A stretch of 64,000 nucleotides of DNA from contig JAKJER010000003.1 of assembly GCA_022705325.1 (NCBI GenBank), positions 181,419 to 245,418 on the forward strand. Direction: 5' to 3'. The notes beneath the pieces are model-generated. The model ran no database searches, was not told the origin of the DNA, and saw only the letters and a program-made list of their open reading frames with translations. Shown in pieces: positions 1-64,000 of the stretch. The stretch is from Planctomycetota bacterium (lineage in GTDB: Bacteria > Planctomycetota > Phycisphaerae > SM23-33). Positions within the stretch are counted from its first letter, which is position 1. Every line of letters begins with the position of its first letter. The translations under genes were made by a program, and so were the position numbers.

Positions 1-48
1 GGTATACTGCGTGTTTTCGCACATGCTCCGGATACGGGAAGGGCATCG

Positions 49-3198
<3,150 letters not shown>

Positions 3199-3306
3199 CG
3201 GCGCCCCGATCCTTGGCCGGTCCGGTCTGGCGTTCTCCCCTGCGGCGTCAGGCACTCCCCATGGATTCGCCCTGGAGCCCCGGGGGCCTCCCGACAAGAC
3301 GCGGCA

Positions 3307-3401
3307 GGGCGCACGCAGGGCGCAGGAGTTCGCGGGCAGGACGCGAAAGGGCGCACGTAGGGCGCGGGAGTTCGCGGGCAGGACGCGGAAAGGCGCACAT
3401 G
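3307..3401. repeat. Intergenic tandem direct repeat, about 43 nt x 2.2 copies (ggcgcacg[c/t]agggcgc[a/g]ggagttcgcgggcaggacgcg[g]aaagg)
   Basis: Read directly in the sequence downstream of the uvrA stop. Two near-identical units are followed by a partial third (ggcgcacatg). No protein-like frame covers it. Confidence 0.6.
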
Positions 3402-3784
3402 TAACTCCTTGCACACAGGGTGGTTTACCTCGTAGTCAGACGCCCGGCCAGCCCTTGACCGCCCGGAAAGAGCGAACTAAAGCGCCCTTCAGGGAACTCC
3501 CTGATTCCCCGACCGACCAGAGGCCGCGGCCCTGAGCCGGACCGAGAAGCGGACCGGCGAGGCCCGAGGCCTCACGGGTCGGCTGAGGGTCGAAAGCGGC
3601 CAAGGCGTCTGGCCGGTCCCAGGAGGCGTCGGCCGGCGCGGAGCGGGCGGTGGGAGTCGGTTCCTTCGGCCGATCGCGGCCTGAGCGATCCTGGCCGGTC
3701 CTGGGCGGGTCGGATAAAATGAGGGACGGGGCAAGAAAGACGGTTGAGGTCAGAGGCGGATGGCCCTACAATAACGTCATCCAC

Positions 3785-4633
3785 ATGCGAACGTCATGGG
3801 ACCAGGGAGAACGGCGACCCGGCCCGTTCGGACGTCGCCTATCCAAACCCGCCGCCCGCGGGCTCCGCCCGCCTTGCCGCAGGTCCCGCGCGGCATCGCC
3901 TGCCGCCTTCACCCTGGTCGAACTGCTCGTGGTGATCGCGATCCTGGCCCTGCTGCTGTCGATCCTGGCGCCGACCCTGGCGCGGTCGCGGGAACTTGTT
4001 CGCCGGGCCGTCTGCTGCTCGGGCATCCGCTCGACTGTGGCGGGCCACCAGACCTACGCCAGCATGTTTCGCGATCAATACGTCTACGGCACGCCGGCGG
4101 CGCCGGTGCAGGCCCGTTACGGGGCCTGGAGCGTCTGGACCTCAGGTTTCGCCAACAGCGGCGACAGCGATCAGGAGGGCTGGTTCGGCTGCGGGCTTCT
4201 CTTTCATCTGGGCTACCTGGGTGAGCCCGGCCTGCTCTATTGTCCGAGTTGGACCCACCCCTACTACCGCATGGGCGATCCGCTGTACGGGTTCGAGGAC
4301 GTCCCGGACCCGGCCACCAAGAAGTGGATCAGCCGCGGCTACCACTACCGGGCGACCCTGACCCTGGACACGGGCGGGAAGGCCCGCTCGGCCCGAGGCG
4401 TTCGCGACCCGAACGGAACGGCCATCCTGGCGGACGGTTTCGCCCAGGCGCCGCTGGTGGGCGCCGGGGCGGGCATGGACATGCATCACAAGGAAGGCTA
4501 CAACGCCGCGTACATGGACGGGCACGCACAATTCCTGATCGACGTCGACCGCGTCGTCGCCGACGCCATGACCAGCAACATGGCCTTCAGCGAACTGGAG
4601 GGCCACTGGCGGAACTTCTTCGACCGCCAGTAG
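3785..4633 (+). CDS. DUF1559 family protein with a prepilin-type N-terminal cleavage/methylation domain (planctomycete H-X9-DG protein). The start is uncertain; an in-frame ATG exists at 3650, and the leader before the FTLVELLVV motif is unusually long.
   Basis: Type IV pilin-like motif AAFTLVELLVVIAILALLLSILAP is followed by a hydrophobic helix. C-terminal YMDGHAQFLID matches the DUF1559 H-X9-DG signature. Composition is protein-like. Confidence 0.7.
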   Translation: MRTSWDQGERRPGPFGRRLSKPAARGLRPPCRRSRAASPAAFTLVELLVVIAILALLLSILAPTLARSRELVRRAVCCSGIRSTVAGHQTYASMFRDQYVYGTPAAPVQARYGAWSVWTSGFANSGDSDQEGWFGCGLLFHLGYLGEPGLLYCPSWTHPYYRMGDPLYGFEDVPDPATKKWISRGYHYRATLTLDTGGKARSARGVRDPNGTAILADGFAQAPLVGAGAGMDMHHKEGYNAAYMDGHAQFLIDVDRVVADAMTSNMAFSELEGHWRNFFDRQ

Positions 4634-4748
4634 CCTTGCAGCCCTGGCCATTCGCCCTCTTGTCCCCGTGAACAGCGCCACTCGCGCTGGGTGTGCGCGC
4701 ACAAGCACACGGGCCCTGTCCGGGCCATCGCATCGGAGTCGCCCGCGG

Positions 4749-6176
4749 CTATTTCGTCTCCTGGGTGATCAGCGTGCCGAACCGTTTGCTGATGGCCAGG
4801 GCCGGGTCCAGCGGGACGGGCACGGGCTGGCAGTCGGCGGGGATGGAGATCGTCGGGCAGGGGCGGATCGTCTTGCCCTTGAAGTTGGGCAGCCACTGGC
4901 GCTGAGCATCGAGCATCTCGCTCGCCATGTCGCGGACCTGCTTGAGCGTGCAGACGGCGCCGGTCAGCGGGTCCATGGCCATGGCGTGGACGATGGCTTC
5001 CGGGTCGCTCTCCAGGGCGGCCTTGCCGGCCAGGGTCTGGACCTGGACGTTGCTCATGCAGGCGGCGGCACACTGGGCGGGCAGGTTCCCCACCCGCGTG
5101 GGATGCAGCCCGGCGTCGTCGGCGAAGACGGGCACTTCGACGCAGCAGCCGGCGGGCAGGTTGTCGATCAAGCCCTGGTTGCGGACGTTGCCCATGAAGC
5201 GGAAGGGCTTGCCCGTGGCCACCGCCTCCATGATGTACGAACAGTACTCGACGCTGCGCCCGGTGATTCTGGCCGACTCGTACTCCAACTCGTCGTGGGC
5301 GGCATACTTGTCCGCGATGGTCTTGCACCAGTTGTAGTAGGCCCCGCTGGCCCCTCCGAAAGCGGGCTCGTCGCAGTACAGGTCCAGGGCGAGCTTGTTC
5401 TTGCGGAACCAGGGCACGTACTCGCTGAGGTGCCCGGTGGACTCGGTCATGAAGTAGCCGAAGTGGCGGAAGACCTCGCCGCGGACCTTCTCGGTCTTGT
5501 AGTACTGGGGCTTCTCGAACTTCTCTCGCAGGTCGGGGTAGAGGTCGCGCCCCTTGTGCTCCAGGCGGAGGAACCAGTCCATGTGGTTGATCCCGCCGCA
5601 GGTGTAGGTGATCTCCTCCTTGGGCACGTTGCAGTAGCCGGCGATCAGGTCGAGCGTGGTCTGCACGCCGTGGCAAAGCCCGACGAACTGCACGTCGGTC
5701 GCCTTGCCCAGGGCCAGGCACACGCCGGCCATCGGGTTGGCGTACTGGAGCATGATGCAGTGGGGCTTGGCCAGTTCCTGCATGTCGCGGGCGATGTCCA
5801 CCACGACCGGGACAGCCCGCAGGGCGCGGAACACCCCGCCCGGGCCCAGCGAGTCTCCCACGCACTGGTCCACGCCGTACTTCATCGGGATCTCGTAGTC
5901 CAGCTTGAAGGCGTCCACGCCCCCCACCTGCACCATCACCACCACGAAGTCCGCGTCGCGGATGGCCTCGCGCCGGTCCAGCGTGGCCCACACCTTGGCC
6001 GGGCAGCCGTTCTCCCGGATCATCTTCTTCGCGAACGCCTCCATCCGCCTCAGCCGCGGCTCGGTCCGGCTCATCAGCGCGAACTCGCTGTCGGCCAGCG
6101 CGGGCGTGGCCAGGATGTCGCTCATCAGGGTCTTGCAGAACACGATACTGCCCGCACCGATCATCGCGATCTTCAT
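4749..6176 (-). CDS. Glycoside hydrolase family 4 (NAD+/Mn2+-dependent alpha-glucosidase/alpha-galactosidase, MelA/AglA-like)
   Basis: N-terminal Rossmann motif MKIAMIGAGSIVF, conserved GLCHGV and MAMDPLTGAV regions, about 475 aa. The overlapping ORFs 4498-5991(-) and 4668-6194(+) are alternate-frame artefacts. Confidence 0.85.
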   Translation of the reverse strand: MKIAMIGAGSIVFCKTLMSDILATPALADSEFALMSRTEPRLRRMEAFAKKMIRENGCPAKVWATLDRREAIRDADFVVVMVQVGGVDAFKLDYEIPMKYGVDQCVGDSLGPGGVFRALRAVPVVVDIARDMQELAKPHCIMLQYANPMAGVCLALGKATDVQFVGLCHGVQTTLDLIAGYCNVPKEEITYTCGGINHMDWFLRLEHKGRDLYPDLREKFEKPQYYKTEKVRGEVFRHFGYFMTESTGHLSEYVPWFRKNKLALDLYCDEPAFGGASGAYYNWCKTIADKYAAHDELEYESARITGRSVEYCSYIMEAVATGKPFRFMGNVRNQGLIDNLPAGCCVEVPVFADDAGLHPTRVGNLPAQCAAACMSNVQVQTLAGKAALESDPEAIVHAMAMDPLTGAVCTLKQVRDMASEMLDAQRQWLPNFKGKTIRPCPTISIPADCQPVPVPLDPALAISKRFGTLITQETK

Positions 6177-6266
6177 GGTCCAGACTCCATGTAAAAGGGA
6201 CTCTTGCAGATCAACTGTTGCCCGGCAGGGACATTATGCAGTCAAGTCCGCGACGGTGCAACCGCC

Positions 6267-9200
6267 TCACCTGCCGCGGCACACGATGCTGCCGTCCTCC
6301 AGGACGAGCACGAGCCTCCCGCCGGCCAGCGCCGCCCCGTGCAGGACCGGCGGCGAGTGCAGCTTGAGTTCCGCCAGCCGCTCGCCGCTCGTCGAGTCGT
6401 ACACGTGCAGCAGGCCGCCCTTGCGCCCCTCGAAGCTGCCCAGCGGGTCGGCCGGGTCGATCTCGTCCGGCGGCCCGGCGAGTACCAACCGCTCGCCCGC
6501 CAATACCATTGTCCTCGCCCGCACGGCAATCCGCTTGGACCAGGCTGGCGCGGCCGCCTTGGAATCCTTGTCCCTCGCCAGCAGCAGGTAGCCCTTCTTG
6601 CCCGGGGCGAAGTACACCTCCGGATTGAGCCCCTGCAGCGAATCGAACATTCGCACGTAGCACGCCCGCCGCTGGTCGTGCACGATCAGACGGGCGTAGT
6701 CCTTCCCCAGCACCCACGGCACGCGCTTGAAGTACGTGCCATCCAGGATGCCGCTGACGATCTTCATCGTCGGCTGGCTCCGGACGGGCGAGAGCTTGTC
6801 GTCGAAGGCCGCCGTCCGCATGTAGACCGAGTTCGCCCCGTCCCCCACCAGCACGTCGTTAAGGTAGCCCATGGGCAGGTTGAAGTTCTGTTTGAAGGTG
6901 CCATCCACGTACTCCGGGCCCGACAGGGTTTTTTCGTGCAGCACCTTGCCCGTTGCCGGATCCAGGGCCAGCAGCACAATCCCGCCGTCCAGGTGCGACG
7001 ACCGCCCCGCCGCCGCGTACGCCACGTCGCCCTGCACCAGGATGCTGCCGTGGATCGGCCAGGGCGACTCCAGTTGACCCATTGCGGAAATGAGCCGATC
7101 GCCCGTTCCCGCCCGCAGCCGCCACGCCAGCGCACCGTCAGCCGCCCGCAGGCAGTAGACGTACCCGTCGACCGAGCCGAACAGCACCAGCCCCTTGTGG
7201 ATCGTCGGCGGGGAGTCGACGCGACCGTCGGCCGCGAACTCCCAGACTTGCCGCCCGTCGGCAGCGTCCAGGCAGATGACGTGATGCTCGTCCACCAGGG
7301 CCGCGTACACCCGCCCGCCAGCGACAACCGGGGCTGAGACCTTCACGCCCGGCCGCACGGTCCACAGCGGTCTCAACTCGCCGCTCAGCGCCGCGGGCGT
7401 TGAACCGGTCCGCATGGCGTCGTGGCGCAGCGTGGGCCAGTCGTCGAGCCCCTCCGGCTCCGCCTTGATCCTTCCCATCGCCGGCCCCGTCGTCAGGCGG
7501 GGTCCGGCTGCGGGACGCCGGGCGGACTCCCGCGCGGCCGTCAAGGCGTTGAAGCCGTTGAGCTTCTCGTCGATGTAGCACTGGCAGGGATGCGGCGGAG
7601 CGTACTGGAGCCCGTTGGCGGGCATCATGCCCACGTGGCAGGTCCCGCGGACCCAGTTGTCGACGACGTGCTTGCCGCCCTCGAGGCTGACGAACTCCGT
7701 GCCCCGCCGGCTGGCCAGGATGTACCGCACCGTCGCCTTGTCGCGGTAGCAGCGGTGGTGATGGTGCGTGGTGAAGATCTCGCCCACCTCGACCTGCTTC
7801 TTCCGCGCGCCGGTGTGCAGGTCGTAGCCGTTGGCCCATCGCGGGGCCAACGTGCCCCCCTGCTTCTTCGTGCCGCCCGTCAGCGGCTTGCGATCCAGTT
7901 CCGCCGACCACGTCCAGACCAGGCCGTCGATCACGAATACGTCTTTCCACTCGTACCACAGGTGCTGGATGAACTTCTTGGGCTGCTCCCACAGCAGCTT
8001 GCCCGTGTCGGCTGACAGGCCCGCCAGCTTGCTCGGGCTGGCGTGGACGACCACGCCGTCGGTCACGATCATCGCACCCACCCACAGGTGGTTGCGGAAG
8101 TTCTGCATGCCGCCGGCTGTGCGGTCGGCGGCGTCCAGCGGGAAGTCGGCCTTCCACTTCTCTTTGCCTGTGGCCAGGTCCAGGGCCGCGATCTGCGAAG
8201 CATCGATGAGGACCACGATCCGGCCGTCGGCGGCGAGGTTGGCCGCCGGGTCGAGCCTCTCCGGGGTCGACCCGCCGTGCATCTCCTTCCACCGGATGTA
8301 GTCGGTGGTCGTGCCCGCGTAGGTCTTGTCGGAAGTCCACAGCACCTTGCCGCTCGCGCCGTCGACCGCCTTCACCCTCAGCCGCTCGCCCTCCACCACG
8401 GAGATGATCAGCCGCCCGTCGAGGTACAGGATCTCGTTGGCGCCTTCCGTGCCCGCGTAGGTCTGGAGCACGGTCCCCGTCCGGGCGTCAAGCTGCGAGA
8501 CCGGCGCCCGGTAGCCCAGCGTGACGTAGACGAACTCCCCCGCCGCGACCAGTCGCTTCTGGATGTTCAGCGGGATGTCGCCCGGGCGGGTGTTGAACCA
8601 AGTGTGCTTCCACTCCCGCCAGCCCCAGCGGCGGATGGGGACCTGCCACAACACCACGCCGTTGAACGCGTCCTGGCAGACGAGCGACCACTTGTCGGGC
8701 AGGTCGTTTTGACCGGCCAGGCTGATCGGGGCTGCGTCCTGGATGGACAGGATACGCCCGTTGGCCGTGACCAGTGTGGAAGGGGTGGAGTCGGTTTCGT
8801 GCGAGCGGCTCCACACCGGATCGCTGATCCACTGGTAGTGCCTGGGCGGGCCGACGCGGAGGTCGCGGGCCACCGGGTTGCCGTCCGGCCCGTGGAGGTA
8901 GTGGCCCCACTGATCGATGTCGGCGGGCCAGGCCTTGGACAACTTCAGCCACGCCTGCCCCGTCTTTGCATCGACTGTCTGGGTTCCGGCGCCGGCTGCC
9001 TTGGCCTGGGCCGAAACCTCGCGGGCATCCACGGCCCCGCCCAGCCACGCCGTTCCCAGCGGGGCCAGCGCCCGCAGTACTTCTTTGACGGTCAAGCCCG
9101 CCTTGGCAGCCGCCGGCCAGTCCGGAACGACGATTACGTTGACCAGGTCGTCCACGTGCGGCAGGTACGGCGGCGACCAGGCGGTGACGGAGACTTGTCC

Positions 9201-9521
9201 GTAGAGTCCGGCTTCTCGCATGGCCTTGCGCAGGGAGTCGCAGGCGGATGCGTCCCCTTCCAGGCAATGCACGACCTGCGCGCCGTTGCGGGCCAGGGCG
9301 AGGGGCAGGACAGGCGACCGCGGAGCGACGAAGACGCAGACTCCGCCGGTCGGGGTCGAGCCGAGGACCTCGCGGGCAAACGGACCGAAATCGTCAGAAT
9401 CGCGCACGAACTCGAGCGAGGGCTGTGCGTCCGCGGCGGCGACCGACGAGGCCGAGCCCAGCAGAAGCGCCAAGACGCACATACCGGCAACTCCACAACA
9501 TCGTGTTCCGTTCATGTTCAT
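6267..9521 (-). CDS. Secreted PQQ-like beta-propeller repeat protein (BamB/PQQ-repeat family), 1084 aa
   Basis: N-terminal signal peptide MNMNGTRCCGVAGMCVLALLLGSASSVAAADA. It has repeated PQQ-type blades (for example VYAALVDEHHVICLDAADGRQVWEFAADGRV...GYVYCLRAADGALAWR). Codon usage matches neighbouring genes. Confidence 0.6.
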   Translation of the reverse strand: MNMNGTRCCGVAGMCVLALLLGSASSVAAADAQPSLEFVRDSDDFGPFAREVLGSTPTGGVCVFVAPRSPVLPLALARNGAQVVHCLEGDASACDSLRKAMREAGLYGQVSVTAWSPPYLPHVDDLVNVIVVPDWPAAAKAGLTVKEVLRALAPLGTAWLGGAVDAREVSAQAKAAGAGTQTVDAKTGQAWLKLSKAWPADIDQWGHYLHGPDGNPVARDLRVGPPRHYQWISDPVWSRSHETDSTPSTLVTANGRILSIQDAAPISLAGQNDLPDKWSLVCQDAFNGVVLWQVPIRRWGWREWKHTWFNTRPGDIPLNIQKRLVAAGEFVYVTLGYRAPVSQLDARTGTVLQTYAGTEGANEILYLDGRLIISVVEGERLRVKAVDGASGKVLWTSDKTYAGTTTDYIRWKEMHGGSTPERLDPAANLAADGRIVVLIDASQIAALDLATGKEKWKADFPLDAADRTAGGMQNFRNHLWVGAMIVTDGVVVHASPSKLAGLSADTGKLLWEQPKKFIQHLWYEWKDVFVIDGLVWTWSAELDRKPLTGGTKKQGGTLAPRWANGYDLHTGARKKQVEVGEIFTTHHHHRCYRDKATVRYILASRRGTEFVSLEGGKHVVDNWVRGTCHVGMMPANGLQYAPPHPCQCYIDEKLNGFNALTAARESARRPAAGPRLTTGPAMGRIKAEPEGLDDWPTLRHDAMRTGSTPAALSGELRPLWTVRPGVKVSAPVVAGGRVYAALVDEHHVICLDAADGRQVWEFAADGRVDSPPTIHKGLVLFGSVDGYVYCLRAADGALAWRLRAGTGDRLISAMGQLESPWPIHGSILVQGDVAYAAAGRSSHLDGGIVLLALDPATGKVLHEKTLSGPEYVDGTFKQNFNLPMGYLNDVLVGDGANSVYMRTAAFDDKLSPVRSQPTMKIVSGILDGTYFKRVPWVLGKDYARLIVHDQRRACYVRMFDSLQGLNPEVYFAPGKKGYLLLARDKDSKAAAPAWSKRIAVRARTMVLAGERLVLAGPPDEIDPADPLGSFEGRKGGLLHVYDSTSGERLAELKLHSPPVLHGAALAGGRLVLVLEDGSIVCRGR

Positions 9522-9586
9522 ACTCCTGCTTTCGCCGCCCTGGGCGACTACGCCCTATGCCCTTACGGGCACACTACAAGCGCGCG

Positions 9587-11047
9587 CTATGAACGTTTGA
9601 ATTCCGCAGCGATCTCTTCCGCCGTCAGAGCCTTGTCGAACATCTTGACCTCGTCGATCAGGCCCCGGAAAGGCTCGACGACATCGACGCAACTGTTGGA
9701 CAGGTCGGCCCCGATCTCCATGGGCTGGCCGCAATTGCCCGGCACGGGGCCGGACGTCTTGGTTCGGGCGACCCGCACACCGTCCACGTACAGCTCGATG
9801 GCGTCCGCACCGACCACACCGGCGAGGTGGACCCACCGACCGGTCGCAACCGCGGCCGGGGCGACGGCCAGGAAGGGTTGCTCCTCCTGGGTGCGGCGGA
9901 TGCCGAAGCCAGCCTTGCCGCCCTTTAGGTGGAGCGAGAAGCCCTGGAAGGCGCCCCCGCGGGCGACTACCACCCCGCCGACTGCCTCGCTCTTGATCCA
10001 CGCACAGATCGTGAAGGGCCGGTCCGCGATGGCCAGCGCCTGCGGTTTGCCCAACTCGACGTACGCGTCCGGGCCGCACCGCACCGCCTTGCCGACCTTG
10101 CCAGGCTCGGCCTTGCACCCCTTGAACTGTCCGTCGCTCCCCCCGCCGGTCACGTCGCGGGCTTTGCCGTCGTCGAAGCTCCAGTGGGCCCAGAGTCCGC
10201 CTTTGGCGGCGGCCGGCGAGGGCGGGCCCAGGACGGCCAGCACAGCGGGTTCCTTCTCGATGGCCTGGCGTTTGGCAAGGGCGGCCTCGGCGTCTTTCTC
10301 GCTCATCCGCGACAGGGCGCAGGCGGCGGCAATGCGTACGCTCGTTTCGGCGTCCTTCAGGGCCCCTGCCAGAGGCGGCACCGCCGCCTCTCCGCCCAGC
10401 GCCCCCAAGGCTTCTGCCGCACGGGCGCGCAAGGCTGCGTCGTTGCTCTTGAGCAGCGCCGCCAGGGCGGCGGCAGGCTGGTCCGCCCGACCGCGGAGCA
10501 GCCAACCCACGTGGGCGGGTTGGACCTGCTCAGCCTTCAGCAGGGCCGCCAACTCGTTCGATGACTGGTTCCACCCGATCTCGCGGAGGGCCCAGGCCGC
10601 CTGGTCACGGACAGCCCACTCAGGATCGCCGAGTGCCTTGAGCAGCGCCGGCCCGGTCGTGGGCGACTTGATCTCGCCCAGGGCGAAGGCGGCGGCAGCC
10701 CGCACGTTGGCATCGTCGTCGCCCAGGGCGGCCATGAGGCCCTTGGCGGCTGCGGGGTCTCGCGTCGAGGCTAGAGACCTGGCGGCCGCCCGTCGGACAG
10801 CCGGGGCGGGGTCGGTCAGCGCCCGCACCAGAGCCGGGACCGCCGCACGATCCGCCAGCCGGCCCAGGCGCACGGCGGCTTGCTCGCGCACGGCCTGCTC
10901 CTTCGACTCCATGTCGCGCAGAGCTGCCTGGACCGCCGGAGCGGGGGGAACTTGGCCTGCGGCTTCTGCAGCATGCAGCGCACCGAACGCCGTCAGCACC
11001 ATCAGGAGGAGCCATTTCGCACGTGCCGGTCTCGATGGTTGATTCAT
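9587..11047 (-). CDS. Secreted protein with N-terminal HEAT (PBS-lyase-like) repeats and a C-terminal LamG/concanavalin-A-like lectin domain
   Basis: ATG at 11047 (MNQPSRPARAKWLLLMVLTAFGALHAAEA signal). The AVPALVRALTDPAPAVRRAAARSL-type HEAT repeats recur 6 or more times. The C-terminus is a LamG-like beta-sandwich (FTICAWIKSE...WVHLAGVV...LYVDGVRV). Confidence 0.6.
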   Translation of the reverse strand: MNQPSRPARAKWLLLMVLTAFGALHAAEAAGQVPPAPAVQAALRDMESKEQAVREQAAVRLGRLADRAAVPALVRALTDPAPAVRRAAARSLASTRDPAAAKGLMAALGDDDANVRAAAAFALGEIKSPTTGPALLKALGDPEWAVRDQAAWALREIGWNQSSNELAALLKAEQVQPAHVGWLLRGRADQPAAALAALLKSNDAALRARAAEALGALGGEAAVPPLAGALKDAETSVRIAAACALSRMSEKDAEAALAKRQAIEKEPAVLAVLGPPSPAAAKGGLWAHWSFDDGKARDVTGGGSDGQFKGCKAEPGKVGKAVRCGPDAYVELGKPQALAIADRPFTICAWIKSEAVGGVVVARGGAFQGFSLHLKGGKAGFGIRRTQEEQPFLAVAPAAVATGRWVHLAGVVGADAIELYVDGVRVARTKTSGPVPGNCGQPMEIGADLSNSCVDVVEPFRGLIDEVKMFDKALTAEEIAAEFKRS

Positions 11048-11213
11048 GGCTCTACTGTATCCGCAGAAGCAGGGCACGAACAGCCTTCTGCATGGGGAAT
11101 AGGCCTGGAGGTTCTGCTCCGGGCGGACTGGGCCAAAGCAACGGCCCCGCCGACAGGATCGACGGGGCCGTTGAAGCTTTCGCGAACGGACGCGGCGAGA
11201 CGCCGCATCTTCC

Positions 11214-12518
11214 CTACACCCAATCCACCTTCAGCAGATGGACCGAGCAGGAGATGCACGGGTCGTAGGAGCGGACGAGCATCTCCAGGTCGTGACCGAT
11301 CTGGTCCTGGGTGCGAGTGTTGATGACCTCGGGGACGTACTTCTGCATGTCGTGGTCGATGTTGGCCAGGTTCATCCCGGTCGGGATGATGCAGTTGGCC
11401 TTGGTGCAGACGCCCTTCTCGTCGTAGGTGTAGTCGTGGACGAGCAGGCCGCGGGGCACCTCGGTCAGGCCGATGCCGCGCCCGGCCTTGGGCGTGACAT
11501 TCGGGGCCAGCGTCGCTTCCGTGAGGTCCATCTTCATGATCTGGTCCATCAGCTTGACGGCCTCGTCGTAGAAATGGGCGATCTCGACGGTCTGGGCGAG
11601 GTTGTTGTAGTACGGGTTGTAGCACGGCGCCTTGAGGCCGAGCTTCTTGGCGGCGGCCTGCCCGCGATCATTGAGCTGGGCGGCGTTGTTGTTGAACCGC
11701 GACAGGGCGCCGACGGCCAGGCAGGCGTCCACGTTGCGGACGTGTTTGGAGGTCGAGTGCTCGACGCAGAACTCGTGGATGACCTTGGCGTAGTCGTGGA
11801 TGTCGTGCACGCCGGTCTTGGAGCTCTTGAGCTGCCCGTTGTAGAAGGCGTACTCGTCCGGGTGGGTCAGGCTGACGTCCTCTCGCTCGCGCTCGAACTT
11901 GGGGAAGGCCCCGCCGATGGCGGCGACGGTCTCGACGGTGGCGTCGACGTCGTCGTTGAGCATGAGGATGTAGTCCTGGACCTTCTTGAGGTCCTTCTTG
12001 CTGGGCACGTGGGTGAAGCCGCCCGGGACCAGGGCGATCGGGTGGACGTGCCGGCCCGCGACGGCGTCGCAGATGACGTTGCCGACCTTCTTCATCCGGA
12101 GGGCCCGTTTGACCACTTCCGGGTGGCTGGAGGCCAGCGGCAGGACGCTGCCGGCGCCCAGGGCGTCCGGAGCGGCCAGGAAGTACACGTGCAGGACGTG
12201 ACTTTGGATTTCCTCGGCCAGCAGCATGAGCTTGCGGAGGGCGAGCACCTCGGGCGTGAGTTTGAGTCCGAAGGCGTCGTCGGTGGCCTGGATGGAGGCG
12301 GTGGTGTGCCCGACCGAGCAGATGCCGCAGATCCGGCAGGTGAGCATGGCGGTGTCGCGCCAACTCAGGCCGCAGATCATGGACTCGAAGACGCGGGGCG
12401 TCTCGACGATCTGAAGGTGGCACTTCTCGACCTTGCCGTCGCTGGCCCGGACGATGATGTTGCCGTGGCCCTCGACGCGGGTCAGGTGATGGATGTTGAT
12501 GTCAAGTGTCTTTCCCAT
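11214..12518 (-). CDS. hydA: [NiFe]-hydrogenase large (alpha) subunit, group 3b sulfhydrogenase type
   Basis: N-terminal Ni-binding motif RICGICSVGH and C-terminal DPCISCSVH. It is 434 aa, matching group 3 cytoplasmic hydrogenases. It is the last gene of a beta-gamma-delta-alpha operon, as in Pyrococcus hydBGDA. Confidence 0.85.
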   Translation of the reverse strand: MGKTLDINIHHLTRVEGHGNIIVRASDGKVEKCHLQIVETPRVFESMICGLSWRDTAMLTCRICGICSVGHTTASIQATDDAFGLKLTPEVLALRKLMLLAEEIQSHVLHVYFLAAPDALGAGSVLPLASSHPEVVKRALRMKKVGNVICDAVAGRHVHPIALVPGGFTHVPSKKDLKKVQDYILMLNDDVDATVETVAAIGGAFPKFEREREDVSLTHPDEYAFYNGQLKSSKTGVHDIHDYAKVIHEFCVEHSTSKHVRNVDACLAVGALSRFNNNAAQLNDRGQAAAKKLGLKAPCYNPYYNNLAQTVEIAHFYDEAVKLMDQIMKMDLTEATLAPNVTPKAGRGIGLTEVPRGLLVHDYTYDEKGVCTKANCIIPTGMNLANIDHDMQKYVPEVINTRTQDQIGHDLEMLVRSYDPCISCSVHLLKVDWV

Positions 12519-12543
12519 ATGTATCTCCGTTCTCGGCTAGCGG

Positions 12544-13311
12544 TTAGCTCTTGAGGGCCCCGTCCGCCGGCGGCTCGGCCACCGGGAAGACGCCGTTGAA
12601 CATGCGGAACTCGGCCATCACCTGTTCAAGGGTCAGCCCATACTCCGCCAGCACGTCCTTGGCGGCGTTCTTGTTGAAGTCGGTGATCAGGCCCCGGCAG
12701 GCGTAGCACCGCCCGCCGTACGACGGGCACCAGGCGTTGCAGCCGGCCTTGGCGACCACGCCCATGCAGTACTCGCCCTTCTGGAAGAGGCAGACGTTCT
12801 CGCGCAGCTTGCACTCCACGCAGACCGGGTAGTCCGGGATCTGCGGGGTCCGCCCGGCCAGCACGCTCTTGACGACTTCCAGGAACTCCTGCTTGGGGAT
12901 GGGGCAGCCGTTGATCTTGACGTCGACCTTGATGGCGGCCTCGATGGGCAGGGCCGGGCTGGTCTCGTACCAGGAGGCGGCCTCGCCGTAGACCTTCTTC
13001 ATGGACTCGTCGATGCCTCGGAAGTTCTTGAGGACGTTGAGCCCGCCGGTGCAGGCGCAGGCGCCCAGGGCGACGACGATCTTGGCGCACTTGCGGATGT
13101 GCTCGAGGCGCTTGCGATCGCTCTCGCGGGTGAAGGCGCCCTCGATGAAGGCGATGTCATACTCGTCGCTCTTCTCGTCAATGGCCTCACGGAAGTTGAC
13201 GATGTCCACCGCGCCGACGATGCCCAGCAACTCGTCCTCGCAGTTGAGGACCTGGAGCTGGCAGCCTTCGCAGCTCGTGAAGTCGTGAAACGATACTCTC
13301 GGTTTTGCCAT
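12544..13311 (-). CDS. hydD: [NiFe]-hydrogenase small (delta) subunit, group 3b
   Basis: ATG at 13311 (MAKPRVSFHDFTSCEGCQ). Cys ligands for proximal/medial/distal FeS clusters (CEGC, GACACTGG, GCPIPK, CxxC...C). About 255 aa. The ORF-track start at 13422 is an upstream extension. Confidence 0.8.
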   Translation of the reverse strand: MAKPRVSFHDFTSCEGCQLQVLNCEDELLGIVGAVDIVNFREAIDEKSDEYDIAFIEGAFTRESDRKRLEHIRKCAKIVVALGACACTGGLNVLKNFRGIDESMKKVYGEAASWYETSPALPIEAAIKVDVKINGCPIPKQEFLEVVKSVLAGRTPQIPDYPVCVECKLRENVCLFQKGEYCMGVVAKAGCNAWCPSYGGRCYACRGLITDFNKNAAKDVLAEYGLTLEQVMAEFRMFNGVFPVAEPPADGALKS

Positions 13312-13313
13312 AG

Positions 13314-14162
13314 TTAGATTCCTTCTCGAAGCCGCATGACCTCGGCGTAGTTGAAAATGGGCCCTTCCTGGCAGACGTAGACGTTGCGGATCTGGCAGTG
13401 CCCGCACTTGCCCAGCCCGCACTTCATCCGGCGCTCCAGGGAGCAGTAGATGCTGGTCTTTCGCAGACCCATCGCCAGGGCCTCCAGGACCGCGAACTTG
13501 AACATGATGGGCGGGCCGATGATGAAGGCGGCCGTGTTGGCCGGGTCCACCTTGGGCATCTTGCGGAACAGGGTGGTGATCACGCCCGTGTTGCCCTTCC
13601 AGTTCTCGTCGCCGCGGTCGACGGTCATCAGGAAGGTGGAGTCCTTACGCTGGGCCCAGGCTTCCAGGTCCTTGGTGAACAGCAGGTCCGCCGGCGTGCG
13701 GGCGCCGTAGAGGATAGTGACGTTGCGGAACTTCTCACGGTGGTTCAGGGCGTCCAGAATGAAGCTGCGGCAGGGCGCCAAACCAAGACCGCCGGCCACG
13801 AACAGCAGGTCCTTGCCGGCCACCTTGTCCATGTCAAAACCGTTTCCGAACGCGCCTCGCAGGCCGACCGTCTGCCCGACCTGCAGCGTGTGCAGGGCGT
13901 TGGTGACGTCGCCGACCGCCCGGATGCACATTTCCAGGTCGCCGCGCTTGCCCGGGGCCGAGCAGATCGAAATGGGCGCCTCGCCCACGCCGAACACGCT
14001 GACTTCCATGAACTGGCCGGCGGCGTACTGAATGCCCTGGCCGTCGGCAAACTCGAAGCGGAACCAGGCTTCCTTGGGGGTGAACTTGCAGGCCTCGGCA
14101 ACCGTGGCCACACGGGGCAGGTACGGAGAGGCCGACGCTGGATTGCTCATTGTCATCGTCAT
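13314..14162 (-). CDS. hydG: Hydrogenase gamma subunit: FAD/NAD(P)-binding ferredoxin-reductase-like protein with C-terminal [2Fe-2S] (PyrK-like)
   Basis: FNR-like fold motifs (GQFMEVSVFGVGEAPISICS, LLFVAGGLGLAP) and C-terminal CGLGKCGHCQ cluster motif. 282 aa, position 2 of the operon. Confidence 0.8.
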   Translation of the reverse strand: MTMTMSNPASASPYLPRVATVAEACKFTPKEAWFRFEFADGQGIQYAAGQFMEVSVFGVGEAPISICSAPGKRGDLEMCIRAVGDVTNALHTLQVGQTVGLRGAFGNGFDMDKVAGKDLLFVAGGLGLAPCRSFILDALNHREKFRNVTILYGARTPADLLFTKDLEAWAQRKDSTFLMTVDRGDENWKGNTGVITTLFRKMPKVDPANTAAFIIGPPIMFKFAVLEALAMGLRKTSIYCSLERRMKCGLGKCGHCQIRNVYVCQEGPIFNYAEVMRLREGI

Positions 14163-14180
14163 GAATTTCCCTTTCTGGGC

Positions 14181-15275
14181 TTAGATCTCCGCCGCTGCCT
14201 CATCGGCGATCTGCTGGAAGGTCTCGAGAATGGAGATGCCGGCCACGCAATGGGTCGAACACCGCCCGCAGCCGACGCAACCCGGCTTGCCCGTCCGCTC
14301 GAGGATGAACTTCCCCTTGCGGAAGACGCGGTGTCGCAGACGGCTGTCAGCGTGCTCGCGGAAGTTCTCGCCGCCGGCGACTTCGGCGAAAACGCGGAGT
14401 TGACAGGAATCCCAGCTTCGCACGCGCTCGCCGCTGGCGGCGTCCAGGCCCAGCTTGTCCTGCACGTCGAAGCAGTAGCAGGTCGGGCAGACGTTGGTGC
14501 AGCTTCCGCAGCTGAAGCAACGACGAGCGACGGCGTTCCACAGCAGCGAGTCGTAGCTGTTGGCCAGAAGCTCGGGCAGGTAACGGGCGTCGTAGGGCAG
14601 CCGCTTGGAGCAGGCCGCCGCCTTGGCCTTGTCGAAGGCGACCTTGGCGGCGTGATCGTCGCTCTTGGCGGGGCTGAAGCCGGCGCACTTGGTGATCATC
14701 GCCTGCCCGGCCTCGCTGCCGACTTCGACGAACCAGCGATCGCCCAGGTCGGTCAGGAACAGGTCCCAACCGGAAGCAGGCGCATCGAGCGTGTCCATGT
14801 CGGCCATGAACTGGTAGTCGTTGGCGTACTGGGCGACGTTCAGGCCGACGATCTTCGTGACGGCCCGCTTGGCCTGGTAGTACGGGTCGGCGGGGTCCTT
14901 GGCCATGGCGGCATCGAGGGTGGCGATGGCGTGGAGGTCCATCGGCTGCACGCCCAGGATGACGGTGGGCTTGGCCTGCACCTGGGGCTGGACATTCTCG
15001 GGCCCTCGCCCGCCGAAGCTCAACAGCGTCTCTCGCTGGGGCATCAGGAACTTCTTGGGCGGCAGGATGGACAGGTCGTAGTCCATGCGGATGGCGGCCT
15101 GGTCCTCGGGCGTCTGGACCTCCTGGAAGGCGAAGGCCGGCCCCTTGGCCATGGGCGCCACGACCCGGTTGTCGGCGCTCAGGCTGCCGACAAACTCATC
15201 AAACTTCGACTTTGGAAGTATCTGCGGAAGCATCTTGGGTCCTTTCTTTGCCCGCCTGCGGCGGGCGGCGTTCAC
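14181..15275 (-). CDS. hydB: Hydrogenase beta subunit (4Fe-4S cluster protein of sulfhydrogenase type). The likely true start is the ATG at about 15232 (MLPQILPKSKF), preceded by AAGGA. The track start at 15275 is a GTG-like upstream extension.
   Basis: Cys motifs CFSCGSCTNVCPTCYC and CVGCGRCSTHCVAG are typical of HydB/HyhB. About 350 aa from the ATG. It directly precedes hydG, hydD and hydA on the same strand. Confidence 0.75.
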   Translation of the reverse strand: MNAARRRRAKKGPKMLPQILPKSKFDEFVGSLSADNRVVAPMAKGPAFAFQEVQTPEDQAAIRMDYDLSILPPKKFLMPQRETLLSFGGRGPENVQPQVQAKPTVILGVQPMDLHAIATLDAAMAKDPADPYYQAKRAVTKIVGLNVAQYANDYQFMADMDTLDAPASGWDLFLTDLGDRWFVEVGSEAGQAMITKCAGFSPAKSDDHAAKVAFDKAKAAACSKRLPYDARYLPELLANSYDSLLWNAVARRCFSCGSCTNVCPTCYCFDVQDKLGLDAASGERVRSWDSCQLRVFAEVAGGENFREHADSRLRHRVFRKGKFILERTGKPGCVGCGRCSTHCVAGISILETFQQIADEAAAEI

Positions 15276-16725
15276 AAGACTCGGAATTCAAGCTCGCATT
15301 GCGATCAGTTGGGGGATGAGAATCGTCCGTGTCGCCCGCCGCAGTTTCGCCCGGTGCGCCCTGCACCTGGGCCAGCGGAAGAAGCACGGTTACGGTGGTG
15401 CCTTCTCCGTGCGTGCTGGACAGGCTTACGCGCCCGCCCAGCCGCTGGACCACCGTCTGCACGATGGGCAGACCCAGTCCGGTCCCGCCGGCCAACTGCC
15501 TGGCCTGGGGGGCGCGGTGGAACTCGTGGAACACCTGCTCCTGCTGGACGGGGGCGATGCCGATGCCGGTGTCAGCGACCACCAGTTCGGCCCGGTCCCC
15601 TGGCAGTCGCCTCAAGGTCACGTCCACCCGTCCGCCGGACAGGGTGTACTTGAGGGCATTGGACAGGAGGTTCTGGACCACCACCGCCAGGGCGTCGCTC
15701 CAGGCCTGTACGTACAGCGGCCCGTCCTCGGTGTGGACCGTGAGGGCGAGCCCCTTGTCGCGGGCCTGGGCCTTCAACGGGTCGACCGCCTCCGCCAGCA
15801 CCGACGCGAGGTCCACGCTCGACCGATTGCGGATCTCCACGCCGTTCTCGCGGACGGTGGACAGCAGCAGCATTTCGTCCATCTGCTCCACCAGTTCGCT
15901 CGCCCGGTCGCGGATGCGTCGGGCCAGGGCCGCCTGGCGGTCCGCCAGCGGGCTCACCGTCTCCATCGCGCCCAGCATGGAATGAATGGCCGCCACGTTG
16001 CCGCGAAGCTGGTGGCTGGAGAGCCTCAGGAAGCGGCTCTTGGTGCGGTCCAGCTCGGCCAGTTCCTCGTTGGCCCGGGTGAGCCGACGGTTGATGTTTC
16101 GCAGCCGTGACAGGATCGACCGGGTGAACCAGACGCTCAGCAGAAGCAACGCCCACCAGAAGGCCCCGGCCAGAAGAACCAGCGCGTTGTGGGCGACGGC
16201 CCCGGCGTGAGGCGAGCCCTGCCACTGCCCGGTCCAGAATGCCCCGCAGACCCACGCCCCGGCCAAACCGGCCTGAACGTAGGAGTCTCGCGAGGGCAGC
16301 AGGCTGGCCCCCACCGCGACGTGGAAGACCAGGATGGCGGCCAGGAACCATACGTCGGTGAAGGCGACCAGGAAGCCCAGCATGGCCAGATCCAGGGCCA
16401 TTTGGACGTTGGTTACGACGCGGACGAAGCGTCCGACCTGGGCCGGGTCGTGCCGCTCGCAGCGGCCGAGCACCCACCACATCAGGGCGCTGTGCAGGGC
16501 CATCAGGCCCGCCACCGTCAGCAGGGCTGCCGGGGTGGCCTGGGCGGCGTCCCAGGGGCGCACCGCCCGCACCCACACCGCGGCGGCGCCCAGCACCGCC
16601 AAGGCGCCCGCGTAGAACCAGCGCAGCACAACCAGCCACTGCACGCGGGCGACCAGGACGGCCACAAAGCTCGGCGTGAGCACCGGGTCGACGGGGCGGG
16701 AGGATGTCGCGGGGGCCTGGCTCAT
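15199..16725 (-). CDS. Sensor histidine kinase, with a polytopic membrane N-terminus and a HisKA plus HATPase_c C-terminus
   Basis: About 6-7 predicted TM helices in the N-terminal half. H-box LSSHQLRGNVAAIHSML, N-box NLLSNALKYT, G-boxes DTGIGI and GGTGLGL. Its 3' end overlaps the hydB start region. Confidence 0.8.
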   Translation of the reverse strand: MSQAPATSSRPVDPVLTPSFVAVLVARVQWLVVLRWFYAGALAVLGAAAVWVRAVRPWDAAQATPAALLTVAGLMALHSALMWWVLGRCERHDPAQVGRFVRVVTNVQMALDLAMLGFLVAFTDVWFLAAILVFHVAVGASLLPSRDSYVQAGLAGAWVCGAFWTGQWQGSPHAGAVAHNALVLLAGAFWWALLLLSVWFTRSILSRLRNINRRLTRANEELAELDRTKSRFLRLSSHQLRGNVAAIHSMLGAMETVSPLADRQAALARRIRDRASELVEQMDEMLLLSTVRENGVEIRNRSSVDLASVLAEAVDPLKAQARDKGLALTVHTEDGPLYVQAWSDALAVVVQNLLSNALKYTLSGGRVDVTLRRLPGDRAELVVADTGIGIAPVQQEQVFHEFHRAPQARQLAGGTGLGLPIVQTVVQRLGGRVSLSSTHGEGTTVTVLLPLAQVQGAPGETAAGDTDDSHPPTDRNASLNSESCERRPPQAGKERTQDASADTSKVEV

Positions 16726-16741
16726 GGACGATCGGGCAATC

Positions 16742-17125
16742 CTACTTCAGCACCGTCTGGATCTTCTTCTGGAGCTGGGCCATGTCCAGCGGCTTGCGAA
16801 GGAAGCCCTGAACGGGCAGGAAGTCGCCGGCCTTGTCCGGCTCGAGCACCTCGCCCGTCTTCTCCTCGATGCAGGTAATCATGAGGATGGGAACGTCCTT
16901 GGTCTGGGGGTTCTCGCGGATCTTGTAGGCCAGGTGGAAACCTTCGGTGTCGGTTTCCATCATCACGTCCAGCAGGATGAGGTCGACAGCCTGCTTGTCC
17001 AGCAGCGCCATGGCCTCGGCCCCGCTGCTGGCGCCGACCACTTCGTAGCCGGCGCCGCTGAGCATGATCTGCGTCGCGTCCCGCAGGTCGGGGTCATCGT
17101 CAACGATCAGGATCTTCTTCGCCAT
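16742..17125 (-). CDS. Stand-alone response-regulator receiver domain protein (CheY-like)
   Basis: MAKKILIVDDDPDLRD...DLILLDVMM...FLRKPL has the receiver-domain acid pocket (DD, D54-equivalent, K). 127 aa with no output domain. Confidence 0.85.
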   Translation of the reverse strand: MAKKILIVDDDPDLRDATQIMLSGAGYEVVGASSGAEAMALLDKQAVDLILLDVMMETDTEGFHLAYKIRENPQTKDVPILMITCIEEKTGEVLEPDKAGDFLPVQGFLRKPLDMAQLQKKIQTVLK

Positions 17126-17181
17126 TCAGGGACTCCTTCTCTGGTATTGGGACGGCCTTCGTAGCCGTCTTCCGTCTTGTC

Positions 17182-18201
17182 TTAACAGATCCGGGGCAAC
17201 TCCTCACCGTAAGGCATCTGCACGATCCGCCGACCACCGGCGGCGGTTGCCAATTCCACAATGGGACTCTCGCCGGCCGGGCCAATCGTCCCGATGACCG
17301 CCGCTCGCGAGCCGATCGCGTGTCGCCGCATCACGTCCACCGCGCGCCGGGCGGCGCCCTCGGCCACCACCGCCACCAGCTTGCCCTCGTTGGCTACCTG
17401 GAGCAGGTCCAGCCCGAGCATCTCGGCGGCCGAGCGGGCCGTCCGATGAGCGGGGATGGCCGACTCCTCGATCTCGATGTCCACGCCGCGCGACTCGGCG
17501 ATGTCCGCCAGCACGGCAGCCAGCCCGCTGCGGGTAGGGTCGCGCATGAAGCGGAGGTTCTCGCCCAACTCGTCCAGCAGGTCGCTCACCAGTTCGTGCA
17601 GCGGGGCGCAATCGCTGACCAGGTCGGCGGTAAAGCTCAGGCCTTTGCGCTGACTCATGACGGCCAGTCCGTGCTCGCCCAGCGGACCCGACAGGACGAC
17701 GCGATCGCCACTCTGGATGCGATCGAAACCCAGGCGGACGTCGGCGCCAATCAGGCCGACGCCGGAGGTATTGACGATGATCCCGTCGAGGGCGCTTCGC
17801 TCGACGACCTTGGTGTCGCCCGTGACGACGCGGATGCCGGCCTGGCGGGCCTGGCGCCCCGCGGAGTCCAGCACGCGCTGGAGCAGGTCGATCTCCAGAC
17901 CTTCCTGGAGGACCAGTCCCATGCTCAGGGCCAGCGGCTTGGCGCCGCAGACGGCCAGGTCGTTGATCGTGCCGCAGACAGCCAGCTTGCCGATGTCTCC
18001 GCCGGGAAACTCCAGCGGCTGGACGACGTACATGTCGGTCGTGAAGGCCAGCCGCCCGCCGCCGGTCTCCAGCACGGCGGCATCCGCCAGCGCGTGCGGA
18101 TCCTGGCCCCCGCCCAGCGCGGGCAGGATCACGTCGCGGATCAACTCGGCGGTCAGTTGACCTCCTCCGCCGTGTGCCAGTTGAATGCGGCTGGTATCCA
18201 C
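17182..18201 (-). CDS. hypE: Hydrogenase maturation factor HypE (AIR-synthase-related). Start is a GTG at 18201 that overlaps the hypD stop (TAGTG).
   Basis: N-terminal IQLAHGGGG and C-terminal ELPRIC (the HypE PRIC motif). AAGGA RBS 7 nt upstream of GTG. The 641-aa track ORF is an alternate-frame extension through hypD. Confidence 0.85.
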   Translation of the reverse strand: MDTSRIQLAHGGGGQLTAELIRDVILPALGGGQDPHALADAAVLETGGGRLAFTTDMYVVQPLEFPGGDIGKLAVCGTINDLAVCGAKPLALSMGLVLQEGLEIDLLQRVLDSAGRQARQAGIRVVTGDTKVVERSALDGIIVNTSGVGLIGADVRLGFDRIQSGDRVVLSGPLGEHGLAVMSQRKGLSFTADLVSDCAPLHELVSDLLDELGENLRFMRDPTRSGLAAVLADIAESRGVDIEIEESAIPAHRTARSAAEMLGLDLLQVANEGKLVAVVAEGAARRAVDVMRRHAIGSRAAVIGTIGPAGESPIVELATAAGGRRIVQMPYGEELPRIC

Positions 18202-19295
18202 TATCGTTTCCTTGCGGGCATTTCGTACTTGAAGGCGGCGGCGCAAGCCCCTTCCGACGAGACCATGCACGGCCCGACCGGATCCCGCACGGTGCATCGC
18301 CGGGCGAACAAGGGGCACTCGGACGGGTGCAACCGTCCGCAGATCACGTCGCCGCATCGACAGCCGGGCATCTCGTAGCTTTCTTCGGCCGGCAGATCGA
18401 AGCGGCGCTCGGCGTCGAACTCGGCCCATTCGTCGCGCAAAGCCATTCCGCTGGCGGGAATGACGCCCAGTGCCCTCCAAGGCGCGTCGACGATCTCGAA
18501 GACCTCGTCCAGCACCTCTCGGGCGCGGGCGTTGCCCTCGCGGGAGACGCTCGGATAGACCGTCATGGCCCGGGGCTCGCCGGCCGACAGCTCGTCCAGA
18601 ATCTCCAGCACGCCCAGTAGGACCTGCTGGGGATCGAAGCCCGCGACCACGCAAGGCCGGCCGTAGTCGCGGACGATCTGGTCGTAGGCCCCGTAGCCGA
18701 GGATCACGCTGACGTGACCCGGGCAGAGGAAGGCGTCGATCTTGACGTCGCCGCCGGCCAGCAGGGCATTCATGGCGGGCAGGACCCACTTGTGGGCGGT
18801 CAGGACGCTGAAATTCCGGAGCCCTTCCTGTCGCGCATCGCGCACCGCCAGGGCCGTCCCCGGGGCGGTGGTCTCGAAGCCCACGCCGAGGAACACCACC
18901 TCGTGATCGGCGTGTTGGCGGGCCAGATCCAGCGCCTGCTGAATGGAGTAGACGACCTCGACGCGGGCGCCGACGGCGCGGGCCTCGCTCAGCGAACCCT
19001 GGCGTCCCGGCACGCGGACCATGTCGCCGTAGGTGGCTACGATAATGTCGGGGCGGTTTCGGGCCAGGCCAACTGCGCGGTCGATGTAGGACTGGTCGGT
19101 GACGCAAACGGGGCAGCCGGGTCCGCTCACGAGTCGGATGTCGGCGGGTTGAAGTATCGTTCTCAGCCCCCCTCGCGCAATAGCCATGGTGTGGGTGCCG
19201 CAGACCTCCATGATCTGGACGCCACCCATGTCCCGCGCCAGCCGCAATGCGGAGGCGTGAATTTTTTCACAAATGTCTGTGCAACCCGTCGTCAT
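18201..19295 (-). CDS. hypD: Hydrogenase maturation factor HypD
   Basis: GGVQIMEVCGTHT, GPGCPVC and CPVCV motifs characteristic of HypD. 364 aa. Confidence 0.9.
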   Translation of the reverse strand: MTTGCTDICEKIHASALRLARDMGGVQIMEVCGTHTMAIARGGLRTILQPADIRLVSGPGCPVCVTDQSYIDRAVGLARNRPDIIVATYGDMVRVPGRQGSLSEARAVGARVEVVYSIQQALDLARQHADHEVVFLGVGFETTAPGTALAVRDARQEGLRNFSVLTAHKWVLPAMNALLAGGDVKIDAFLCPGHVSVILGYGAYDQIVRDYGRPCVVAGFDPQQVLLGVLEILDELSAGEPRAMTVYPSVSREGNARAREVLDEVFEIVDAPWRALGVIPASGMALRDEWAEFDAERRFDLPAEESYEMPGCRCGDVICGRLHPSECPLFARRCTVRDPVGPCMVSSEGACAAAFKYEMPARKR

Positions 19296-19432
19296 CGTCT
19301 CTGCGCCCTGGATTCTCTATCTCGGCGGTTGGCCTGCCCCCGCGGTTGCAGACGCCCACCCCGGCCAACGCCAACCCCCCGGCGTGATGCCGCTTGACCG
19401 TCCGTAGCCAAACACTTCTCTCCGCTGTCGCT

Positions 19433-19669
19433 TCACCCTGCCTCGCTCGTCGCGGCAGCATCCATCTGCCGCAGCAGGTCGTACGTAGCCAATGCATCCG
19501 CCTCGTCCAGCACCGTGATCGCATAGCCTGCGTGCACGAGCACCCAGTCGCCGATCTTGGCCTCCGGAACGAGCGTCAAAACAACATTCGTGCGGCTGCC
19601 GTCCAAGACGACCGTCGCACGATCATGCTCATTCATTGTCTCGATCTGGGCTGGAATGGCAAGGCACAT
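19433..19669 (-). CDS. hypC: Hydrogenase maturation chaperone HypC
   Basis: Begins MCLAIPAQI (the invariant MC(L/I)(A/G)(I/V)P N-terminus), about 78 aa, ATG at 19669. The ORF-track start at 19780 is an upstream extension. Confidence 0.85.
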   Translation of the reverse strand: MCLAIPAQIETMNEHDRATVVLDGSRTNVVLTLVPEAKIGDWVLVHAGYAITVLDEADALATYDLLRQMDAAATSEAG

Positions 19670-19814
19670 TTTGCGATTTTTTCCTCTCGACCGAATGCAA
19701 GTCGTCCTTTTGTACGTCATGGGACCGCCGAGGTCCACTGGATTTCCAGAAAAGCACCCCGCAGATCGGGCGTGCAGCATCTGTCCCCCCCCGTCCGCAC
19801 TGGAAGTTCGCCGA

Positions 19815-22199
19815 CTATCCGCTATGCCTCCTGTCGCCGCGGCGATCGCCGCCCGCGCTCCGGCGGGCAGCCGCGATCACCGCCTGACCCAGGGCCACCC
19901 CCGCATCGTTGCACGGAATCTGCCGGTGGGTCAGCACGGTAAAGCTCATCGCCTTCAGTCTCGCCTCCAGGCGCGTGGCCAGGTACCGGTTGATGAAGCA
20001 CCCCCCCGACAGGGCGACCACGTCCAGGCCGGTCTCGGCCCGGGCTCGACCGGCCCCGTCGGCCAGGAAGGCCACCGCCGTGTTGTGGAACTTGGCCGAG
20101 ATCAATCCGATGTCGGCGCCGGCGTCGGCGTCGGCGACGATCTGCTCGACCATGGGTCGCAGGTCGATGACGAAGGGTCCTCCGGCGGTCACACGGTAGC
20201 TGTAGCAGTCGGCGATGCCCTGACGGGCGGCGACTTCCAGGCGCGCAGGCGCCTGGGCCTCGTAGGCGTTGCGGTCGGCGATCCGACAGAAGGCAGCCAC
20301 CGCATCGAACCATCGCCCCAGCGAACTGCTGGGCGGACAGTTCACGCCAATGGAGAGCATCTCCACGGCGTTGCGCACGGCCTCGCGGGCGGCCTCCAGC
20401 TTGCGCGCGATGTCCATCTCCATGCACTCGGGCCCGAAGGCGTCGAACAGGGCCGCCACAGCCGGACGGTAGGTCTCGACGGCCGCGGCGTCGCCCCCCA
20501 CCAGGGGCAAGTACCGCAGGTGGCCCAGTCGCTCGTAGGTGCACAGGTCGGCACGGAAGATCTCGCAGCCCCAATTGGCCCCGTCGTCGCCATGGCCCGT
20601 GCCGTCGCAGGCGATGCCGATGACCGGGGCGGTGTGCCCGTTCTCCGCCAGGCACGAGACCACGTGGGCGTGGTGGTGCTGAACGCGGGCGATGGGGATG
20701 GCCCAGCGCCCGGCCAGTTCGCCGTGATGGCGCCTCACCGCGTACTCGGTGGACAGGTAATGCGGGTGCATGTCGCAGGCCACCAACTCGGGGGTGACGT
20801 CGTACAGGGCCTCCAGGTGGCTGACAGTGTCGATGAACTGGCGATAGGTGCGCCCGTCCTTGAGGTCGCCGATGTGCTCGCTGAGCACCGCGTGGTCGCC
20901 TTTAAGCAGGCAGATGGTGTTCTTTAACTCGCCGCCGACAGCCAGAACGGCCGGGCCGCCGGCCACGGGGGCGGCCAGGCGGACGGGCTGGGGCGCGTAG
21001 CCGCGAGCGCGGCGGACGACAATCAGTTGACCGTCGTCTCTCCCGAGCACGACGCTGTCGTCCACACGGCGTTCGATGCGACGGTTGTGGAGCATGAGGG
21101 CGTCGGCGATGCGCCCGAGGTGCGCGATGGCCGAGTCGTTGTCTTTGACCAGGGGCTCGTCGCTGTAGTTTCCGCTGGTCATCACCAGGGGGCCCAGCCC
21201 CTGCTGGAAAAGCAGATGATGCAGGGGCGCGTAGGGCAGCATGACGCCCAGCGTGTTGAGGCCCTGGGCGACGGAAGCAGCCACTCGATCGCCGTCTTTG
21301 TTCACGGGCAGGATCACGATCGGCCGTAGCGACCCGCTCAGCAGCTTACGGGCCTCGCCGGTCAGGCGCACCAGACGCCCGGCCTGCTCGATGTCGGCGA
21401 CCATGATGGCGAAGGGCTTGGCGTCGCGGCGTTTCCGTTGTCGCAGGCGGCGGACGACGTGGTCGTCGTCGGCCCGGCAGACCAGGTGAAAACCGCCCAG
21501 GCCTTTGATGGCCAGTATCTTGCCCTCCTGCAGCATCCGGGCCGCCGAGGCGATCGGGTCATTGGAAGGAATCTGCTGGCCGCGCGTGTCCACCAGCCAG
21601 ACCGCCGGACCGCACTTCTCGCAGGCGGTCGGCTGGGCGTGGAAACGCCGGCTCGACGGGTCGCCGTACTCGCTCGCGCACGCCGGGCACAGGGCGAAGT
21701 CCGCCATCGTCGTGTTCGGGCGGTCATACGGAATCCGCGTCACGATGCTGTATCGCGGGCCGCAGTTGGTGCAGTTGATGAACGGGTACTTGTATCGCGG
21801 GTCGCCCGGGGCGTTCATCTCCCGCAGGCAGTCGCCGCAGGTGGCCGTGTCCACCGTCACCTGGGCGTCGGCGATTTCGCCCCCTTCGCTGGCGAGGATC
21901 TCGAAGTGTTTCTCGCCCACGATGACCTCGGCCGGAAGTTGGCTGCACCGGTCGATGGCCGCCAGCGGGGGCGACTCCTCCTGAAGCCGTCGGACGAACT
22001 CGGTCAGGCGATCGGGACTTCCCTGGACCTGGATGCTGACGCCGCGGGCGTCGTTGAGCACCCAACCGGTCAGGTGCAGTTCGCTGGCCAGGCGGTACGC
22101 GAAGGGACGAAACCCCACCCCCTGGACCTGCCCGGTGACGAACAGACAGGTCCGCTGGAGATCACCCGAAAGCTTCTGGATATTGGCCACGGTAGTCAC
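19815..22199 (-). CDS. hypF: Carbamoyltransferase HypF
   Basis: Acylphosphatase domain (VTGQVQGVGFRPFAYR). Two Zn-finger pairs (CGDC...CTNCGPRYSI and CPAC...CEKCGP). YrdC-like and Kae1/YgjD-like carbamoyltransferase domains. 794 aa. Confidence 0.9.
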   Translation of the reverse strand: MTTVANIQKLSGDLQRTCLFVTGQVQGVGFRPFAYRLASELHLTGWVLNDARGVSIQVQGSPDRLTEFVRRLQEESPPLAAIDRCSQLPAEVIVGEKHFEILASEGGEIADAQVTVDTATCGDCLREMNAPGDPRYKYPFINCTNCGPRYSIVTRIPYDRPNTTMADFALCPACASEYGDPSSRRFHAQPTACEKCGPAVWLVDTRGQQIPSNDPIASAARMLQEGKILAIKGLGGFHLVCRADDDHVVRRLRQRKRRDAKPFAIMVADIEQAGRLVRLTGEARKLLSGSLRPIVILPVNKDGDRVAASVAQGLNTLGVMLPYAPLHHLLFQQGLGPLVMTSGNYSDEPLVKDNDSAIAHLGRIADALMLHNRRIERRVDDSVVLGRDDGQLIVVRRARGYAPQPVRLAAPVAGGPAVLAVGGELKNTICLLKGDHAVLSEHIGDLKDGRTYRQFIDTVSHLEALYDVTPELVACDMHPHYLSTEYAVRRHHGELAGRWAIPIARVQHHHAHVVSCLAENGHTAPVIGIACDGTGHGDDGANWGCEIFRADLCTYERLGHLRYLPLVGGDAAAVETYRPAVAALFDAFGPECMEMDIARKLEAAREAVRNAVEMLSIGVNCPPSSSLGRWFDAVAAFCRIADRNAYEAQAPARLEVAARQGIADCYSYRVTAGGPFVIDLRPMVEQIVADADAGADIGLISAKFHNTAVAFLADGAGRARAETGLDVVALSGGCFINRYLATRLEARLKAMSFTVLTHRQIPCNDAGVALGQAVIAAARRSAGGDRRGDRRHSG

Positions 22200-22490
22200 G
22201 CGCCTCCGGGGACATTGTACAGACCGCCCGTGCCCCCAACCAAGCCAATCTGCGAAGCCGGGCGGGAACGCCTCTCACGTGGTGATATGTTTGTCGCCCC
22301 CGCAGGGCTCGCGTGCCGCCCGGGGGCATCGGGACGGAACGGTCCGGCAGACTCTTCGGTTCCGCCCGTCGTCTGCCTTCGCCCGCCGATTCGCGGAATC
22401 GCGCGATCCCCCCCCTTCCGTTCGTGGGCTGGTTCGACTATCCTGTCCGTCCAGTCACCGGGTCACTTCCGGACCTCTCAGGAGACCGAC

Positions 22491-23333
22491 ATGACCGCGA
22501 TCAATCTGCTGTGCGCGATGTGGACGCTGACCCTGGCCGCCGGGCCCGCTCAAAGCGTGGGCGAACCGATGGTGTACAAGACCGTAGAGGGCAAGCCGCT
22601 CAGGCTGTACGTCGTCAAGCCCGCCGACTGGAAGGCCTCCGACCACCGCCCCGCGATCGTCTTCTTCCATGGCGGCGGATGGACGGGCGGCCAGCCGACC
22701 CAGTTCAACGAGCACTGCGACCACTTCGCCGCCCGCGGGATGGTGTGTATCCAGGTCCAGTACCGTCTGATCGGGCGAGGAGCGAAGGAGACGCCGCAGG
22801 CGTGCGTGTACGATGCCCGCTCGGCGATGCGGTGGGTGCGTGGGCGGGCCGATCAGTTGGGCATCGACCCCAAGCGGATCGCCTCGGCCGGCGGCTCGGC
22901 CGGGGGCCACCTGGCCGCCCACGTAGGGATGGTGGACGCCCTGGACGATCCGGCCGATGACAAGAGCGTCTCGCCGAAGTCCAACGCGATGTTGCTGTTC
23001 AATCCGGTATTCGACAACGGTCCCGACGGCTGGGGCCATGCCCGCGTCGGCGACCGGTACAAGGAGTTCTCGCCCGCCCACAATGTCAGCCGGGATGACC
23101 CGCCGGCCATCGTATTCCTGGGATCCGAGGACAAGCTCATCCCGGTCAAGACTCTCGACGCGTTCAAGACGGCCATGGAGAAGGCGGGCGTGCGGTGCGA
23201 GGCGCGGGTCACGCAGGGCGCCGGCCACGGGTTCTTCAATCCCAACCGCGACGGCGGGGCGCACTTCAAGAAGACGCTGGCCGAAACGGATGCGTTCCTG
23301 GTCTCGCTGGGATGGCTGAAGGCGAAGTCCTGA
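22491..23333 (+). CDS. Alpha/beta-hydrolase fold esterase (BD-FAE / acetyl-esterase-like)
   Basis: ATG at 22491 with a GGAG RBS. HGGGW oxyanion motif and GGSAGG nucleophile elbow. 280 aa. The ORF-track N-terminus (21438-22490) is antisense to hypF. Confidence 0.75.
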   Translation: MTAINLLCAMWTLTLAAGPAQSVGEPMVYKTVEGKPLRLYVVKPADWKASDHRPAIVFFHGGGWTGGQPTQFNEHCDHFAARGMVCIQVQYRLIGRGAKETPQACVYDARSAMRWVRGRADQLGIDPKRIASAGGSAGGHLAAHVGMVDALDDPADDKSVSPKSNAMLLFNPVFDNGPDGWGHARVGDRYKEFSPAHNVSRDDPPAIVFLGSEDKLIPVKTLDAFKTAMEKAGVRCEARVTQGAGHGFFNPNRDGGAHFKKTLAETDAFLVSLGWLKAKS

Positions 23334-23359
23334 CCTTGGAAATCACGCCCGGGTCGGGG

Positions 23360-24202
23360 CTACTTGCCTCCTCGTTGCGGCTTGCCGTCATCGGCGTCGT
23401 AGGGTCCGCCTTCGAGGATCGTGCCCTTGATCTCGACGCGCTCGGCGAACTCGGCCCGCCCGTTGGACGGGTTGACGCCCACCAGCAGACCCGAGAGACG
23501 CGGATCTCCACAGGAGATCTCGAAGTGCGTGGGCATGGAGGTGGTAAGGGCCGACAGAACGCGGTCCTTGCGTCGGCCCAGGACGCCATCGTACGGACCC
23601 GTCATCCCCAGGTCGCTGATGTACGCGGTGCCCTTGTCCAGGACTCGAGCGTCGGCGGTGGGAATGTGGGTGTGCGTACCGAAAACGATGCTGGCCCTCC
23701 CGTTGAGGTGCCAGCCCATGGCGATCTTCTCGCTGGAGGCCTCGGCGTGAAAGTCAACGATGCGGATTCTGGCCTCTGCGGGCATCTCGTTCATGACGCG
23801 ATCGATCGCCTGCCAGGGCGAGTCGGCCGCGTTCATATACATCTGCCCCAGCAGGCAGGCGACGCCGGCCAGGTGGCCCGAGCGGGTCTGGACGACGGTC
23901 CATCGCTTGCCCACGGCCTGGGGTGCGAGGTTGGCGGGGCGGACGATCCGGTCGCTGCTCTCGAGGACCTGGATGACCTCGCGCTTGCGGTAGACATGGT
24001 CGCCCATGGTCACCACGTCCACACCGTAGTTCATGAGTTTCTTGAAGATCTGCGGCGTCAGACCGCTGCCGCCGGCGGCGTTCTCGGCGTTGCAGACCAC
24101 CAGGTCGATCTGCCGCTCGGCGATCAGGCCCTTGAGATGCTCGGCCAGCACGGCCCGACCGGGCCTGCCGACCACGTCTCCGATACACAGAATATTGATC
24201 AC
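23360..24202 (-). CDS. ymdB: YmdB-like metallophosphoesterase (2',3'-cyclic-nucleotide phosphodiesterase family, TIGR00282-like)
   Basis: MINILCIGDVVGRPGR N-terminus, GDHV, and a FHAE...GTHTHIPTAD metallophosphatase signature. Confidence 0.8.
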   Translation of the reverse strand: MINILCIGDVVGRPGRAVLAEHLKGLIAERQIDLVVCNAENAAGGSGLTPQIFKKLMNYGVDVVTMGDHVYRKREVIQVLESSDRIVRPANLAPQAVGKRWTVVQTRSGHLAGVACLLGQMYMNAADSPWQAIDRVMNEMPAEARIRIVDFHAEASSEKIAMGWHLNGRASIVFGTHTHIPTADARVLDKGTAYISDLGMTGPYDGVLGRRKDRVLSALTTSMPTHFEISCGDPRLSGLLVGVNPSNGRAEFAERVEIKGTILEGGPYDADDGKPQRGGK

Positions 24203-24376
24203 TACGTCCGTTCGCTTTCCAGGCCGATTCCGGCAAAGGTATTATAGGTTGAACGCCGGCGGGGCGGAATGATTGACCCGTAAGCCCAAGAATCCGAGGC
24301 GGCATTCGTTTGCCCCGCCTGAGCCCGGTGGATATGATGGCAGCTTGTGACGAATCCTCCGGCCCGGAGAGGCGAT

Positions 24377-24700
24377 ATGATTCAATGCAATGACTGCGAG
24401 TTCTTCCGCAAGAGCCCCACAGGCGAAATCTCCTTCGCCTGCGACCCGTTCACCAACGTCAAAGAGCCCGAGTGCCTGACCAAGTGGCAGTTGATCAAGA
24501 TCAACCAGATGGTCGCAGGCTACCAGGCTACCCTCAACTACTATCGCAAGCTGGCCCCCATGCAGGAGAAGATGTTCAAGGTCATGGAGCGAGAGCTGGA
24601 TGACATCAGCGAGGCCGACCGCTGGAAGGTGAACGAGGAAGACGAACCCCCGGCGGACGAAGACCCCGACGACTGGAACGGACCGCCCATCGGGCGATGA
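24377..24700 (+). CDS. Small hypothetical protein with N-terminal Cys cluster (CNDCEFF...FACDPF...EPEC) and an acidic C-terminus
   Basis: ATG at 24377 preceded by GGAG. Protein-like composition. No family recognised. Confidence 0.45.
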   Translation: MIQCNDCEFFRKSPTGEISFACDPFTNVKEPECLTKWQLIKINQMVAGYQATLNYYRKLAPMQEKMFKVMERELDDISEADRWKVNEEDEPPADEDPDDWNGPPIGR

Positions 24701-24826
24701 CGAGGCGGTGACGGACGACGCGCCGGAACGAACCAGCGCCGGCGAGACCGATGGGAATCGGCCTCGCCGGTGCTGTCGCGTTGGCGCAAGGAACGCGAGG
24801 ATCGCTCGATCACAAGCCGGCGCACA

Positions 24827-25297
24827 CTACTCGCGGACCTGGTGGACCAGGTAGAGCTGAGTGCCGAGCTGGCTGATCTGGTCGAGGTTCTCCTCGATCT
24901 CGTCGAGGTGTCCGTCCTCATCGGCCAGGATCGACTCCAGGAGCTGCTTGGTGGCGTTGTCGCCGACATCCTGGGCCAGCTTGATGGCGTCGTTGTACGC
25001 CTTGATCGCGCCGCTCTCCGCGCCGAGATCGTTCTGGAACATCTTGGGCACTTCCGAGCCGATCATCATCGGATTGAGCTTGCTGACCACCGGCAGGCCC
25101 TCCAGGAAGAGGATGCGGCCGATCAGCTTCTCGGCGTGCTTCATCTCCACAATAGCCCGGGCCTCGATCATTTTGTGGAGGCGGGCATAGCCCCAGTTGT
25201 CGCACATCTCGGAATGGACCATGTACTGGCTGATGGCGGTCAGTTCGTCGGCCAGTAGACTGTTCAGTCTGTCGATCAGAGCCTGGTTGCCTTTCAT
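24827..25297 (-). CDS. bfr: Bacterioferritin
   Basis: MKGNQALIDRLNSLLADELTAISQYMVHSEMCDNWGY matches the bacterioferritin N-terminus and di-iron ligands. 156 aa from the ATG at 25297. The track start at 25468 is an extension. Confidence 0.85.
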   Translation of the reverse strand: MKGNQALIDRLNSLLADELTAISQYMVHSEMCDNWGYARLHKMIEARAIVEMKHAEKLIGRILFLEGLPVVSKLNPMMIGSEVPKMFQNDLGAESGAIKAYNDAIKLAQDVGDNATKQLLESILADEDGHLDEIEENLDQISQLGTQLYLVHQVRE

Positions 25298-25452
25298 CGG
25301 TCGTGCTCCCGTTATGGATGGTCGGCCCACACGGTCCCGTCCGGCCCTTCCGGGGGGAACCTTCCGGCCTGTGTCTGCCGGCGTCGGCCGCAAAGGTGAC
25401 AGTATACGCACTGGCGGCCGGCGAGAAAATCCCCAAGCCAGAAATTCACCCC

Positions 25453-25707
25453 ATGTACCACCTTGCACCCGGAGGGGGCGGTGGGAATAATGAGGGCGTG
25501 GAACCTTTGCCCGAACAGGCTGTCTGGTTCTGGAAATTGGCCTGCTGTCTGCTGCCGCTGGCTGTCGCGTGCCTCGGCGCCCACGCCTTGGCCGGTCGGG
25601 GCGGGACGTATCTTCTGGGCCGGCTCTGGCACGCCCTGTCGACCTTGTCGCTGGCCGGCGCGGGAATGGTGGCGCTGGCGGGGTTGGTCGTCTGCGCCAT
25701 CGCGTGA
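25453..25707 (+). CDS. Possible small two-TM membrane protein (hypothetical)
   Basis: ATG at 25453. The C-terminal half has two hydrophobic helices (FWKLACCLLPLAVACLGAHAL and LSTLSLAGAGMVALAGLVVCAIA). This is a weak call, and a competing frame starts at 25489 with a strong GGAGG RBS. Confidence 0.25.
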   Translation: MYHLAPGGGGGNNEGVEPLPEQAVWFWKLACCLLPLAVACLGAHALAGRGGTYLLGRLWHALSTLSLAGAGMVALAGLVVCAIA

Positions 25708-25728
25708 GCGACTGCAGGAACCAGCAAA

Positions 25729-25768
25729 GCCACGGGAGCCGCGGGACGACTCCCGGGGCTCCCGTGGC
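25729..25768. terminator. GC-rich hairpin (perfect 12-bp stem gccacgggagcc / ggctcccgtggc) between convergent genes. Candidate bidirectional intrinsic terminator.
   Basis: The inverted repeat was read directly. It lies between the small ORF stop (25707) and the PFK stop (25799). There is no clear U-tract. Confidence 0.4.
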
Positions 25769-25798
25769 CTGTTACGCTCGCGACTCCTCGACGGGCTC

Positions 25799-27016
25799 CT
25801 AGAACAGCTTGCCTTGCACCGGCAACTCGCCGACCAGCGGGGCGGCGTATCTTCGGAAGGCCTCGGTGATGCCGTTGCCCGCGGTGTTGATGAACTCGAT
25901 GGGCAGGTCCTTCGTCTCGCGGGCCACGTCTTTCAGTTCGGCGCGGAAGCACTCGACGGCGTAGTCCTTGCCTTCGCCGATCCGCTTGAAGGCGACCGAT
26001 CCGTCGACGTTGCCGGCCATGGCGTACTCCACGGCCTTCGTGCCGGCCAGGCGGGCCTCCGCCTGGTCGACCGGCGAGGCGTAGCCGGCGAAGCTGCGCT
26101 GCAGATAGCCGAACGTATCCGCCCGGACGCGCATCTTCTTGACGCCCAGCTTCTGGGCGACCTTGAGCTTGACCAGGTTGGCCAGGTAGTCGCCCAGGGC
26201 GCCGCTGCCGGAGAGTTGCACGTTGCCGTGACTGTCGCGCTCGACGTCCTCGGCCAGCTTCTCGCCCCAGGCCTTGCCGTCCTCGTCCTCGATGCCCTCG
26301 CTGACGGCGACCAGGCAGCGCCCGAGCTTGCCGTACACCTCGGCGACCTCGTTGACGAACTTGTCCTGGCTGACCGGCGCCTCGGGGACGTAGATCAGGT
26401 GCGGTCCGTCGCTGTCGTCCTGACGGGCCAGGTGGCTGGCGGCCGTGAGCCAGCCGGCGTGGCGACCCATGATGACGTCGATCTTCACCCCGGGAAGGGC
26501 GGCGTTGTCGCGGTCGTCGCCCATGATGGCGCTGGCGACGAATCGACCGGCCGAGCCGTACCCCGGGCAGTGATCGGTCACGCGAAGATCATTATCGATG
26601 GTCTTGGGGATGTGAAACACCCGCAGTTCGTAGTTGGACTGGGCCGCCAACTCGTTGACGATGCGGGCGGTGTCGGCGGAATCATTGCCGCCGATATAGA
26701 AGAAGTAGCGGATATTGTGCTTCTCGAAGACCTCGAAGATTCGAGTGCAGTAGTCGGCATCGGGCTTGTCGCGGGTGGAGCCCAAGGCGGCCGCCGGCGT
26801 GACGGCGATCCGCTCGAGCAGGCCGGCGTCGAGCTTCTTGAGATGGAGGAAGTCCTCCTCGACAATCCCGCGGACGCCGTGGCGCGCGCCCAGGAGATTC
26901 TCGATGGCGTCGCAGTCGGCAATGCCCTGGATCACGCCCACCAGGGACTGATTGATGACGGCCGTCGGCCCCCCGGACTGCCCGATGACGGCATTGCCTC
27001 TAATGACGTTGCTCAT
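25799..27016 (-). CDS. 6-phosphofructokinase, PFK-A family. Probably pyrophosphate-dependent: it has GGNDS where ATP-PFKs have GGDGS.
   Basis: GGPTAVINQS, IGGNDS and PKTIDNDL motifs. 405 aa. Confidence 0.85.
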   Translation of the reverse strand: MSNVIRGNAVIGQSGGPTAVINQSLVGVIQGIADCDAIENLLGARHGVRGIVEEDFLHLKKLDAGLLERIAVTPAAALGSTRDKPDADYCTRIFEVFEKHNIRYFFYIGGNDSADTARIVNELAAQSNYELRVFHIPKTIDNDLRVTDHCPGYGSAGRFVASAIMGDDRDNAALPGVKIDVIMGRHAGWLTAASHLARQDDSDGPHLIYVPEAPVSQDKFVNEVAEVYGKLGRCLVAVSEGIEDEDGKAWGEKLAEDVERDSHGNVQLSGSGALGDYLANLVKLKVAQKLGVKKMRVRADTFGYLQRSFAGYASPVDQAEARLAGTKAVEYAMAGNVDGSVAFKRIGEGKDYAVECFRAELKDVARETKDLPIEFINTAGNGITEAFRRYAAPLVGELPVQGKLF

Positions 27017-27018
27017 GG

Positions 27019-28365
27019 CTATCCTTTCAGCATTTCACGTTCGATGAAGGTGGTGTCCCACTCGCCATTGACGAACCGCTCGTGGCGAAGGACGTCTTTG
27101 CACAAGGCGATAGTCGTCTTGGTGGGATGGATGACGAACTCGTCCAGGGCCCGCCGAGCAGTGGCGATGGCCTCGTTGCGGGTGGGGCGGTGGACGATGA
27201 GCTTGCCGATCAGCGAATCGTAGGTGGACGGGATCTCGTAACCCTGGTAGATATGGGAGTCCCACCGCACTCCCAGCCCGCCTGGGGCGACGAACGCCTC
27301 CACCCGCCCGGGGCTGGGGCGGAAGTTGTGGACCGGGTCCTCGGCGTTGATGCGACACTCGATGGCGCAGCCCTGCTGACGGATGTCTTCCTGGCGCAGC
27401 GTCAGCGGCTCGCCCGCGGCCACGCGGATCTGCCACTTGACCAGATCCTCGCCCGTGACCATCTCGGTCACCGGATGCTCGACCTGGATGCGGGTGTTGA
27501 CCTCCAGGAAGTAGAACTGTCCACGCTGGTCGAGCATGAACTCGACCGTGCCGGCGGAGTAATACCCCACGCTGCGGGCCAGACGGACGGCGGCATCGCA
27601 GATTTCCTGGCGGAGCTTGGGGTCCAGGGCGGCCGACGGGCTCTCCTCGATGACCTTCTGGCGGCGCCGTTGGACGGAGCACTCGCGTTCGGCCAGGTGG
27701 ACAACGTTGCCCTGCTGGTCGCCCAGAAGCTGGATCTCGATGTGGCGGAAGTTCTCGATGCACCGCTCCATGTAGCATCGCCCGTCCTTGAAGGCGATCT
27801 CGGCCTCGCTCTGGGCCTGCTTGAAGCTCGAGCGAAGGGTCGCCTCGTTGTGGGCAAAGCGGATGCCGCGTCCGCCGCCGCCGGCGGCGGCCTTGATGGC
27901 CACCGGGTAGCCGATCTGCTCGGCGATCTGGACGGCCTGCTCGACGCTGTCGACCGGGCCGTTGGAGTCGGGGGCCATGGGGACGCCGGCCTTGCGGGCG
28001 AGTTCCTTGGCCTTGATCTTGTCGCCCAAGGCCCGCATGGACTCCACGCTGGGCCCGATGAACTCGATCTTGCAGTCGCGGCAGACTTCCGCAAAGTGGG
28101 CGTTCTCGGCCAGGAAGCCATAGCCGGGATGGATCGCCTCGACGTCGGCGATTTCCGCGGCCGCGATGATCCGGGGGATGTTGAGATAGCTTTCGACGGA
28201 CGGCGCCCCGCCGATGCAGATCCGTTCGTCGGCCAGGTGGAGATAGCTGGCGTTGCGGTCGGCCTGGGAGAAGACGGCCACCGTTTCGATGCCCATCTCC
28301 TTGCAGGCACGGATGATTCGCAGAGCGACTTCGCCGCGGTTGGCTACGAGAATACGTCGAAACAT
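27019..28365 (-). CDS. accC: Acetyl-CoA carboxylase biotin carboxylase subunit
   Basis: [34 protein letters not shown]-grasp and biotin-carboxylase C-terminal domains. ATG at 28365. The 678-aa track ORF is an upstream alternate-frame extension over accB. Confidence 0.9.
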
Positions 28366-28379
28366 GCGAGGCTCCTGCG

Positions 28380-28922
28380 TCAGCTCGGACGAACGCGGAA
28401 CAGAACCTGTCCGTACTCGACCGGCTGGGCGTTCTGGACACAGACCTCGACGATCTTGCCGACGCACTCGGCCCGGATCTCGTTCATGACCTTCATGGCC
28501 TCGATGATGCAGACGACCGTGTCGTCTCCGACGGCCGATCCGACGGTAACGTAGGGGTCGCTGTCGGGGCTGGGGGCACTGTAGAAGGTGCCGACCATGG
28601 GGCTCTTGATTTCCAGGAGGGTCTCGGCTGGGGGTTTGGGAGGCTCGACGTGGGCCGCAGAGGCAGCCGCCGCCAGGGAGGGCGTCAGTTGCGGGGCCGT
28701 CACCACGTGTCCCGCGACCGGCATGTGCGGCAGGGAGACCACCGAGGGACCTCGCTTCAGGTGCACCTTTACTTCGCCATCGGTAATGTCCACCTCGCTC
28801 AGGTCGTTGTCGACCATGAGTTGGACCAGCAGGCGGATCGAATCGATGTCCGTCCCGCTTCCGATCTTCCGCTCGCCCGCCTCGGCGGGCGCCGCAGCCG
28901 GCACCGCTGTTTTCTTGGCCAT
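28380..28922 (-). CDS. accB: Acetyl-CoA carboxylase biotin carboxyl carrier protein
   Basis: Ala/Pro-rich linker followed by the biotinyl domain with the EAMKVMNEI (EAMKM) motif. It lies immediately upstream of accC. Confidence 0.85.
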
Positions 28923-28987
28923 GTCGCTCTCTCTCTGTTAGATCCGCCGTCCGGTCCGCATTTGCTCGCCGTCGGCCATCTTGCCGC

Positions 28988-30109
28988 CTACCGCAACACC
29001 ATGGCTTGCAGGTCGCGGCTGAGGCGGCTGAGACGCCGAGGTCCCTGGCGGGCAACCAGCACGTCGTCCTCGATCCGCACCCCGCCGACGCCAGGCAGGT
29101 AAATCCCCGGCTCGACCGTCACGACCATCCCGCAACGCAGTCGGGTGTCGCTGGTCCTGGCCAGGGAGGGAGCCTCGTGAACTTGCCGTCCCAGCCCATG
29201 GCCCAGACCGTGTACGAATTGCTTTCCGTACCCGCCGTCCTCGACCACCTGCCGGGCGGCCGCGTCAACCTTCTTGCAGGAGGCGCCGACTGACAGAGCG
29301 GCGATGCCCGCCTGCTGAGCTCGAAGGACGATCTCGTACAATTCCGCGATTTTCGGCGGAATTGTACCGGTGAACACCACTCGCGTCAAGTCGCTGCAAT
29401 ATCCGTCAACCATCGCGCCCCAGTCGATCAGCACCGCCTCGCCCTTTCGCACCACCCGGTCCCGCGGACGATAGTGAGGCTTGGAGCCGTTAGGCCCGGC
29501 CGCGATGATCGACTCGAACGAGGGCTTGTCCGCCCCCAACATCCTCATGCGGTATTCCAGTTCGGCGGCAATCTGGCGCTCGGTGCGCCCGATCAAGGCC
29601 TTGGCCCCCCCACCGGTAAGCTCCACGAACGCCTGCTCGGCCACCCGCAGCGCCCGCTCGATCGCGCGAACCTCCTGCTGGTCCTTGATCACGCGGAGTT
29701 GGTCGACCAGGTCGTCGCTCGCGCGCACCTTGGCCGCCCCCAGCGTCTGGCCCAGCGCGCCGTGCAGTCCGACGGTGACGTTGCCCTTCTGGACGCCCAG
29801 CCGGCGAACGCCTCGGCCCTTGAGGCACTCCTTGACCGCCGCCGCCAGGCCCGCCGGACGAACGAACACTTCCAGGCCCGGACACTCCAGCCGGGCCTGC
29901 TCGTCATAGCGACCGTCGGTGATCAGGATGGCGCTCCACTCTTCGCCCACCAGCAGCCAACTGTCGTGGCCCGTGAAGCCGCTGAGATAGCCCACATCCT
30001 CAACGCGCGTAACGAGCATAGCCTGGACCTTGTGCTTGCGGGCCAGCCTGATCAACCCCCGCCGCCGTTCGGCCGTGCGGGCGGACTGCGATTGCTTTGC
30101 CTTTGCCAT
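28988..30109 (-). CDS. Xaa-Pro aminopeptidase (M24B family)
   Basis: Creatinase-like N-domain and pita-bread domain with metal ligands ([33 protein letters not shown]). Confidence 0.8.
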
Positions 30110-30194
30110 GCAGACTCCCGATTGGATGCAAGTCGTTTATTAGAGGCTACGCAGAGCGGCAAGTCCACCTTTTCTTGAAGCTGAAATGGCCGAA

Positions 30195-31437
30195 CTAGAA
30201 CTTCTCCGCCTTCGCGGTAGTACGGACGAACCCGAATGGCAAACCACGGCCGCCGACGAAAGACCCGATTCCAGCCTCCAGGGCCTGGAACTCCTCGATG
30301 CATGCGCGTATCTGCCTGGCCCGGCGAAAGCTGGCCGCAACGTCATACCAGGTCACCGGATCGCAATTCTTGAATAGGAAGCCGGCCGCCAACGCGGCAA
30401 ACCAACCAAGAGCGACCAACGGCAGGAGCATGAGCTGCGCGATCCCCGTCAACAGGTAGCGCCTATGCAGTCGCGACGCCATCTCCGTCACACGCTGAAT
30501 GTTGAGCAGACGGTCAGTCGACTGGGGCGGGAGAAACTCGCCACTCGCTAGGTCCAGGCGAAAGCTGTGCAGACAAACCAAGTGGAGGTAGCGGGCGATA
30601 GGCCAGATCAACGGCAGCTTCGTTGAGAACCGAAAGGCACCACGGCGGGATTCAATCCGGACGCGCCCATGCCACGGCGGCATGTCTTGGAAAAACCCCG
30701 TGCCCAACAAGTCGATGTCGCCCCACGGGATGAACTGATGGGACAAGAGCCTCGTCCTGACGATGCCTTCCCGTGACAGGACGATCTTTTCGCTGCTAAT
30801 TCGCCAGCCTCGAAGCAATCCACCCATCCCGATAGCCGTAAGCAAGGCCGCCACCCACCAGTCCGCGTCCCCGCGCAGCCAGACCGCCGTGACAGCGCTG
30901 GCTCCCAGGAGCACGACGGCCGATACGGCAATCCAGGCCCCTGCGGGCAAGAAACTGCGCAGGTAGAGCGGGACATTGCGACGCCCCGATCCCGTGACCC
31001 CACGCCGCCACGCCCTGTGCAAGCGGCTGTAACAGTCTCCGTCCTCGGCACCTCCCGGGATTCGCAGATCAAGATACCTTCCGCCGATGTTCAAGTGGAC
31101 ATACCTACCCTCGCTCGGCCTCATGCGGCAGATGTCCGTCCAGGAGACACTCTCTCTCATCCACAGCAACCGCCCCTGCAAGCCTTCCTCGGTGGCTTCA
31201 AACAAGGCAAACGACCAGACCATGCCATCGCGCAGGGTCTTCATGCATATCAGGCCCACCGGGAGCATGAGGAGCATTGCCTCAGGCTTCGGTTGCCCAA
31301 CTTTCGTTGCGGTAGCGCCGACCCACAACACCGCGCCCAGGAAGAACAAGGCGCCTCCCGCAATTCCCATGGAAAAAAGGTGCGAGAAGAAATTGGCCGC
31401 TCGCAACTTTACAGTCTGATCGGCGGAATCACACATT
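30195..31437 (-). CDS. Membrane protein with YdbT/bPH_2-like (bacterial PH) domains (hypothetical). The probable start is the ATG near 31437 (MCDSADQTVKLRAANFF). The track N-terminus to 31805 overlaps the purH 3' region and is an artefact.
   Basis: Alternating TM hairpins and about 100-aa soluble domains, resembling the YdbT architecture. This is a moderate-confidence call. Confidence 0.5.
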
Positions 31438-31593
31438 GCACACCCACTCTCAACCGTAAACGTGCGCAAAGCCACCCTGCAGCAAGGGGCACCGCGAATT
31501 AGCACTGGCGCCAATTCGCCAGGCTCAGCCTTCCCGCCAGGTGTTACAGCCCTGCTGCGAAGAAGTCGCCCGCTGGAGCGGACCGCCGAATGT

Positions 31594-33219
31594 TCAATGG
31601 TTGAAGTGCCTGGTCCCGGTGAAGACCATGGCCAGGCCAAGCTCGTCGGCGCGAGCGATGACGTCGGCGTCCTTCTTGGCCCCGCCGGGCTCGATAACAG
31701 CGGTCGCACCGGCCTCGACGGCCCAGTCCAGGCTGTCGGGGAACGGGAAGAAGGCGTCGCTGGCCAGGGCGCAACCCTTGGTGTCCAGCGCGCCGCCCCC
31801 GGCATACTGCTGGGCGAGCATGTTGGCCAGGCGGGCCGAGTTGACGCGGCTCATCTGCCCCGCGCCGGCGCCCAGCAGCGTCTTGTCCTTGGCCAGGACG
31901 ATCGCGTTGGACTTCACGTGTTTGGCCACCAGCCAGGCGAAGCGCAGGTCGTCCATCTCGCCGGCCGAGGGCTGGCGCTTCGAGACGACCTTCCAGTTCG
32001 ACTCGTTGAGGGCCAGGAGATCGCGGTCCTGCACCAGCAGACCGCCGACGACGTACTTGAGGAACTTCTCGTGGTTGCGCCGCGCGCTGAACGGGCCGGT
32101 CTCCAGCAGGCGGACCTCGCCGCCCCAGCCCTCGCGGGCGCGGATGATCTCCAGGCTGCCCGGCTCGAACGACGGGGCGATGATGATCTCCGCGAAGAAC
32201 CCGCCCGCGCCGGCCTGCTTGCCCCAACGCTTGTAGCTCTCCACGATCGCCTGCGCCAGCTCCGGGGTGACCGGGCGGTTGACCGCGACGATGCCGCCCA
32301 TGGCCGCGTTCACGTCGGCCAGGTACGCTTTGCGATACGCCTCGACCAGGTCCTGATCGATCGCGCAGCCGGCGGGATTGGCGTGCTTGATGATGGCGAT
32401 GGCGGGATCGGTGAAGTCCTTCACCAGTTCCAGCGCGCCGTTGGCATCGAAGTAGTTGTTGTAGGAGATCTCCTTGCCGCCCAGCAGCCTGGCCCGGCCC
32501 ACACAGGCCTCGCCGCCGTCAGGCGCGACGTAGAAGGCCCCTTTCTGGTGCGGGTTCTCGCCGTAGCGAAGGTCGCCCACTTTGCGATAGCTGAAACTGA
32601 TCCGCTCGGGGAACTCCTCGCCAAGCTGGCACGCGAGGTAGGCGGAGATGGCCGAGTCATACCCGCAGGTGGTGGCGAAGGCCTGGCGGGCCAGCTTCTG
32701 GCGCAGCCGCCCGTTGATCTGCCCGTCGTTGGCCCGCATCTGATCCAGGACGATGTTGTACTGGCTCTTGTCGGTCACGACGGTGACGAACTTGTGGTTC
32801 TTGGCCGCGGCCCGGACCATGGTGGGCCCGCCAATGTCGATCATCTCGACCGCGTCGGCGAGTGTGCAGCCTTCCTTGGCGATGGCCTGCTCAAAGGGAT
32901 AGAGCCCCACGCAGACCAGGTCGATCAGTTCGAGATTGTGCTTGGCGATGTCGGCCTGGTGGGCGGGATCGTCCCGCAAGGCCAGGATCGCCCCGTGCAC
33001 CTTGGGGTGCAGCGTGACGACTCGGTGGCCGAGCATCTCGGGGAACCCGGTCCATTCCTGGACATACCGCACCTTCAGGCCGGCCTTTTCCAGGGCCTTG
33101 GCCGTGCCGCCGGAGGAGATGATCTCCACGCCCATGTCCGCCAAGGCGCGGGCGAACTCCTCGATGCCCGTCTTGTCGAAAACGCTGATCAGTGCCCGAC
33201 GAATCTTCACGCCGTCCAT
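31594..33219 (-). CDS. purH: Bifunctional AICAR transformylase / IMP cyclohydrolase
   Basis: MDGVKIRRALISVFDKTGIEEFARAL...SSGGTAK (MGS-like IMPCH domain) followed by the AICARFT domain. 541 aa. Confidence 0.9.
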   Translation of the reverse strand: MDGVKIRRALISVFDKTGIEEFARALADMGVEIISSGGTAKALEKAGLKVRYVQEWTGFPEMLGHRVVTLHPKVHGAILALRDDPAHQADIAKHNLELIDLVCVGLYPFEQAIAKEGCTLADAVEMIDIGGPTMVRAAAKNHKFVTVVTDKSQYNIVLDQMRANDGQINGRLRQKLARQAFATTCGYDSAISAYLACQLGEEFPERISFSYRKVGDLRYGENPHQKGAFYVAPDGGEACVGRARLLGGKEISYNNYFDANGALELVKDFTDPAIAIIKHANPAGCAIDQDLVEAYRKAYLADVNAAMGGIVAVNRPVTPELAQAIVESYKRWGKQAGAGGFFAEIIIAPSFEPGSLEIIRAREGWGGEVRLLETGPFSARRNHEKFLKYVVGGLLVQDRDLLALNESNWKVVSKRQPSAGEMDDLRFAWLVAKHVKSNAIVLAKDKTLLGAGAGQMSRVNSARLANMLAQQYAGGGALDTKGCALASDAFFPFPDSLDWAVEAGATAVIEPGGAKKDADVIARADELGLAMVFTGTRHFNH

Positions 33220-33389
33220 GGTAAAGCTCCTTTAGCCAGGAAACGTGCGCCCCGCCACCGCTCCACCAGGCCCAAAGGCCCTGGCGGCTCCTGCGCGACA
33301 GGTCGCGTTAGCTTTTCCCGCCTCGATTGGGCGGGCGACAGCGGCGCGGGCCAGACCGGACCTCGCGCCAGACCGTTAGATTGGCACGA

Positions 33390-34709
33390 TCAGCTCACGT
33401 CGAGCCCACCGGCATCGGCGGCCGGCTTCTTCGGCGCCGCCTTGGGCGCCGGCTTCGCAGCGGGCTTGCTTGTGGGCGCCTCGGGCTGAATGAGCTGAGG
33501 AGCGTTGGGATAGACCTCTTCGATCTTGATCGCCGCCGCATCCGACGGACGGATCGAGAACAACCTGCCGCACCGCGTCGCCACGTACATCGTCGGGGCC
33601 GTCGTGTTGGGCAGGAAGAGGTCCAGACCCTGCATGGGCGTCGAACTGAGCGCGGTGCCCTGGATTTCGTCCTTGATGTACAGCGTGTGGTCCTTATCGA
33701 GCAGGAAGGCCTTGCCGCCCATCGTGGCCAGAACGAACAGCCCGCCGGGCTGCTTCCACCGCTGCTGTCCGTTGACCAGGTTCAGGGCGTACAGGCCGTC
33801 GCCCCGAACGCACTGGAAGACCGTCGCCTGCCCCACTTGCGGACTGTCGTACAGGTGACGGCGGAAGTAGACGGGGTCCCACAGCGGACGGCCCGTGACG
33901 GCGTCCAGGGCGTACAGGCGCCCGTTGTTGGCGGCGACGAAGCAGCCCCGCTCGTCCACGTGGAAGGGACGGGTGAAGTCGCCCTCGAGCTTGGCCGACC
34001 AGGCGTCCTGGCGCGTTCGCCCCACCCGAGCGACGCGGACGTTGCCCCTCCGGCTGACCGAGTAGACGCTGTGGTTGTACACCTGGACCGGGGCGCTGAT
34101 CATGTCGTCGGCGGGGAACGTCCAGCTCTGCACCTCTTCGGCCAGGCTGACGGCGAAGGTCAGGCCCTTGGTGTCGGGAGCGAAGTAGTAGCCGCCCTCA
34201 AACGCGCCGCCGGAGGCCGCGGCGTAGGGCAGCTCGGCCCGCCGGACCTGCCGCCCGGTAGCCCGGTCCAACACGATCACGTGCGTCAACGAATTGAACA
34301 TGACCGCGTTAAACGGCTTGAGCACGGGCAGCTTCTGGCCGACCATGTCGATGATGCTGGTGGGCTTGTCCGACATCATCACCTTGTCCGCGTGAATCGG
34401 ACGGAAAACGGGATTGTCGCGGGGATCGATCTGGTAGGACCACCGCATGGCCAGCGAGCGGGCGTCACAGGCGATCAGGCGGTGATGGTCGGTCAGCAGA
34501 TACAGGTGTTCGTCCAGCCGGTGCATGGAGAGGATGTCCTCCCCGTCGTCCAGCTTGACCTTGAAGTGCGCGTAATAGTGCAGCCCGGAGCGAGCCAGCA
34601 CTTCCGGCTGGGGCACCCCGGCAAACTCGCCGCCCTGCTGCGGGCGACCGCAGCCGCCCAGCAACGCACCCAACGCCAACACCACCAACCAGCGTACCCA
34701 AACGTGCAT
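33390..34709 (-). CDS. Lipoprotein with PQQ-like beta-propeller repeats (BamB-like)
   Basis: Signal peptide plus lipobox LLGGC, and repeated ...GRLYALDAVTGRPLW-type blades. The C-terminus is Ala/Pro/Lys-rich. Confidence 0.6.
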   Translation of the reverse strand: MHVWVRWLVVLALGALLGGCGRPQQGGEFAGVPQPEVLARSGLHYYAHFKVKLDDGEDILSMHRLDEHLYLLTDHHRLIACDARSLAMRWSYQIDPRDNPVFRPIHADKVMMSDKPTSIIDMVGQKLPVLKPFNAVMFNSLTHVIVLDRATGRQVRRAELPYAAASGGAFEGGYYFAPDTKGLTFAVSLAEEVQSWTFPADDMISAPVQVYNHSVYSVSRRGNVRVARVGRTRQDAWSAKLEGDFTRPFHVDERGCFVAANNGRLYALDAVTGRPLWDPVYFRRHLYDSPQVGQATVFQCVRGDGLYALNLVNGQQRWKQPGGLFVLATMGGKAFLLDKDHTLYIKDEIQGTALSSTPMQGLDLFLPNTTAPTMYVATRCGRLFSIRPSDAAAIKIEEVYPNAPQLIQPEAPTSKPAAKPAPKAAPKKPAADAGGLDVS

Positions 34710-34755
34710 GGCAGACTCCTAAACGGCAAGTCAAGACGGCGGCCTGAAGCCGGAG

Positions 34756-35031
34756 CTAAGGCTCCAGCGTCACGTATTCGCTCAGATCGACGCGGTGGTC
34801 CCGCTCGAACTCCCGCAGGCGTTCGATCCGCACCAGATCGTCGTTGATGCGGTTGGCCAGTTTGAAGATGAAAGGCCGGCCTTCCAGCCGGGCTCGCAGG
34901 TCCGCGACCATCTCGTCCCAACTCCCCTCGTACAACTCGTGCTTGAGGACCACCAGCATGCGTTCCTCGCCGCTGAGGCCTTGCACAAACTGCCGTACGA
35001 TCTCGTCAGTCCGGGTCGAGGGGGTCGACAC
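34756..35031 (-). CDS. Small hypothetical protein, about 91 aa, probable GTG start
   Basis: Protein-like frame (EERMLVVLKHELYEGSWDEMVADLRARLEG...). No family recognised, and the start is uncertain. Confidence 0.35.
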   Translation of the reverse strand: MSTPSTRTDEIVRQFVQGLSGEERMLVVLKHELYEGSWDEMVADLRARLEGRPFIFKLANRINDDLVRIERLREFERDHRVDLSEYVTLEP

Positions 35032-35293
35032 TCCGGCACCTCGTCCTGCAGGGTCCGATCACCTTCGCCGTCCGCGACTGCTGCGTACGGCGTCCGCGCC
35101 AGGTTCGTACTCTAAGGCCCGAATTTTGATTTTGCAATACTATTTCCCTGTCGTGCCTTGCGGCGAGCCATCACCGCGAGCGGCGACAAATGGACTCCCG
35201 TTTGGCCGTTTGGATGCCCGGCGCCGGGGGCGGGATTTCTTCTTGCCCCCGAAAGTGCACCGGGCGACAATGCCGCCAACTGCGAGGTGAATC

Positions 35294-36175
35294 ATGATCC
35301 GATCGATCGTTGCCGCTGCGACCGTAACGCTGAGTCTGGCTGGCGGGCTGTGGGCTCAGGACGCCCCCACGGTCATGCCCCTGTGGGCTGACGGGGCCCC
35401 CGGAGCGACAGGCGACAAGGACGCGGACAAGCCCACGCTGACCCTCTGGCCCGCCCCGGCCGACAAGGCCACCGGCGCCGCCGTCGTCATCTGTCCCGGC
35501 GGCGGGTACGGCCATCTTGCCGTCGGCCACGAGGGCAAGGACGTCGCCGCATGGCTCAACAGCTTCGGCGTTTCGGGATACATGCTCAAATACCGCATCG
35601 CCCCCTACAAGCACCCCATCCCGCTGGGCGACGCGCAACGGGCTGTCCGCATCGTGCGGGCCAATGCTGAGAAGTGGAAGATCGATCCCGCCCGCATCGG
35701 CATCCTGGGCTTCTCCGCGGGCGGGCACCTGGCCTCGTCGGCGGCCACCCACTTCGACGCCGGCCAGGCCGACGCCGCCGACCCCATCGACCGCGCATCG
35801 TGCCGCCCGGACTTCGCCGTGTTCGTCTACCCGGTCATCACCATGGGCAGCTTCACCCACGGCGGGTCAAGGAACAACCTGCTGGGCAAGAACCCCGACC
35901 AGGCCCTGGTGGACCTGATGAGCAACGAGAAGCAGGTCACCGCCCAGACGCCGCCGACCTTCCTGGCCCACACGGGCGACGACCGGGCCGTTCCCGTCGA
36001 GAACAGCCTGGCGTTCTGGGCCGCCTGCCGCGCCGCCAAGGTGCCGGTCGAGTTGCACGTCTTCGAGTCCGGCCCGCACGGCTTCGGCCTGGGCAAGGCC
36101 GACAAGCCCTACGCCGCCTGGCCCAAGCTGTGCGAAGAGTGGATGCGCGGCCGCAAGCTGTTGGAGAAGAAATGA
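35294..36175 (+). CDS. Secreted alpha/beta-hydrolase esterase (acetyl-xylan-esterase/BD-FAE-like)
   Basis: Signal peptide MIRSIVAAATVTLSLAGGLWAQDA. ICPGGGY, GFSAGGHL nucleophile elbow, and HTGDDRAVP acid/His region. Confidence 0.75.
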   Translation: MIRSIVAAATVTLSLAGGLWAQDAPTVMPLWADGAPGATGDKDADKPTLTLWPAPADKATGAAVVICPGGGYGHLAVGHEGKDVAAWLNSFGVSGYMLKYRIAPYKHPIPLGDAQRAVRIVRANAEKWKIDPARIGILGFSAGGHLASSAATHFDAGQADAADPIDRASCRPDFAVFVYPVITMGSFTHGGSRNNLLGKNPDQALVDLMSNEKQVTAQTPPTFLAHTGDDRAVPVENSLAFWAACRAAKVPVELHVFESGPHGFGLGKADKPYAAWPKLCEEWMRGRKLLEKK

Positions 36176-36918
36176 CCGAGCCAATCGGCCGGCAGTTCAT
36201 GCGTCTGACCCGGTACGCGGAGATGGGGCCCGGCGACGAAGCGTTGGGCAAGCCCCAGCCTCCTTTGGAGACCGCCCCGGCTGCGGGGGCGACCATCATC
36301 AAGCTGACCCCTCCGACCGCCCTTGGCATTCCGCCCGTCGAACTGCGCGATGCGATCGAGCAGCGGCGCAGCCTTCGCGACTTCCGCGATCAACCATTGG
36401 AGGAGGTGGAGCTGTCGTGGCTGCTGTGGGCTTGCCAGGGCGTGAGGATGGTCTCGTCCTTGGCCACCTTCCGCAACGTGCCGTCGGCCGGGGCCAGGCA
36501 CGCCCTGGACACGTACCTGCTGGTCAACCGCGTTGAGGGCGTGACAGCCGGGCTCTATCGCTTCATCGCCGCGCGGCACGAGCTGGAACTGATCCGTCCG
36601 GACGAGGGCGGGGCGCACTCGCTCAAGGCCCGGTTCGCCCATGCCTGCCTCGGTCAGCACTTCATCGCGTCGGCTGGGGTCGTGCTGATCTGGGCTGCCG
36701 ACGTCTACCGCATGGCCTGGCGCTACGGGCAACGCGGTTACCGCTACCTGCACCTGGACGCCGGGCACATCTGTCAGAACGCCGCCCTGGCAGCCGAGGC
36801 AATCGGTTGCGGGCTGTGCCCCGTGGCCGCCTTTGACGATGATCTGCTCAACGCCGCCCTGGGACTGGATGGCTGCGACCATCTGGCCTTGTACCTGGCG
36901 GCAGTGGGAAAGCGATAA
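36172..36918 (+). CDS. SagB-type dehydrogenase domain protein (nitroreductase superfamily, TIGR03605-like)
   Basis: Its start overlaps the stop of the upstream esterase (ATGA). RRSLRDF...WACQG...ARHALDTYLLVNRVEGVTAGLYRF is typical of the SagB/ThcOx-like FMN nitroreductase fold. The 414-aa track ORF N-terminus is an alternate-frame artefact. Confidence 0.65.
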   Translation: MTEPIGRQFMRLTRYAEMGPGDEALGKPQPPLETAPAAGATIIKLTPPTALGIPPVELRDAIEQRRSLRDFRDQPLEEVELSWLLWACQGVRMVSSLATFRNVPSAGARHALDTYLLVNRVEGVTAGLYRFIAARHELELIRPDEGGAHSLKARFAHACLGQHFIASAGVVLIWAADVYRMAWRYGQRGYRYLHLDAGHICQNAALAAEAIGCGLCPVAAFDDDLLNAALGLDGCDHLALYLAAVGKR

Positions 36919-36981
36919 CAGCACCCGCACACCCTCCTGGTAATGGACATTCTGCAGCCAAGCGTCTACAATCCGCGTGGG

Positions 36982-38631
36982 ATGAATGTCAGTCGTATCT
37001 TATTGAAACCTGTGGCCTTTGCGGCCGGCCTGCACGCTTCCCGCCAAACGCGGGCGTTTCTCGACGCGCACAGGCGGACCGAACAAGTCCAGGCGGACCT
37101 GCTGGGCCGGCTGGTCGCTGCCCACGCCGACACCGATTTCGGGCGCACGCACGGGTTCGCTTCCATCCGGGGATACGAGGACTTCGTCCGGGCCGTTCCA
37201 ATCGCCTCGTACGAGACCTTCCGCCCGTACGTGGAACGGGTACTGGCCGGCGAGACGACCGCCCTGCTGCCTGCCGGCGTGCCCGTGCTCATGTTCAGCC
37301 AGACGTCCGGCACGACCGCTCAGCCCAAGCACATCCCCGTCACCGCCGCCTTCCTGGCGTCTATCCGAATGGGCTGGAACGTCTTCGGGCTCTTGGCGCT
37401 CCAGGACCACCCGGAAGCATGGCTGCGCCCCATCCTCCAGATTTCGTCGAGCATGCACGAGGCCACCAGTCCCACGGGCCTGCCCTGCGGGGCGATCAGC
37501 GGCCTGCTGGCGGCCACCCAGAAGAAGATCGTCCGCCGCATGTACTGCGTTCCGCAGGCGGTGGCGTCGATCGCCGATCCGGCCGCCAAGTATTACGCCA
37601 CCGTTCGCTGCGGTGTGATGCATGACGTATCGTTTATCACGACGGCCAACCCGTCCAGCACAATCAAGATGATCGAGACCGGCCAAGCCCACGCCGAACG
37701 GCTGATCCGAGACGTGGCCGACGGGACGATCACGGCTCCGGGCGAGCTGGGCAGCGAGGCCGAGGCCGTCTTGCGTTTTCGCCCCGCGCCGGGGCTGGCT
37801 CGTCGCCTCCAGGCGGGCCTGGACCGTGACGGTCAGCTCCTGCCCCGTCACTTCTGGAACCTCGCGTTCGCGGCCAACTGGACCGGCGGAACGCTGCGCC
37901 TGTACCTGCGCCGTCTGCGGGAGTTGCTGGACGACCCGCCCATTCGCGACATTGGACTGTTGGCCAGCGAGGGACGTTTCTCCATCCCCCTGGTCGACAA
38001 CACGCCGGCCGGCGTGGCCGAGATCCTGGGCAACTTCCTGGAGTTCATTCCCGCCGAGCATCGCGACGAGGACGACCCGCCTGCCCTCCGGGCTCACGAG
38101 GTGGAGGTCGGACGGGAGTACTTCCTGGTCTTCAGCAACTGGACGGGCCTGTTCCGCTACAATCTGGACGACCGCGTCCGCGTGGTGGAACGGCTCGGCG
38201 ACAGTCCCGTATTCGAGTTCCTTTGCCGGGGCCAGCACACCGCCAGCATCACCGGCGAGAAGATCACCGAGCACCAGGTGGTCGAAGCCATGCACAGGGC
38301 CTGTCTCCGCGCCGCCGCCCGCGTCGACCGTTTTGTCTTGCAGGGCTGTTTCGCCGCCCAGCCCTACTATCAACTCCGCATGGAGATCGACGGTCGGGCC
38401 CACGCCCTGTGCAGCTCGCTGGACGAGGAACTGGCCGCCCTGAACCTGGAGTACGCGTCCAAGCGCAAGAGCGGGCGGCTGGGTCCCATTCAGCCCGTCC
38501 ACCTGCCGGCAGGCAGCCTGGAACTACAGGAACGTCGGCAGATCCAATGCCGTCACGGCCGCGGCGAACAGTACAAGCACCAGTATCTGATGACCGACGT
38601 GCTGGACGAGCAAGGCTCCGCCCCGGACTGA
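36982..38631 (+). CDS. GH3-family (auxin-responsive GH3-like) acyl-acid amido synthetase, ANL adenylate-forming superfamily. An alternative start is at 36943.
   Basis: FSQTSGTTAQPKHIP (ANL P-loop-like SSGT motif as in plant GH3/JAR1), MYCVPQAV, and NWTGLFRYNLDDRVRVVE C-terminal domain. About 550 aa. Confidence 0.7.
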   Translation: MNVSRILLKPVAFAAGLHASRQTRAFLDAHRRTEQVQADLLGRLVAAHADTDFGRTHGFASIRGYEDFVRAVPIASYETFRPYVERVLAGETTALLPAGVPVLMFSQTSGTTAQPKHIPVTAAFLASIRMGWNVFGLLALQDHPEAWLRPILQISSSMHEATSPTGLPCGAISGLLAATQKKIVRRMYCVPQAVASIADPAAKYYATVRCGVMHDVSFITTANPSSTIKMIETGQAHAERLIRDVADGTITAPGELGSEAEAVLRFRPAPGLARRLQAGLDRDGQLLPRHFWNLAFAANWTGGTLRLYLRRLRELLDDPPIRDIGLLASEGRFSIPLVDNTPAGVAEILGNFLEFIPAEHRDEDDPPALRAHEVEVGREYFLVFSNWTGLFRYNLDDRVRVVERLGDSPVFEFLCRGQHTASITGEKITEHQVVEAMHRACLRAAARVDRFVLQGCFAAQPYYQLRMEIDGRAHALCSSLDEELAALNLEYASKRKSGRLGPIQPVHLPAGSLELQERRQIQCRHGRGEQYKHQYLMTDVLDEQGSAPD

Positions 38632-38637
38632 AGACAA

Positions 38638-38675
38638 GACCCCCCGACGAACGGTCCTGCCATTCGCCGGGGGTC
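38638..38675. terminator. Hairpin (about 13-bp stem gaccccccgacgaa / ttcgccgggggtc) between convergent genes. Candidate bidirectional terminator.
   Basis: Imperfect inverted repeat seen directly, 7 nt after the GH3 stop and upstream of the EF-hand gene stop at 38712. Confidence 0.35.
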
Positions 38676-38711
38676 TGTACGTGGTGCGGTATGCTCTTTG
38701 GGTTCCGCCCG

Positions 38712-40163
38712 CTACTCGTTCTGCCGCACCGGCCTCACCCCGAGATCTTCTCCGAACTGCTGCATCAAGGCGACCGTCTCTTCCGCGCTGAGCCTTCCGT
38801 CGCCGTCGGTGTCGGCCTTGGCAATGCGGTCGCTCCAACTGGCTCGCATCCCTTCGACGACTTTCTCCCGCTCGGCCTGGTCGAGCCGCCCGTCCCGGTT
38901 CTGGTCGTATTTCAAGCCGAACTCGTCCATGTAGCGGATCAAGCCGGACGTGACCCTGGTCTGAAACTCCTTTCGCTCTTCCGGCGAAATCTTCCCGTCG
39001 CCGTCGTTGTCCATGTATCGCGGAGCCTGGCCCAGCAGTTTCAGGCCTGCCTCGCGCATCTGTTCGCCGGCCTGGCGGCGTTCCTCTTCGCTGATCTTTC
39101 CGTCGCCGTCGCGATCCATCATCCGGTCGCGAAGCTGCTGGCCGACGTTCATGATCTTCTTCCCGTACTCCTCGGCCTCGGCCAGTTCCTTCTCGTCCAG
39201 CCGCCCGTCGCCGTCGCCGTCGAAATCGCGCAGGCCCCACTGGAGGGCCGCAGCTTCCATGTTCGTGCGGGCCTGCTCGGCGAGGGCCTCGCGTTCGGAC
39301 CCGACGATCCTGCCGTCACCGTCGGCATCGAACTTGCGGATGGTCTCCTCACGCCGGCGCTCCCGGGTCCGGTCGACTCGGGCCTGGCGCTCGGCGTCGC
39401 TCTCGCCGGGGCGGCGAGCGAACATGCCGCCTCCGCCTCGCCCCTCGCCCGACTCGCCGCCGCGCCCCTCTCGGCCCGCCGGCGCGTCCGGCGGGGGCTT
39501 GATGTCGTCGTAGCGGGTGATGGGTTCGCTCGGACCGAACGGCGCGGCCTCGGCGCGATGTTCCTGCTCGCGACGGGCCCGATACTCTTCGAGGGCGGCG
39601 CGGCGCTCGGTCTCATTCAGCTTGCCATCGCCGTCCTTGTCGTGACGCTTGATCATCTCGGCGCGGCGCTGTTCCCAATTGTCGGACCCCGGACCGGCAT
39701 CGCGGCCGCTCGGGCCCGCAGCCAGACGCCTCTCCAGGCCCGGCACCTTGCCGGCGGCCAGGCTCTTGTTGGCCGCCTCGCGCTCCGCCCCGGTCAGACG
39801 CCCGTCCTTGTTCTCGTCGAACGCGTCGAGGACCAGGCGGCGGACCTCCCGGCGATAGGCGTCCACCTCGAACCAGTCCAGGGTCTTGTTGTTGTTCTTG
39901 TCGAACTGGATCATCCGCTCCCATTTGTCGAAAACGGCCGCCAGGCCCGCCCTACCCCGCGAGGCGGCGAACTCCTCCGCCGTCAGTTCGTTGTCCACCC
40001 CCGCGGCGGTAAAGAACAGGTTTCGTTGAGCGGTCGGGTCGTAGGGGTCCACCCGCCCGGCGCAGTGATCCACGGCGGCTGGCGCAGACGACTCCTGCGC
40101 CTGGCCCCGCAGCGCGCCAGCCGCAACGATCAGCAGCACAACCACGAGTTGCGTCCTTTTCAT
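38712..40163 (-). CDS. Secreted multi-EF-hand calcium-binding repeat protein
   Basis: Signal peptide MKRTQLVVVLLIVAAGALRGQAQE. Eight or more canonical EF loops of the DxDGDGK(I/L)SxEE type (HDKDGDGKLNETE, FDADGDGRIVGSE, MDRDGDGKISEEE, MDNDGDGKISPEE, ADTDGDGRLSAEE ...). Highly charged. Confidence 0.7.
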   Translation of the reverse strand: MKRTQLVVVLLIVAAGALRGQAQESSAPAAVDHCAGRVDPYDPTAQRNLFFTAAGVDNELTAEEFAASRGRAGLAAVFDKWERMIQFDKNNNKTLDWFEVDAYRREVRRLVLDAFDENKDGRLTGAEREAANKSLAAGKVPGLERRLAAGPSGRDAGPGSDNWEQRRAEMIKRHDKDGDGKLNETERRAALEEYRARREQEHRAEAAPFGPSEPITRYDDIKPPPDAPAGREGRGGESGEGRGGGGMFARRPGESDAERQARVDRTRERRREETIRKFDADGDGRIVGSEREALAEQARTNMEAAALQWGLRDFDGDGDGRLDEKELAEAEEYGKKIMNVGQQLRDRMMDRDGDGKISEEERRQAGEQMREAGLKLLGQAPRYMDNDGDGKISPEERKEFQTRVTSGLIRYMDEFGLKYDQNRDGRLDQAEREKVVEGMRASWSDRIAKADTDGDGRLSAEETVALMQQFGEDLGVRPVRQNE

Positions 40164-40507
40164 GTCTGCACTCCTCTGGCCCGGCCAATACGGTCCACCT
40201 CGTCTCCTGTAACCGCTGGGGCCTGCTCAAGAGTATACACGTCTGAAAGGGCGCCGGTTACATGTGATTTCCCGGGCCCTGCACCGGCAATGGGCTCACG
40301 CGTCTGTTCCGTCTCGACCGATTAGGATATTGCTGTCTGACCGCGCCGCGAAAAGGGGCCTCTCCGCGGTTGGCGGCAACAATATAGTTGTAGAGGCGGC
40401 GTTAAGCCGTGCAGCGGCCGGTGAGGGTAAACCGGAGGGCGCGTGGGCTGCGGATCTGTGACCGGAGACGTGCAAGTTCAGCCAATATAGCGACTTGCAG
40501 GATAGAC

Positions 40508-42184
40508 ATGAGTATTGCCGAAGAACTGTTGGATCGCGGAATGATCACGGCGGAGCAGTTCGCCGAGGCCATGACTCTACACAAGAGCGAGGGGCTTCGT
40601 GTGGACCGGGCCCTGGTGAAGCTTGGCTGCCTGAGCGAGGATGCCCTGCTTCGGATCATGAGCGAGCAGTTGTCCATCCCCATGGTCGACCTGAGCAAGG
40701 TGAGCGTCGACGTGGAGATTCTCAAGAACCTCCCGGCCAAGCTGGTCTACCGCAAGCGCCTTGTGCCGGTCAGCCAGCACAACGGCTCGCTCACCGTCGC
40801 CACCAGCGACCCCTTCGACCTCTACGCTTTCGACGAGCTTCGCCTTCTGACGGGACTTGAGATCCGCCCCGTGCTGGCCAGTGAGGATGACATCAGCAAG
40901 ATCATCAAGGCCAACTACGGCGTCGGCGGCGACACCATCGACGAGATGATGATGTCCACCGACGACCTGGAAGTCATCAAGGACAGCAACGGGGACACCG
41001 AGGACCTCCTGGAGATGGCCCAGGAGGCCAGCGTCATCAAGCTGGTCAACGAGATCTTCCTGGAGGCCCTCAACGAGCGGGCCAGCGACATCCACATCGA
41101 GCCCTACGAGAAGGACCTCAAGATTCGCTACCGCATCGACGGCGTCCTCCATGATGCCTCGGTCCCCCCCCAGATCCGGCGATTCCAGGCCGCCATCATC
41201 AGCCGCATCAAGATCATGGCCTCCCTTAACATCGCCGAGAAACGCCTCCCCCAGGACGGGCGCATCAAGCTTCAGGCCGGCGGTCGCCAGATCGATATCC
41301 GCGTCAGCGTCATCCCGATGCTCTTCGGCGAGGGGATCGTGATGCGCTTGCTGGACAAGGCCAACGTCCTGTTCACCCTGCCGCAACTGGGCATGGACGA
41401 GACCACATTCGGCACGTTCAAGGAACTGATCGACCGCCCGCACGGTATCATCCTGGTCACCGGCCCGACCGGCAGCGGCAAGACCACCACCCTGTACGCC
41501 GCCCTCCAGGCGATCGTCAGCCCCGAGATCAAGGTTCTCACCGTCGAAGACCCCGTCGAGTACAACCTCGAGGGCGTCAATCAGATTCAGGTCCACCCGA
41601 AGATCAACATGACCTTCGCCGCCGGGCTGCGGGCCATCCTCCGCCACGACCCCGACGTGGTCATGATCGGCGAAATCCGCGATTCCGAAACCGCCGAGGC
41701 CGCCATCCAGGCCTCCCTTACCGGGCACCTGGTGTTATCCACCTTGCACACCAACGACGCCTGCTCGGCCGCCACCCGCCTGCTGGACATGGGCATCGAG
41801 CCGTTCCTGGTCTCCAGCACGCTGATGGCCGCCATGGCCCAGCGACTGGTGAGGACCATTTGCTCCGAGTGCAAGGAAGCCTACAAAGCCGACCGCGAGA
41901 ACCTGCCCGCCGACTTCACGCCTCCCGACGACCTCAAGCTCTACCGCGGGGCCGGCTGCCGAAAATGTCGCGGCACCGGCTATCACGGACGAACGGGGGT
42001 CTACGAAATGATGCTGGTCAACGAGCCGATCCGCCAGCTCATCATGGCGCGCCGCACCGCCGGCGAGATCGTCCGGGAAGCCAGGAAGATCGGGCTGCGA
42101 TTGCTGCGGGAGGACGGCTGGGACAAGGTTCGCCATGGGATTACCACCCCGGAAGAGGTTACGCGAAACACCAGCTTCGCGTAG
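40508..42184 (+). CDS. gspE: Type II secretion / type IV pilus assembly ATPase GspE/PilB family
   Basis: N1 domain; Walker A GPTGSGKTTT, Asp box, Walker B VVMIGEIRD and His box. C-terminal tetracysteine CSECK...CRKCRGTGY typical of GspE. ATG at 40508. Confidence 0.9.
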   Translation: MSIAEELLDRGMITAEQFAEAMTLHKSEGLRVDRALVKLGCLSEDALLRIMSEQLSIPMVDLSKVSVDVEILKNLPAKLVYRKRLVPVSQHNGSLTVATSDPFDLYAFDELRLLTGLEIRPVLASEDDISKIIKANYGVGGDTIDEMMMSTDDLEVIKDSNGDTEDLLEMAQEASVIKLVNEIFLEALNERASDIHIEPYEKDLKIRYRIDGVLHDASVPPQIRRFQAAIISRIKIMASLNIAEKRLPQDGRIKLQAGGRQIDIRVSVIPMLFGEGIVMRLLDKANVLFTLPQLGMDETTFGTFKELIDRPHGIILVTGPTGSGKTTTLYAALQAIVSPEIKVLTVEDPVEYNLEGVNQIQVHPKINMTFAAGLRAILRHDPDVVMIGEIRDSETAEAAIQASLTGHLVLSTLHTNDACSAATRLLDMGIEPFLVSSTLMAAMAQRLVRTICSECKEAYKADRENLPADFTPPDDLKLYRGAGCRKCRGTGYHGRTGVYEMMLVNEPIRQLIMARRTAGEIVREARKIGLRLLREDGWDKVRHGITTPEEVTRNTSFA

Positions 42185-42402
42185 CAGAGCGCCGGCGGTC
42201 TTGCGTTGGTAACTGGAAGTTGGCAGCCTGGAGCGGTAGACAACCTCCGCGAACCTGCCTTGCGGGCCAAGCAGCCTGTGGGGCGTGAGGGACGGTTGGA
42301 TCGCTCGCATGGATTGGTTGACCCGCCTCTTGCCTTCGGCGGGCCCGAGGCCGCGAGGGGCCAAGAGACCGACGGACAGCGATCGACAGTCGAAGACCGA
42401 AC

Positions 42403-43605
42403 ATGAGTCGCTTCTACGAGTATGTCGCCCGGAACACGGCCGGGGAAGAAGTCGCCGGCACGATGCAGGCCGACAGCGAGGCGGCCGTTGCCCGCACGCT
42501 CAACGAGCGTCAACTCTTTCCGGTCCGCGTAAGCGAGCAGGCTGACGCCGGCCAGTCCACCCGGCGCCGCAGGGGCAAGATCGCTCTGCGCCATGTCGGG
42601 GCGTTCTATGGGCAACTCAGCGACCTGCTCCAGGCCGGCGTGCCCATGATGCGGGCCCTGGACACCCTAGTCCGCTCATCGGTCAACCCCGTGTTCACGC
42701 CGATCATGCAGAAGGTTCGCGATGAGGTGTCGGCGGGCAAGACGCTGGCCGACGCGATGGCGGAGCATCCCGAGGCCTTCACCTCGCTCCATACCGCCAT
42801 GATCCGCGCCGGCGAGGCTGCGGGTTTCCTGGAAGACGTGCTGGCCAACCTGGCCCAGTTCATCGAGCGCGTGGACGACCTCCGCAGCCGTGTCCGCGGG
42901 GCCATGATCTACCCCATGATGCTCACGATTTTCGGGCTGGCGGCCATGGTGTTCATCCTCATTGTCCTGGTACCCCAGTTCAAGCCGGTCTTTAAGAACA
43001 TGCCCCTGCCTCTGCCCACTCTGGCGCTGTTTGGCCTGAGCGACCTGCTGGTCCAGTACTGGCATGTGGCGGGCGCCATGGCGCTACTGGGCCTGCTGGG
43101 GCTGCAGTTCGCACTCTCCAGTTCCTGGGGCAAGCAAAAGTGGGAGCGATGGCGCCTCAAGCTGCCCCTGCTGGGCCGCGTGACCACCATGGTCAGCATC
43201 ACCCGGTTCTGCCGCATCCTGGGCACCATGCTGGCCAACGGTGTGCCCATCATCCAGGCCCTGAACATCTCCAAGGACGCCACCGGCTGCACGGTCCTGG
43301 CCGGCCATATCGAAAAGGCCACCGACAACGTCCGCGCGGGCGAACCCCTGGCCCATCCGCTCAAAGAGAGCGGACTCTTCCCAGCCGAGATCATCGAGAT
43401 GATCGCCGTCGCCGAGGAGTCCAACCAACTCGACAAGGTTCTTGTCCAGATCGCCGATACCGTTGAACGCAGGACCAACCGCCAGGTAGACGTGGCCGTC
43501 CGCCTGGTCGAACCGCTCATCCTGGCCCTGATCGCAGGGGCCATCGGGTTCATGGCCGTCGGGCTTTATTACCCGATCTTCAACATGGCCAAGACGTTGC
43601 GCTAG
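42403..43605 (+). CDS. gspF: Type II secretion system inner-membrane platform protein GspF/PilC family
   Basis: Two GspF repeats, each with a cytoplasmic domain plus TM helices. 400 aa, and the typical ...IYPIFNM C-terminus. Confidence 0.9.
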   Translation: MSRFYEYVARNTAGEEVAGTMQADSEAAVARTLNERQLFPVRVSEQADAGQSTRRRRGKIALRHVGAFYGQLSDLLQAGVPMMRALDTLVRSSVNPVFTPIMQKVRDEVSAGKTLADAMAEHPEAFTSLHTAMIRAGEAAGFLEDVLANLAQFIERVDDLRSRVRGAMIYPMMLTIFGLAAMVFILIVLVPQFKPVFKNMPLPLPTLALFGLSDLLVQYWHVAGAMALLGLLGLQFALSSSWGKQKWERWRLKLPLLGRVTTMVSITRFCRILGTMLANGVPIIQALNISKDATGCTVLAGHIEKATDNVRAGEPLAHPLKESGLFPAEIIEMIAVAEESNQLDKVLVQIADTVERRTNRQVDVAVRLVEPLILALIAGAIGFMAVGLYYPIFNMAKTLR

Positions 43606-43741
43606 CCGCCCAGGGGCGAGAGAGGGTTTCGATGGAATTTCACGCCGACGCGCCAAGCAATTCGCCGCAGCAGCGTTAACCATATAACAGAAGTTGGGCG
43701 GCACCGAGGCCGCCGGACGCGAGACAGGAGAAAGGAACACA

Positions 43742-44209
43742 ATGATTGCGTCGCGAACAACTGGAAGAGGCTTTACGCTGGTCGAGGTGCTGCTGGTCAT
43801 CGTGATCATTGCCATGCTGGCTGGCGTGGCGATCGTGGCCTTCCCGGGCATTCTCAGCGGGGCCAAGGAAGATACCACGCGCCAGAAGCTCAAGGCCGTC
43901 GCCAACGTCCTGGACACGTACAACCTCCACATGGGGCACTACCCCACCGAAGAAGAGGGCGGTCTCAAGGCGCTGACGGTCAAGCCCGAGGTGGATGAGA
44001 AAGCCGCCGAGAAGTGGCGGGGGCCTTATCTTACCGAAGACCCCGTGGACGCCTGGGGCAATGAGTTCGTCTACATGCCCACGGCCCCCGAGACCTCCGG
44101 AGAGAAGACCGGCCCGGCCTACACCCTTTTCTCCAAGGGCCCCGACGGGCAGGAAAACACCGAGGATGATGTGTCGGCCCAACCCAAGAGCGAAGACTAC
44201 GAGAAGTAG
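43742..44209 (+). CDS. gspG: Type II secretion major pseudopilin GspG
   Basis: MIASRTTGRGFTLVEVLLVIVIIAMLAG prepilin leader and N-methylation motif. The WRGPYL...DAWGNEFVY core is typical of GspG. ATG at 43742 with an AAAGGA RBS. Confidence 0.85.
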   Translation: MIASRTTGRGFTLVEVLLVIVIIAMLAGVAIVAFPGILSGAKEDTTRQKLKAVANVLDTYNLHMGHYPTEEEGGLKALTVKPEVDEKAAEKWRGPYLTEDPVDAWGNEFVYMPTAPETSGEKTGPAYTLFSKGPDGQENTEDDVSAQPKSEDYEK

Positions 44210-45029
44210 CCTCGCAACGGCTGGCAATAGACAGGAGCGGCGCCGGACGCGTCTGCAGGCTTCGGCGCCGTCTCTTTGCGCTGCGCACCGGGGCCGAGGC
44301 GGCTTCACGCTCATAGAGACCTTCGTCACCCTTGTCCTGCTGAGCCTGCTGGGCGGACTGGTTATCGTCAACTTCCATTCCTGGCGGCGGGGCTACAACC
44401 TGGAGGAAGGCGCCCTCCAGGTGGAGACGCTTCTGCGCCTGACGCGAGCCGAGGCTGCACGCGTGGGCCTTCGCTTCCGCCTGCAGGCCGACGAGGAGAC
44501 CGGCACACTCCAGGTCCTCTACGAGCCCAAGCCTCTGGAAGAACCCGGGACCTTCGTCCCCTATCGCGACGCTTCGTGGGTCACCTACACCCCCGAGGCG
44601 ATGGTCCTCGTCAAACGTATCCGCCTGAGCGGCCCGGCGGCCTTCCGCACCATGAGTATTCAGCAGATCGAGGGCGGCGAGCAGAGCGAGTTCGAGCCGA
44701 TCACGCTCTACCCCGACGGCTCGTGTGACTCGGCCCTGATTGAGTTGGCCGACACGGAAGAACTCGAAGACGATCCGACACAAGCCCATCGCGCCTTGCT
44801 GATCCTGGACGGCGTGCACTGCGTGATCAATCCGCATTACATCACGCCGTCCCAATACGAAGAGTACAAGACGACCCCGTTCAACCCGGAGAATCCCAAG
44901 GCGGTCATCCCCCCGCCCCCAGAGGAAGAGGGCGAGGACCCGTACGCCCCGCCGCCGGAACCGCCCCCGCCGGGCAAGATCATCAACAAACCCTCCGGCA
45001 ACGGAAAGAACCCCAGCCTCATGGGGTAG
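44166..45029 (+). CDS. Minor pseudopilin (GspH-like) with a C-terminal Pro-rich extension. The start is uncertain. The nearest in-frame ATGs (44166/44169) overlap gspG. A CTG at about 44253, preceded by AGGAG, would give a canonical short leader.
   Basis: RGRGGFTLIETFVTLVLLSLLGGLVIV prepilin motif plus a pseudopilin-like beta domain. The frame is continuous from 43995. Confidence 0.6.
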   Translation: MMCRPNPRAKTTRSSLATAGNRQERRRTRLQASAPSLCAAHRGRGGFTLIETFVTLVLLSLLGGLVIVNFHSWRRGYNLEEGALQVETLLRLTRAEAARVGLRFRLQADEETGTLQVLYEPKPLEEPGTFVPYRDASWVTYTPEAMVLVKRIRLSGPAAFRTMSIQQIEGGEQSEFEPITLYPDGSCDSALIELADTEELEDDPTQAHRALLILDGVHCVINPHYITPSQYEEYKTTPFNPENPKAVIPPPPEEEGEDPYAPPPEPPPPGKIINKPSGNGKNPSLMG

Positions 45030-45101
45030 TCGCAGGCATGCCGCACTCCCTGGACCGCAGACCCATGCAGCAACCGGCAAGAAAGGAATCGCACAAGTCC
45101 G

Positions 45102-45593
45102 ATGGCTCCCCTGGCTGACAGCTTCGGTGCCTGGTCGGCGAGTCGGCGCGGCGGCATCCTGTTGGAGGTCGTCCTGGCGATGGTGCTGTTCTTCTCGGCC
45201 GGGGCGGTCATTCTGGCCGGGCTGGGCAGCGCCGTGCGCGGCATGGAGCAGCTTCGCCTGGACGCCCAGGCGGCCGACCTGGCTGTCACGCTGCTTTCGC
45301 GCCTGCAGATCGGCGACCTGGAACTGACCGACGCCGGGCCCACCGAGTTCGAACCCATTGAGGGCCCCGAGCAGGAACTGGAAGGCTGGACGTGGCAGGT
45401 GATCACCACCGAGATGCAGGACACCATCGATGCCGGCGGGCCCACGGGCAAACTCGTCCAGGTGATCGTGAAGAACGAACAGAAAGGATACTCCTACCGC
45501 CTTTCGCAGTGGTTGGCCACCGATGAGTCGGGCCAGGTGGTGACCGCCGCGACCCAACCCGCCGCCAGCGCCAGCGAGGAGGACCTGCCATGA
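45102..45593 (+). CDS. Minor pseudopilin (GspI-like) with a degenerate prepilin motif RRGGILLEVVLAMVLFF
   Basis: Hydrophobic N-terminal helix after a Gly, small size (163 aa), and a position between H-like and J-like genes. Moderate call. Confidence 0.55.
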   Translation: MAPLADSFGAWSASRRGGILLEVVLAMVLFFSAGAVILAGLGSAVRGMEQLRLDAQAADLAVTLLSRLQIGDLELTDAGPTEFEPIEGPEQELEGWTWQVITTEMQDTIDAGGPTGKLVQVIVKNEQKGYSYRLSQWLATDESGQVVTAATQPAASASEEDLP

Positions 45594-46303
45594 AGCGGGG
45601 CGGCTTCACACTCTTCGAGGCCCTGTTGGCCATTGGATTGTCCATCGGCATCGTCGGCGGGACGATGGCCCTGTACCAGCAGGCCGTCATGATCCGCCAA
45701 CGCATCAGCGAGGACCTCGAGGTCCTGACGGCCGAGCGGATCATCATGGACCGCATGACGCAAGAGATGCGTGCCGCGATCGTCTACCCGTTCCTTGGCT
45801 TTGGCCTGGAAGGCCAGGCCGACAGCATCACGTTCATGACCGCGACCGTCCCGGGCCCGGCTGCCTGGGCGGTTCGATCAGGATCCGAAGACCCCGTCCC
45901 ACCGGAGACGGACCTGCAACTGGTGACGTATCGCATGCGAACGTACGAGGATGACTACGGCATGCTCCAGGTCGCGGGGATCGAGCGAAGCTGCCAGCGG
46001 ATCCTGTCCTCCCCCACCGCCCAGGAAGGGGCCGACGTGTCCACCGTCCTGCTGACCCCCTACATTCAGCACATGCAGTTCGCCTTCTTTGACGGATCAG
46101 GCTGGACCAACATCTGGCAGGACAAGGGGCTCCCCCTGGCCGTCGAGGTGACGATGGGTTTCCCGCCCCTGCCCGAAGAGGTCGAGGCCCAGGATTATCC
46201 CTACCCGGTCTTTCGGCGCATGATCTACCTGCCCGGCGCGACCACCTCGCTCCAGGGCCCGCTCATCCGCGGGCTGGGCGGACGGAGAGGAGGGGGACGA
46301 TGA
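45590..46303 (+). CDS. Minor pseudopilin (GspJ-like)
   Basis: MKRGGFTLFEALLAIGLSIGIVGG canonical prepilin N-terminus. Its start overlaps the upstream gene by ATGA. 237 aa. Confidence 0.65.
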   Translation: MKRGGFTLFEALLAIGLSIGIVGGTMALYQQAVMIRQRISEDLEVLTAERIIMDRMTQEMRAAIVYPFLGFGLEGQADSITFMTATVPGPAAWAVRSGSEDPVPPETDLQLVTYRMRTYEDDYGMLQVAGIERSCQRILSSPTAQEGADVSTVLLTPYIQHMQFAFFDGSGWTNIWQDKGLPLAVEVTMGFPPLPEEVEAQDYPYPVFRRMIYLPGATTSLQGPLIRGLGGRRGGGR

Positions 46304-46461
46304 TGATTGCTGATTACGGATCGCGGATTGCCGATTGCAGACGATTGACGATTGTCGATTGTCGATTCTCGACTCGTCCTCGGTGTCCCAGCGTCCAGTC
46401 GCGAGTTGGGAATCGAAGATCGCATACGGAGAATTCCGCAGTCCGTGATCCGCAGTCCGCA
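46300..46461. repeat. Intergenic short-repeat region: a run of cgattg(c/t/a) heptamer-like repeats (about 7 copies) followed by the 10-nt direct repeat ccgcagtccg x2, immediately before the gspK start
   Basis: Read directly: gattgctgattacggatcgcggattgccgattgcagacgattgacgattgtcgattgtcgattctcgac ... ccgcagtccgtgatccgcagtccgcaATG. Confidence 0.4.
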
Positions 46462-47865
46462 ATGGCGAAGGGCACGATCCTGGTGGCGGTGCTCGTCGTG
46501 ACGGCCCTGGCGTCGATGGTGGCGGTGACGGCAATGTACCGCATGCACAGCGAAAGCGCCGCTTGCGCCGCCAGCACCCTCAACGAGCAGGCGCACGCCG
46601 CGGCCATGAGCGGCATCGCCCGCGTGACCGCACTGCTGCGCGTCGTTCGCGAGAGCGGGATCGATCTGTACGACAACCCCGGCCTGCTTCGCACCCAACT
46701 CGTCTGCGACGACGGCATTAACAAGTGGTACTTCACCATCTACGCGGGGGTTGACGCCCCGGGCTTCGGCGGCTCGACATTCGACTCCGCCGGGGACGCC
46801 AAGGTCCGCTACGGCGTGATCGACGAGGCCGCCAAGATCAACATCAACTTCGCCACGCCCGAGTCGCTGCTGGCCCTGCCCGGCATGAACGAGGAACTGG
46901 CCGACTGCCTTGTCGACTTCCGCGACCGCGACAACGAACCCCTGCCTAACGGCGCCGAGCAGGAATACTACGACCAACTCCCCCGTCCTTACAAAGCCAA
47001 GAACGGGTTCTTCTTCACCCTGGAAGAGACGCTGCTGGTCAAGGGCTTCAACGGATCGATCCTGTACGGCGAAGACGCCAACCTCAACGGGATGCTCGAG
47101 CCGAACGAGGACGACGGGGACGCGACCTTCCCGGCCGACGACTCGGACGGGCAACTCAATCCCGGCCTGCGCGGGCTGGCCACCACGCTGACCTACGAAC
47201 CCGACGTCGACAACGAGGGCCAGGCCCGCACCAACCTCAATACGGCCGTCCGCTCCGTCGAGGGCCTCGACCCGCGCACAACGGCGTTCATCCAGGCGTA
47301 CCTGGCCGACAAGAACGTCTTCACGCATCCGAGTCAACTGCTGAACATGGAGTACCGTCTGAAAGCGGACCAGCCGACCAAGGCCGGCCAAACGGGCCGA
47401 AAGGCCGGCGAGGTCATCTACTCCTACGTAGACGCCTCGACGCTGCCGCTGGTGCTGGATCGCCTGACAACCAATCCTTCCAAGATGCCCCTTTTCGGGC
47501 TGCTCAACGTGAACAGCGCACCGGCGGGCGCGCTAGCCGCCGTGCCGGGCATGGACGCCGACCTGGCGCGGCGGATCGTGGACGCTCGGGCTTCCATCGC
47601 CCCCGAAGCCCGCGCCACGACGGCGTGGCTGTTCACCGAGGGACTGATGGATGCCGATCGCTTCAAGCAGGTCGCCCCCCGGCTGACCGCACGCACCTTC
47701 CAGTACCGCGTCCAATGCGTGGGCTTCGGCTGGCCTTGCGGGCGGTATCGGGTCATCGAGGCCGTGGTGGACCTGGCCGGCGGGACGCCGAGACTGCTGT
47801 ACATGCGCGACCTGACGCGCATGGGAGTCCCCCTGCCGCTGAACGTGGACTCGGGCGAAGGATGA
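46462..47865 (+). CDS. gspK: Type II secretion system protein GspK (minor pseudopilin-like with helix-hairpin-helix domains)
   Basis: N-terminal TM helix MAKGTILVAVLVVTALASMVAV. Two HhH motifs (ININFATPESLLALPGMNEELADCLVDFR and LLNVNSAPAGALAAVPGMDADLARRIVDAR). About 468 aa. Confidence 0.75.
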   Translation: MAKGTILVAVLVVTALASMVAVTAMYRMHSESAACAASTLNEQAHAAAMSGIARVTALLRVVRESGIDLYDNPGLLRTQLVCDDGINKWYFTIYAGVDAPGFGGSTFDSAGDAKVRYGVIDEAAKININFATPESLLALPGMNEELADCLVDFRDRDNEPLPNGAEQEYYDQLPRPYKAKNGFFFTLEETLLVKGFNGSILYGEDANLNGMLEPNEDDGDATFPADDSDGQLNPGLRGLATTLTYEPDVDNEGQARTNLNTAVRSVEGLDPRTTAFIQAYLADKNVFTHPSQLLNMEYRLKADQPTKAGQTGRKAGEVIYSYVDASTLPLVLDRLTTNPSKMPLFGLLNVNSAPAGALAAVPGMDADLARRIVDARASIAPEARATTAWLFTEGLMDADRFKQVAPRLTARTFQYRVQCVGFGWPCGRYRVIEAVVDLAGGTPRLLYMRDLTRMGVPLPLNVDSGEG

Positions 47866-48070
47866 TCGCGGATGCAGGAGACACAAGCGAAGAAAGGCCC
47901 GGCGCAGCAGGCGGCGGAGCGACGCAGTTCAGATGGCACATGGGAGCCCTTGCTGCTTTGCGGAACCGCCCCGAGGCGATTGTGTCTCTTTGAGGCCCTA
48001 AGACGTCGAATTTCCTTCCCGGTCCTGCGTTTAACTTGAACAGGATGCGCATGGACGCTGGAGATCGAGA

Positions 48071-50029
48071 ATGTCGGTTCTGTCGGGCGTGAAAAAGCTG
48101 GTGTCCGGTTTGCCGAGGCGGTTCACCGCGGTGGACTTCGACTCGCGCCAGATGCGCATCGTCCACGCCGAGCACGTGGGTGGGCGCATGCGGGTGCTCA
48201 AGCTGCATCAACTGGCCATGCCGCCGGAAACGGACCTGTCCAACGCCCAGTTGGTCGGACAGGTCCTGGGCAAGGGCATCCGCGATCTGGGGCTGTCCGG
48301 AACGGGCGTGCTGATGAATGTGCCCCGCGGACAGGCGGTGCTCAAGCCCCTCACGCTCCCCGCGCAGACTCCGCGACAGGAACTGCCAGCCATGGTCCAG
48401 TTCCAGATGGAGAAGGAACTCCCCTTCCGCCCCGAGGAAGCGGTTATCGACTTCACCATGGCTGAGCATTTCGACGCGGTCGCCAGCGCCGAACTCAGCG
48501 CCGCCGGCGCGGGCGTCAGCCTGTTGGTGTCGGCGGTGCGCCTGCCTGTCGTCGACTACTATCGCCGCGTCGCCGAAGCCGCGGGAGTCAAGCTCGCTCG
48601 CCTGGGGCTGAGACCCTACGCCAGCATTCAGTGCGTCGATGCCTGCACCCTGCGGGCGGAGAGCGAGACGGTCGCCATCGTCCACGTCACCCCGGACGAG
48701 ACGGAGATCAACGTCCTCCTGGGCGGGGGCCTGACGTTCAGCCGCTCGGCCGTCGTCACCGTCCTGCCCCCCAAGACCGGCAGCGACCCGGCGGTCAAGG
48801 AGACCGTAGACGCTCTGGCCACCGAGGTCGCCCGGAGCCTCCAGAGCTACCAGGCTGTCCAGGGCGGCAAGAAGGTCGACGCCATCCTCGTCGCCGGCGG
48901 GACGGGCATCGAGTCGCGGCTGGCCAGCCACCTGGCGCAGCGCCTGCTGACCAAGTGCGAGATATTCCACCCCGGCCCGGCCCTCGGCGTGCACAGCGAT
49001 GCGCCGGAGACCTCCGCCTTCATTGCGGCCCTTGGGCTGGCCGTCGGGCACTGCAGCAAGATCCTGCCTTTCGACTTCCTCGCCCCCAAGCGCCCCGTGG
49101 TCCGGCGCGATCTCAAGAAGATCCGCCGCATCGCCGCCCTGGCGATGGCCGGCGTTGTCCTCCTGGGCGCCGGCATCGCCTTCACCGCTCACCTCCAGGC
49201 CAAGCGGACCGTCCTGCAGAACCTTCGCAACAAGGTTGCCTCCGCACAGAAGGAGAACAAGGACGTCAAGGCCCTGCAGAAGCGGGTGAAGGCTTTCGAC
49301 ACGTGGCTGTCCGACAGCCGCAACTGGCTCGATCACTGGACCTATCTCAGTTGTCTCTTCCCGCCCTGCCAAGACGCTTATATCTCCGACTTCCGCGTCA
49401 ACCGCAGCGATGGCTCGATCAGCTTCATCGTCAAGGCCCGTGAGGCCGAAATCATCACCGACCTCGGAAAACGCCTCACCGAAGCCGGCTACGAGTTCCG
49501 CGCCGGGCGCGAGACCGCCACCGAGCAGGACCGTTACGGGTACCTCCACGCCGCCGACATGAAGGTGATCCTCCCGCCGAACCTGGAGATGAACCTGGCC
49601 AACATGGAGAAGCCCAAGCGCCCGGTCGACGACTCTTCCCTGGAGGACTTTCTCCGGCCCGGCTACAAGCCTGTGGGTTCGCCGAACCTGCGTCCGCCTG
49701 AAGGCTCCCCCCCCTCCGCCTCCGGCCCGGCGCCCTCGTCGTTGCCATCGTCACCGGAAGCGCCCGAGGCGCCCGCAGCTCCGACGGCGGCATCGCCTCC
49801 TCCTCAGCCCGCCGACGGATACATCGGAACCGACGGCAAGACCTACACGGGCCGGCTCGCCGTCGACCGCAAGCAGCACGAGAAGACGACGGAGCTGTAT
49901 TGGCAGAAGAAGGTGCGAGACCGCGAGAGAGAGAGCCAGCGAGAGGTCGAGAAGAAACGCGAGTTGGAGAAGGCGCGCGAGCGGGAACGCGAACGACGCT
50001 CCAGCCGCCGGGGGGACGGCAATGAATAA
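48071..50029 (+). CDS. GspL-like assembly protein: PilM-like actin-fold cytoplasmic domain, TM helix and PilN/GspL-like periplasmic domain, ending in a Pro-rich and highly charged (RDRERESQREVEKKRELEKARERERERR) tail
   Basis: PilM/FtsA-like N-terminal region (about 330 aa). TM IAALAMAGVVLLGAGIAFTA. Periplasmic domain and low-complexity C-terminus. 652 aa. Confidence 0.7.
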   Translation: MSVLSGVKKLVSGLPRRFTAVDFDSRQMRIVHAEHVGGRMRVLKLHQLAMPPETDLSNAQLVGQVLGKGIRDLGLSGTGVLMNVPRGQAVLKPLTLPAQTPRQELPAMVQFQMEKELPFRPEEAVIDFTMAEHFDAVASAELSAAGAGVSLLVSAVRLPVVDYYRRVAEAAGVKLARLGLRPYASIQCVDACTLRAESETVAIVHVTPDETEINVLLGGGLTFSRSAVVTVLPPKTGSDPAVKETVDALATEVARSLQSYQAVQGGKKVDAILVAGGTGIESRLASHLAQRLLTKCEIFHPGPALGVHSDAPETSAFIAALGLAVGHCSKILPFDFLAPKRPVVRRDLKKIRRIAALAMAGVVLLGAGIAFTAHLQAKRTVLQNLRNKVASAQKENKDVKALQKRVKAFDTWLSDSRNWLDHWTYLSCLFPPCQDAYISDFRVNRSDGSISFIVKAREAEIITDLGKRLTEAGYEFRAGRETATEQDRYGYLHAADMKVILPPNLEMNLANMEKPKRPVDDSSLEDFLRPGYKPVGSPNLRPPEGSPPSASGPAPSSLPSSPEAPEAPAAPTAASPPPQPADGYIGTDGKTYTGRLAVDRKQHEKTTELYWQKKVRDRERESQREVEKKRELEKARERERERRSSRRGDGNE

Positions 50030-51098
50030 GCGCGAGAAGACGATGGCTGGCCTGACCGCCGCCATGGCGGGGATCTTCCTGGGTTTCCTGACGATCAACG
50101 GCTTCGTGCTCAAACCGCTGCAGAAGATGGATGTCGACGCCCAGAAGCTCAGCGGGCAACTGGCGAGCTTGCAGCGAGAGAATGCAGCCCGCAAGAGCCT
50201 CGAGCCGCGTCTCAAGGAGTTGGTGTCGCGCTGCTTCGGCGGCGACGAACTCAAGGCGGGCGAGGAACTGCGGGCCCGGCTGGTGACGCTGATGGACCAG
50301 GCGGGGCTGTCCACCGAGAAGCGTCTGCTGAACCCGGTCACCGGACAGTCGGTCAGTGGCGCGTACAAGGAGATCGGACGGCGGGTACAGGTCAGCGGGA
50401 AGCTCGGCAACGCCGTCGACTTCCTCTATTTGCTCAATGCAGAGCCGCACCTGCACCGCCTGGACTCGCTCAGCCTCACACCCGCCCAGGGAGGCACCGT
50501 GGAGTTGAACCTGACCTACTCCACGCTCGTGCCAGCGGAGGGCTTGCCAGCCTCCAAGGACATCAAGCCGCTTCCCACGCAGCCCGCGCCCAACCTGCGA
50601 GAAGGCGAGCGGACACTGTACGATCCGATCGCGTCGCGAGATCTTCTGCGCCCGTACATCAAGCGCCCCCCGCCGCCTCCCCCGGTGCCGCAGCCCGTGC
50701 CCGCTGTTGCACGCCGCCATGATCCGCCCCCACCGCCTCCCCCGCCGCCAAAGACCAGCAGCGAGGGACGCTATCGCCTGGTCCTCATGCCGATGGCGCC
50801 GGGAGAGCCGTTCTCCGTGCTGGACCAGAGCACGCGCCAGACCTACTCCTACAACATCGGGCAGTTCCTGGGCGGCGGAAAGGTCGTCATGGTCGACTTC
50901 CGCCCCTGTCCCCTCCCGGACGACCCCGACACGATCTCGCCCAGCAGGCTCATTCTCCAGATCGGCGACGCCTACTGGGCCGTCGAGTATGGACAGACCC
51001 TCTCGGCCAAGCGACAATTGCGGAAGGATGAATTGCCTCCTGAATTGTCTGGCGCCGCAGCAGCGCCGGCCAGTCAACCGGCCTCGCCAGCCTCCTGA
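50022..51098 (+). CDS. GspM/PilO-like bitopic assembly protein with a poly-proline segment (hypothetical)
   Basis: Overlaps the upstream stop (ATGAATAA). N-terminal TM LTAAMAGIFLGFLTINGFVL plus coiled coil, then a PPPPPPVPQPVP...PPPPPPPPK tract. Assignment is by position and topology only. Confidence 0.45.
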   Translation: MNKREKTMAGLTAAMAGIFLGFLTINGFVLKPLQKMDVDAQKLSGQLASLQRENAARKSLEPRLKELVSRCFGGDELKAGEELRARLVTLMDQAGLSTEKRLLNPVTGQSVSGAYKEIGRRVQVSGKLGNAVDFLYLLNAEPHLHRLDSLSLTPAQGGTVELNLTYSTLVPAEGLPASKDIKPLPTQPAPNLREGERTLYDPIASRDLLRPYIKRPPPPPPVPQPVPAVARRHDPPPPPPPPPKTSSEGRYRLVLMPMAPGEPFSVLDQSTRQTYSYNIGQFLGGGKVVMVDFRPCPLPDDPDTISPSRLILQIGDAYWAVEYGQTLSAKRQLRKDELPPELSGAAAAPASQPASPAS

Positions 51099-51350
51099 GC
51101 CGGAGGCAGAGCAAGGTCTTACAACCGATGCATCAACGCGCACCGCCCCCGGAGAGGGTGCGTGCCCCAGGAGGGGCCACTGCAAGCTCCCCAGGTCGCA
51201 GTCCAAGCCCCTGTATCCTGTGGGACAGTTGGCCCCAAACGCGGTGCAAAATGCGGCAGTCCGGGCGTATGATCGCCTGGTTCCTGCGTTAGACATGAGA
51301 TGAACGAACTCAAGCCTTCTTGCGTGTGTAAGGCTTCAGGAGATCAGACG

Positions 51351-54300
51351 ATGCGAACTAACTGGATACTGGCTTTCGCGGTTATCTCCGCCCTTGCCGT
51401 GGCCCTGACTGCCCAGACGACCAAACCGTCGCCGCAGCCGGCCACCCAGCCAGCCGCCGCACCGACCACCCAGCCCGCCGTCGCTGCCGCGCCGACCACC
51501 AAGCCGGCCGTTGCCGCTGCGCCGACTACCCAGCCCGCCGTCGCTGCCGCACCGACCACCAAGCCGGCCGTTGTCGCTGCGCCGACTACCCAGCCCGCCG
51601 TCGCTGCCGCACCGACCACCAAGCCGGCCGTTGCCGCTGCGCCGACCACCCAGCCCGCCGTCGCTGCCGCACCGACCACCAAGCCGGCCGTTGCCGCTGC
51701 GCCGACCACCAAGCCCGCCGTCGCTGCCGCGCCGACCACCAAGCCGGCCGTTGCCGCTGCGCCGACCACCCAGCCCGCCGTCGCTGCCGCGCCGACTGTG
51801 AGACCGGCCGGGACGTACAGTAAGGACTCACCCAAGATCTTCCTCTTCCAGTTTAGCGGCTGTCCGTATCATGAGGTGATTCGCAAGTTCGCCCAGGCCT
51901 GTAAGAAACCGTTGTTGGGGGAAGTCGAGATTCCGGGCAGTCTCACGTTCTTCGACAGCGAACCTTACTGCTACGAAGAAGCCCTGGACACCCTCAACAT
52001 CCTCTTGAACATGCGGGGCTTCGCCCTGATCGAGTTCAAGCGGTATCTCCGCGTGGTGCAGGTAACCGAACTGGCCAACAACGCGAGCATCCTCCGCGGA
52101 CTGGACCAGGTCGGGGACATCCGGAACGAGCAGGTCGTCACCGTCTTGCTTCCGGTGGAGAATCTCGATCCGGAGGCCGCCTCCAAAGCCATCGTCCGCA
52201 TGGTGTCTTCGTACGGCTCGATCACTCCCATGCCTCGAGGCAAGGGTGTTCTCATCACCGACCGTCTGTCCAGCGTTCGCCGCATTCAGGACATGATCCA
52301 GATGCTGGACGCCGAGCGGGCGACCGCCAGCGACATCAAGACCATCCAGATCAAGAAGGCTTCGGCCAAGTCCGTCGCTTCGGTCATCAATCAGGTCCTG
52401 GGCGGTCCGTCTTCCAGCCCCGAACGCAGGTCGTCATCGGCTCCGCCGGCCTCTTCGGGTGACAGCGTGTCAGCCTACAGCGATGACCGCACCAATCTCC
52501 TGTTCCTGCGCGGTGTGGGCGCCAAGCTGCAACTGGCCGAGCAACTCGTGGAGAAGTTGGACAGCGAAGCGACCAGCGATGTCAGCGACATGCGCCTGAT
52601 CGAGTTGAAGAACGCCCGCGCCGAGGACGTAGCCAAGACCATCAGCGAAGTCATGCCCCGCGACCAGATCCAGGTGGCGGGCCCGCCCAGCAGCGACTCC
52701 AGCCGACGCCACTATCCCGTCACCGTGGCCAAGGGCAAGGTCGTCGCCGAGCCGGAGACCAACCGCCTGATCGTCTCCGCTCCGCTGGACGTGATGGTCA
52801 AGATCGAGGAACTGATCAAGAAGCTCGACGTGGCCAGCGACACCAGCGGCGGGGTCAAGGTCCTGCGTCTCAAGACCGCCGACGCCGCCCAGCTTGCCCC
52901 TATTGTCTCGGCCGCGGTGGCCAAGCAAACCCTCGCCGCTGGCGGGGCGAGAAGGGGAATGGTCACTGTCACCGCAGACAGCCGCACGAATTCTCTGGTG
53001 ATCGTGGGCCCGGCCGGCGACATCCAGGCAGCCGAGAAGCTCGTCGCCGAACTCGACCGCCCGCTGGACAAGGAAGAGGAACGCCAGATCCGCATCATCC
53101 AGTTACCCTCGGGCAACGCCGAGAAGCTGGCCAGTGCCATCTCCCGCGTGCTGGACAGCTCCCCGTCTTCGCATTACGGCTCCAGCCGCTATGGGTCGTC
53201 CTCGTCCCGCTCCCAGACCAGCCGCCCGCGTATCGAGGCCGACTCCGGCACCAACAGTCTGCTGATCTCGGCTGCCCCAAGCGACTGGCCGCAGATCGAA
53301 TCCATCCTGAAGCAGATCATTCCGCCCCCACCGCCTGACCAGCCCGCGGCCGCCACGCCGCTGGCCTTGACGACTCCGGTGCTGCGCCACGTGCCGCTCA
53401 AGTTCGCCAAGGCGGAGGATCTCGCCACCACGCTGCTGTCCGTGTTCGGCACGCGCCGGCGCAGCGAGGCCGTTTCCATCATCATCACCCCGTCGGCCCG
53501 CACCAACAGTCTGCTCATCTCGGCCGCCGAACCCGACCAGATCGCCATGGGGGAGTTGATCAAGACTCTCGACGTCGACTCCAGCGAGAAGCTCGACCCG
53601 GTCCGCATCGTCGAACTGAAGGTGGCTGACGCCGCCAAGGTCGCCGACGCCATCCAGGCCGTCCTGCCCCCGCGCCCCGTCGGGCGACGCGGCGAGACCC
53701 ACCAGGTCACCATCCACGCCGACACCGCCACCAACACCCTCTTTATCCGCGCCGGCGAGGCCGAGCAGAAGCTCATCGACGAGGTTATAGCCCGGATGGA
53801 CAAGGGCGCAATCGACCCCACCATTGTCCGCGAGACGCGAATCATCGCCCTCAAGTTCGTCCCTGCCAGCCAGATGGCGGCCAGTGTCCAGCAGTTCTTC
53901 CAGTCGGCCGGCGGCTCGCCCTCCAGCCCATACGGCTCGTCGTATTATCGCCGCCGGAGCTACTCCTCCGCCTCCGGAGAAAAGGCCTTCGATTCGCTGG
54001 TCGTCGCCGCCGCACCGGGAGACCAGGCCCTCATCGTGGAAGGACCCAAGAAGAAGGTCGACGAGGTCGCCGCCTTCGTCGCCAAACTCGACACCCAGGA
54101 CACCGGCCAGGCGACAATTGTCCGCGTCTATACCCTCAAGGAAGCCGACGCCGGCGAAATCTCCCGGACCCTGTCGGCCACTTTCTCCAAGAAGTGGCAG
54201 GACCAGAAGCGACGCGATCCGAAGCTGGCCGACCCCGAGCCGTCGTTTGAAATCAACGCCGGCGCCAACCAGCTCATCATCGCCGCCACCGAGAAGCAGC

Positions 54301-57300
54301 TTACCGAGATAGACGCGTTGATCGCCCAACTCGAGAAGGCCCCGGCTGTGACCAGCCAGACCAAGACCTTCCCCCTCAAGCACGCCAAGGCCGAGGAACT
54401 GGTCAACGTCCTCCAGACGATGCTGACCTCAGGCGCTCCCAGCCCCTACAGCGGCTATGCGTACAGTCGGCGATCCAGAAGCGTCGAGGGCGAGTTGAAG
54501 ATCGCCGCCATCGCCGCCTCCAATTCGCTGGTCATCCAGGGCCCGCCAGCCAAGATGGCCAAGGCCGAGCAACTCATCGCCTCCTTCGACACGCCCCAGG
54601 CGGGCGAGTCCTCGCTGATCAGCATCGTGCCGCTCAAGGCCGCCTCCGCCTCCCAACTCGCGGTCACCCTCAAGAACATGCTGCCTCCCCAGAGTCGAGA
54701 GCGAGAAAGCGAGTTGGTCATTCAGGCGGACACGGCGAGCAACTCCCTGCTCATCCGCGCCAGCGCCACGCAGCGAAAGATCATCGACGAACTGATCCCC
54801 AAGCTCGACGTCGAGTTGGCCGAAGGCACCCGCGAGATGCGGGTCGTGCCCGTAATGTTCGTCTCGGCCTCTCAGATCGCCCAGACCGTGTCGCAGGTCT
54901 TCCGCGGCCAGAACGGGACATCTTCGTCGTCTTCCTCCTATCGACGATCGTACTATCGGTCGTACGACGCCCCGCAGGCGGGTCCGGGCAGCGACGAGAT
55001 TCTTATCACGCCCGCCCCCAACGACCGCAGCATCGTCATCGAAGCCCCCAAGAAGAAGATCGAGCCGATTGTTCAGCTCATCGCAACCCTTGACGTTGCC
55101 GAAGGCACCGCCAAGGCCAACCAGATCCGCACCTACCAGCTCAAGAACGCCAACGCAGCCGAAGTTTCCCGCGTTCTTTCGGGCATGTACACCCAGCGAA
55201 CCAGCGGATACGGCGAGGCCCCTTCCGCGCGAGGCGGCTCGGGCCCGACCGCCACCCCGCCCAAGTTCGACCACGACACCGCGACCAATCAGCTCGTCGT
55301 CTCGGCCAGCGACGAACAGTTCGTCGAGATCGACGCACTGATCAAGAAGCTGGAAGAGGCGCCCCAACTGGCCACCCAGACCAAGACCTTCCCGCTCAAG
55401 CACGTGCGGGCGAGCGAGGTCCTGCCGGTGCTGACCAACCTGCTGAGCGAAACGCCCGCCTCCACCCCCGAGGGCTACGCGGGCTACTCGCCCTACTCCT
55501 CCCGTCGGCGCTACGGAGCGTCTGCGTCGTCGGAGCTTCGCCTGGCCGCCCTCCCCGGCGCCAATAGCATCGTCGCCCAGGGCCCGCCGCCCAAGATGCT
55601 CAAGGTCGAGCAACTCATCGCTTCCTTCGACACGCCCCAGGCGGGCGAGTCCTCGCTGATCACGATGGTGCCGCTGAAGAACGCCTCGGCCGCCAAACTC
55701 GCCGAGACCCTCAAGTCCATGCTGCCCGCCGCCTCGCGAGACAAGCCAAGCGAACTGGTCGTCCAGGCCGACACCGCGACCAACTCTCTGCTCATCCGCG
55801 CCGACGGCACCCAGCGGAAGATGCTCGACGAGTTGATCCTCAAACTCGACGTCGAGGTCGTCCAGACCGCCCGCGAAATGCGGGTCGTTCCGGTGCAGTT
55901 CGTCTCCGCCGCCCAGATCGCCCAGACCGTCTCCCAAGTCTTCCTGAAACAGGACGCTTCGTCGTCCTCCTACCGGCGATCCTCGTACTACTACCGCTCG
56001 TATTACCGCTCCTACGACGAGCCCGAAGAACCCACCCGCACCGGCGCGGATGCCGACAAGATCGTCGTGACGGCCTCCCCCAACGACCGCTCCGTCATCG
56101 TCGAGGCCCCCAAGCTGAAGATCGAGCCTGTCGTTCAGCTCATCACGACCCTGGACGTGCCCGAGGGCACGGCCAAGCCCCAGCAGATCCGCACCTACCA
56201 GCTCAAGAACGCCAACGCAGCTGAAACCGCCCGCATCCTGAGCAATATGTACGCCCAGCGTCAGAACGGCAGCGTCAGCAGCTACGGCGAGGAAGGCAGT
56301 CCAAGCCGGACCGCCAAGTCGAAGATCCCCGCGCCGAAGTTCGACCACGACGCCGGATCCAATCAGCTTGTCATCTCGGCCAACGACGAGCAGTTCGTCG
56401 AAATCGAAGCCCTGATCAAGACGCTGGATGAGACGCCCCAACTGGCCACGCAGACCAAGACGTTCCCGCTCAAGCACGCCAGGGCCAGCGAGATCGTCCC
56501 GCTGCTGACCAGCCTGTTGAGCGACACGCCCTCGTCCCCGGCGGTCGGCAGCTACTCGCGGTATTCATCGCGAAGTCGCTACGGCGCGTCGGCGACCGCC
56601 GGAGAGGTCCACGTCGCCACCCTGCCCGGGACCAACTCTGTGATTGTGCAGGGCCCGCCGGCCAAACTCACCCAGGCCGAGCAGTTGATCTCCACGTTCG
56701 ACACGCCCGAAGCGGGCGGCTCGTCGCTGGTGACGGTGATCCCGCTCAAGAACGCCTCGGCCGTCACGCTCGCCGAGACGTTGCGGAGCATGCTGCCCCC
56801 GCCCGTGCGGGGAAGGCCCGAGGAGATCGTCATCCAGGCCGACAGCCTGACCAACTCGCTGTTGGTCCGAGCTCCCGAAGACCAGCGCAAGACTATCGAC
56901 GACCTCATCGCCAAGCTCGACGGCGGCCTGGCCGATAATGCCCAGACCCGCGAGATGCGGATCATCCCGGTCAAGCACCTGTCGGCCGCCCAACTCGCAG
57001 AGACCGTCAGCGTCATGTACCAGCAACTCCGCGAGGCCCGGCGCGGGCTCCGCGCCCGTCCCGTTGACCCGGGCGAGCAGGTCGTCATCACCCCCTCTCC
57101 CAATGACCGCTCGATCGTCGTCGAAGCCCCCAAGAAGAAGGTAGAGGAGATCGCCAAGCTGGTGGCCGATCTGGACACCGAGGAGAACAGCTTCCAGATC
57201 CTCGTGCGGACCTACCAGCTCAAGACCGCCAGTGCATCGGAGCTGGCCCGTTCCCTGACCAACATCTTCGCCGCCAAAGTCGCCGGCTCCGCCTCGCCCG

Positions 57301-60300
57301 GCCGGCGCCCCGGCGCCGTGCCCAATCGCGCCGGTCCGCAGCCCACCTTCGACGTCGACGCCGCCAGCAACCAACTCCTGGTCGCCGCCACGTCTGAACA
57401 ACTCATCGAGATCGAGCAGCTCATCCAGAAGATGGACAATCCGGAGGTGCAGGCCGTCCAGACCCGCATCTTCCCCATCCAGCACGCCAAGGCCGACGAG
57501 CTGGTCACTCTCCTTCAGACGATGCTGAATGAGAATCCCCCCTCGGCCGCCTACGGCAGCTCGGCGTACTACTCGCGACGCTACCGCCCGACCGGGTCGT
57601 CCAGTGGAGACGACATCCGCATTTCCACGCTGCCCGGCACGAACAGCATTGTCGTCCAGGGGCCGCCCAACAAGCTTACGCGGGCCGAACAGCTCATCAA
57701 GAGCTTTGACACGCCCGAGGCGGCCGTCGCCGCCACCGTCACCATCATCCCCATCAAGAACGCCTCCGCGGCCACCCTGGTCGAGACCCTGCGGGCCATG
57801 CTCCCGCCGGTCAAGGGTCGGGCCGAGGAAGTGTTCATCCAGGCCGACATCCTGACCAACTCCGTGCTCATCCGCGCTCCCGAGACCCAACGGAAAATGG
57901 TCACCGAGTTGGTCGCCAAGCTGGACACCCAGAGCGAGCTTACCCGCGAGATGCGCGTTATCCCGCTCACCTTCACCAGCGCCACCCAACTCGCCAGCGC
58001 CCTGCAGGTCATGTACCAGCAGCACATGGCCACCCGGGGCGGCCCGCGGGCCAAGCCGGTGGACCCGGCCGAGCAGGTCATCTTCACCCCCGCGCCGCAC
58101 GACCAGGCCCTGGTCGTCGAGGCGCCCAAGAAGAAGATGGAGGAGATCGCCGCCCTCATCGAGAAGCTGGACGTCCAGGAAAGCCCCGACCGCCTCACGG
58201 TACGCACCTACCAGTTGGCCGAGAACTCCGACGCGGTCGAGACCGCCCGTACGCTGGCCAAGCTCTTTACCGAGACCCGCGTTCGCCCGGGCGCGATCGC
58301 GGGCAATCAACAGCAGCCCCGCTTCGAGGCCGACGGAGTGGGCAACCAGCTCATCATCGCCGCCACGCCCAAGCAGTTCGAGGAGATCGAGCCGCTGCTG
58401 AAGAAGCTCCAGGACTCCGCCCAGCTTGCCGTGCGAAGCAAAACCTACCAGCTCAAGTTCGCCAAGGCCGCCGACATCGTCCAGATGCTCCAGTCCATGC
58501 TGACCGGGACCACCGGCCGGTCGCGGTACTCCGCCTATGGGGACCCGGCCGCCGCGTCGAGCGAGGTCCGTGTCGCTGCCGTCAACGGCAGCAACAGTGT
58601 CTTCGTCCAGGGGCCGCCGGCCAAGCTGGCCATGGCCGACGAACTGATCCGCACCTTCGACACCGAGCAGGCGGCTGCCCGCAGCGTGATTCAGATCATC
58701 AAGCTCAAGAACGCCCAGGCGGCCTCGCTGGCCCAGGCCGTCAACGCCACGCTGGAGGCCCGGGCCGCCCGCCGTCCTTACGGCGAGCAGGCCGGCGCCG
58801 ACGACGGAAAGGTCACCGTCACGCCCGAGCCCAACTCCAACAGCCTTCTGGTCCGCGGGCCGCTGGCCGAGATTCCCTCCGTGCTGGAGATGATCCGCGA
58901 CCTGGATGAGGGCGGGACGAGCGCCAAGAGCGAAGTCCGCATCTTCCCGATCAAGAACTCCGACGCATACGAGCTTTCGACAACCCTGGGCAGACTGGTG
59001 CAGGACATGATCGCCCAGCAGACGCGCGCTCGCGGCGACGTGCCCGTGCCGGCCTTCAGCATCGCCGCCGACACCCGCACCAACTCGCTCATCGTCTCCA
59101 CCACCTCCGCCTACTTCGCCATCGTCGAGCAACTCCTGGAGAACCTCGACAAGGAACAGCCCATCCGCGACGTTCAGTACATCGCTCTGACCAACGCCCA
59201 AGCCGTCGACGTAGCCGAGAAGGTCAACGCCCTCTTCACCGACCGCAAAGGGTCCGACAAGCCTGTCATCGAGGCGGAGGAGTACACCAATTCCCTCACC
59301 GTCATCGCCAAGGCGGTGGACCTGCTGACGATCCAGGAAATGGTGGAGAAGCTCGACAAGGGACGGCGCGAACTTCAGGTCCGGGTCGTCCCCATCAAGC
59401 AGATCAAGGCCGAACGGATGGCCGAGATCATCCAGCGGGTATACGGGCAGACGACGAGCAGCCGTGTCATCGTCACCGGCCAGTCCCCCCCGACGCGGAT
59501 GGGGATCGAGTTGCCCGCCCCTCAACCGACGCCCGCTCCGCCCCCGCCGGCGGGCAAAGGCCCCGCCGCTTCGGCCAAGCCGTGGACCGGCAGCGTTCCT
59601 CGCCCGGCGACGCAGCCAGCCACCCGGCCCACCACGCGACCGGAGAGCGCCCCAGCCGCCAAGGACGATGGCGAGTTGGAGGAGAACCCTCCGATCACCA
59701 TCGCCATCGACCATAAGAGCAACACGCTGATCATCTCGGGCCCGCCCCAGGAGATCGACAACATCCAGGGCCTCATCGACCAGATGATGACCTCGCCCGA
59801 GGAGGCCGAGGCTGAGTTCCGGACCTATAGGATCGAGCACGCCGACCCGGTGGTTCTGGCCCAGACGCTGGAGGACATGTTCAACCCCAAGCCCAAGGTA
59901 GTCTACCTCCAAGCCCGTACCGGACAGCCGGCGCAGGCCCCGGCTGAACCGCCCCCGCCCATTACTGTACAGGCCGACGCCCGCACTCGCTCCATTGTCG
60001 TCCGGGCGAAAGTCATCGACTTCGACATGATCGAGCCGCTGATCAAGTACCTCGACCAGGAGACTTCCGCCCACAGCGAACTGCGCGTCTTCCCGCTGGA
60101 GAACACCGAGGCCGGCGAGGTCGCCGACAACCTCAAGGAGATGTTCAACCTGGCCCAGAAGGGGACCGCGGCCCAGCCCGCGCCCCAGCCTCAGGCCGGG
60201 CGCACGGCCCAGCGCGGCCGGGCCGACCGTGTCCGCCAGGTCATGGACCTGCAGGTCGCTGCCGGCGGCTCAGCCAAGGTCGATCCCTATTCGGCCATCT

Positions 60301-63300
60301 CCATCTCCGCCAACCGCAACACCAACAGCGTGGTCGTCTCGGCGCCTAAGGAAGTCATGAAGCTCGTCGAGTCGATCATTCAGGAGTTGGACCAGTCGGC
60401 TCTCCAGTCCAAGACCGTGGTCCGCATGTACCCGCTCAAGCACGCCGAGGTCACGCCGACGGTGTCGGCCCTGCGGGAGATCTTCTCGCAGGCGGCCCGC
60501 ACCAGCCCGCTGCGCTCGTCCCGCACCGGTTCGACGCCCGGAGCCTCGCTGCGAGACGCCCCGATCGTCGTCACCGGCGACGAGGTCGGCAGGCAGATCA
60601 TCGTGTCCGCCCCCGTCACCCAGCATGAAACGGTCGCCAAGGTCATCCAGGACATCGACACCGCCCAGGGAGTCGGGCAGATCCTGGTGCAGGTCTACCG
60701 CATCCAGAACGCGGAGGCGACCAGCGTCGCCGCTTCACTCAGTACCATGTTCTCGTCGACGGCCTCCGCCGCCGGCACGGGGCGGCGTGTCCGCACTGCC
60801 ACCGGAGGCGGCGGCCCCAGGATCAGCGCCGACGCCAGCAGCAACTGCATCGTGGTGCGGGCCGTCCAGGAGGACCACGCCGAGATCACCCGTCTGCTGG
60901 AGGAACTGGACGCCTCGCCGGCCGACAAGTATCCCGTGCGCCGCATCCCCATCCAGAACGCAAGCCCCACCGTCCTGGCCACCAACCTGCGGGCGGTCTT
61001 CGCCGGCCGTTCAGGCACGGCTGGCGGGCGGCGAGGCGGTGCCGCCGGACGCGACGGACTGGTCATACAGCCTGACGAGGACGCCCGCATGCTCCTGGTC
61101 CGAGCGGACGAGGAGACCTACAAGAAGATCGAGGAGATGGTCCAGGCCCTCGATGCCGTCAGCGTCTCCGACAAGCTCCAGACCGTCATCATCCCGCTCG
61201 AACACGGGCAGGCGACCAGCGTGGCCGCCGCATTATCCCAGGCGTTCGGCGCCTCCGCACGCGGGGGACGCCGCTCCACCAGCCCCGAAGACGAAGTCCG
61301 CATCGCTGCGGAGACGTTCACCAACTCCATCCTGATCACCGCCAGCGAGAAGAATCTGCTGAAGATCCAGGCGATGGTCCAGAAGCTTGAGAAGGACACG
61401 GCCGGCGGGGTCAAGAGCGAGTTCCTTGTGCTCACCAACGCCAAGGCCGACGACCTGGCGACCGTCCTGGCACGCCTGGCCGGCGCGAGCGGACGCGGCG
61501 CCCGGGGCGCAGCCGGGACCGGCGGGGTCACCGTGGCCGCCGATGCCGCCGCCAACGCCCTGGTGTTCTCCGGACCGGCCGCCGAGGTCGCGAAGCTCTC
61601 GACGATGGCCAAGCAACTCGACCAGGCGGCTCAGGGCTCGGCTGTCCAGGTGTTCATGATCCCGTTGAAGAACAACATCGCGTCGGAGGTGGCAGCCGCC
61701 ATCCAGCAACTCCACGCCCAGCAGGCGGTGCGCCGCGGCGGGGCCGCTTCCCGCGAACCGCTCTCGGTCACGTTCGACGACTCCGCCAACGTCGTCGTCC
61801 TGTCCACCACCAAGCGACAGTATGACGAGATTTCACAGTGGGTGACCAAGTTCGAGGAACTGAAGGTCACGCGCGAAGCCCCGAAGATCATCGCCCTGGT
61901 CAACAGCGACCCGCAGGAGATCGAGCGGGCCCTTCGCCAGATGTTCGCCGGCGGGTCGGCCCCTGGAGGGCGCGGCTCGCGGACCGTTCGCACCACCGGC
62001 AAGGTCGAGATCGCCTCTCTGCCACAGCAGCGTGCCCTGCTGGTCAAGGCTGGCGCCGAGGACTTCAAGCTCATCAGCGATCTGGTCAAGTCGCTGGACG
62101 AGTCGGCCCCGACCGCCATGCCCAAGCAGACAATGGTCGCGCTGAAGCACGCGCCGGCCGCCAGCGTGGCCTCCGCCTTGACGGCGGCCTTCGGCCCCGG
62201 CAGGCGAGGGCGCACCGCCCTGGCCCGACCCGAGGATGAGGTCCGCGTCGTGGCCGAGGCGGCCTCCAACTCCGTCATCATCACCGCCGACGAGAAGAAC
62301 ACGACCGCCGTGCTGAGCCTGATCGCCAAGCTGGACACCGACGAGGCCTCGGGCAAGGCCCAGTTCCTGATCCTCAAGAAGGCCAAAGCCGTCGAGTTGG
62401 CCCGCGTGCTCAGCGCGGCCACGTCGCGGGGCGCCCGCAAGCCGGGCCAGCAGCCGCTGGTAGTCACGGCGGATGCCGCCAGCAACGCCCTGGTCCTCTC
62501 GGGCCCGCCCAACGACATCGAAGCCGCCATCGCCATGGCCACCAAGCTGGACGAGGCCGCCACGGCGGGCATCTCGGAAGTCTTCCTGATCCCGCTCAAG
62601 ACGGGCCAGGCCAGCGAGGTCGCCGCCACCGTACAGCAGATCTACCAGCAGCAGGCCGCGGCGACGCGCTCGGCGGGGCGGACGATCGACCCCCTCGCCG
62701 TCTCGGCTGATGACTCGGCCAACGTGATCATCCTGGCCACCACCAAGGTCATGCATGACCAGGTGAACCAGTGGATCGGCAAGGTCGAAGAGATGAAGGT
62801 CGGCCAGGGCGAGCCGCGCCTGGTCACGCTCGAGAACGCCGATGTGGCCGAGGTAGAGAAGGCCGTGCGGGCGTTGTTCATCACTGTCCGGGCGACCGCC
62901 GGGCGTGGCGCCCGCGGGGCGGCCGGGGCCACCGGCGCCCGTATCGAGGTGGCTTCCCTGCCCCAGCAGCGGGCCTTGCTGATCAAGTCCGGCGAGGAAG
63001 ACTTCAAGGCCATCAACGACCTGATCATGGCACTGGACGCAGCCGCCGTCACCCGCCTGAACAAGCAGACGATCATTCCGCTGAAGCACGCCCAGGCCAC
63101 CAGCGTAGCTCCGGCTTTGCAGTCGGCATTTCAGCAGCAGATTCGCGGGCGCGGAGCGGCGGTGAAGCCAGAAGATGAGGTCCGCATCATCGCCGAGCCG
63201 ATCTCCAACACATTGATCGTGGCTGCCAGCGACAAGAACACGGTCCTCGTGCAGGGCCTGGTGGCCAAGCTGGATACGGACGAGGCCTCGGGCAAGGCCC

Positions 63301-64000
63301 AGTTCCTGATTCTCCAGAAGGCCAAGGCGGTCGAACTGGCCAAGGTGCTGTCTACGGTGTCGGCCAGTCGCAGCCGTAAGCCCGGCCAGCAACCGCTGAT
63401 CATCACCGCCGACGTTGCCAGCAACGCCTTGGTCATGTCGGGCTCCGCGACCGAGATGGACGCGGCGATCAAGATGGCGCAGGAGTTGGACGGCGCCGCC
63501 AGCGAGAGCCTCGCGCAGGTATTCCTGATCACGCTCAAGAGCGGACAGGCCAGCGACGTGGCTGCCACGGTTCAGCAGATTTATCAGCAGCAGACGGCGG
63601 CCGCCCGCACCGCGGGCCGCTCCATCGATCCCCTGGCGGTCTCGGCGGATGACTCCGCCAACGTGCTCATCCTCTCAACCACCAAGGCGATGCATGACCA
63701 GGTGAACCAGTGGGTGCAGAAGGTTGAGGAGATGAAACTCAACCAGGAAGCGCCCCAGTTGGTCACCCTCGAGAACGCCGACGTCCAGGAAGTGGAGAAG
63801 GCCATCCGACAGATCTTCGTCTCCGGGAAGGTCAGCCGAACGGGAAAGGCCATCGGGAAGATCGAATTGGCCGTGTTGCCCCAGCAGCGAGCCTTGTTGA
63901 TCAAGGCGGGCGAGGAGGACTTCAAGGCCATCAACGAGTTGATCAAGTCCCTGGACGCTGCGGCCGTTGCCGCCAAGCACCAGCAGACGCTGATTACACT
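51351..64000 (+). CDS. Giant secretin-like protein, 3'-partial (more than 4,216 codons open to the window end). Signal peptide, Pro/Thr/Ala tandem linker, a secretin N0-like domain, and 40 or more tandem secretin-N (N1-type) domains. The secretin pore domain is presumably beyond the window.
   Basis: ATG at 51351 with an AGGAG RBS 8 nt upstream. Frame 0 was checked at 51351, 54291, 59400 and 63951 and is the same throughout. The ORF track lists no plus-strand frame-0 ORF anywhere in 51351-64000, so the frame has no stop codon. The recurring motif (F/Y)xLK(N/H)AxAxE(L/V)...TNSL(L/I)(I/V)(R/S)Axxx...(L/I)IxKLD, about every 80-95 aa, is the secretin_N (PF03958-type) signature of GspD/PilQ N1-N3 domains. 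The first globular domain (FLFQFSGCPYHEVIRKFA...NMRGFALIEFKRYLRVVQV) resembles N0. Codon usage and amino-acid composition are gene-like. The minus-strand ORFs across it have antisense-type G/R/L/V-rich composition. Confidence 0.75.
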   Translation, partial: MRTNWILAFAVISALAVALTAQTTKPSPQPATQPAAAPTTQPAVAAAPTTKPAVAAAPTTQPAVAAAPTTKPAVVAAPTTQPAVAAAPTTKPAVAAAPTTQPAVAAAPTTKPAVAAAPTTKPAVAAAPTTKPAVAAAPTTQPAVAAAPTVRPAGTYSKDSPKIFLFQFSGCPYHEVIRKFAQACKKPLLGEVEIPGSLTFFDSEPYCYEEALDTLNILLNMRGFALIEFKRYLRVVQVTELANNASILRGLDQVGDIRNEQVVTVLLPVENLDPEAASKAIVRMVSSYGSITPMPRGKGVLITDRLSSVRRIQDMIQMLDAERATASDIKTIQIKKASAKSVASVINQVLGGPSSSPERRSSSAPPASSGDSVSAYSDDRTNLLFLRGVGAKLQLAEQLVEKLDSEATSDVSDMRLIELKNARAEDVAKTISEVMPRDQIQVAGPPSSDSSRRHYPVTVAKGKVVAEPETNRLIVSAPLDVMVKIEELIKKLDVASDTSGGVKVLRLKTADAAQLAPIVSAAVAKQTLAAGGARRGMVTVTADSRTNSLVIVGPAGDIQAAEKLVAELDRPLDKEEERQIRIIQLPSGNAEKLASAISRVLDSSPSSHYGSSRYGSSSSRSQTSRPRIEADSGTNSLLISAAPSDWPQIESILKQIIPPPPPDQPAAATPLALTTPVLRHVPLKFAKAEDLATTLLSVFGTRRRSEAVSIIITPSARTNSLLISAAEPDQIAMGELIKTLDVDSSEKLDPVRIVELKVADAAKVADAIQAVLPPRPVGRRGETHQVTIHADTATNTLFIRAGEAEQKLIDEVIARMDKGAIDPTIVRETRIIALKFVPASQMAASVQQFFQSAGGSPSSPYGSSYYRRRSYSSASGEKAFDSLVVAAAPGDQALIVEGPKKKVDEVAAFVAKLDTQDTGQATIVRVYTLKEADAGEISRTLSATFSKKWQDQKRRDPKLADPEPSFEINAGANQLIIAATEKQLTEIDALIAQLEKAPAVTSQTKTFPLKHAKAEELVNVLQTMLTSGAPSPYSGYAYSRRSRSVEGELKIAAIAASNSLVIQGPPAKMAKAEQLIASFDTPQAGESSLISIVPLKAASASQLAVTLKNMLPPQSRERESELVIQADTASNSLLIRASATQRKIIDELIPKLDVELAEGTREMRVVPVMFVSASQIAQTVSQVFRGQNGTSSSSSSYRRSYYRSYDAPQAGPGSDEILITPAPNDRSIVIEAPKKKIEPIVQLIATLDVAEGTAKANQIRTYQLKNANAAEVSRVLSGMYTQRTSGYGEAPSARGGSGPTATPPKFDHDTATNQLVVSASDEQFVEIDALIKKLEEAPQLATQTKTFPLKHVRASEVLPVLTNLLSETPASTPEGYAGYSPYSSRRRYGASASSELRLAALPGANSIVAQGPPPKMLKVEQLIASFDTPQAGESSLITMVPLKNASAAKLAETLKSMLPAASRDKPSELVVQADTATNSLLIRADGTQRKMLDELILKLDVEVVQTAREMRVVPVQFVSAAQIAQTVSQVFLKQDASSSSYRRSSYYYRSYYRSYDEPEEPTRTGADADKIVVTASPNDRSVIVEAPKLKIEPVVQLITTLDVPEGTAKPQQIRTYQLKNANAAETARILSNMYAQRQNGSVSSYGEEGSPSRTAKSKIPAPKFDHDAGSNQLVISANDEQFVEIEALIKTLDETPQLATQTKTFPLKHARASEIVPLLTSLLSDTPSSPAVGSYSRYSSRSRYGASATAGEVHVATLPGTNSVIVQGPPAKLTQAEQLISTFDTPEAGGSSLVTVIPLKNASAVTLAETLRSMLPPPVRGRPEEIVIQADSLTNSLLVRAPEDQRKTIDDLIAKLDGGLADNAQTREMRIIPVKHLSAAQLAETVSVMYQQLREARRGLRARPVDPGEQVVITPSPNDRSIVVEAPKKKVEEIAKLVADLDTEENSFQILVRTYQLKTASASELARSLTNIFAAKVAGSASPGRRPGAVPNRAGPQPTFDVDAASNQLLVAATSEQLIEIEQLIQKMDNPEVQAVQTRIFPIQHAKADELVTLLQTMLNENPPSAAYGSSAYYSRRYRPTGSSSGDDIRISTLPGTNSIVVQGPPNKLTRAEQLIKSFDTPEAAVAATVTIIPIKNASAATLVETLRAMLPPVKGRAEEVFIQADILTNSVLIRAPETQRKMVTELVAKLDTQSELTREMRVIPLTFTSATQLASALQVMYQQHMATRGGPRAKPVDPAEQVIFTPAPHDQALVVEAPKKKMEEIAALIEKLDVQESPDRLTVRTYQLAENSDAVETARTLAKLFTETRVRPGAIAGNQQQPRFEADGVGNQLIIAATPKQFEEIEPLLKKLQDSAQLAVRSKTYQLKFAKAADIVQMLQSMLTGTTGRSRYSAYGDPAAASSEVRVAAVNGSNSVFVQGPPAKLAMADELIRTFDTEQAAARSVIQIIKLKNAQAASLAQAVNATLEARAARRPYGEQAGADDGKVTVTPEPNSNSLLVRGPLAEIPSVLEMIRDLDEGGTSAKSEVRIFPIKNSDAYELSTTLGRLVQDMIAQQTRARGDVPVPAFSIAADTRTNSLIVSTTSAYFAIVEQLLENLDKEQPIRDVQYIALTNAQAVDVAEKVNALFTDRKGSDKPVIEAEEYTNSLTVIAKAVDLLTIQEMVEKLDKGRRELQVRVVPIKQIKAERMAEIIQRVYGQTTSSRVIVTGQSPPTRMGIELPAPQPTPAPPPPAGKGPAASAKPWTGSVPRPATQPATRPTTRPESAPAAKDDGELEENPPITIAIDHKSNTLIISGPPQEIDNIQGLIDQMMTSPEEAEAEFRTYRIEHADPVVLAQTLEDMFNPKPKVVYLQARTGQPAQAPAEPPPPITVQADARTRSIVVRAKVIDFDMIEPLIKYLDQETSAHSELRVFPLENTEAGEVADNLKEMFNLAQKGTAAQPAPQPQAGRTAQRGRADRVRQVMDLQVAAGGSAKVDPYSAISISANRNTNSVVVSAPKEVMKLVESIIQELDQSALQSKTVVRMYPLKHAEVTPTVSALREIFSQAARTSPLRSSRTGSTPGASLRDAPIVVTGDEVGRQIIVSAPVTQHETVAKVIQDIDTAQGVGQILVQVYRIQNAEATSVAASLSTMFSSTASAAGTGRRVRTATGGGGPRISADASSNCIVVRAVQEDHAEITRLLEELDASPADKYPVRRIPIQNASPTVLATNLRAVFAGRSGTAGGRRGGAAGRDGLVIQPDEDARMLLVRADEETYKKIEEMVQALDAVSVSDKLQTVIIPLEHGQATSVAAALSQAFGASARGGRRSTSPEDEVRIAAETFTNSILITASEKNLLKIQAMVQKLEKDTAGGVKSEFLVLTNAKADDLATVLARLAGASGRGARGAAGTGGVTVAADAAANALVFSGPAAEVAKLSTMAKQLDQAAQGSAVQVFMIPLKNNIASEVAAAIQQLHAQQAVRRGGAASREPLSVTFDDSANVVVLSTTKRQYDEISQWVTKFEELKVTREAPKIIALVNSDPQEIERALRQMFAGGSAPGGRGSRTVRTTGKVEIASLPQQRALLVKAGAEDFKLISDLVKSLDESAPTAMPKQTMVALKHAPAASVASALTAAFGPGRRGRTALARPEDEVRVVAEAASNSVIITADEKNTTAVLSLIAKLDTDEASGKAQFLILKKAKAVELARVLSAATSRGARKPGQQPLVVTADAASNALVLSGPPNDIEAAIAMATKLDEAATAGISEVFLIPLKTGQASEVAATVQQIYQQQAAATRSAGRTIDPLAVSADDSANVIILATTKVMHDQVNQWIGKVEEMKVGQGEPRLVTLENADVAEVEKAVRALFITVRATAGRGARGAAGATGARIEVASLPQQRALLIKSGEEDFKAINDLIMALDAAAVTRLNKQTIIPLKHAQATSVAPALQSAFQQQIRGRGAAVKPEDEVRIIAEPISNTLIVAASDKNTVLVQGLVAKLDTDEASGKAQFLILQKAKAVELAKVLSTVSASRSRKPGQQPLIITADVASNALVMSGSATEMDAAIKMAQELDGAASESLAQVFLITLKSGQASDVAATVQQIYQQQTAAARTAGRSIDPLAVSADDSANVLILSTTKAMHDQVNQWVQKVEEMKLNQEAPQLVTLENADVQEVEKAIRQIFVSGKVSRTGKAIGKIELAVLPQQRALLIKAGEEDFKAINELIKSLDAAAVAAKHQQTLIT
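51459..51803 (+). repeat. Coding tandem repeat: about 11-12 copies of a 30-nt unit (A-P-T-T-[QK]-P-A-V-A-A), that is, a 60-nt Q/K-alternating unit x about 6, forming a Pro/Thr/Ala linker after the signal peptide of the giant gene
   Basis: Near-perfect nucleotide repeats accacc(c/a)ag(c/g)c(c/g)gccgt(c/t)gc(t/c)gc(c/t)gc(g/a)ccg were read directly. The repeat is in frame with the gene. Matching ORF-track repeats: 51511-51801 (+) and 51344-51835 (-). Confidence 0.8.

What the first reader, a model, noticed from the sequence alone, without database searches (positions are those of the whole stretch)
54300..64000. Two families of near-identical higher-order (4-domain) super-repeats inside the giant gene, which makes mis-assembly likely
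Between about 54.3 and 59.4 kb a block of four N-domains recurs five times with a period of about 1.0-1.08 kb. The copy markers are:
- QTKTFPLKHAKAEEL (about 54.36 kb);
- QTKTFPLKHVRASEV (about 55.38 kb);
- QTKTFPLKHARASEI (about 56.45 kb);
- QTRIFPIQHAKADEL (about 57.46 kb);
- RSKTYQLKFAKAAD (about 58.43 kb).
Between about 61.3 and 64.0 kb a different 4-domain block recurs three times with a period of about 0.94 kb. Its markers are EVRIAAETFTNSILITASEKN, EVRVVAEAASNSVIITADEKN and EVRIIAEPISNTLIVAASDKN, and the third copy is still running at the window end. Nucleotide identity between copies reaches roughly 85-90% over stretches (for example 62290-62400 versus 63230-63340). This implies recent tandem amplification or concerted evolution. 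The domain number may be variable between strains. Short-read assemblies could easily collapse or expand these repeats.
Basis: seen in the sequence. Interest (0 to 1): 0.6.

Follow-up and report, generated by a model that had tools for sequence, protein, structure and literature searches.

The report
Block repeats in a giant secretin
The repeats are real four-domain duplications inside a 6,885-residue outer-membrane secretin with 74 stacked-ring domains (known secretins have 3-6); the copies in the window are old and diverged, and the near-identical ones that break assemblies lie just past the window end.

Summary
The periodicity is real. Domain identity is 0.41 at lag 4 against about 0.24 at other lags.

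- **Family A:** four full 4-domain units (54363-58439), the first domain of a fifth, and a degenerate unit upstream.
- **Family B:** three units in the window (61188-63986).
- **"Near-identical" is wrong for these copies:** whole units are 54-72% identical in nucleotides, dS is 0.6-0.95, and the longest exact repeat is 40 nt.
- **The window is correctly assembled:** an independent MAG contig matches 51736-64000 at 100%.

That contig and a JGI contig let me rebuild the whole gene: 20,658 nt, 6,885 aa, 74 Secretin_N domains and a C-terminal secretin pore. It is the last gene of a type II secretion operon in an anaerobic-digester Phycisphaerae bacterium.

Family B has six units. B4, just past the window, is 91-98% identical to B2 and 89-99% identical to B5, with a 100-nt exact repeat. 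Three contigs end at that repeat.

So the assembly worry is right in spirit but wrong about location. Hundreds of PVC bacteria encode 3,000-5,500-aa secretins, and I found no paper describing them.

The parts
51351..64000 (+). 5' 61% of the giant secretin (GspD-like) gene. The full gene is 20,658 nt (6,885 aa) and continues about 8.0 kb beyond the window.
   Evidence: Unbroken frame. Secretin_N 1520.8 bits. GC3 is 0.88. Full gene rebuilt from the window, L099 and L007.
51351..51416 (+). Predicted Sec signal peptide (MRTNWILAFAVISALAVALTAQ).
   Evidence: Read from the translation; an inference, since no predictor was run.
51453..51796 (+). Pro/Thr-rich tandem array (AAAPTT[QK]PAV, 30/60-nt period, 96% matches). 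It is the main assembly breakpoint.
   Evidence: TRF. Contigs L002, L003, L005, L006 and L009 end here; L001 and L099 carry 100-N gaps; L004 is 240 nt shorter.
51870..52322 (+). N0-N1-like region of GspD.
   Evidence: PF21305 scores 17.7 bits, below the cutoff of 27. TIGR02517 positions 9-159 match with E=4.6e-14.
52338..53318 (+). Unique Secretin_N domains W01-W04, one-to-one with R01-R04 of the full-length relative.
53385..54362 (+). Degenerate A-like unit A0 (W05-W08), 36-38% aa identity to A1-A4.
54363..55382 (+). Family A unit 1 (W09-W12).
55383..56456 (+). Family A unit 2 (W13-W16), the closest pair with A1 (72% nt, 66% aa). AF2 shows four beta-alpha-beta-beta-alpha domains.
56457..57464 (+). 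Family A unit 3 (W17-W20).
57465..58439 (+). Family A unit 4 (W21-W24).
58440..58661 (+). W25, a lone type-a domain (the start of a fifth A unit only).
58692..61154 (+). Nine unique domains W26-W34, largely one-to-one with R16-R24 of the relative (W28 and W34 are ambiguous). Two of them carry long inserted loops.
61188..62129 (+). Family B unit 1 (W35-W38).
62130..63068 (+). Family B unit 2 (W39-W42). Its 3' ~660 nt are 91-98% identical to B4, which lies outside the window.
63069..63986 (+). Family B unit 3 (W43-W46).
63987..64000 (+). First 14 nt of B unit 4. B4-B6, 16 more unique domains and the PF00263 pore domain lie beyond the window.
40409..51098 (+). Upstream T2SS operon: GspE 40409-42184, GspF 42403-43605, GspG 43742-44209, GspH-like 44166-45029, GspI-like 45102-45593, GspJ 45590-46303, GspK 46300-47865, PilM-like GspL 48071-50029, weak GspM/GspC-like 50022-51098.
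   Evidence: Pfam, precomputed gene calls, NCBIfam.

Best explanation
The two repeat families are tandem duplications of four-domain blocks. They sit within the periplasmic N-domain stack of a giant type II secretion secretin (GspD-type) from an anaerobic-digester Phycisphaerae bacterium.

**Shown**
- The complete gene is 20,658 nt and encodes 6,885 aa.
- Its layout is: signal peptide, Pro/Thr linker array, weak N0, 74 Secretin_N (beta-alpha-beta-beta-alpha) domains, C-terminal secretin pore.
- It closes a gspE-F-G-H-I-J-K-L-(M/C) operon.
- The domain order is: unique domains, the A array (A0 plus A1-A4 plus one extra domain), nine unique domains, the B array (B1-B6), 16 unique domains, the pore.
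- Most copies are old (dS 0.6-0.95) and all are under purifying selection.
- One young exchange (dS about 0.2) made B4 a mosaic of B5 (5' part) and B2 (3' part).
- The arrays expanded in this lineage. A 51-domain relative has two A units where this gene has four.

**Inferred**
- The arrays grow and are patched by unequal recombination and gene conversion between units.
- As in solved secretins, each N-domain contributes one ring to a 12-15-mer. At roughly 3-4 nm per ring (my recollection of GspD and PilQ structures), 74 rings would build a periplasmic conduit of order 200-300 nm.
- Block duplication is therefore a way to lengthen the channel to span the enlarged periplasm reported for Planctomycetota.

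**Assembly consequences**
- Copies inside the window are safe.
- The Pro/Thr array and the B4/B5 100-nt exact repeat fragment nearly every short-read assembly.
For: - **Periodicity and unit boundaries:**
- **Divergence of units:**. Conversion-like exact runs.
- **Fold:** PDB sequence hits to GspD N1-N3. AF2 gives four beta-alpha-beta-beta-alpha domains with core pLDDT 75-86. The top Foldseek hits are GspD secretins, E=7.5e-10.
- **Operon:**. GspG scores 108.4 bits against a cutoff of 88.85.
- **Full gene:** P0173 matches the window protein over 4,040 aa with 0 mismatches, then the L007 protein over 340 aa with 0 mismatches. L099 equals window 51736-64000 at 100.000% and L007 1-1022 at 99.9%. 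The rebuilt gene is a single ORF of 6,885 aa. PF00263 scores 183.8 bits.
- **B1-B6 mosaic and exact repeats:**. dS is about 0.2 and dN/dS about 0.2 for the young segments.
- **Colinearity and copy-number difference with the 51-domain relative:**
- **Contig ends at the repeats:**
- **Family context:** 342 relatives in species-representative genomes, with ORFs of 2,492 to more than 4,600 aa. 434 representatives at E<=1e-30, and the top 150 are mostly 3,000-5,532 aa.
- **Variable super-repeat periods across the family:**
- **Literature:** six rings in Thermus PilQ is described as an unusual number (PMC5745081). Enlarged periplasm in Planctomycetota (PMC11131199).
Against: - The ring-stack and conduit-length inference is untested. 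AF2 gives no defined inter-domain geometry (pTM 0.29), and no oligomer was modelled.
- The periplasm width of this organism is unknown. The family also occurs in Verrucomicrobiota.
- The N0 match is below the Pfam cutoff, and the GspM/GspC assignment is weak.
- All assemblies are short-read and probably used similar software. Extra B4/B5-like units could therefore be collapsed in all of them.
- The true length of the Pro/Thr array is unresolved (the window against L004's -240 nt).
- Expression is unproven.
Confidence: 0.8

Rival explanations
1. The repeats are an assembly artefact: units were duplicated, collapsed or joined chimerically by the assembler.
For: The gene fragments in almost every assembly. 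B4 looks like a B5/B2 hybrid, which is what a chimeric join could look like.
Against: - Every unit carries its own substitutions. Units are 54-72% identical in the window.
- B4 differs from B2 and B5 by 2-11% and is not identical to either.
- The frame stays open for 6,885 codons.
- L099 reproduces 51736-64000 with 0 mismatches. L001 and L004 are gap-free over A.
- L099 and L007 agree over B4-B5 with 1 mismatch in 1,022 nt.
Confidence: 0.04
2. One reading: both families are recent amplifications of near-identical units, kept alike by ongoing concerted evolution, so unit number varies freely between strains.
For: - The B2/B4/B5 segments are 89-99% identical with dS about 0.2.
- Exact runs are longer than shuffles give.
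- Some family members have 100% identical domain copies.
- Unit number differs from the relative.
Against: - All pairs within the window have dS 0.62-0.95 and 54-72% nt identity.
- A2-A3, A3-A4 and B1-B2 show no excess of exact runs.
- No unit-number difference appears among four same-species assemblies.
- The a-b-c-d unit order already exists in the 44%-identical relative, so the unit itself is old.
Confidence: 0.12
3. The four-domain unit is a functional structural module (for example a repeating four-ring segment of the channel) kept by selection, and not merely the unit of duplication.
For: - The four domain types a-d keep their order in both this gene and the relative.
- dN/dS is 0.2-0.6.
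- The types differ consistently in loop length.
Against: Other members of the family show periods of 2, 3, 5, 7 or 12 domains, and about a third show none. AF2 gives no defined packing within the unit (pTM 0.29).
Confidence: 0.2
4. The machine is a PVC-type type IV pilus or fibre-extruding system and not a protein-secreting T2SS, and the long N-domain tube guides a filament.
For: - The GspL position is occupied by a PilM_2-domain protein (75.8 bits).
- That protein has a weak Amuc_1101-family hit.
- A piston-type pseudopilus seems hard to reconcile with a very long channel (inference).
Against: - GspG passes its equivalog cutoff.
- T2SSJ and T2SSK domains are present.
- The secretin's N-terminus aligns to the GspD model.
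- The top structural hits are T2SS GspD.
- No PilT, PilN, PilO or PilP was recognised in the operon.
Confidence: 0.2

Closest known systems
T2SS secretin GspD (E. coli, V. cholerae, ETEC, Klebsiella PulD, Pseudomonas XcpQ; PDB 5wq7, 5wq8, 5zdh, 6hcg, 5wln)
   Same: - N-terminal N0-like region.
- Secretin_N ring-building beta-alpha-beta-beta-alpha domains.
- C-terminal PF00263 pore.
- Encoded with gspE, F, G, J and K.
- Best sequence and fold matches.
   Different: - GspD has N0-N3 and about 650 aa. This protein has 74 N-domains and 6,885 aa.
- It also has a Pro/Thr tandem linker and Ser/Arg/Tyr-rich disordered loops.
- The N0 match is sub-threshold.
- The gene sits at the end of the operon.
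- No GspC was clearly recognised.
Thermus thermophilus PilQ (six stacked N-rings; PMC5745081)
   Same: A secretin whose periplasmic stack is extended with extra beta-alpha-beta-beta-alpha rings. The paper says the rings let it span most of a wide periplasm. This is the same design principle I infer here.
   Different: - Six rings and 757 aa, against 74 domains and 6,885 aa.
- It belongs to a type IV pilus and DNA-uptake machine.
- No higher-order block repeats are reported for it.
Uncharacterised giant 'secretin N-terminal domain-containing proteins' of Planctomycetota, Phycisphaerae and Verrucomicrobiota MAGs (loci L019-L098; representatives P0174-P0322; ENA contig_22862)
   Same: - Same architecture, and the same operon in contig_22862.
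- 46-62% identical C-terminal region.
- 23 to more than 50 N-domains.
- Frequent multi-domain super-repeats.
   Different: - At 6,885 aa this one is longer than any of the 150 best-scoring representatives (maximum 5,532 aa).
- Its relative has 51 domains. The extra 23 are about 10 in the A array, about 10 in the B array and 3 among the C-terminal unique domains.
- The repeat period differs between lineages (2, 3, 4, 5, 7 or 12 domains).
Higher-order tandem domain repeats in giant bacterial surface proteins (RTX or Bap-type adhesins, Ig-like repeat proteins). This comparison comes from my own knowledge.
   Same: Multi-domain blocks amplified in tandem, mosaic identity from recombination between units, and an assembly hazard.
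   Different: Those are secreted or surface passengers whose repeats extend outward from the cell. Here the repeats are periplasmic ring-forming modules of an oligomeric channel.

Membership tests
Secretin (GspD/PilQ/InvG superfamily) | C-terminal secretin pore domain (PF00263) | tested here: met
   183.8 bits against a cutoff of 27.5, at aa 2305-2471 of the L007 ORF. L007 was shown to be the 3' end of this gene. It lies outside the window.
Secretin (GspD/PilQ/InvG superfamily) | Periplasmic ring-building N-domains (PF03958, beta-alpha-beta-beta-alpha) | tested here: met
   1520.8 bits, 46 stretches in the window. AF2 secondary structure. Foldseek hits to GspD and InvG N-domains.
Secretin (GspD/PilQ/InvG superfamily) | Homo-oligomeric (12-15-mer) channel in the outer membrane | not testable with these tools
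T2SS GspD specifically | N0 domain at the N-terminus | tested here: inconclusive
   PF21305 scores 17.7 bits, below the cutoff of 27. TIGR02517 positions 9-159 match with E=4.6e-14, but the whole-model score of 51.8 is far below the cutoff of 351.
T2SS GspD specifically | Encoded with the T2SS core: GspE ATPase, GspF platform, GspG major pseudopilin, minor pseudopilins | tested here: met
   T2SSE 472 bits, T2SSF 190 bits, T2SSJ and T2SSK. GspG 108.4 bits against 88.85. The same operon occurs in the relative.
T2SS GspD specifically | GspC partner that binds N0 | tested here: inconclusive
   Only a weak GspC_delta hit (19.2 bits against 150), in the C-terminal half of the 358-aa protein.
T2SS GspD specifically | Secretion of folded exoproteins | not testable with these tools
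   Needs genetics or proteomics.
Type IVa pilus secretin PilQ | AMIN domains and a pilMNOP neighbourhood | tested here: not met
   No AMIN hit in the protein. Only a PilM_2-like protein is present, and no PilN, PilO or PilP was recognised.
Tandem higher-order repeat array evolving by unequal recombination or gene conversion | Similarity peaks at a fixed multi-domain lag | tested here: met
   Lag 4 is 0.41, lag 8 is 0.34, background is 0.24.
Tandem higher-order repeat array evolving by unequal recombination or gene conversion | Mosaic tracts of high identity between units beyond chance | tested here: met
   A1-A2 P=0.001 and B2-B3 P=0.026. B4 is a mosaic of B5 and B2, with a 100-nt exact run.
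Tandem higher-order repeat array evolving by unequal recombination or gene conversion | Unit number varies between relatives | tested here: met
   Four A units here against two in contig_22862. No variation was seen among same-species assemblies.

The most novel reading that the evidence does not exclude
Giant secretins with tens of stacked N-rings (74 here) form periplasmic conduits hundreds of nanometres long. That would be a distinct architectural class of type II secretion or filament machine, specific to Planctomycetota and Verrucomicrobiota. Its length would be tuned to an enlarged periplasm by duplication and loss of multi-domain blocks. These conduits might correspond to large envelope complexes already seen by microscopy in planctomycetes, such as crateriform structures.
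Probability: 0.3. Interest if true: 0.85.

Novelty: new variant of a known kind. Interest (0 to 1): 0.62.

Why it matters
**For assembly and annotation.** This shows exactly which repeats in such genes are dangerous. The hazards are a low-complexity linker array and young exchanged units, not the diverged units. It also shows that a 20.7-kb gene can be rebuilt from overlapping MAG contigs.

**For biology.** Secretins are textbook channels with three to six periplasmic rings. A 74-domain secretin belonging to a family of hundreds of 3,000-5,500-aa members across PVC bacteria raises several questions:
- How does a type II machine work across such a distance?
- How are such channels assembled?
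- Does channel length track periplasm width?

If the rings stack as in known secretins, this would be among the longest protein conduits in bacteria. It would also offer a direct molecular handle on the unusual planctomycete cell envelope.

Tried and rejected
- **Whole-protein homologue search:** searching with the whole 4,216-aa fragment timed out.
- **Word-indexed protein database:** it returned only proteins up to about 1,500 aa, so it could not show full-length relatives.
- **First genome-collection scan:** a scan with the last B unit found nothing.
- **Metagenome scan:** it found only L007. Because the contig length (64,007 nt) nearly equals the window length, I first suspected L007 was the window's own 5' end. 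That was rejected because window 1-3198 encodes UvrA.
- **Origin of L007:** I then favoured L007 coming from a 94%-identical sister strain. That was rejected when P0173/L099 bridged the window and L007 with 0 and 1 mismatches. The 91-98% identity to B2 is paralogy between B4 and B2.
- **P0051 look-up:** not on record.
- **Literature:** five literature searches found no paper describing giant multi-N-domain secretins. The library covers open-access papers only, so absence is not proof.
- **Second breakpoint:** no repeat or hairpin explains the recurrent contig breakpoint at 45342.
- **Antisense ORFs:** long antisense ORFs over the gene (for example 56565-60074, 1,169 aa) were dismissed as high-GC artefacts. 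GC3 is 0.88 in the + frame and all the domain evidence is on the + strand.
Full report
**1. The observation**

The + strand carries one unbroken reading frame from 51273 to the window end. The start is an ATG at 51351, followed by a signal-peptide-like sequence.

- Pfam assigns 46 Secretin_N (PF03958) stretches, 1520.8 bits.
- An HMM built iteratively from the protein itself resolves 46 domains. Two of them are split by long loops.
- For nearly every domain from W09 to W25 and from W35 to W46, the most similar other domain lies exactly four positions away.
- Mean identity is 0.41 at lag 4, 0.34 at lag 8 and 0.29 at lag 12, against 0.23-0.25 at other lags.
- DNA repeat families have spacings of 1020, 1041, 1071-1074, 1005-1008 and 975 nt in the first region and 930-939 nt in the second.

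So the two families of four-domain super-repeats are real and sit where stated.

Family A has four complete units (A1-A4, 54363-58439), only the first domain of a fifth (W25), and a degenerate unit upstream (53385-54362). Family B has three units in the window, and a fourth starts in its last 14 nt.

**2. How alike the copies are**

| Measure | Value |
|---|---|
| Whole-unit nucleotide identity | 0.54-0.72 |
| Whole-unit amino-acid identity | 0.36-0.66 |
| Best pairs (A1-A2, B2-B3) | 0.72 nt, 0.66 aa |
| Synonymous divergence (dS) | 0.62-0.95 |
| dN/dS | 0.33-0.81 |
| Longest exact repeat outside the Pro/Thr array | 40 nt |

"Near-identical" and "recent" therefore do not describe the copies in the window. 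There is nonetheless a signal of exchange between copies. The longest exact runs exceed codon-shuffled controls for A1-A2 (40 nt, P=0.001) and B2-B3 (32 nt, P=0.026), but not for the other neighbouring pairs.

**3. What the gene is**

The nine genes upstream on the same strand are:
- GspE, GspF and GspG (GspG is above its NCBIfam cutoff);
- GspH-, GspI-, GspJ- and GspK-like pseudopilins;
- a PilM-domain GspL-like protein;
- a protein with weak GspM and GspC similarity.

Residues 174-324 of the giant protein align to positions 9-159 of the GspD model. A repeat unit matches the N1-N3 domains of solved GspD secretins by sequence.

AlphaFold2 on unit A2 gives four beta-alpha-beta-beta-alpha domains with confident cores. 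The Ser/Arg/Tyr-rich loops are disordered, and there is no fixed inter-domain geometry. The best structural matches are T2SS GspD secretins, followed by T3SS InvG.

Exact-match look-ups identify the organism as an anaerobic-digester Phycisphaerae MAG, "Planctomycetes bacterium ADurb.Bin126".

**4. Rebuilding the whole gene**

A JGI contig (L007) begins inside a B-type unit. It carries 26 further complete Secretin_N domains after the partial one it starts in, then a canonical PF00263 pore domain (183.8 bits) and a stop.

The exhaustive representative search returned P0173 (4,484 aa). This is the same protein from NCBI MAG GCA_035417265.1.
- It matches the window protein over 4,040 residues with no mismatch.
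- It extends 443 residues further.
- It matches the L007 protein over 340 residues with no mismatch.

At the DNA level its contig (L099) equals window 51736-64000 at 100.000% over 12,265 nt, and equals L007 1-1022 with one mismatch.

Joining the window, 306 nt of L099 and L007 gives one ORF of 20,658 nt. It encodes 6,885 aa with 74 N-domains, followed by the pore. Third-codon-position GC is 0.88. Domains start every ~80 residues, with linkers of ~10 residues.

**5. The full B array and the young exchange**

Family B has six units (B1-B6, 61188-66818 in extended window coordinates).

B4, immediately past the window end, is a mosaic.
- Its first ~450 nt are 89-99% identical to B5.
- Its last ~660 nt are 91-98% identical to B2.
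- The other B pairs are 57-73% identical.
- In these young segments dS is about 0.2 and dN/dS about 0.2.
- The longest exact repeats in the gene are 100 nt (64290/65229, B4/B5), 63 nt and 59 nt (B2/B4) and 56 nt (B4/B5).

So near-identical stretches and recent exchange do exist. Of the three units involved (B2, B4, B5), only B2 lies in the window.

**6. Assembly evidence**

The same operon was found in at least 15 contigs from independent samples.

*Breaks at the Pro/Thr array (51453-51796; 30/60-nt period, 96% matches):*
- Five contigs end in or at its edge: L002, L003, L005, L006 and L009.
- Two MAG contigs carry 100-N gaps there: L001 and L099.
- One contig (L004) is 240 nt shorter there.

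*Breaks at the 100-nt B4/B5 repeat:*
- L001's contig ends at about 64287. This is inferred from contig coordinates.
- L007 starts at 64307.
- L099 ends at 65328.

*Agreement across the window's repeats:* L099 (100%), L001 (99.94% to 61073) and L004 (99.62% to 57173) all align without gaps.

The window's repeat structure is therefore well supported. The real hazards are the linker array and the young B units.

**7. Evolution of the arrays**

A long-read-style ENA contig carries the same operon and a complete ~15-kb orthologue with 51 N-domains. It is 44% identical at the N-terminus. Two other fragments from the same contig are 53% and 60% identical to the C-terminal region of L007.

The two proteins are colinear.
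- The unique domains pair largely one-to-one: W01-06 with R01-06, W26-34 with R16-24, and L12-27 with R39-51. A few positions (W01, W28, W34, L16, L17, L22) are ambiguous.
- The relative has two A units where this gene has four plus A0.
- The relative also has a shorter B region.
- Within-genome copies are more alike (0.5-0.72) than cross-genome counterparts (0.36-0.53).

The a-b-c-d unit is thus older than the split between the two lineages. Unit number has changed since then, by lineage-specific duplication, homogenisation or both.

**8. Family context**

- A scan of species-representative genomes with a C-terminal alignment found 342 relatives.
- In the 80 best loci, all Planctomycetota/Phycisphaerae or Verrucomicrobiota MAGs, complete secretin ORFs span 2,492-4,397 aa (23-45 domains).
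- About half of those loci are still open at the 10-kb flank limit.
- The exhaustive search found 434 cluster representatives at E<=1e-30. The top 150 are mostly 3,000-5,532 aa.
- Super-repeats recur in this family with periods of 2, 3, 4, 5, 7 or 12 domains. Some have 100% identical copies, and about a third of members have none.

Block duplication is therefore a general way in which these proteins lengthen, and the period of four is lineage-specific.

**9. How it most likely works**

*Shown:* this is the secretin of a T2SS-type operon, with 74 ring-type N-domains under purifying selection.

*Inferred:* in solved secretins each N-domain forms one ring of the periplasmic vestibule. The six rings of Thermus PilQ are described as an unusual number that lets the complex span most of a wide periplasm (PMC5745081). 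At about 3-4 nm per ring (my recollection of GspD and PilQ structures), 74 rings would give a conduit of roughly 200-300 nm. Planctomycetota are reported to have an enlarged periplasm and large outer-membrane complexes (PMC11131199).

I therefore favour a length-tuned periplasmic channel, extended by block duplication. This step is untested, and I put its probability near one half. How a pseudopilus would drive secretion over that distance is unknown. A filament-guiding role remains possible.

**10. Comparison with what is known, and novelty**

Membership in the secretin superfamily is met on the pore domain, the N-domains and the operon context. The N0 and GspC features are inconclusive. PilQ-type features (AMIN domains, pilNOP) are not met.

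Five literature searches found no description of secretins with tens of N-domains. Databases label them only as "secretin N-terminal domain-containing protein".

I class this as a new variant of a known kind. The repeat observation itself is ordinary for giant modular proteins. The object it sits in is the interesting part.

**11. Caveats**

- All assemblies are short-read, so collapse of further B4/B5-like units cannot be excluded.
- The length of the Pro/Thr array is unresolved.
- Expression, oligomerisation and channel length are not demonstrated.

Noticed in passing
window 51453-51796: Pro/Thr-rich tandem array (AAAPTT[Q/K]PAV, 30/60-nt period, about 11 units) between the signal peptide and the N0-like region of the giant secretin. 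Its length differs or is gapped between assemblies: L004 is 240 nt shorter, and L001 and L099 carry 100 Ns. Its true length is uncertain even in the window.
   Followed up: partly
window 45342 (inside the GspI-like gene 45102-45593): Three independent contigs (L010, L011, L013) all end exactly at window position 45342. No repeat or strong hairpin is present there. It may be a strain-variable junction. It is unexplained.
   Followed up: partly
window 48883-51356 (loci L017, L018): A sister population at 94.0% nucleotide identity exists in other digester samples. Both of its contigs stop within 5 nt of the giant gene's ATG. Variant operon proteins are 94-98% identical.
   Followed up: partly
window about 54430-54500, 54900-54990, 55450-55530, 55950-56060 and equivalents in other units: Ser/Arg/Tyr-rich low-complexity loops (for example SSSYRRSYYRSYD and YSPYSSRRRYG) are inserted between helix 1 and strand 2 of the type a, c and d domains. 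AF2 predicts them to be disordered, with pLDDT below 50. Their function is unknown. They would line or decorate the putative channel.
   Followed up: no
window 59382-59786 and 60084-60392: Two N-domains (W29, W31) are split by long Pro/Ala/Thr/Gln-rich insertions of about 30-60 residues. These could be flexible hinges or gates within the stack.
   Followed up: no
window 56565-60074 (- strand) and other antisense ORFs over the gene: Very long antisense ORFs (up to 1,169 aa) overlap the secretin gene. They are most likely artefacts of high GC and stop-poor antisense frames, because all the domain evidence and GC3 of 0.88 support the + frame.
   Followed up: partly
window 36943-38631 (+) and 38712-40163 (-): A bacterial GH3-family (acyl acid-amido synthetase-like) gene and a 483-aa protein with faint EF-hand matches lie directly upstream of the T2SS operon.
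   Followed up: no
window 1-3198 (+): The window begins inside a UvrA-like gene. The gene's N-terminal ~100 residues are an unusual Arg/Gly/Ser/Pro/Glu-rich extension.
   Followed up: no
loci L038, L077, L085, L094: Other giant secretins in Planctomycetota and Verrucomicrobiota MAGs contain domain copies that are 100% identical, at periods of 5, 2, 3 and 4 domains. These are candidates for very recent amplification or for assembly collapse or duplication in those MAGs.
   Followed up: no
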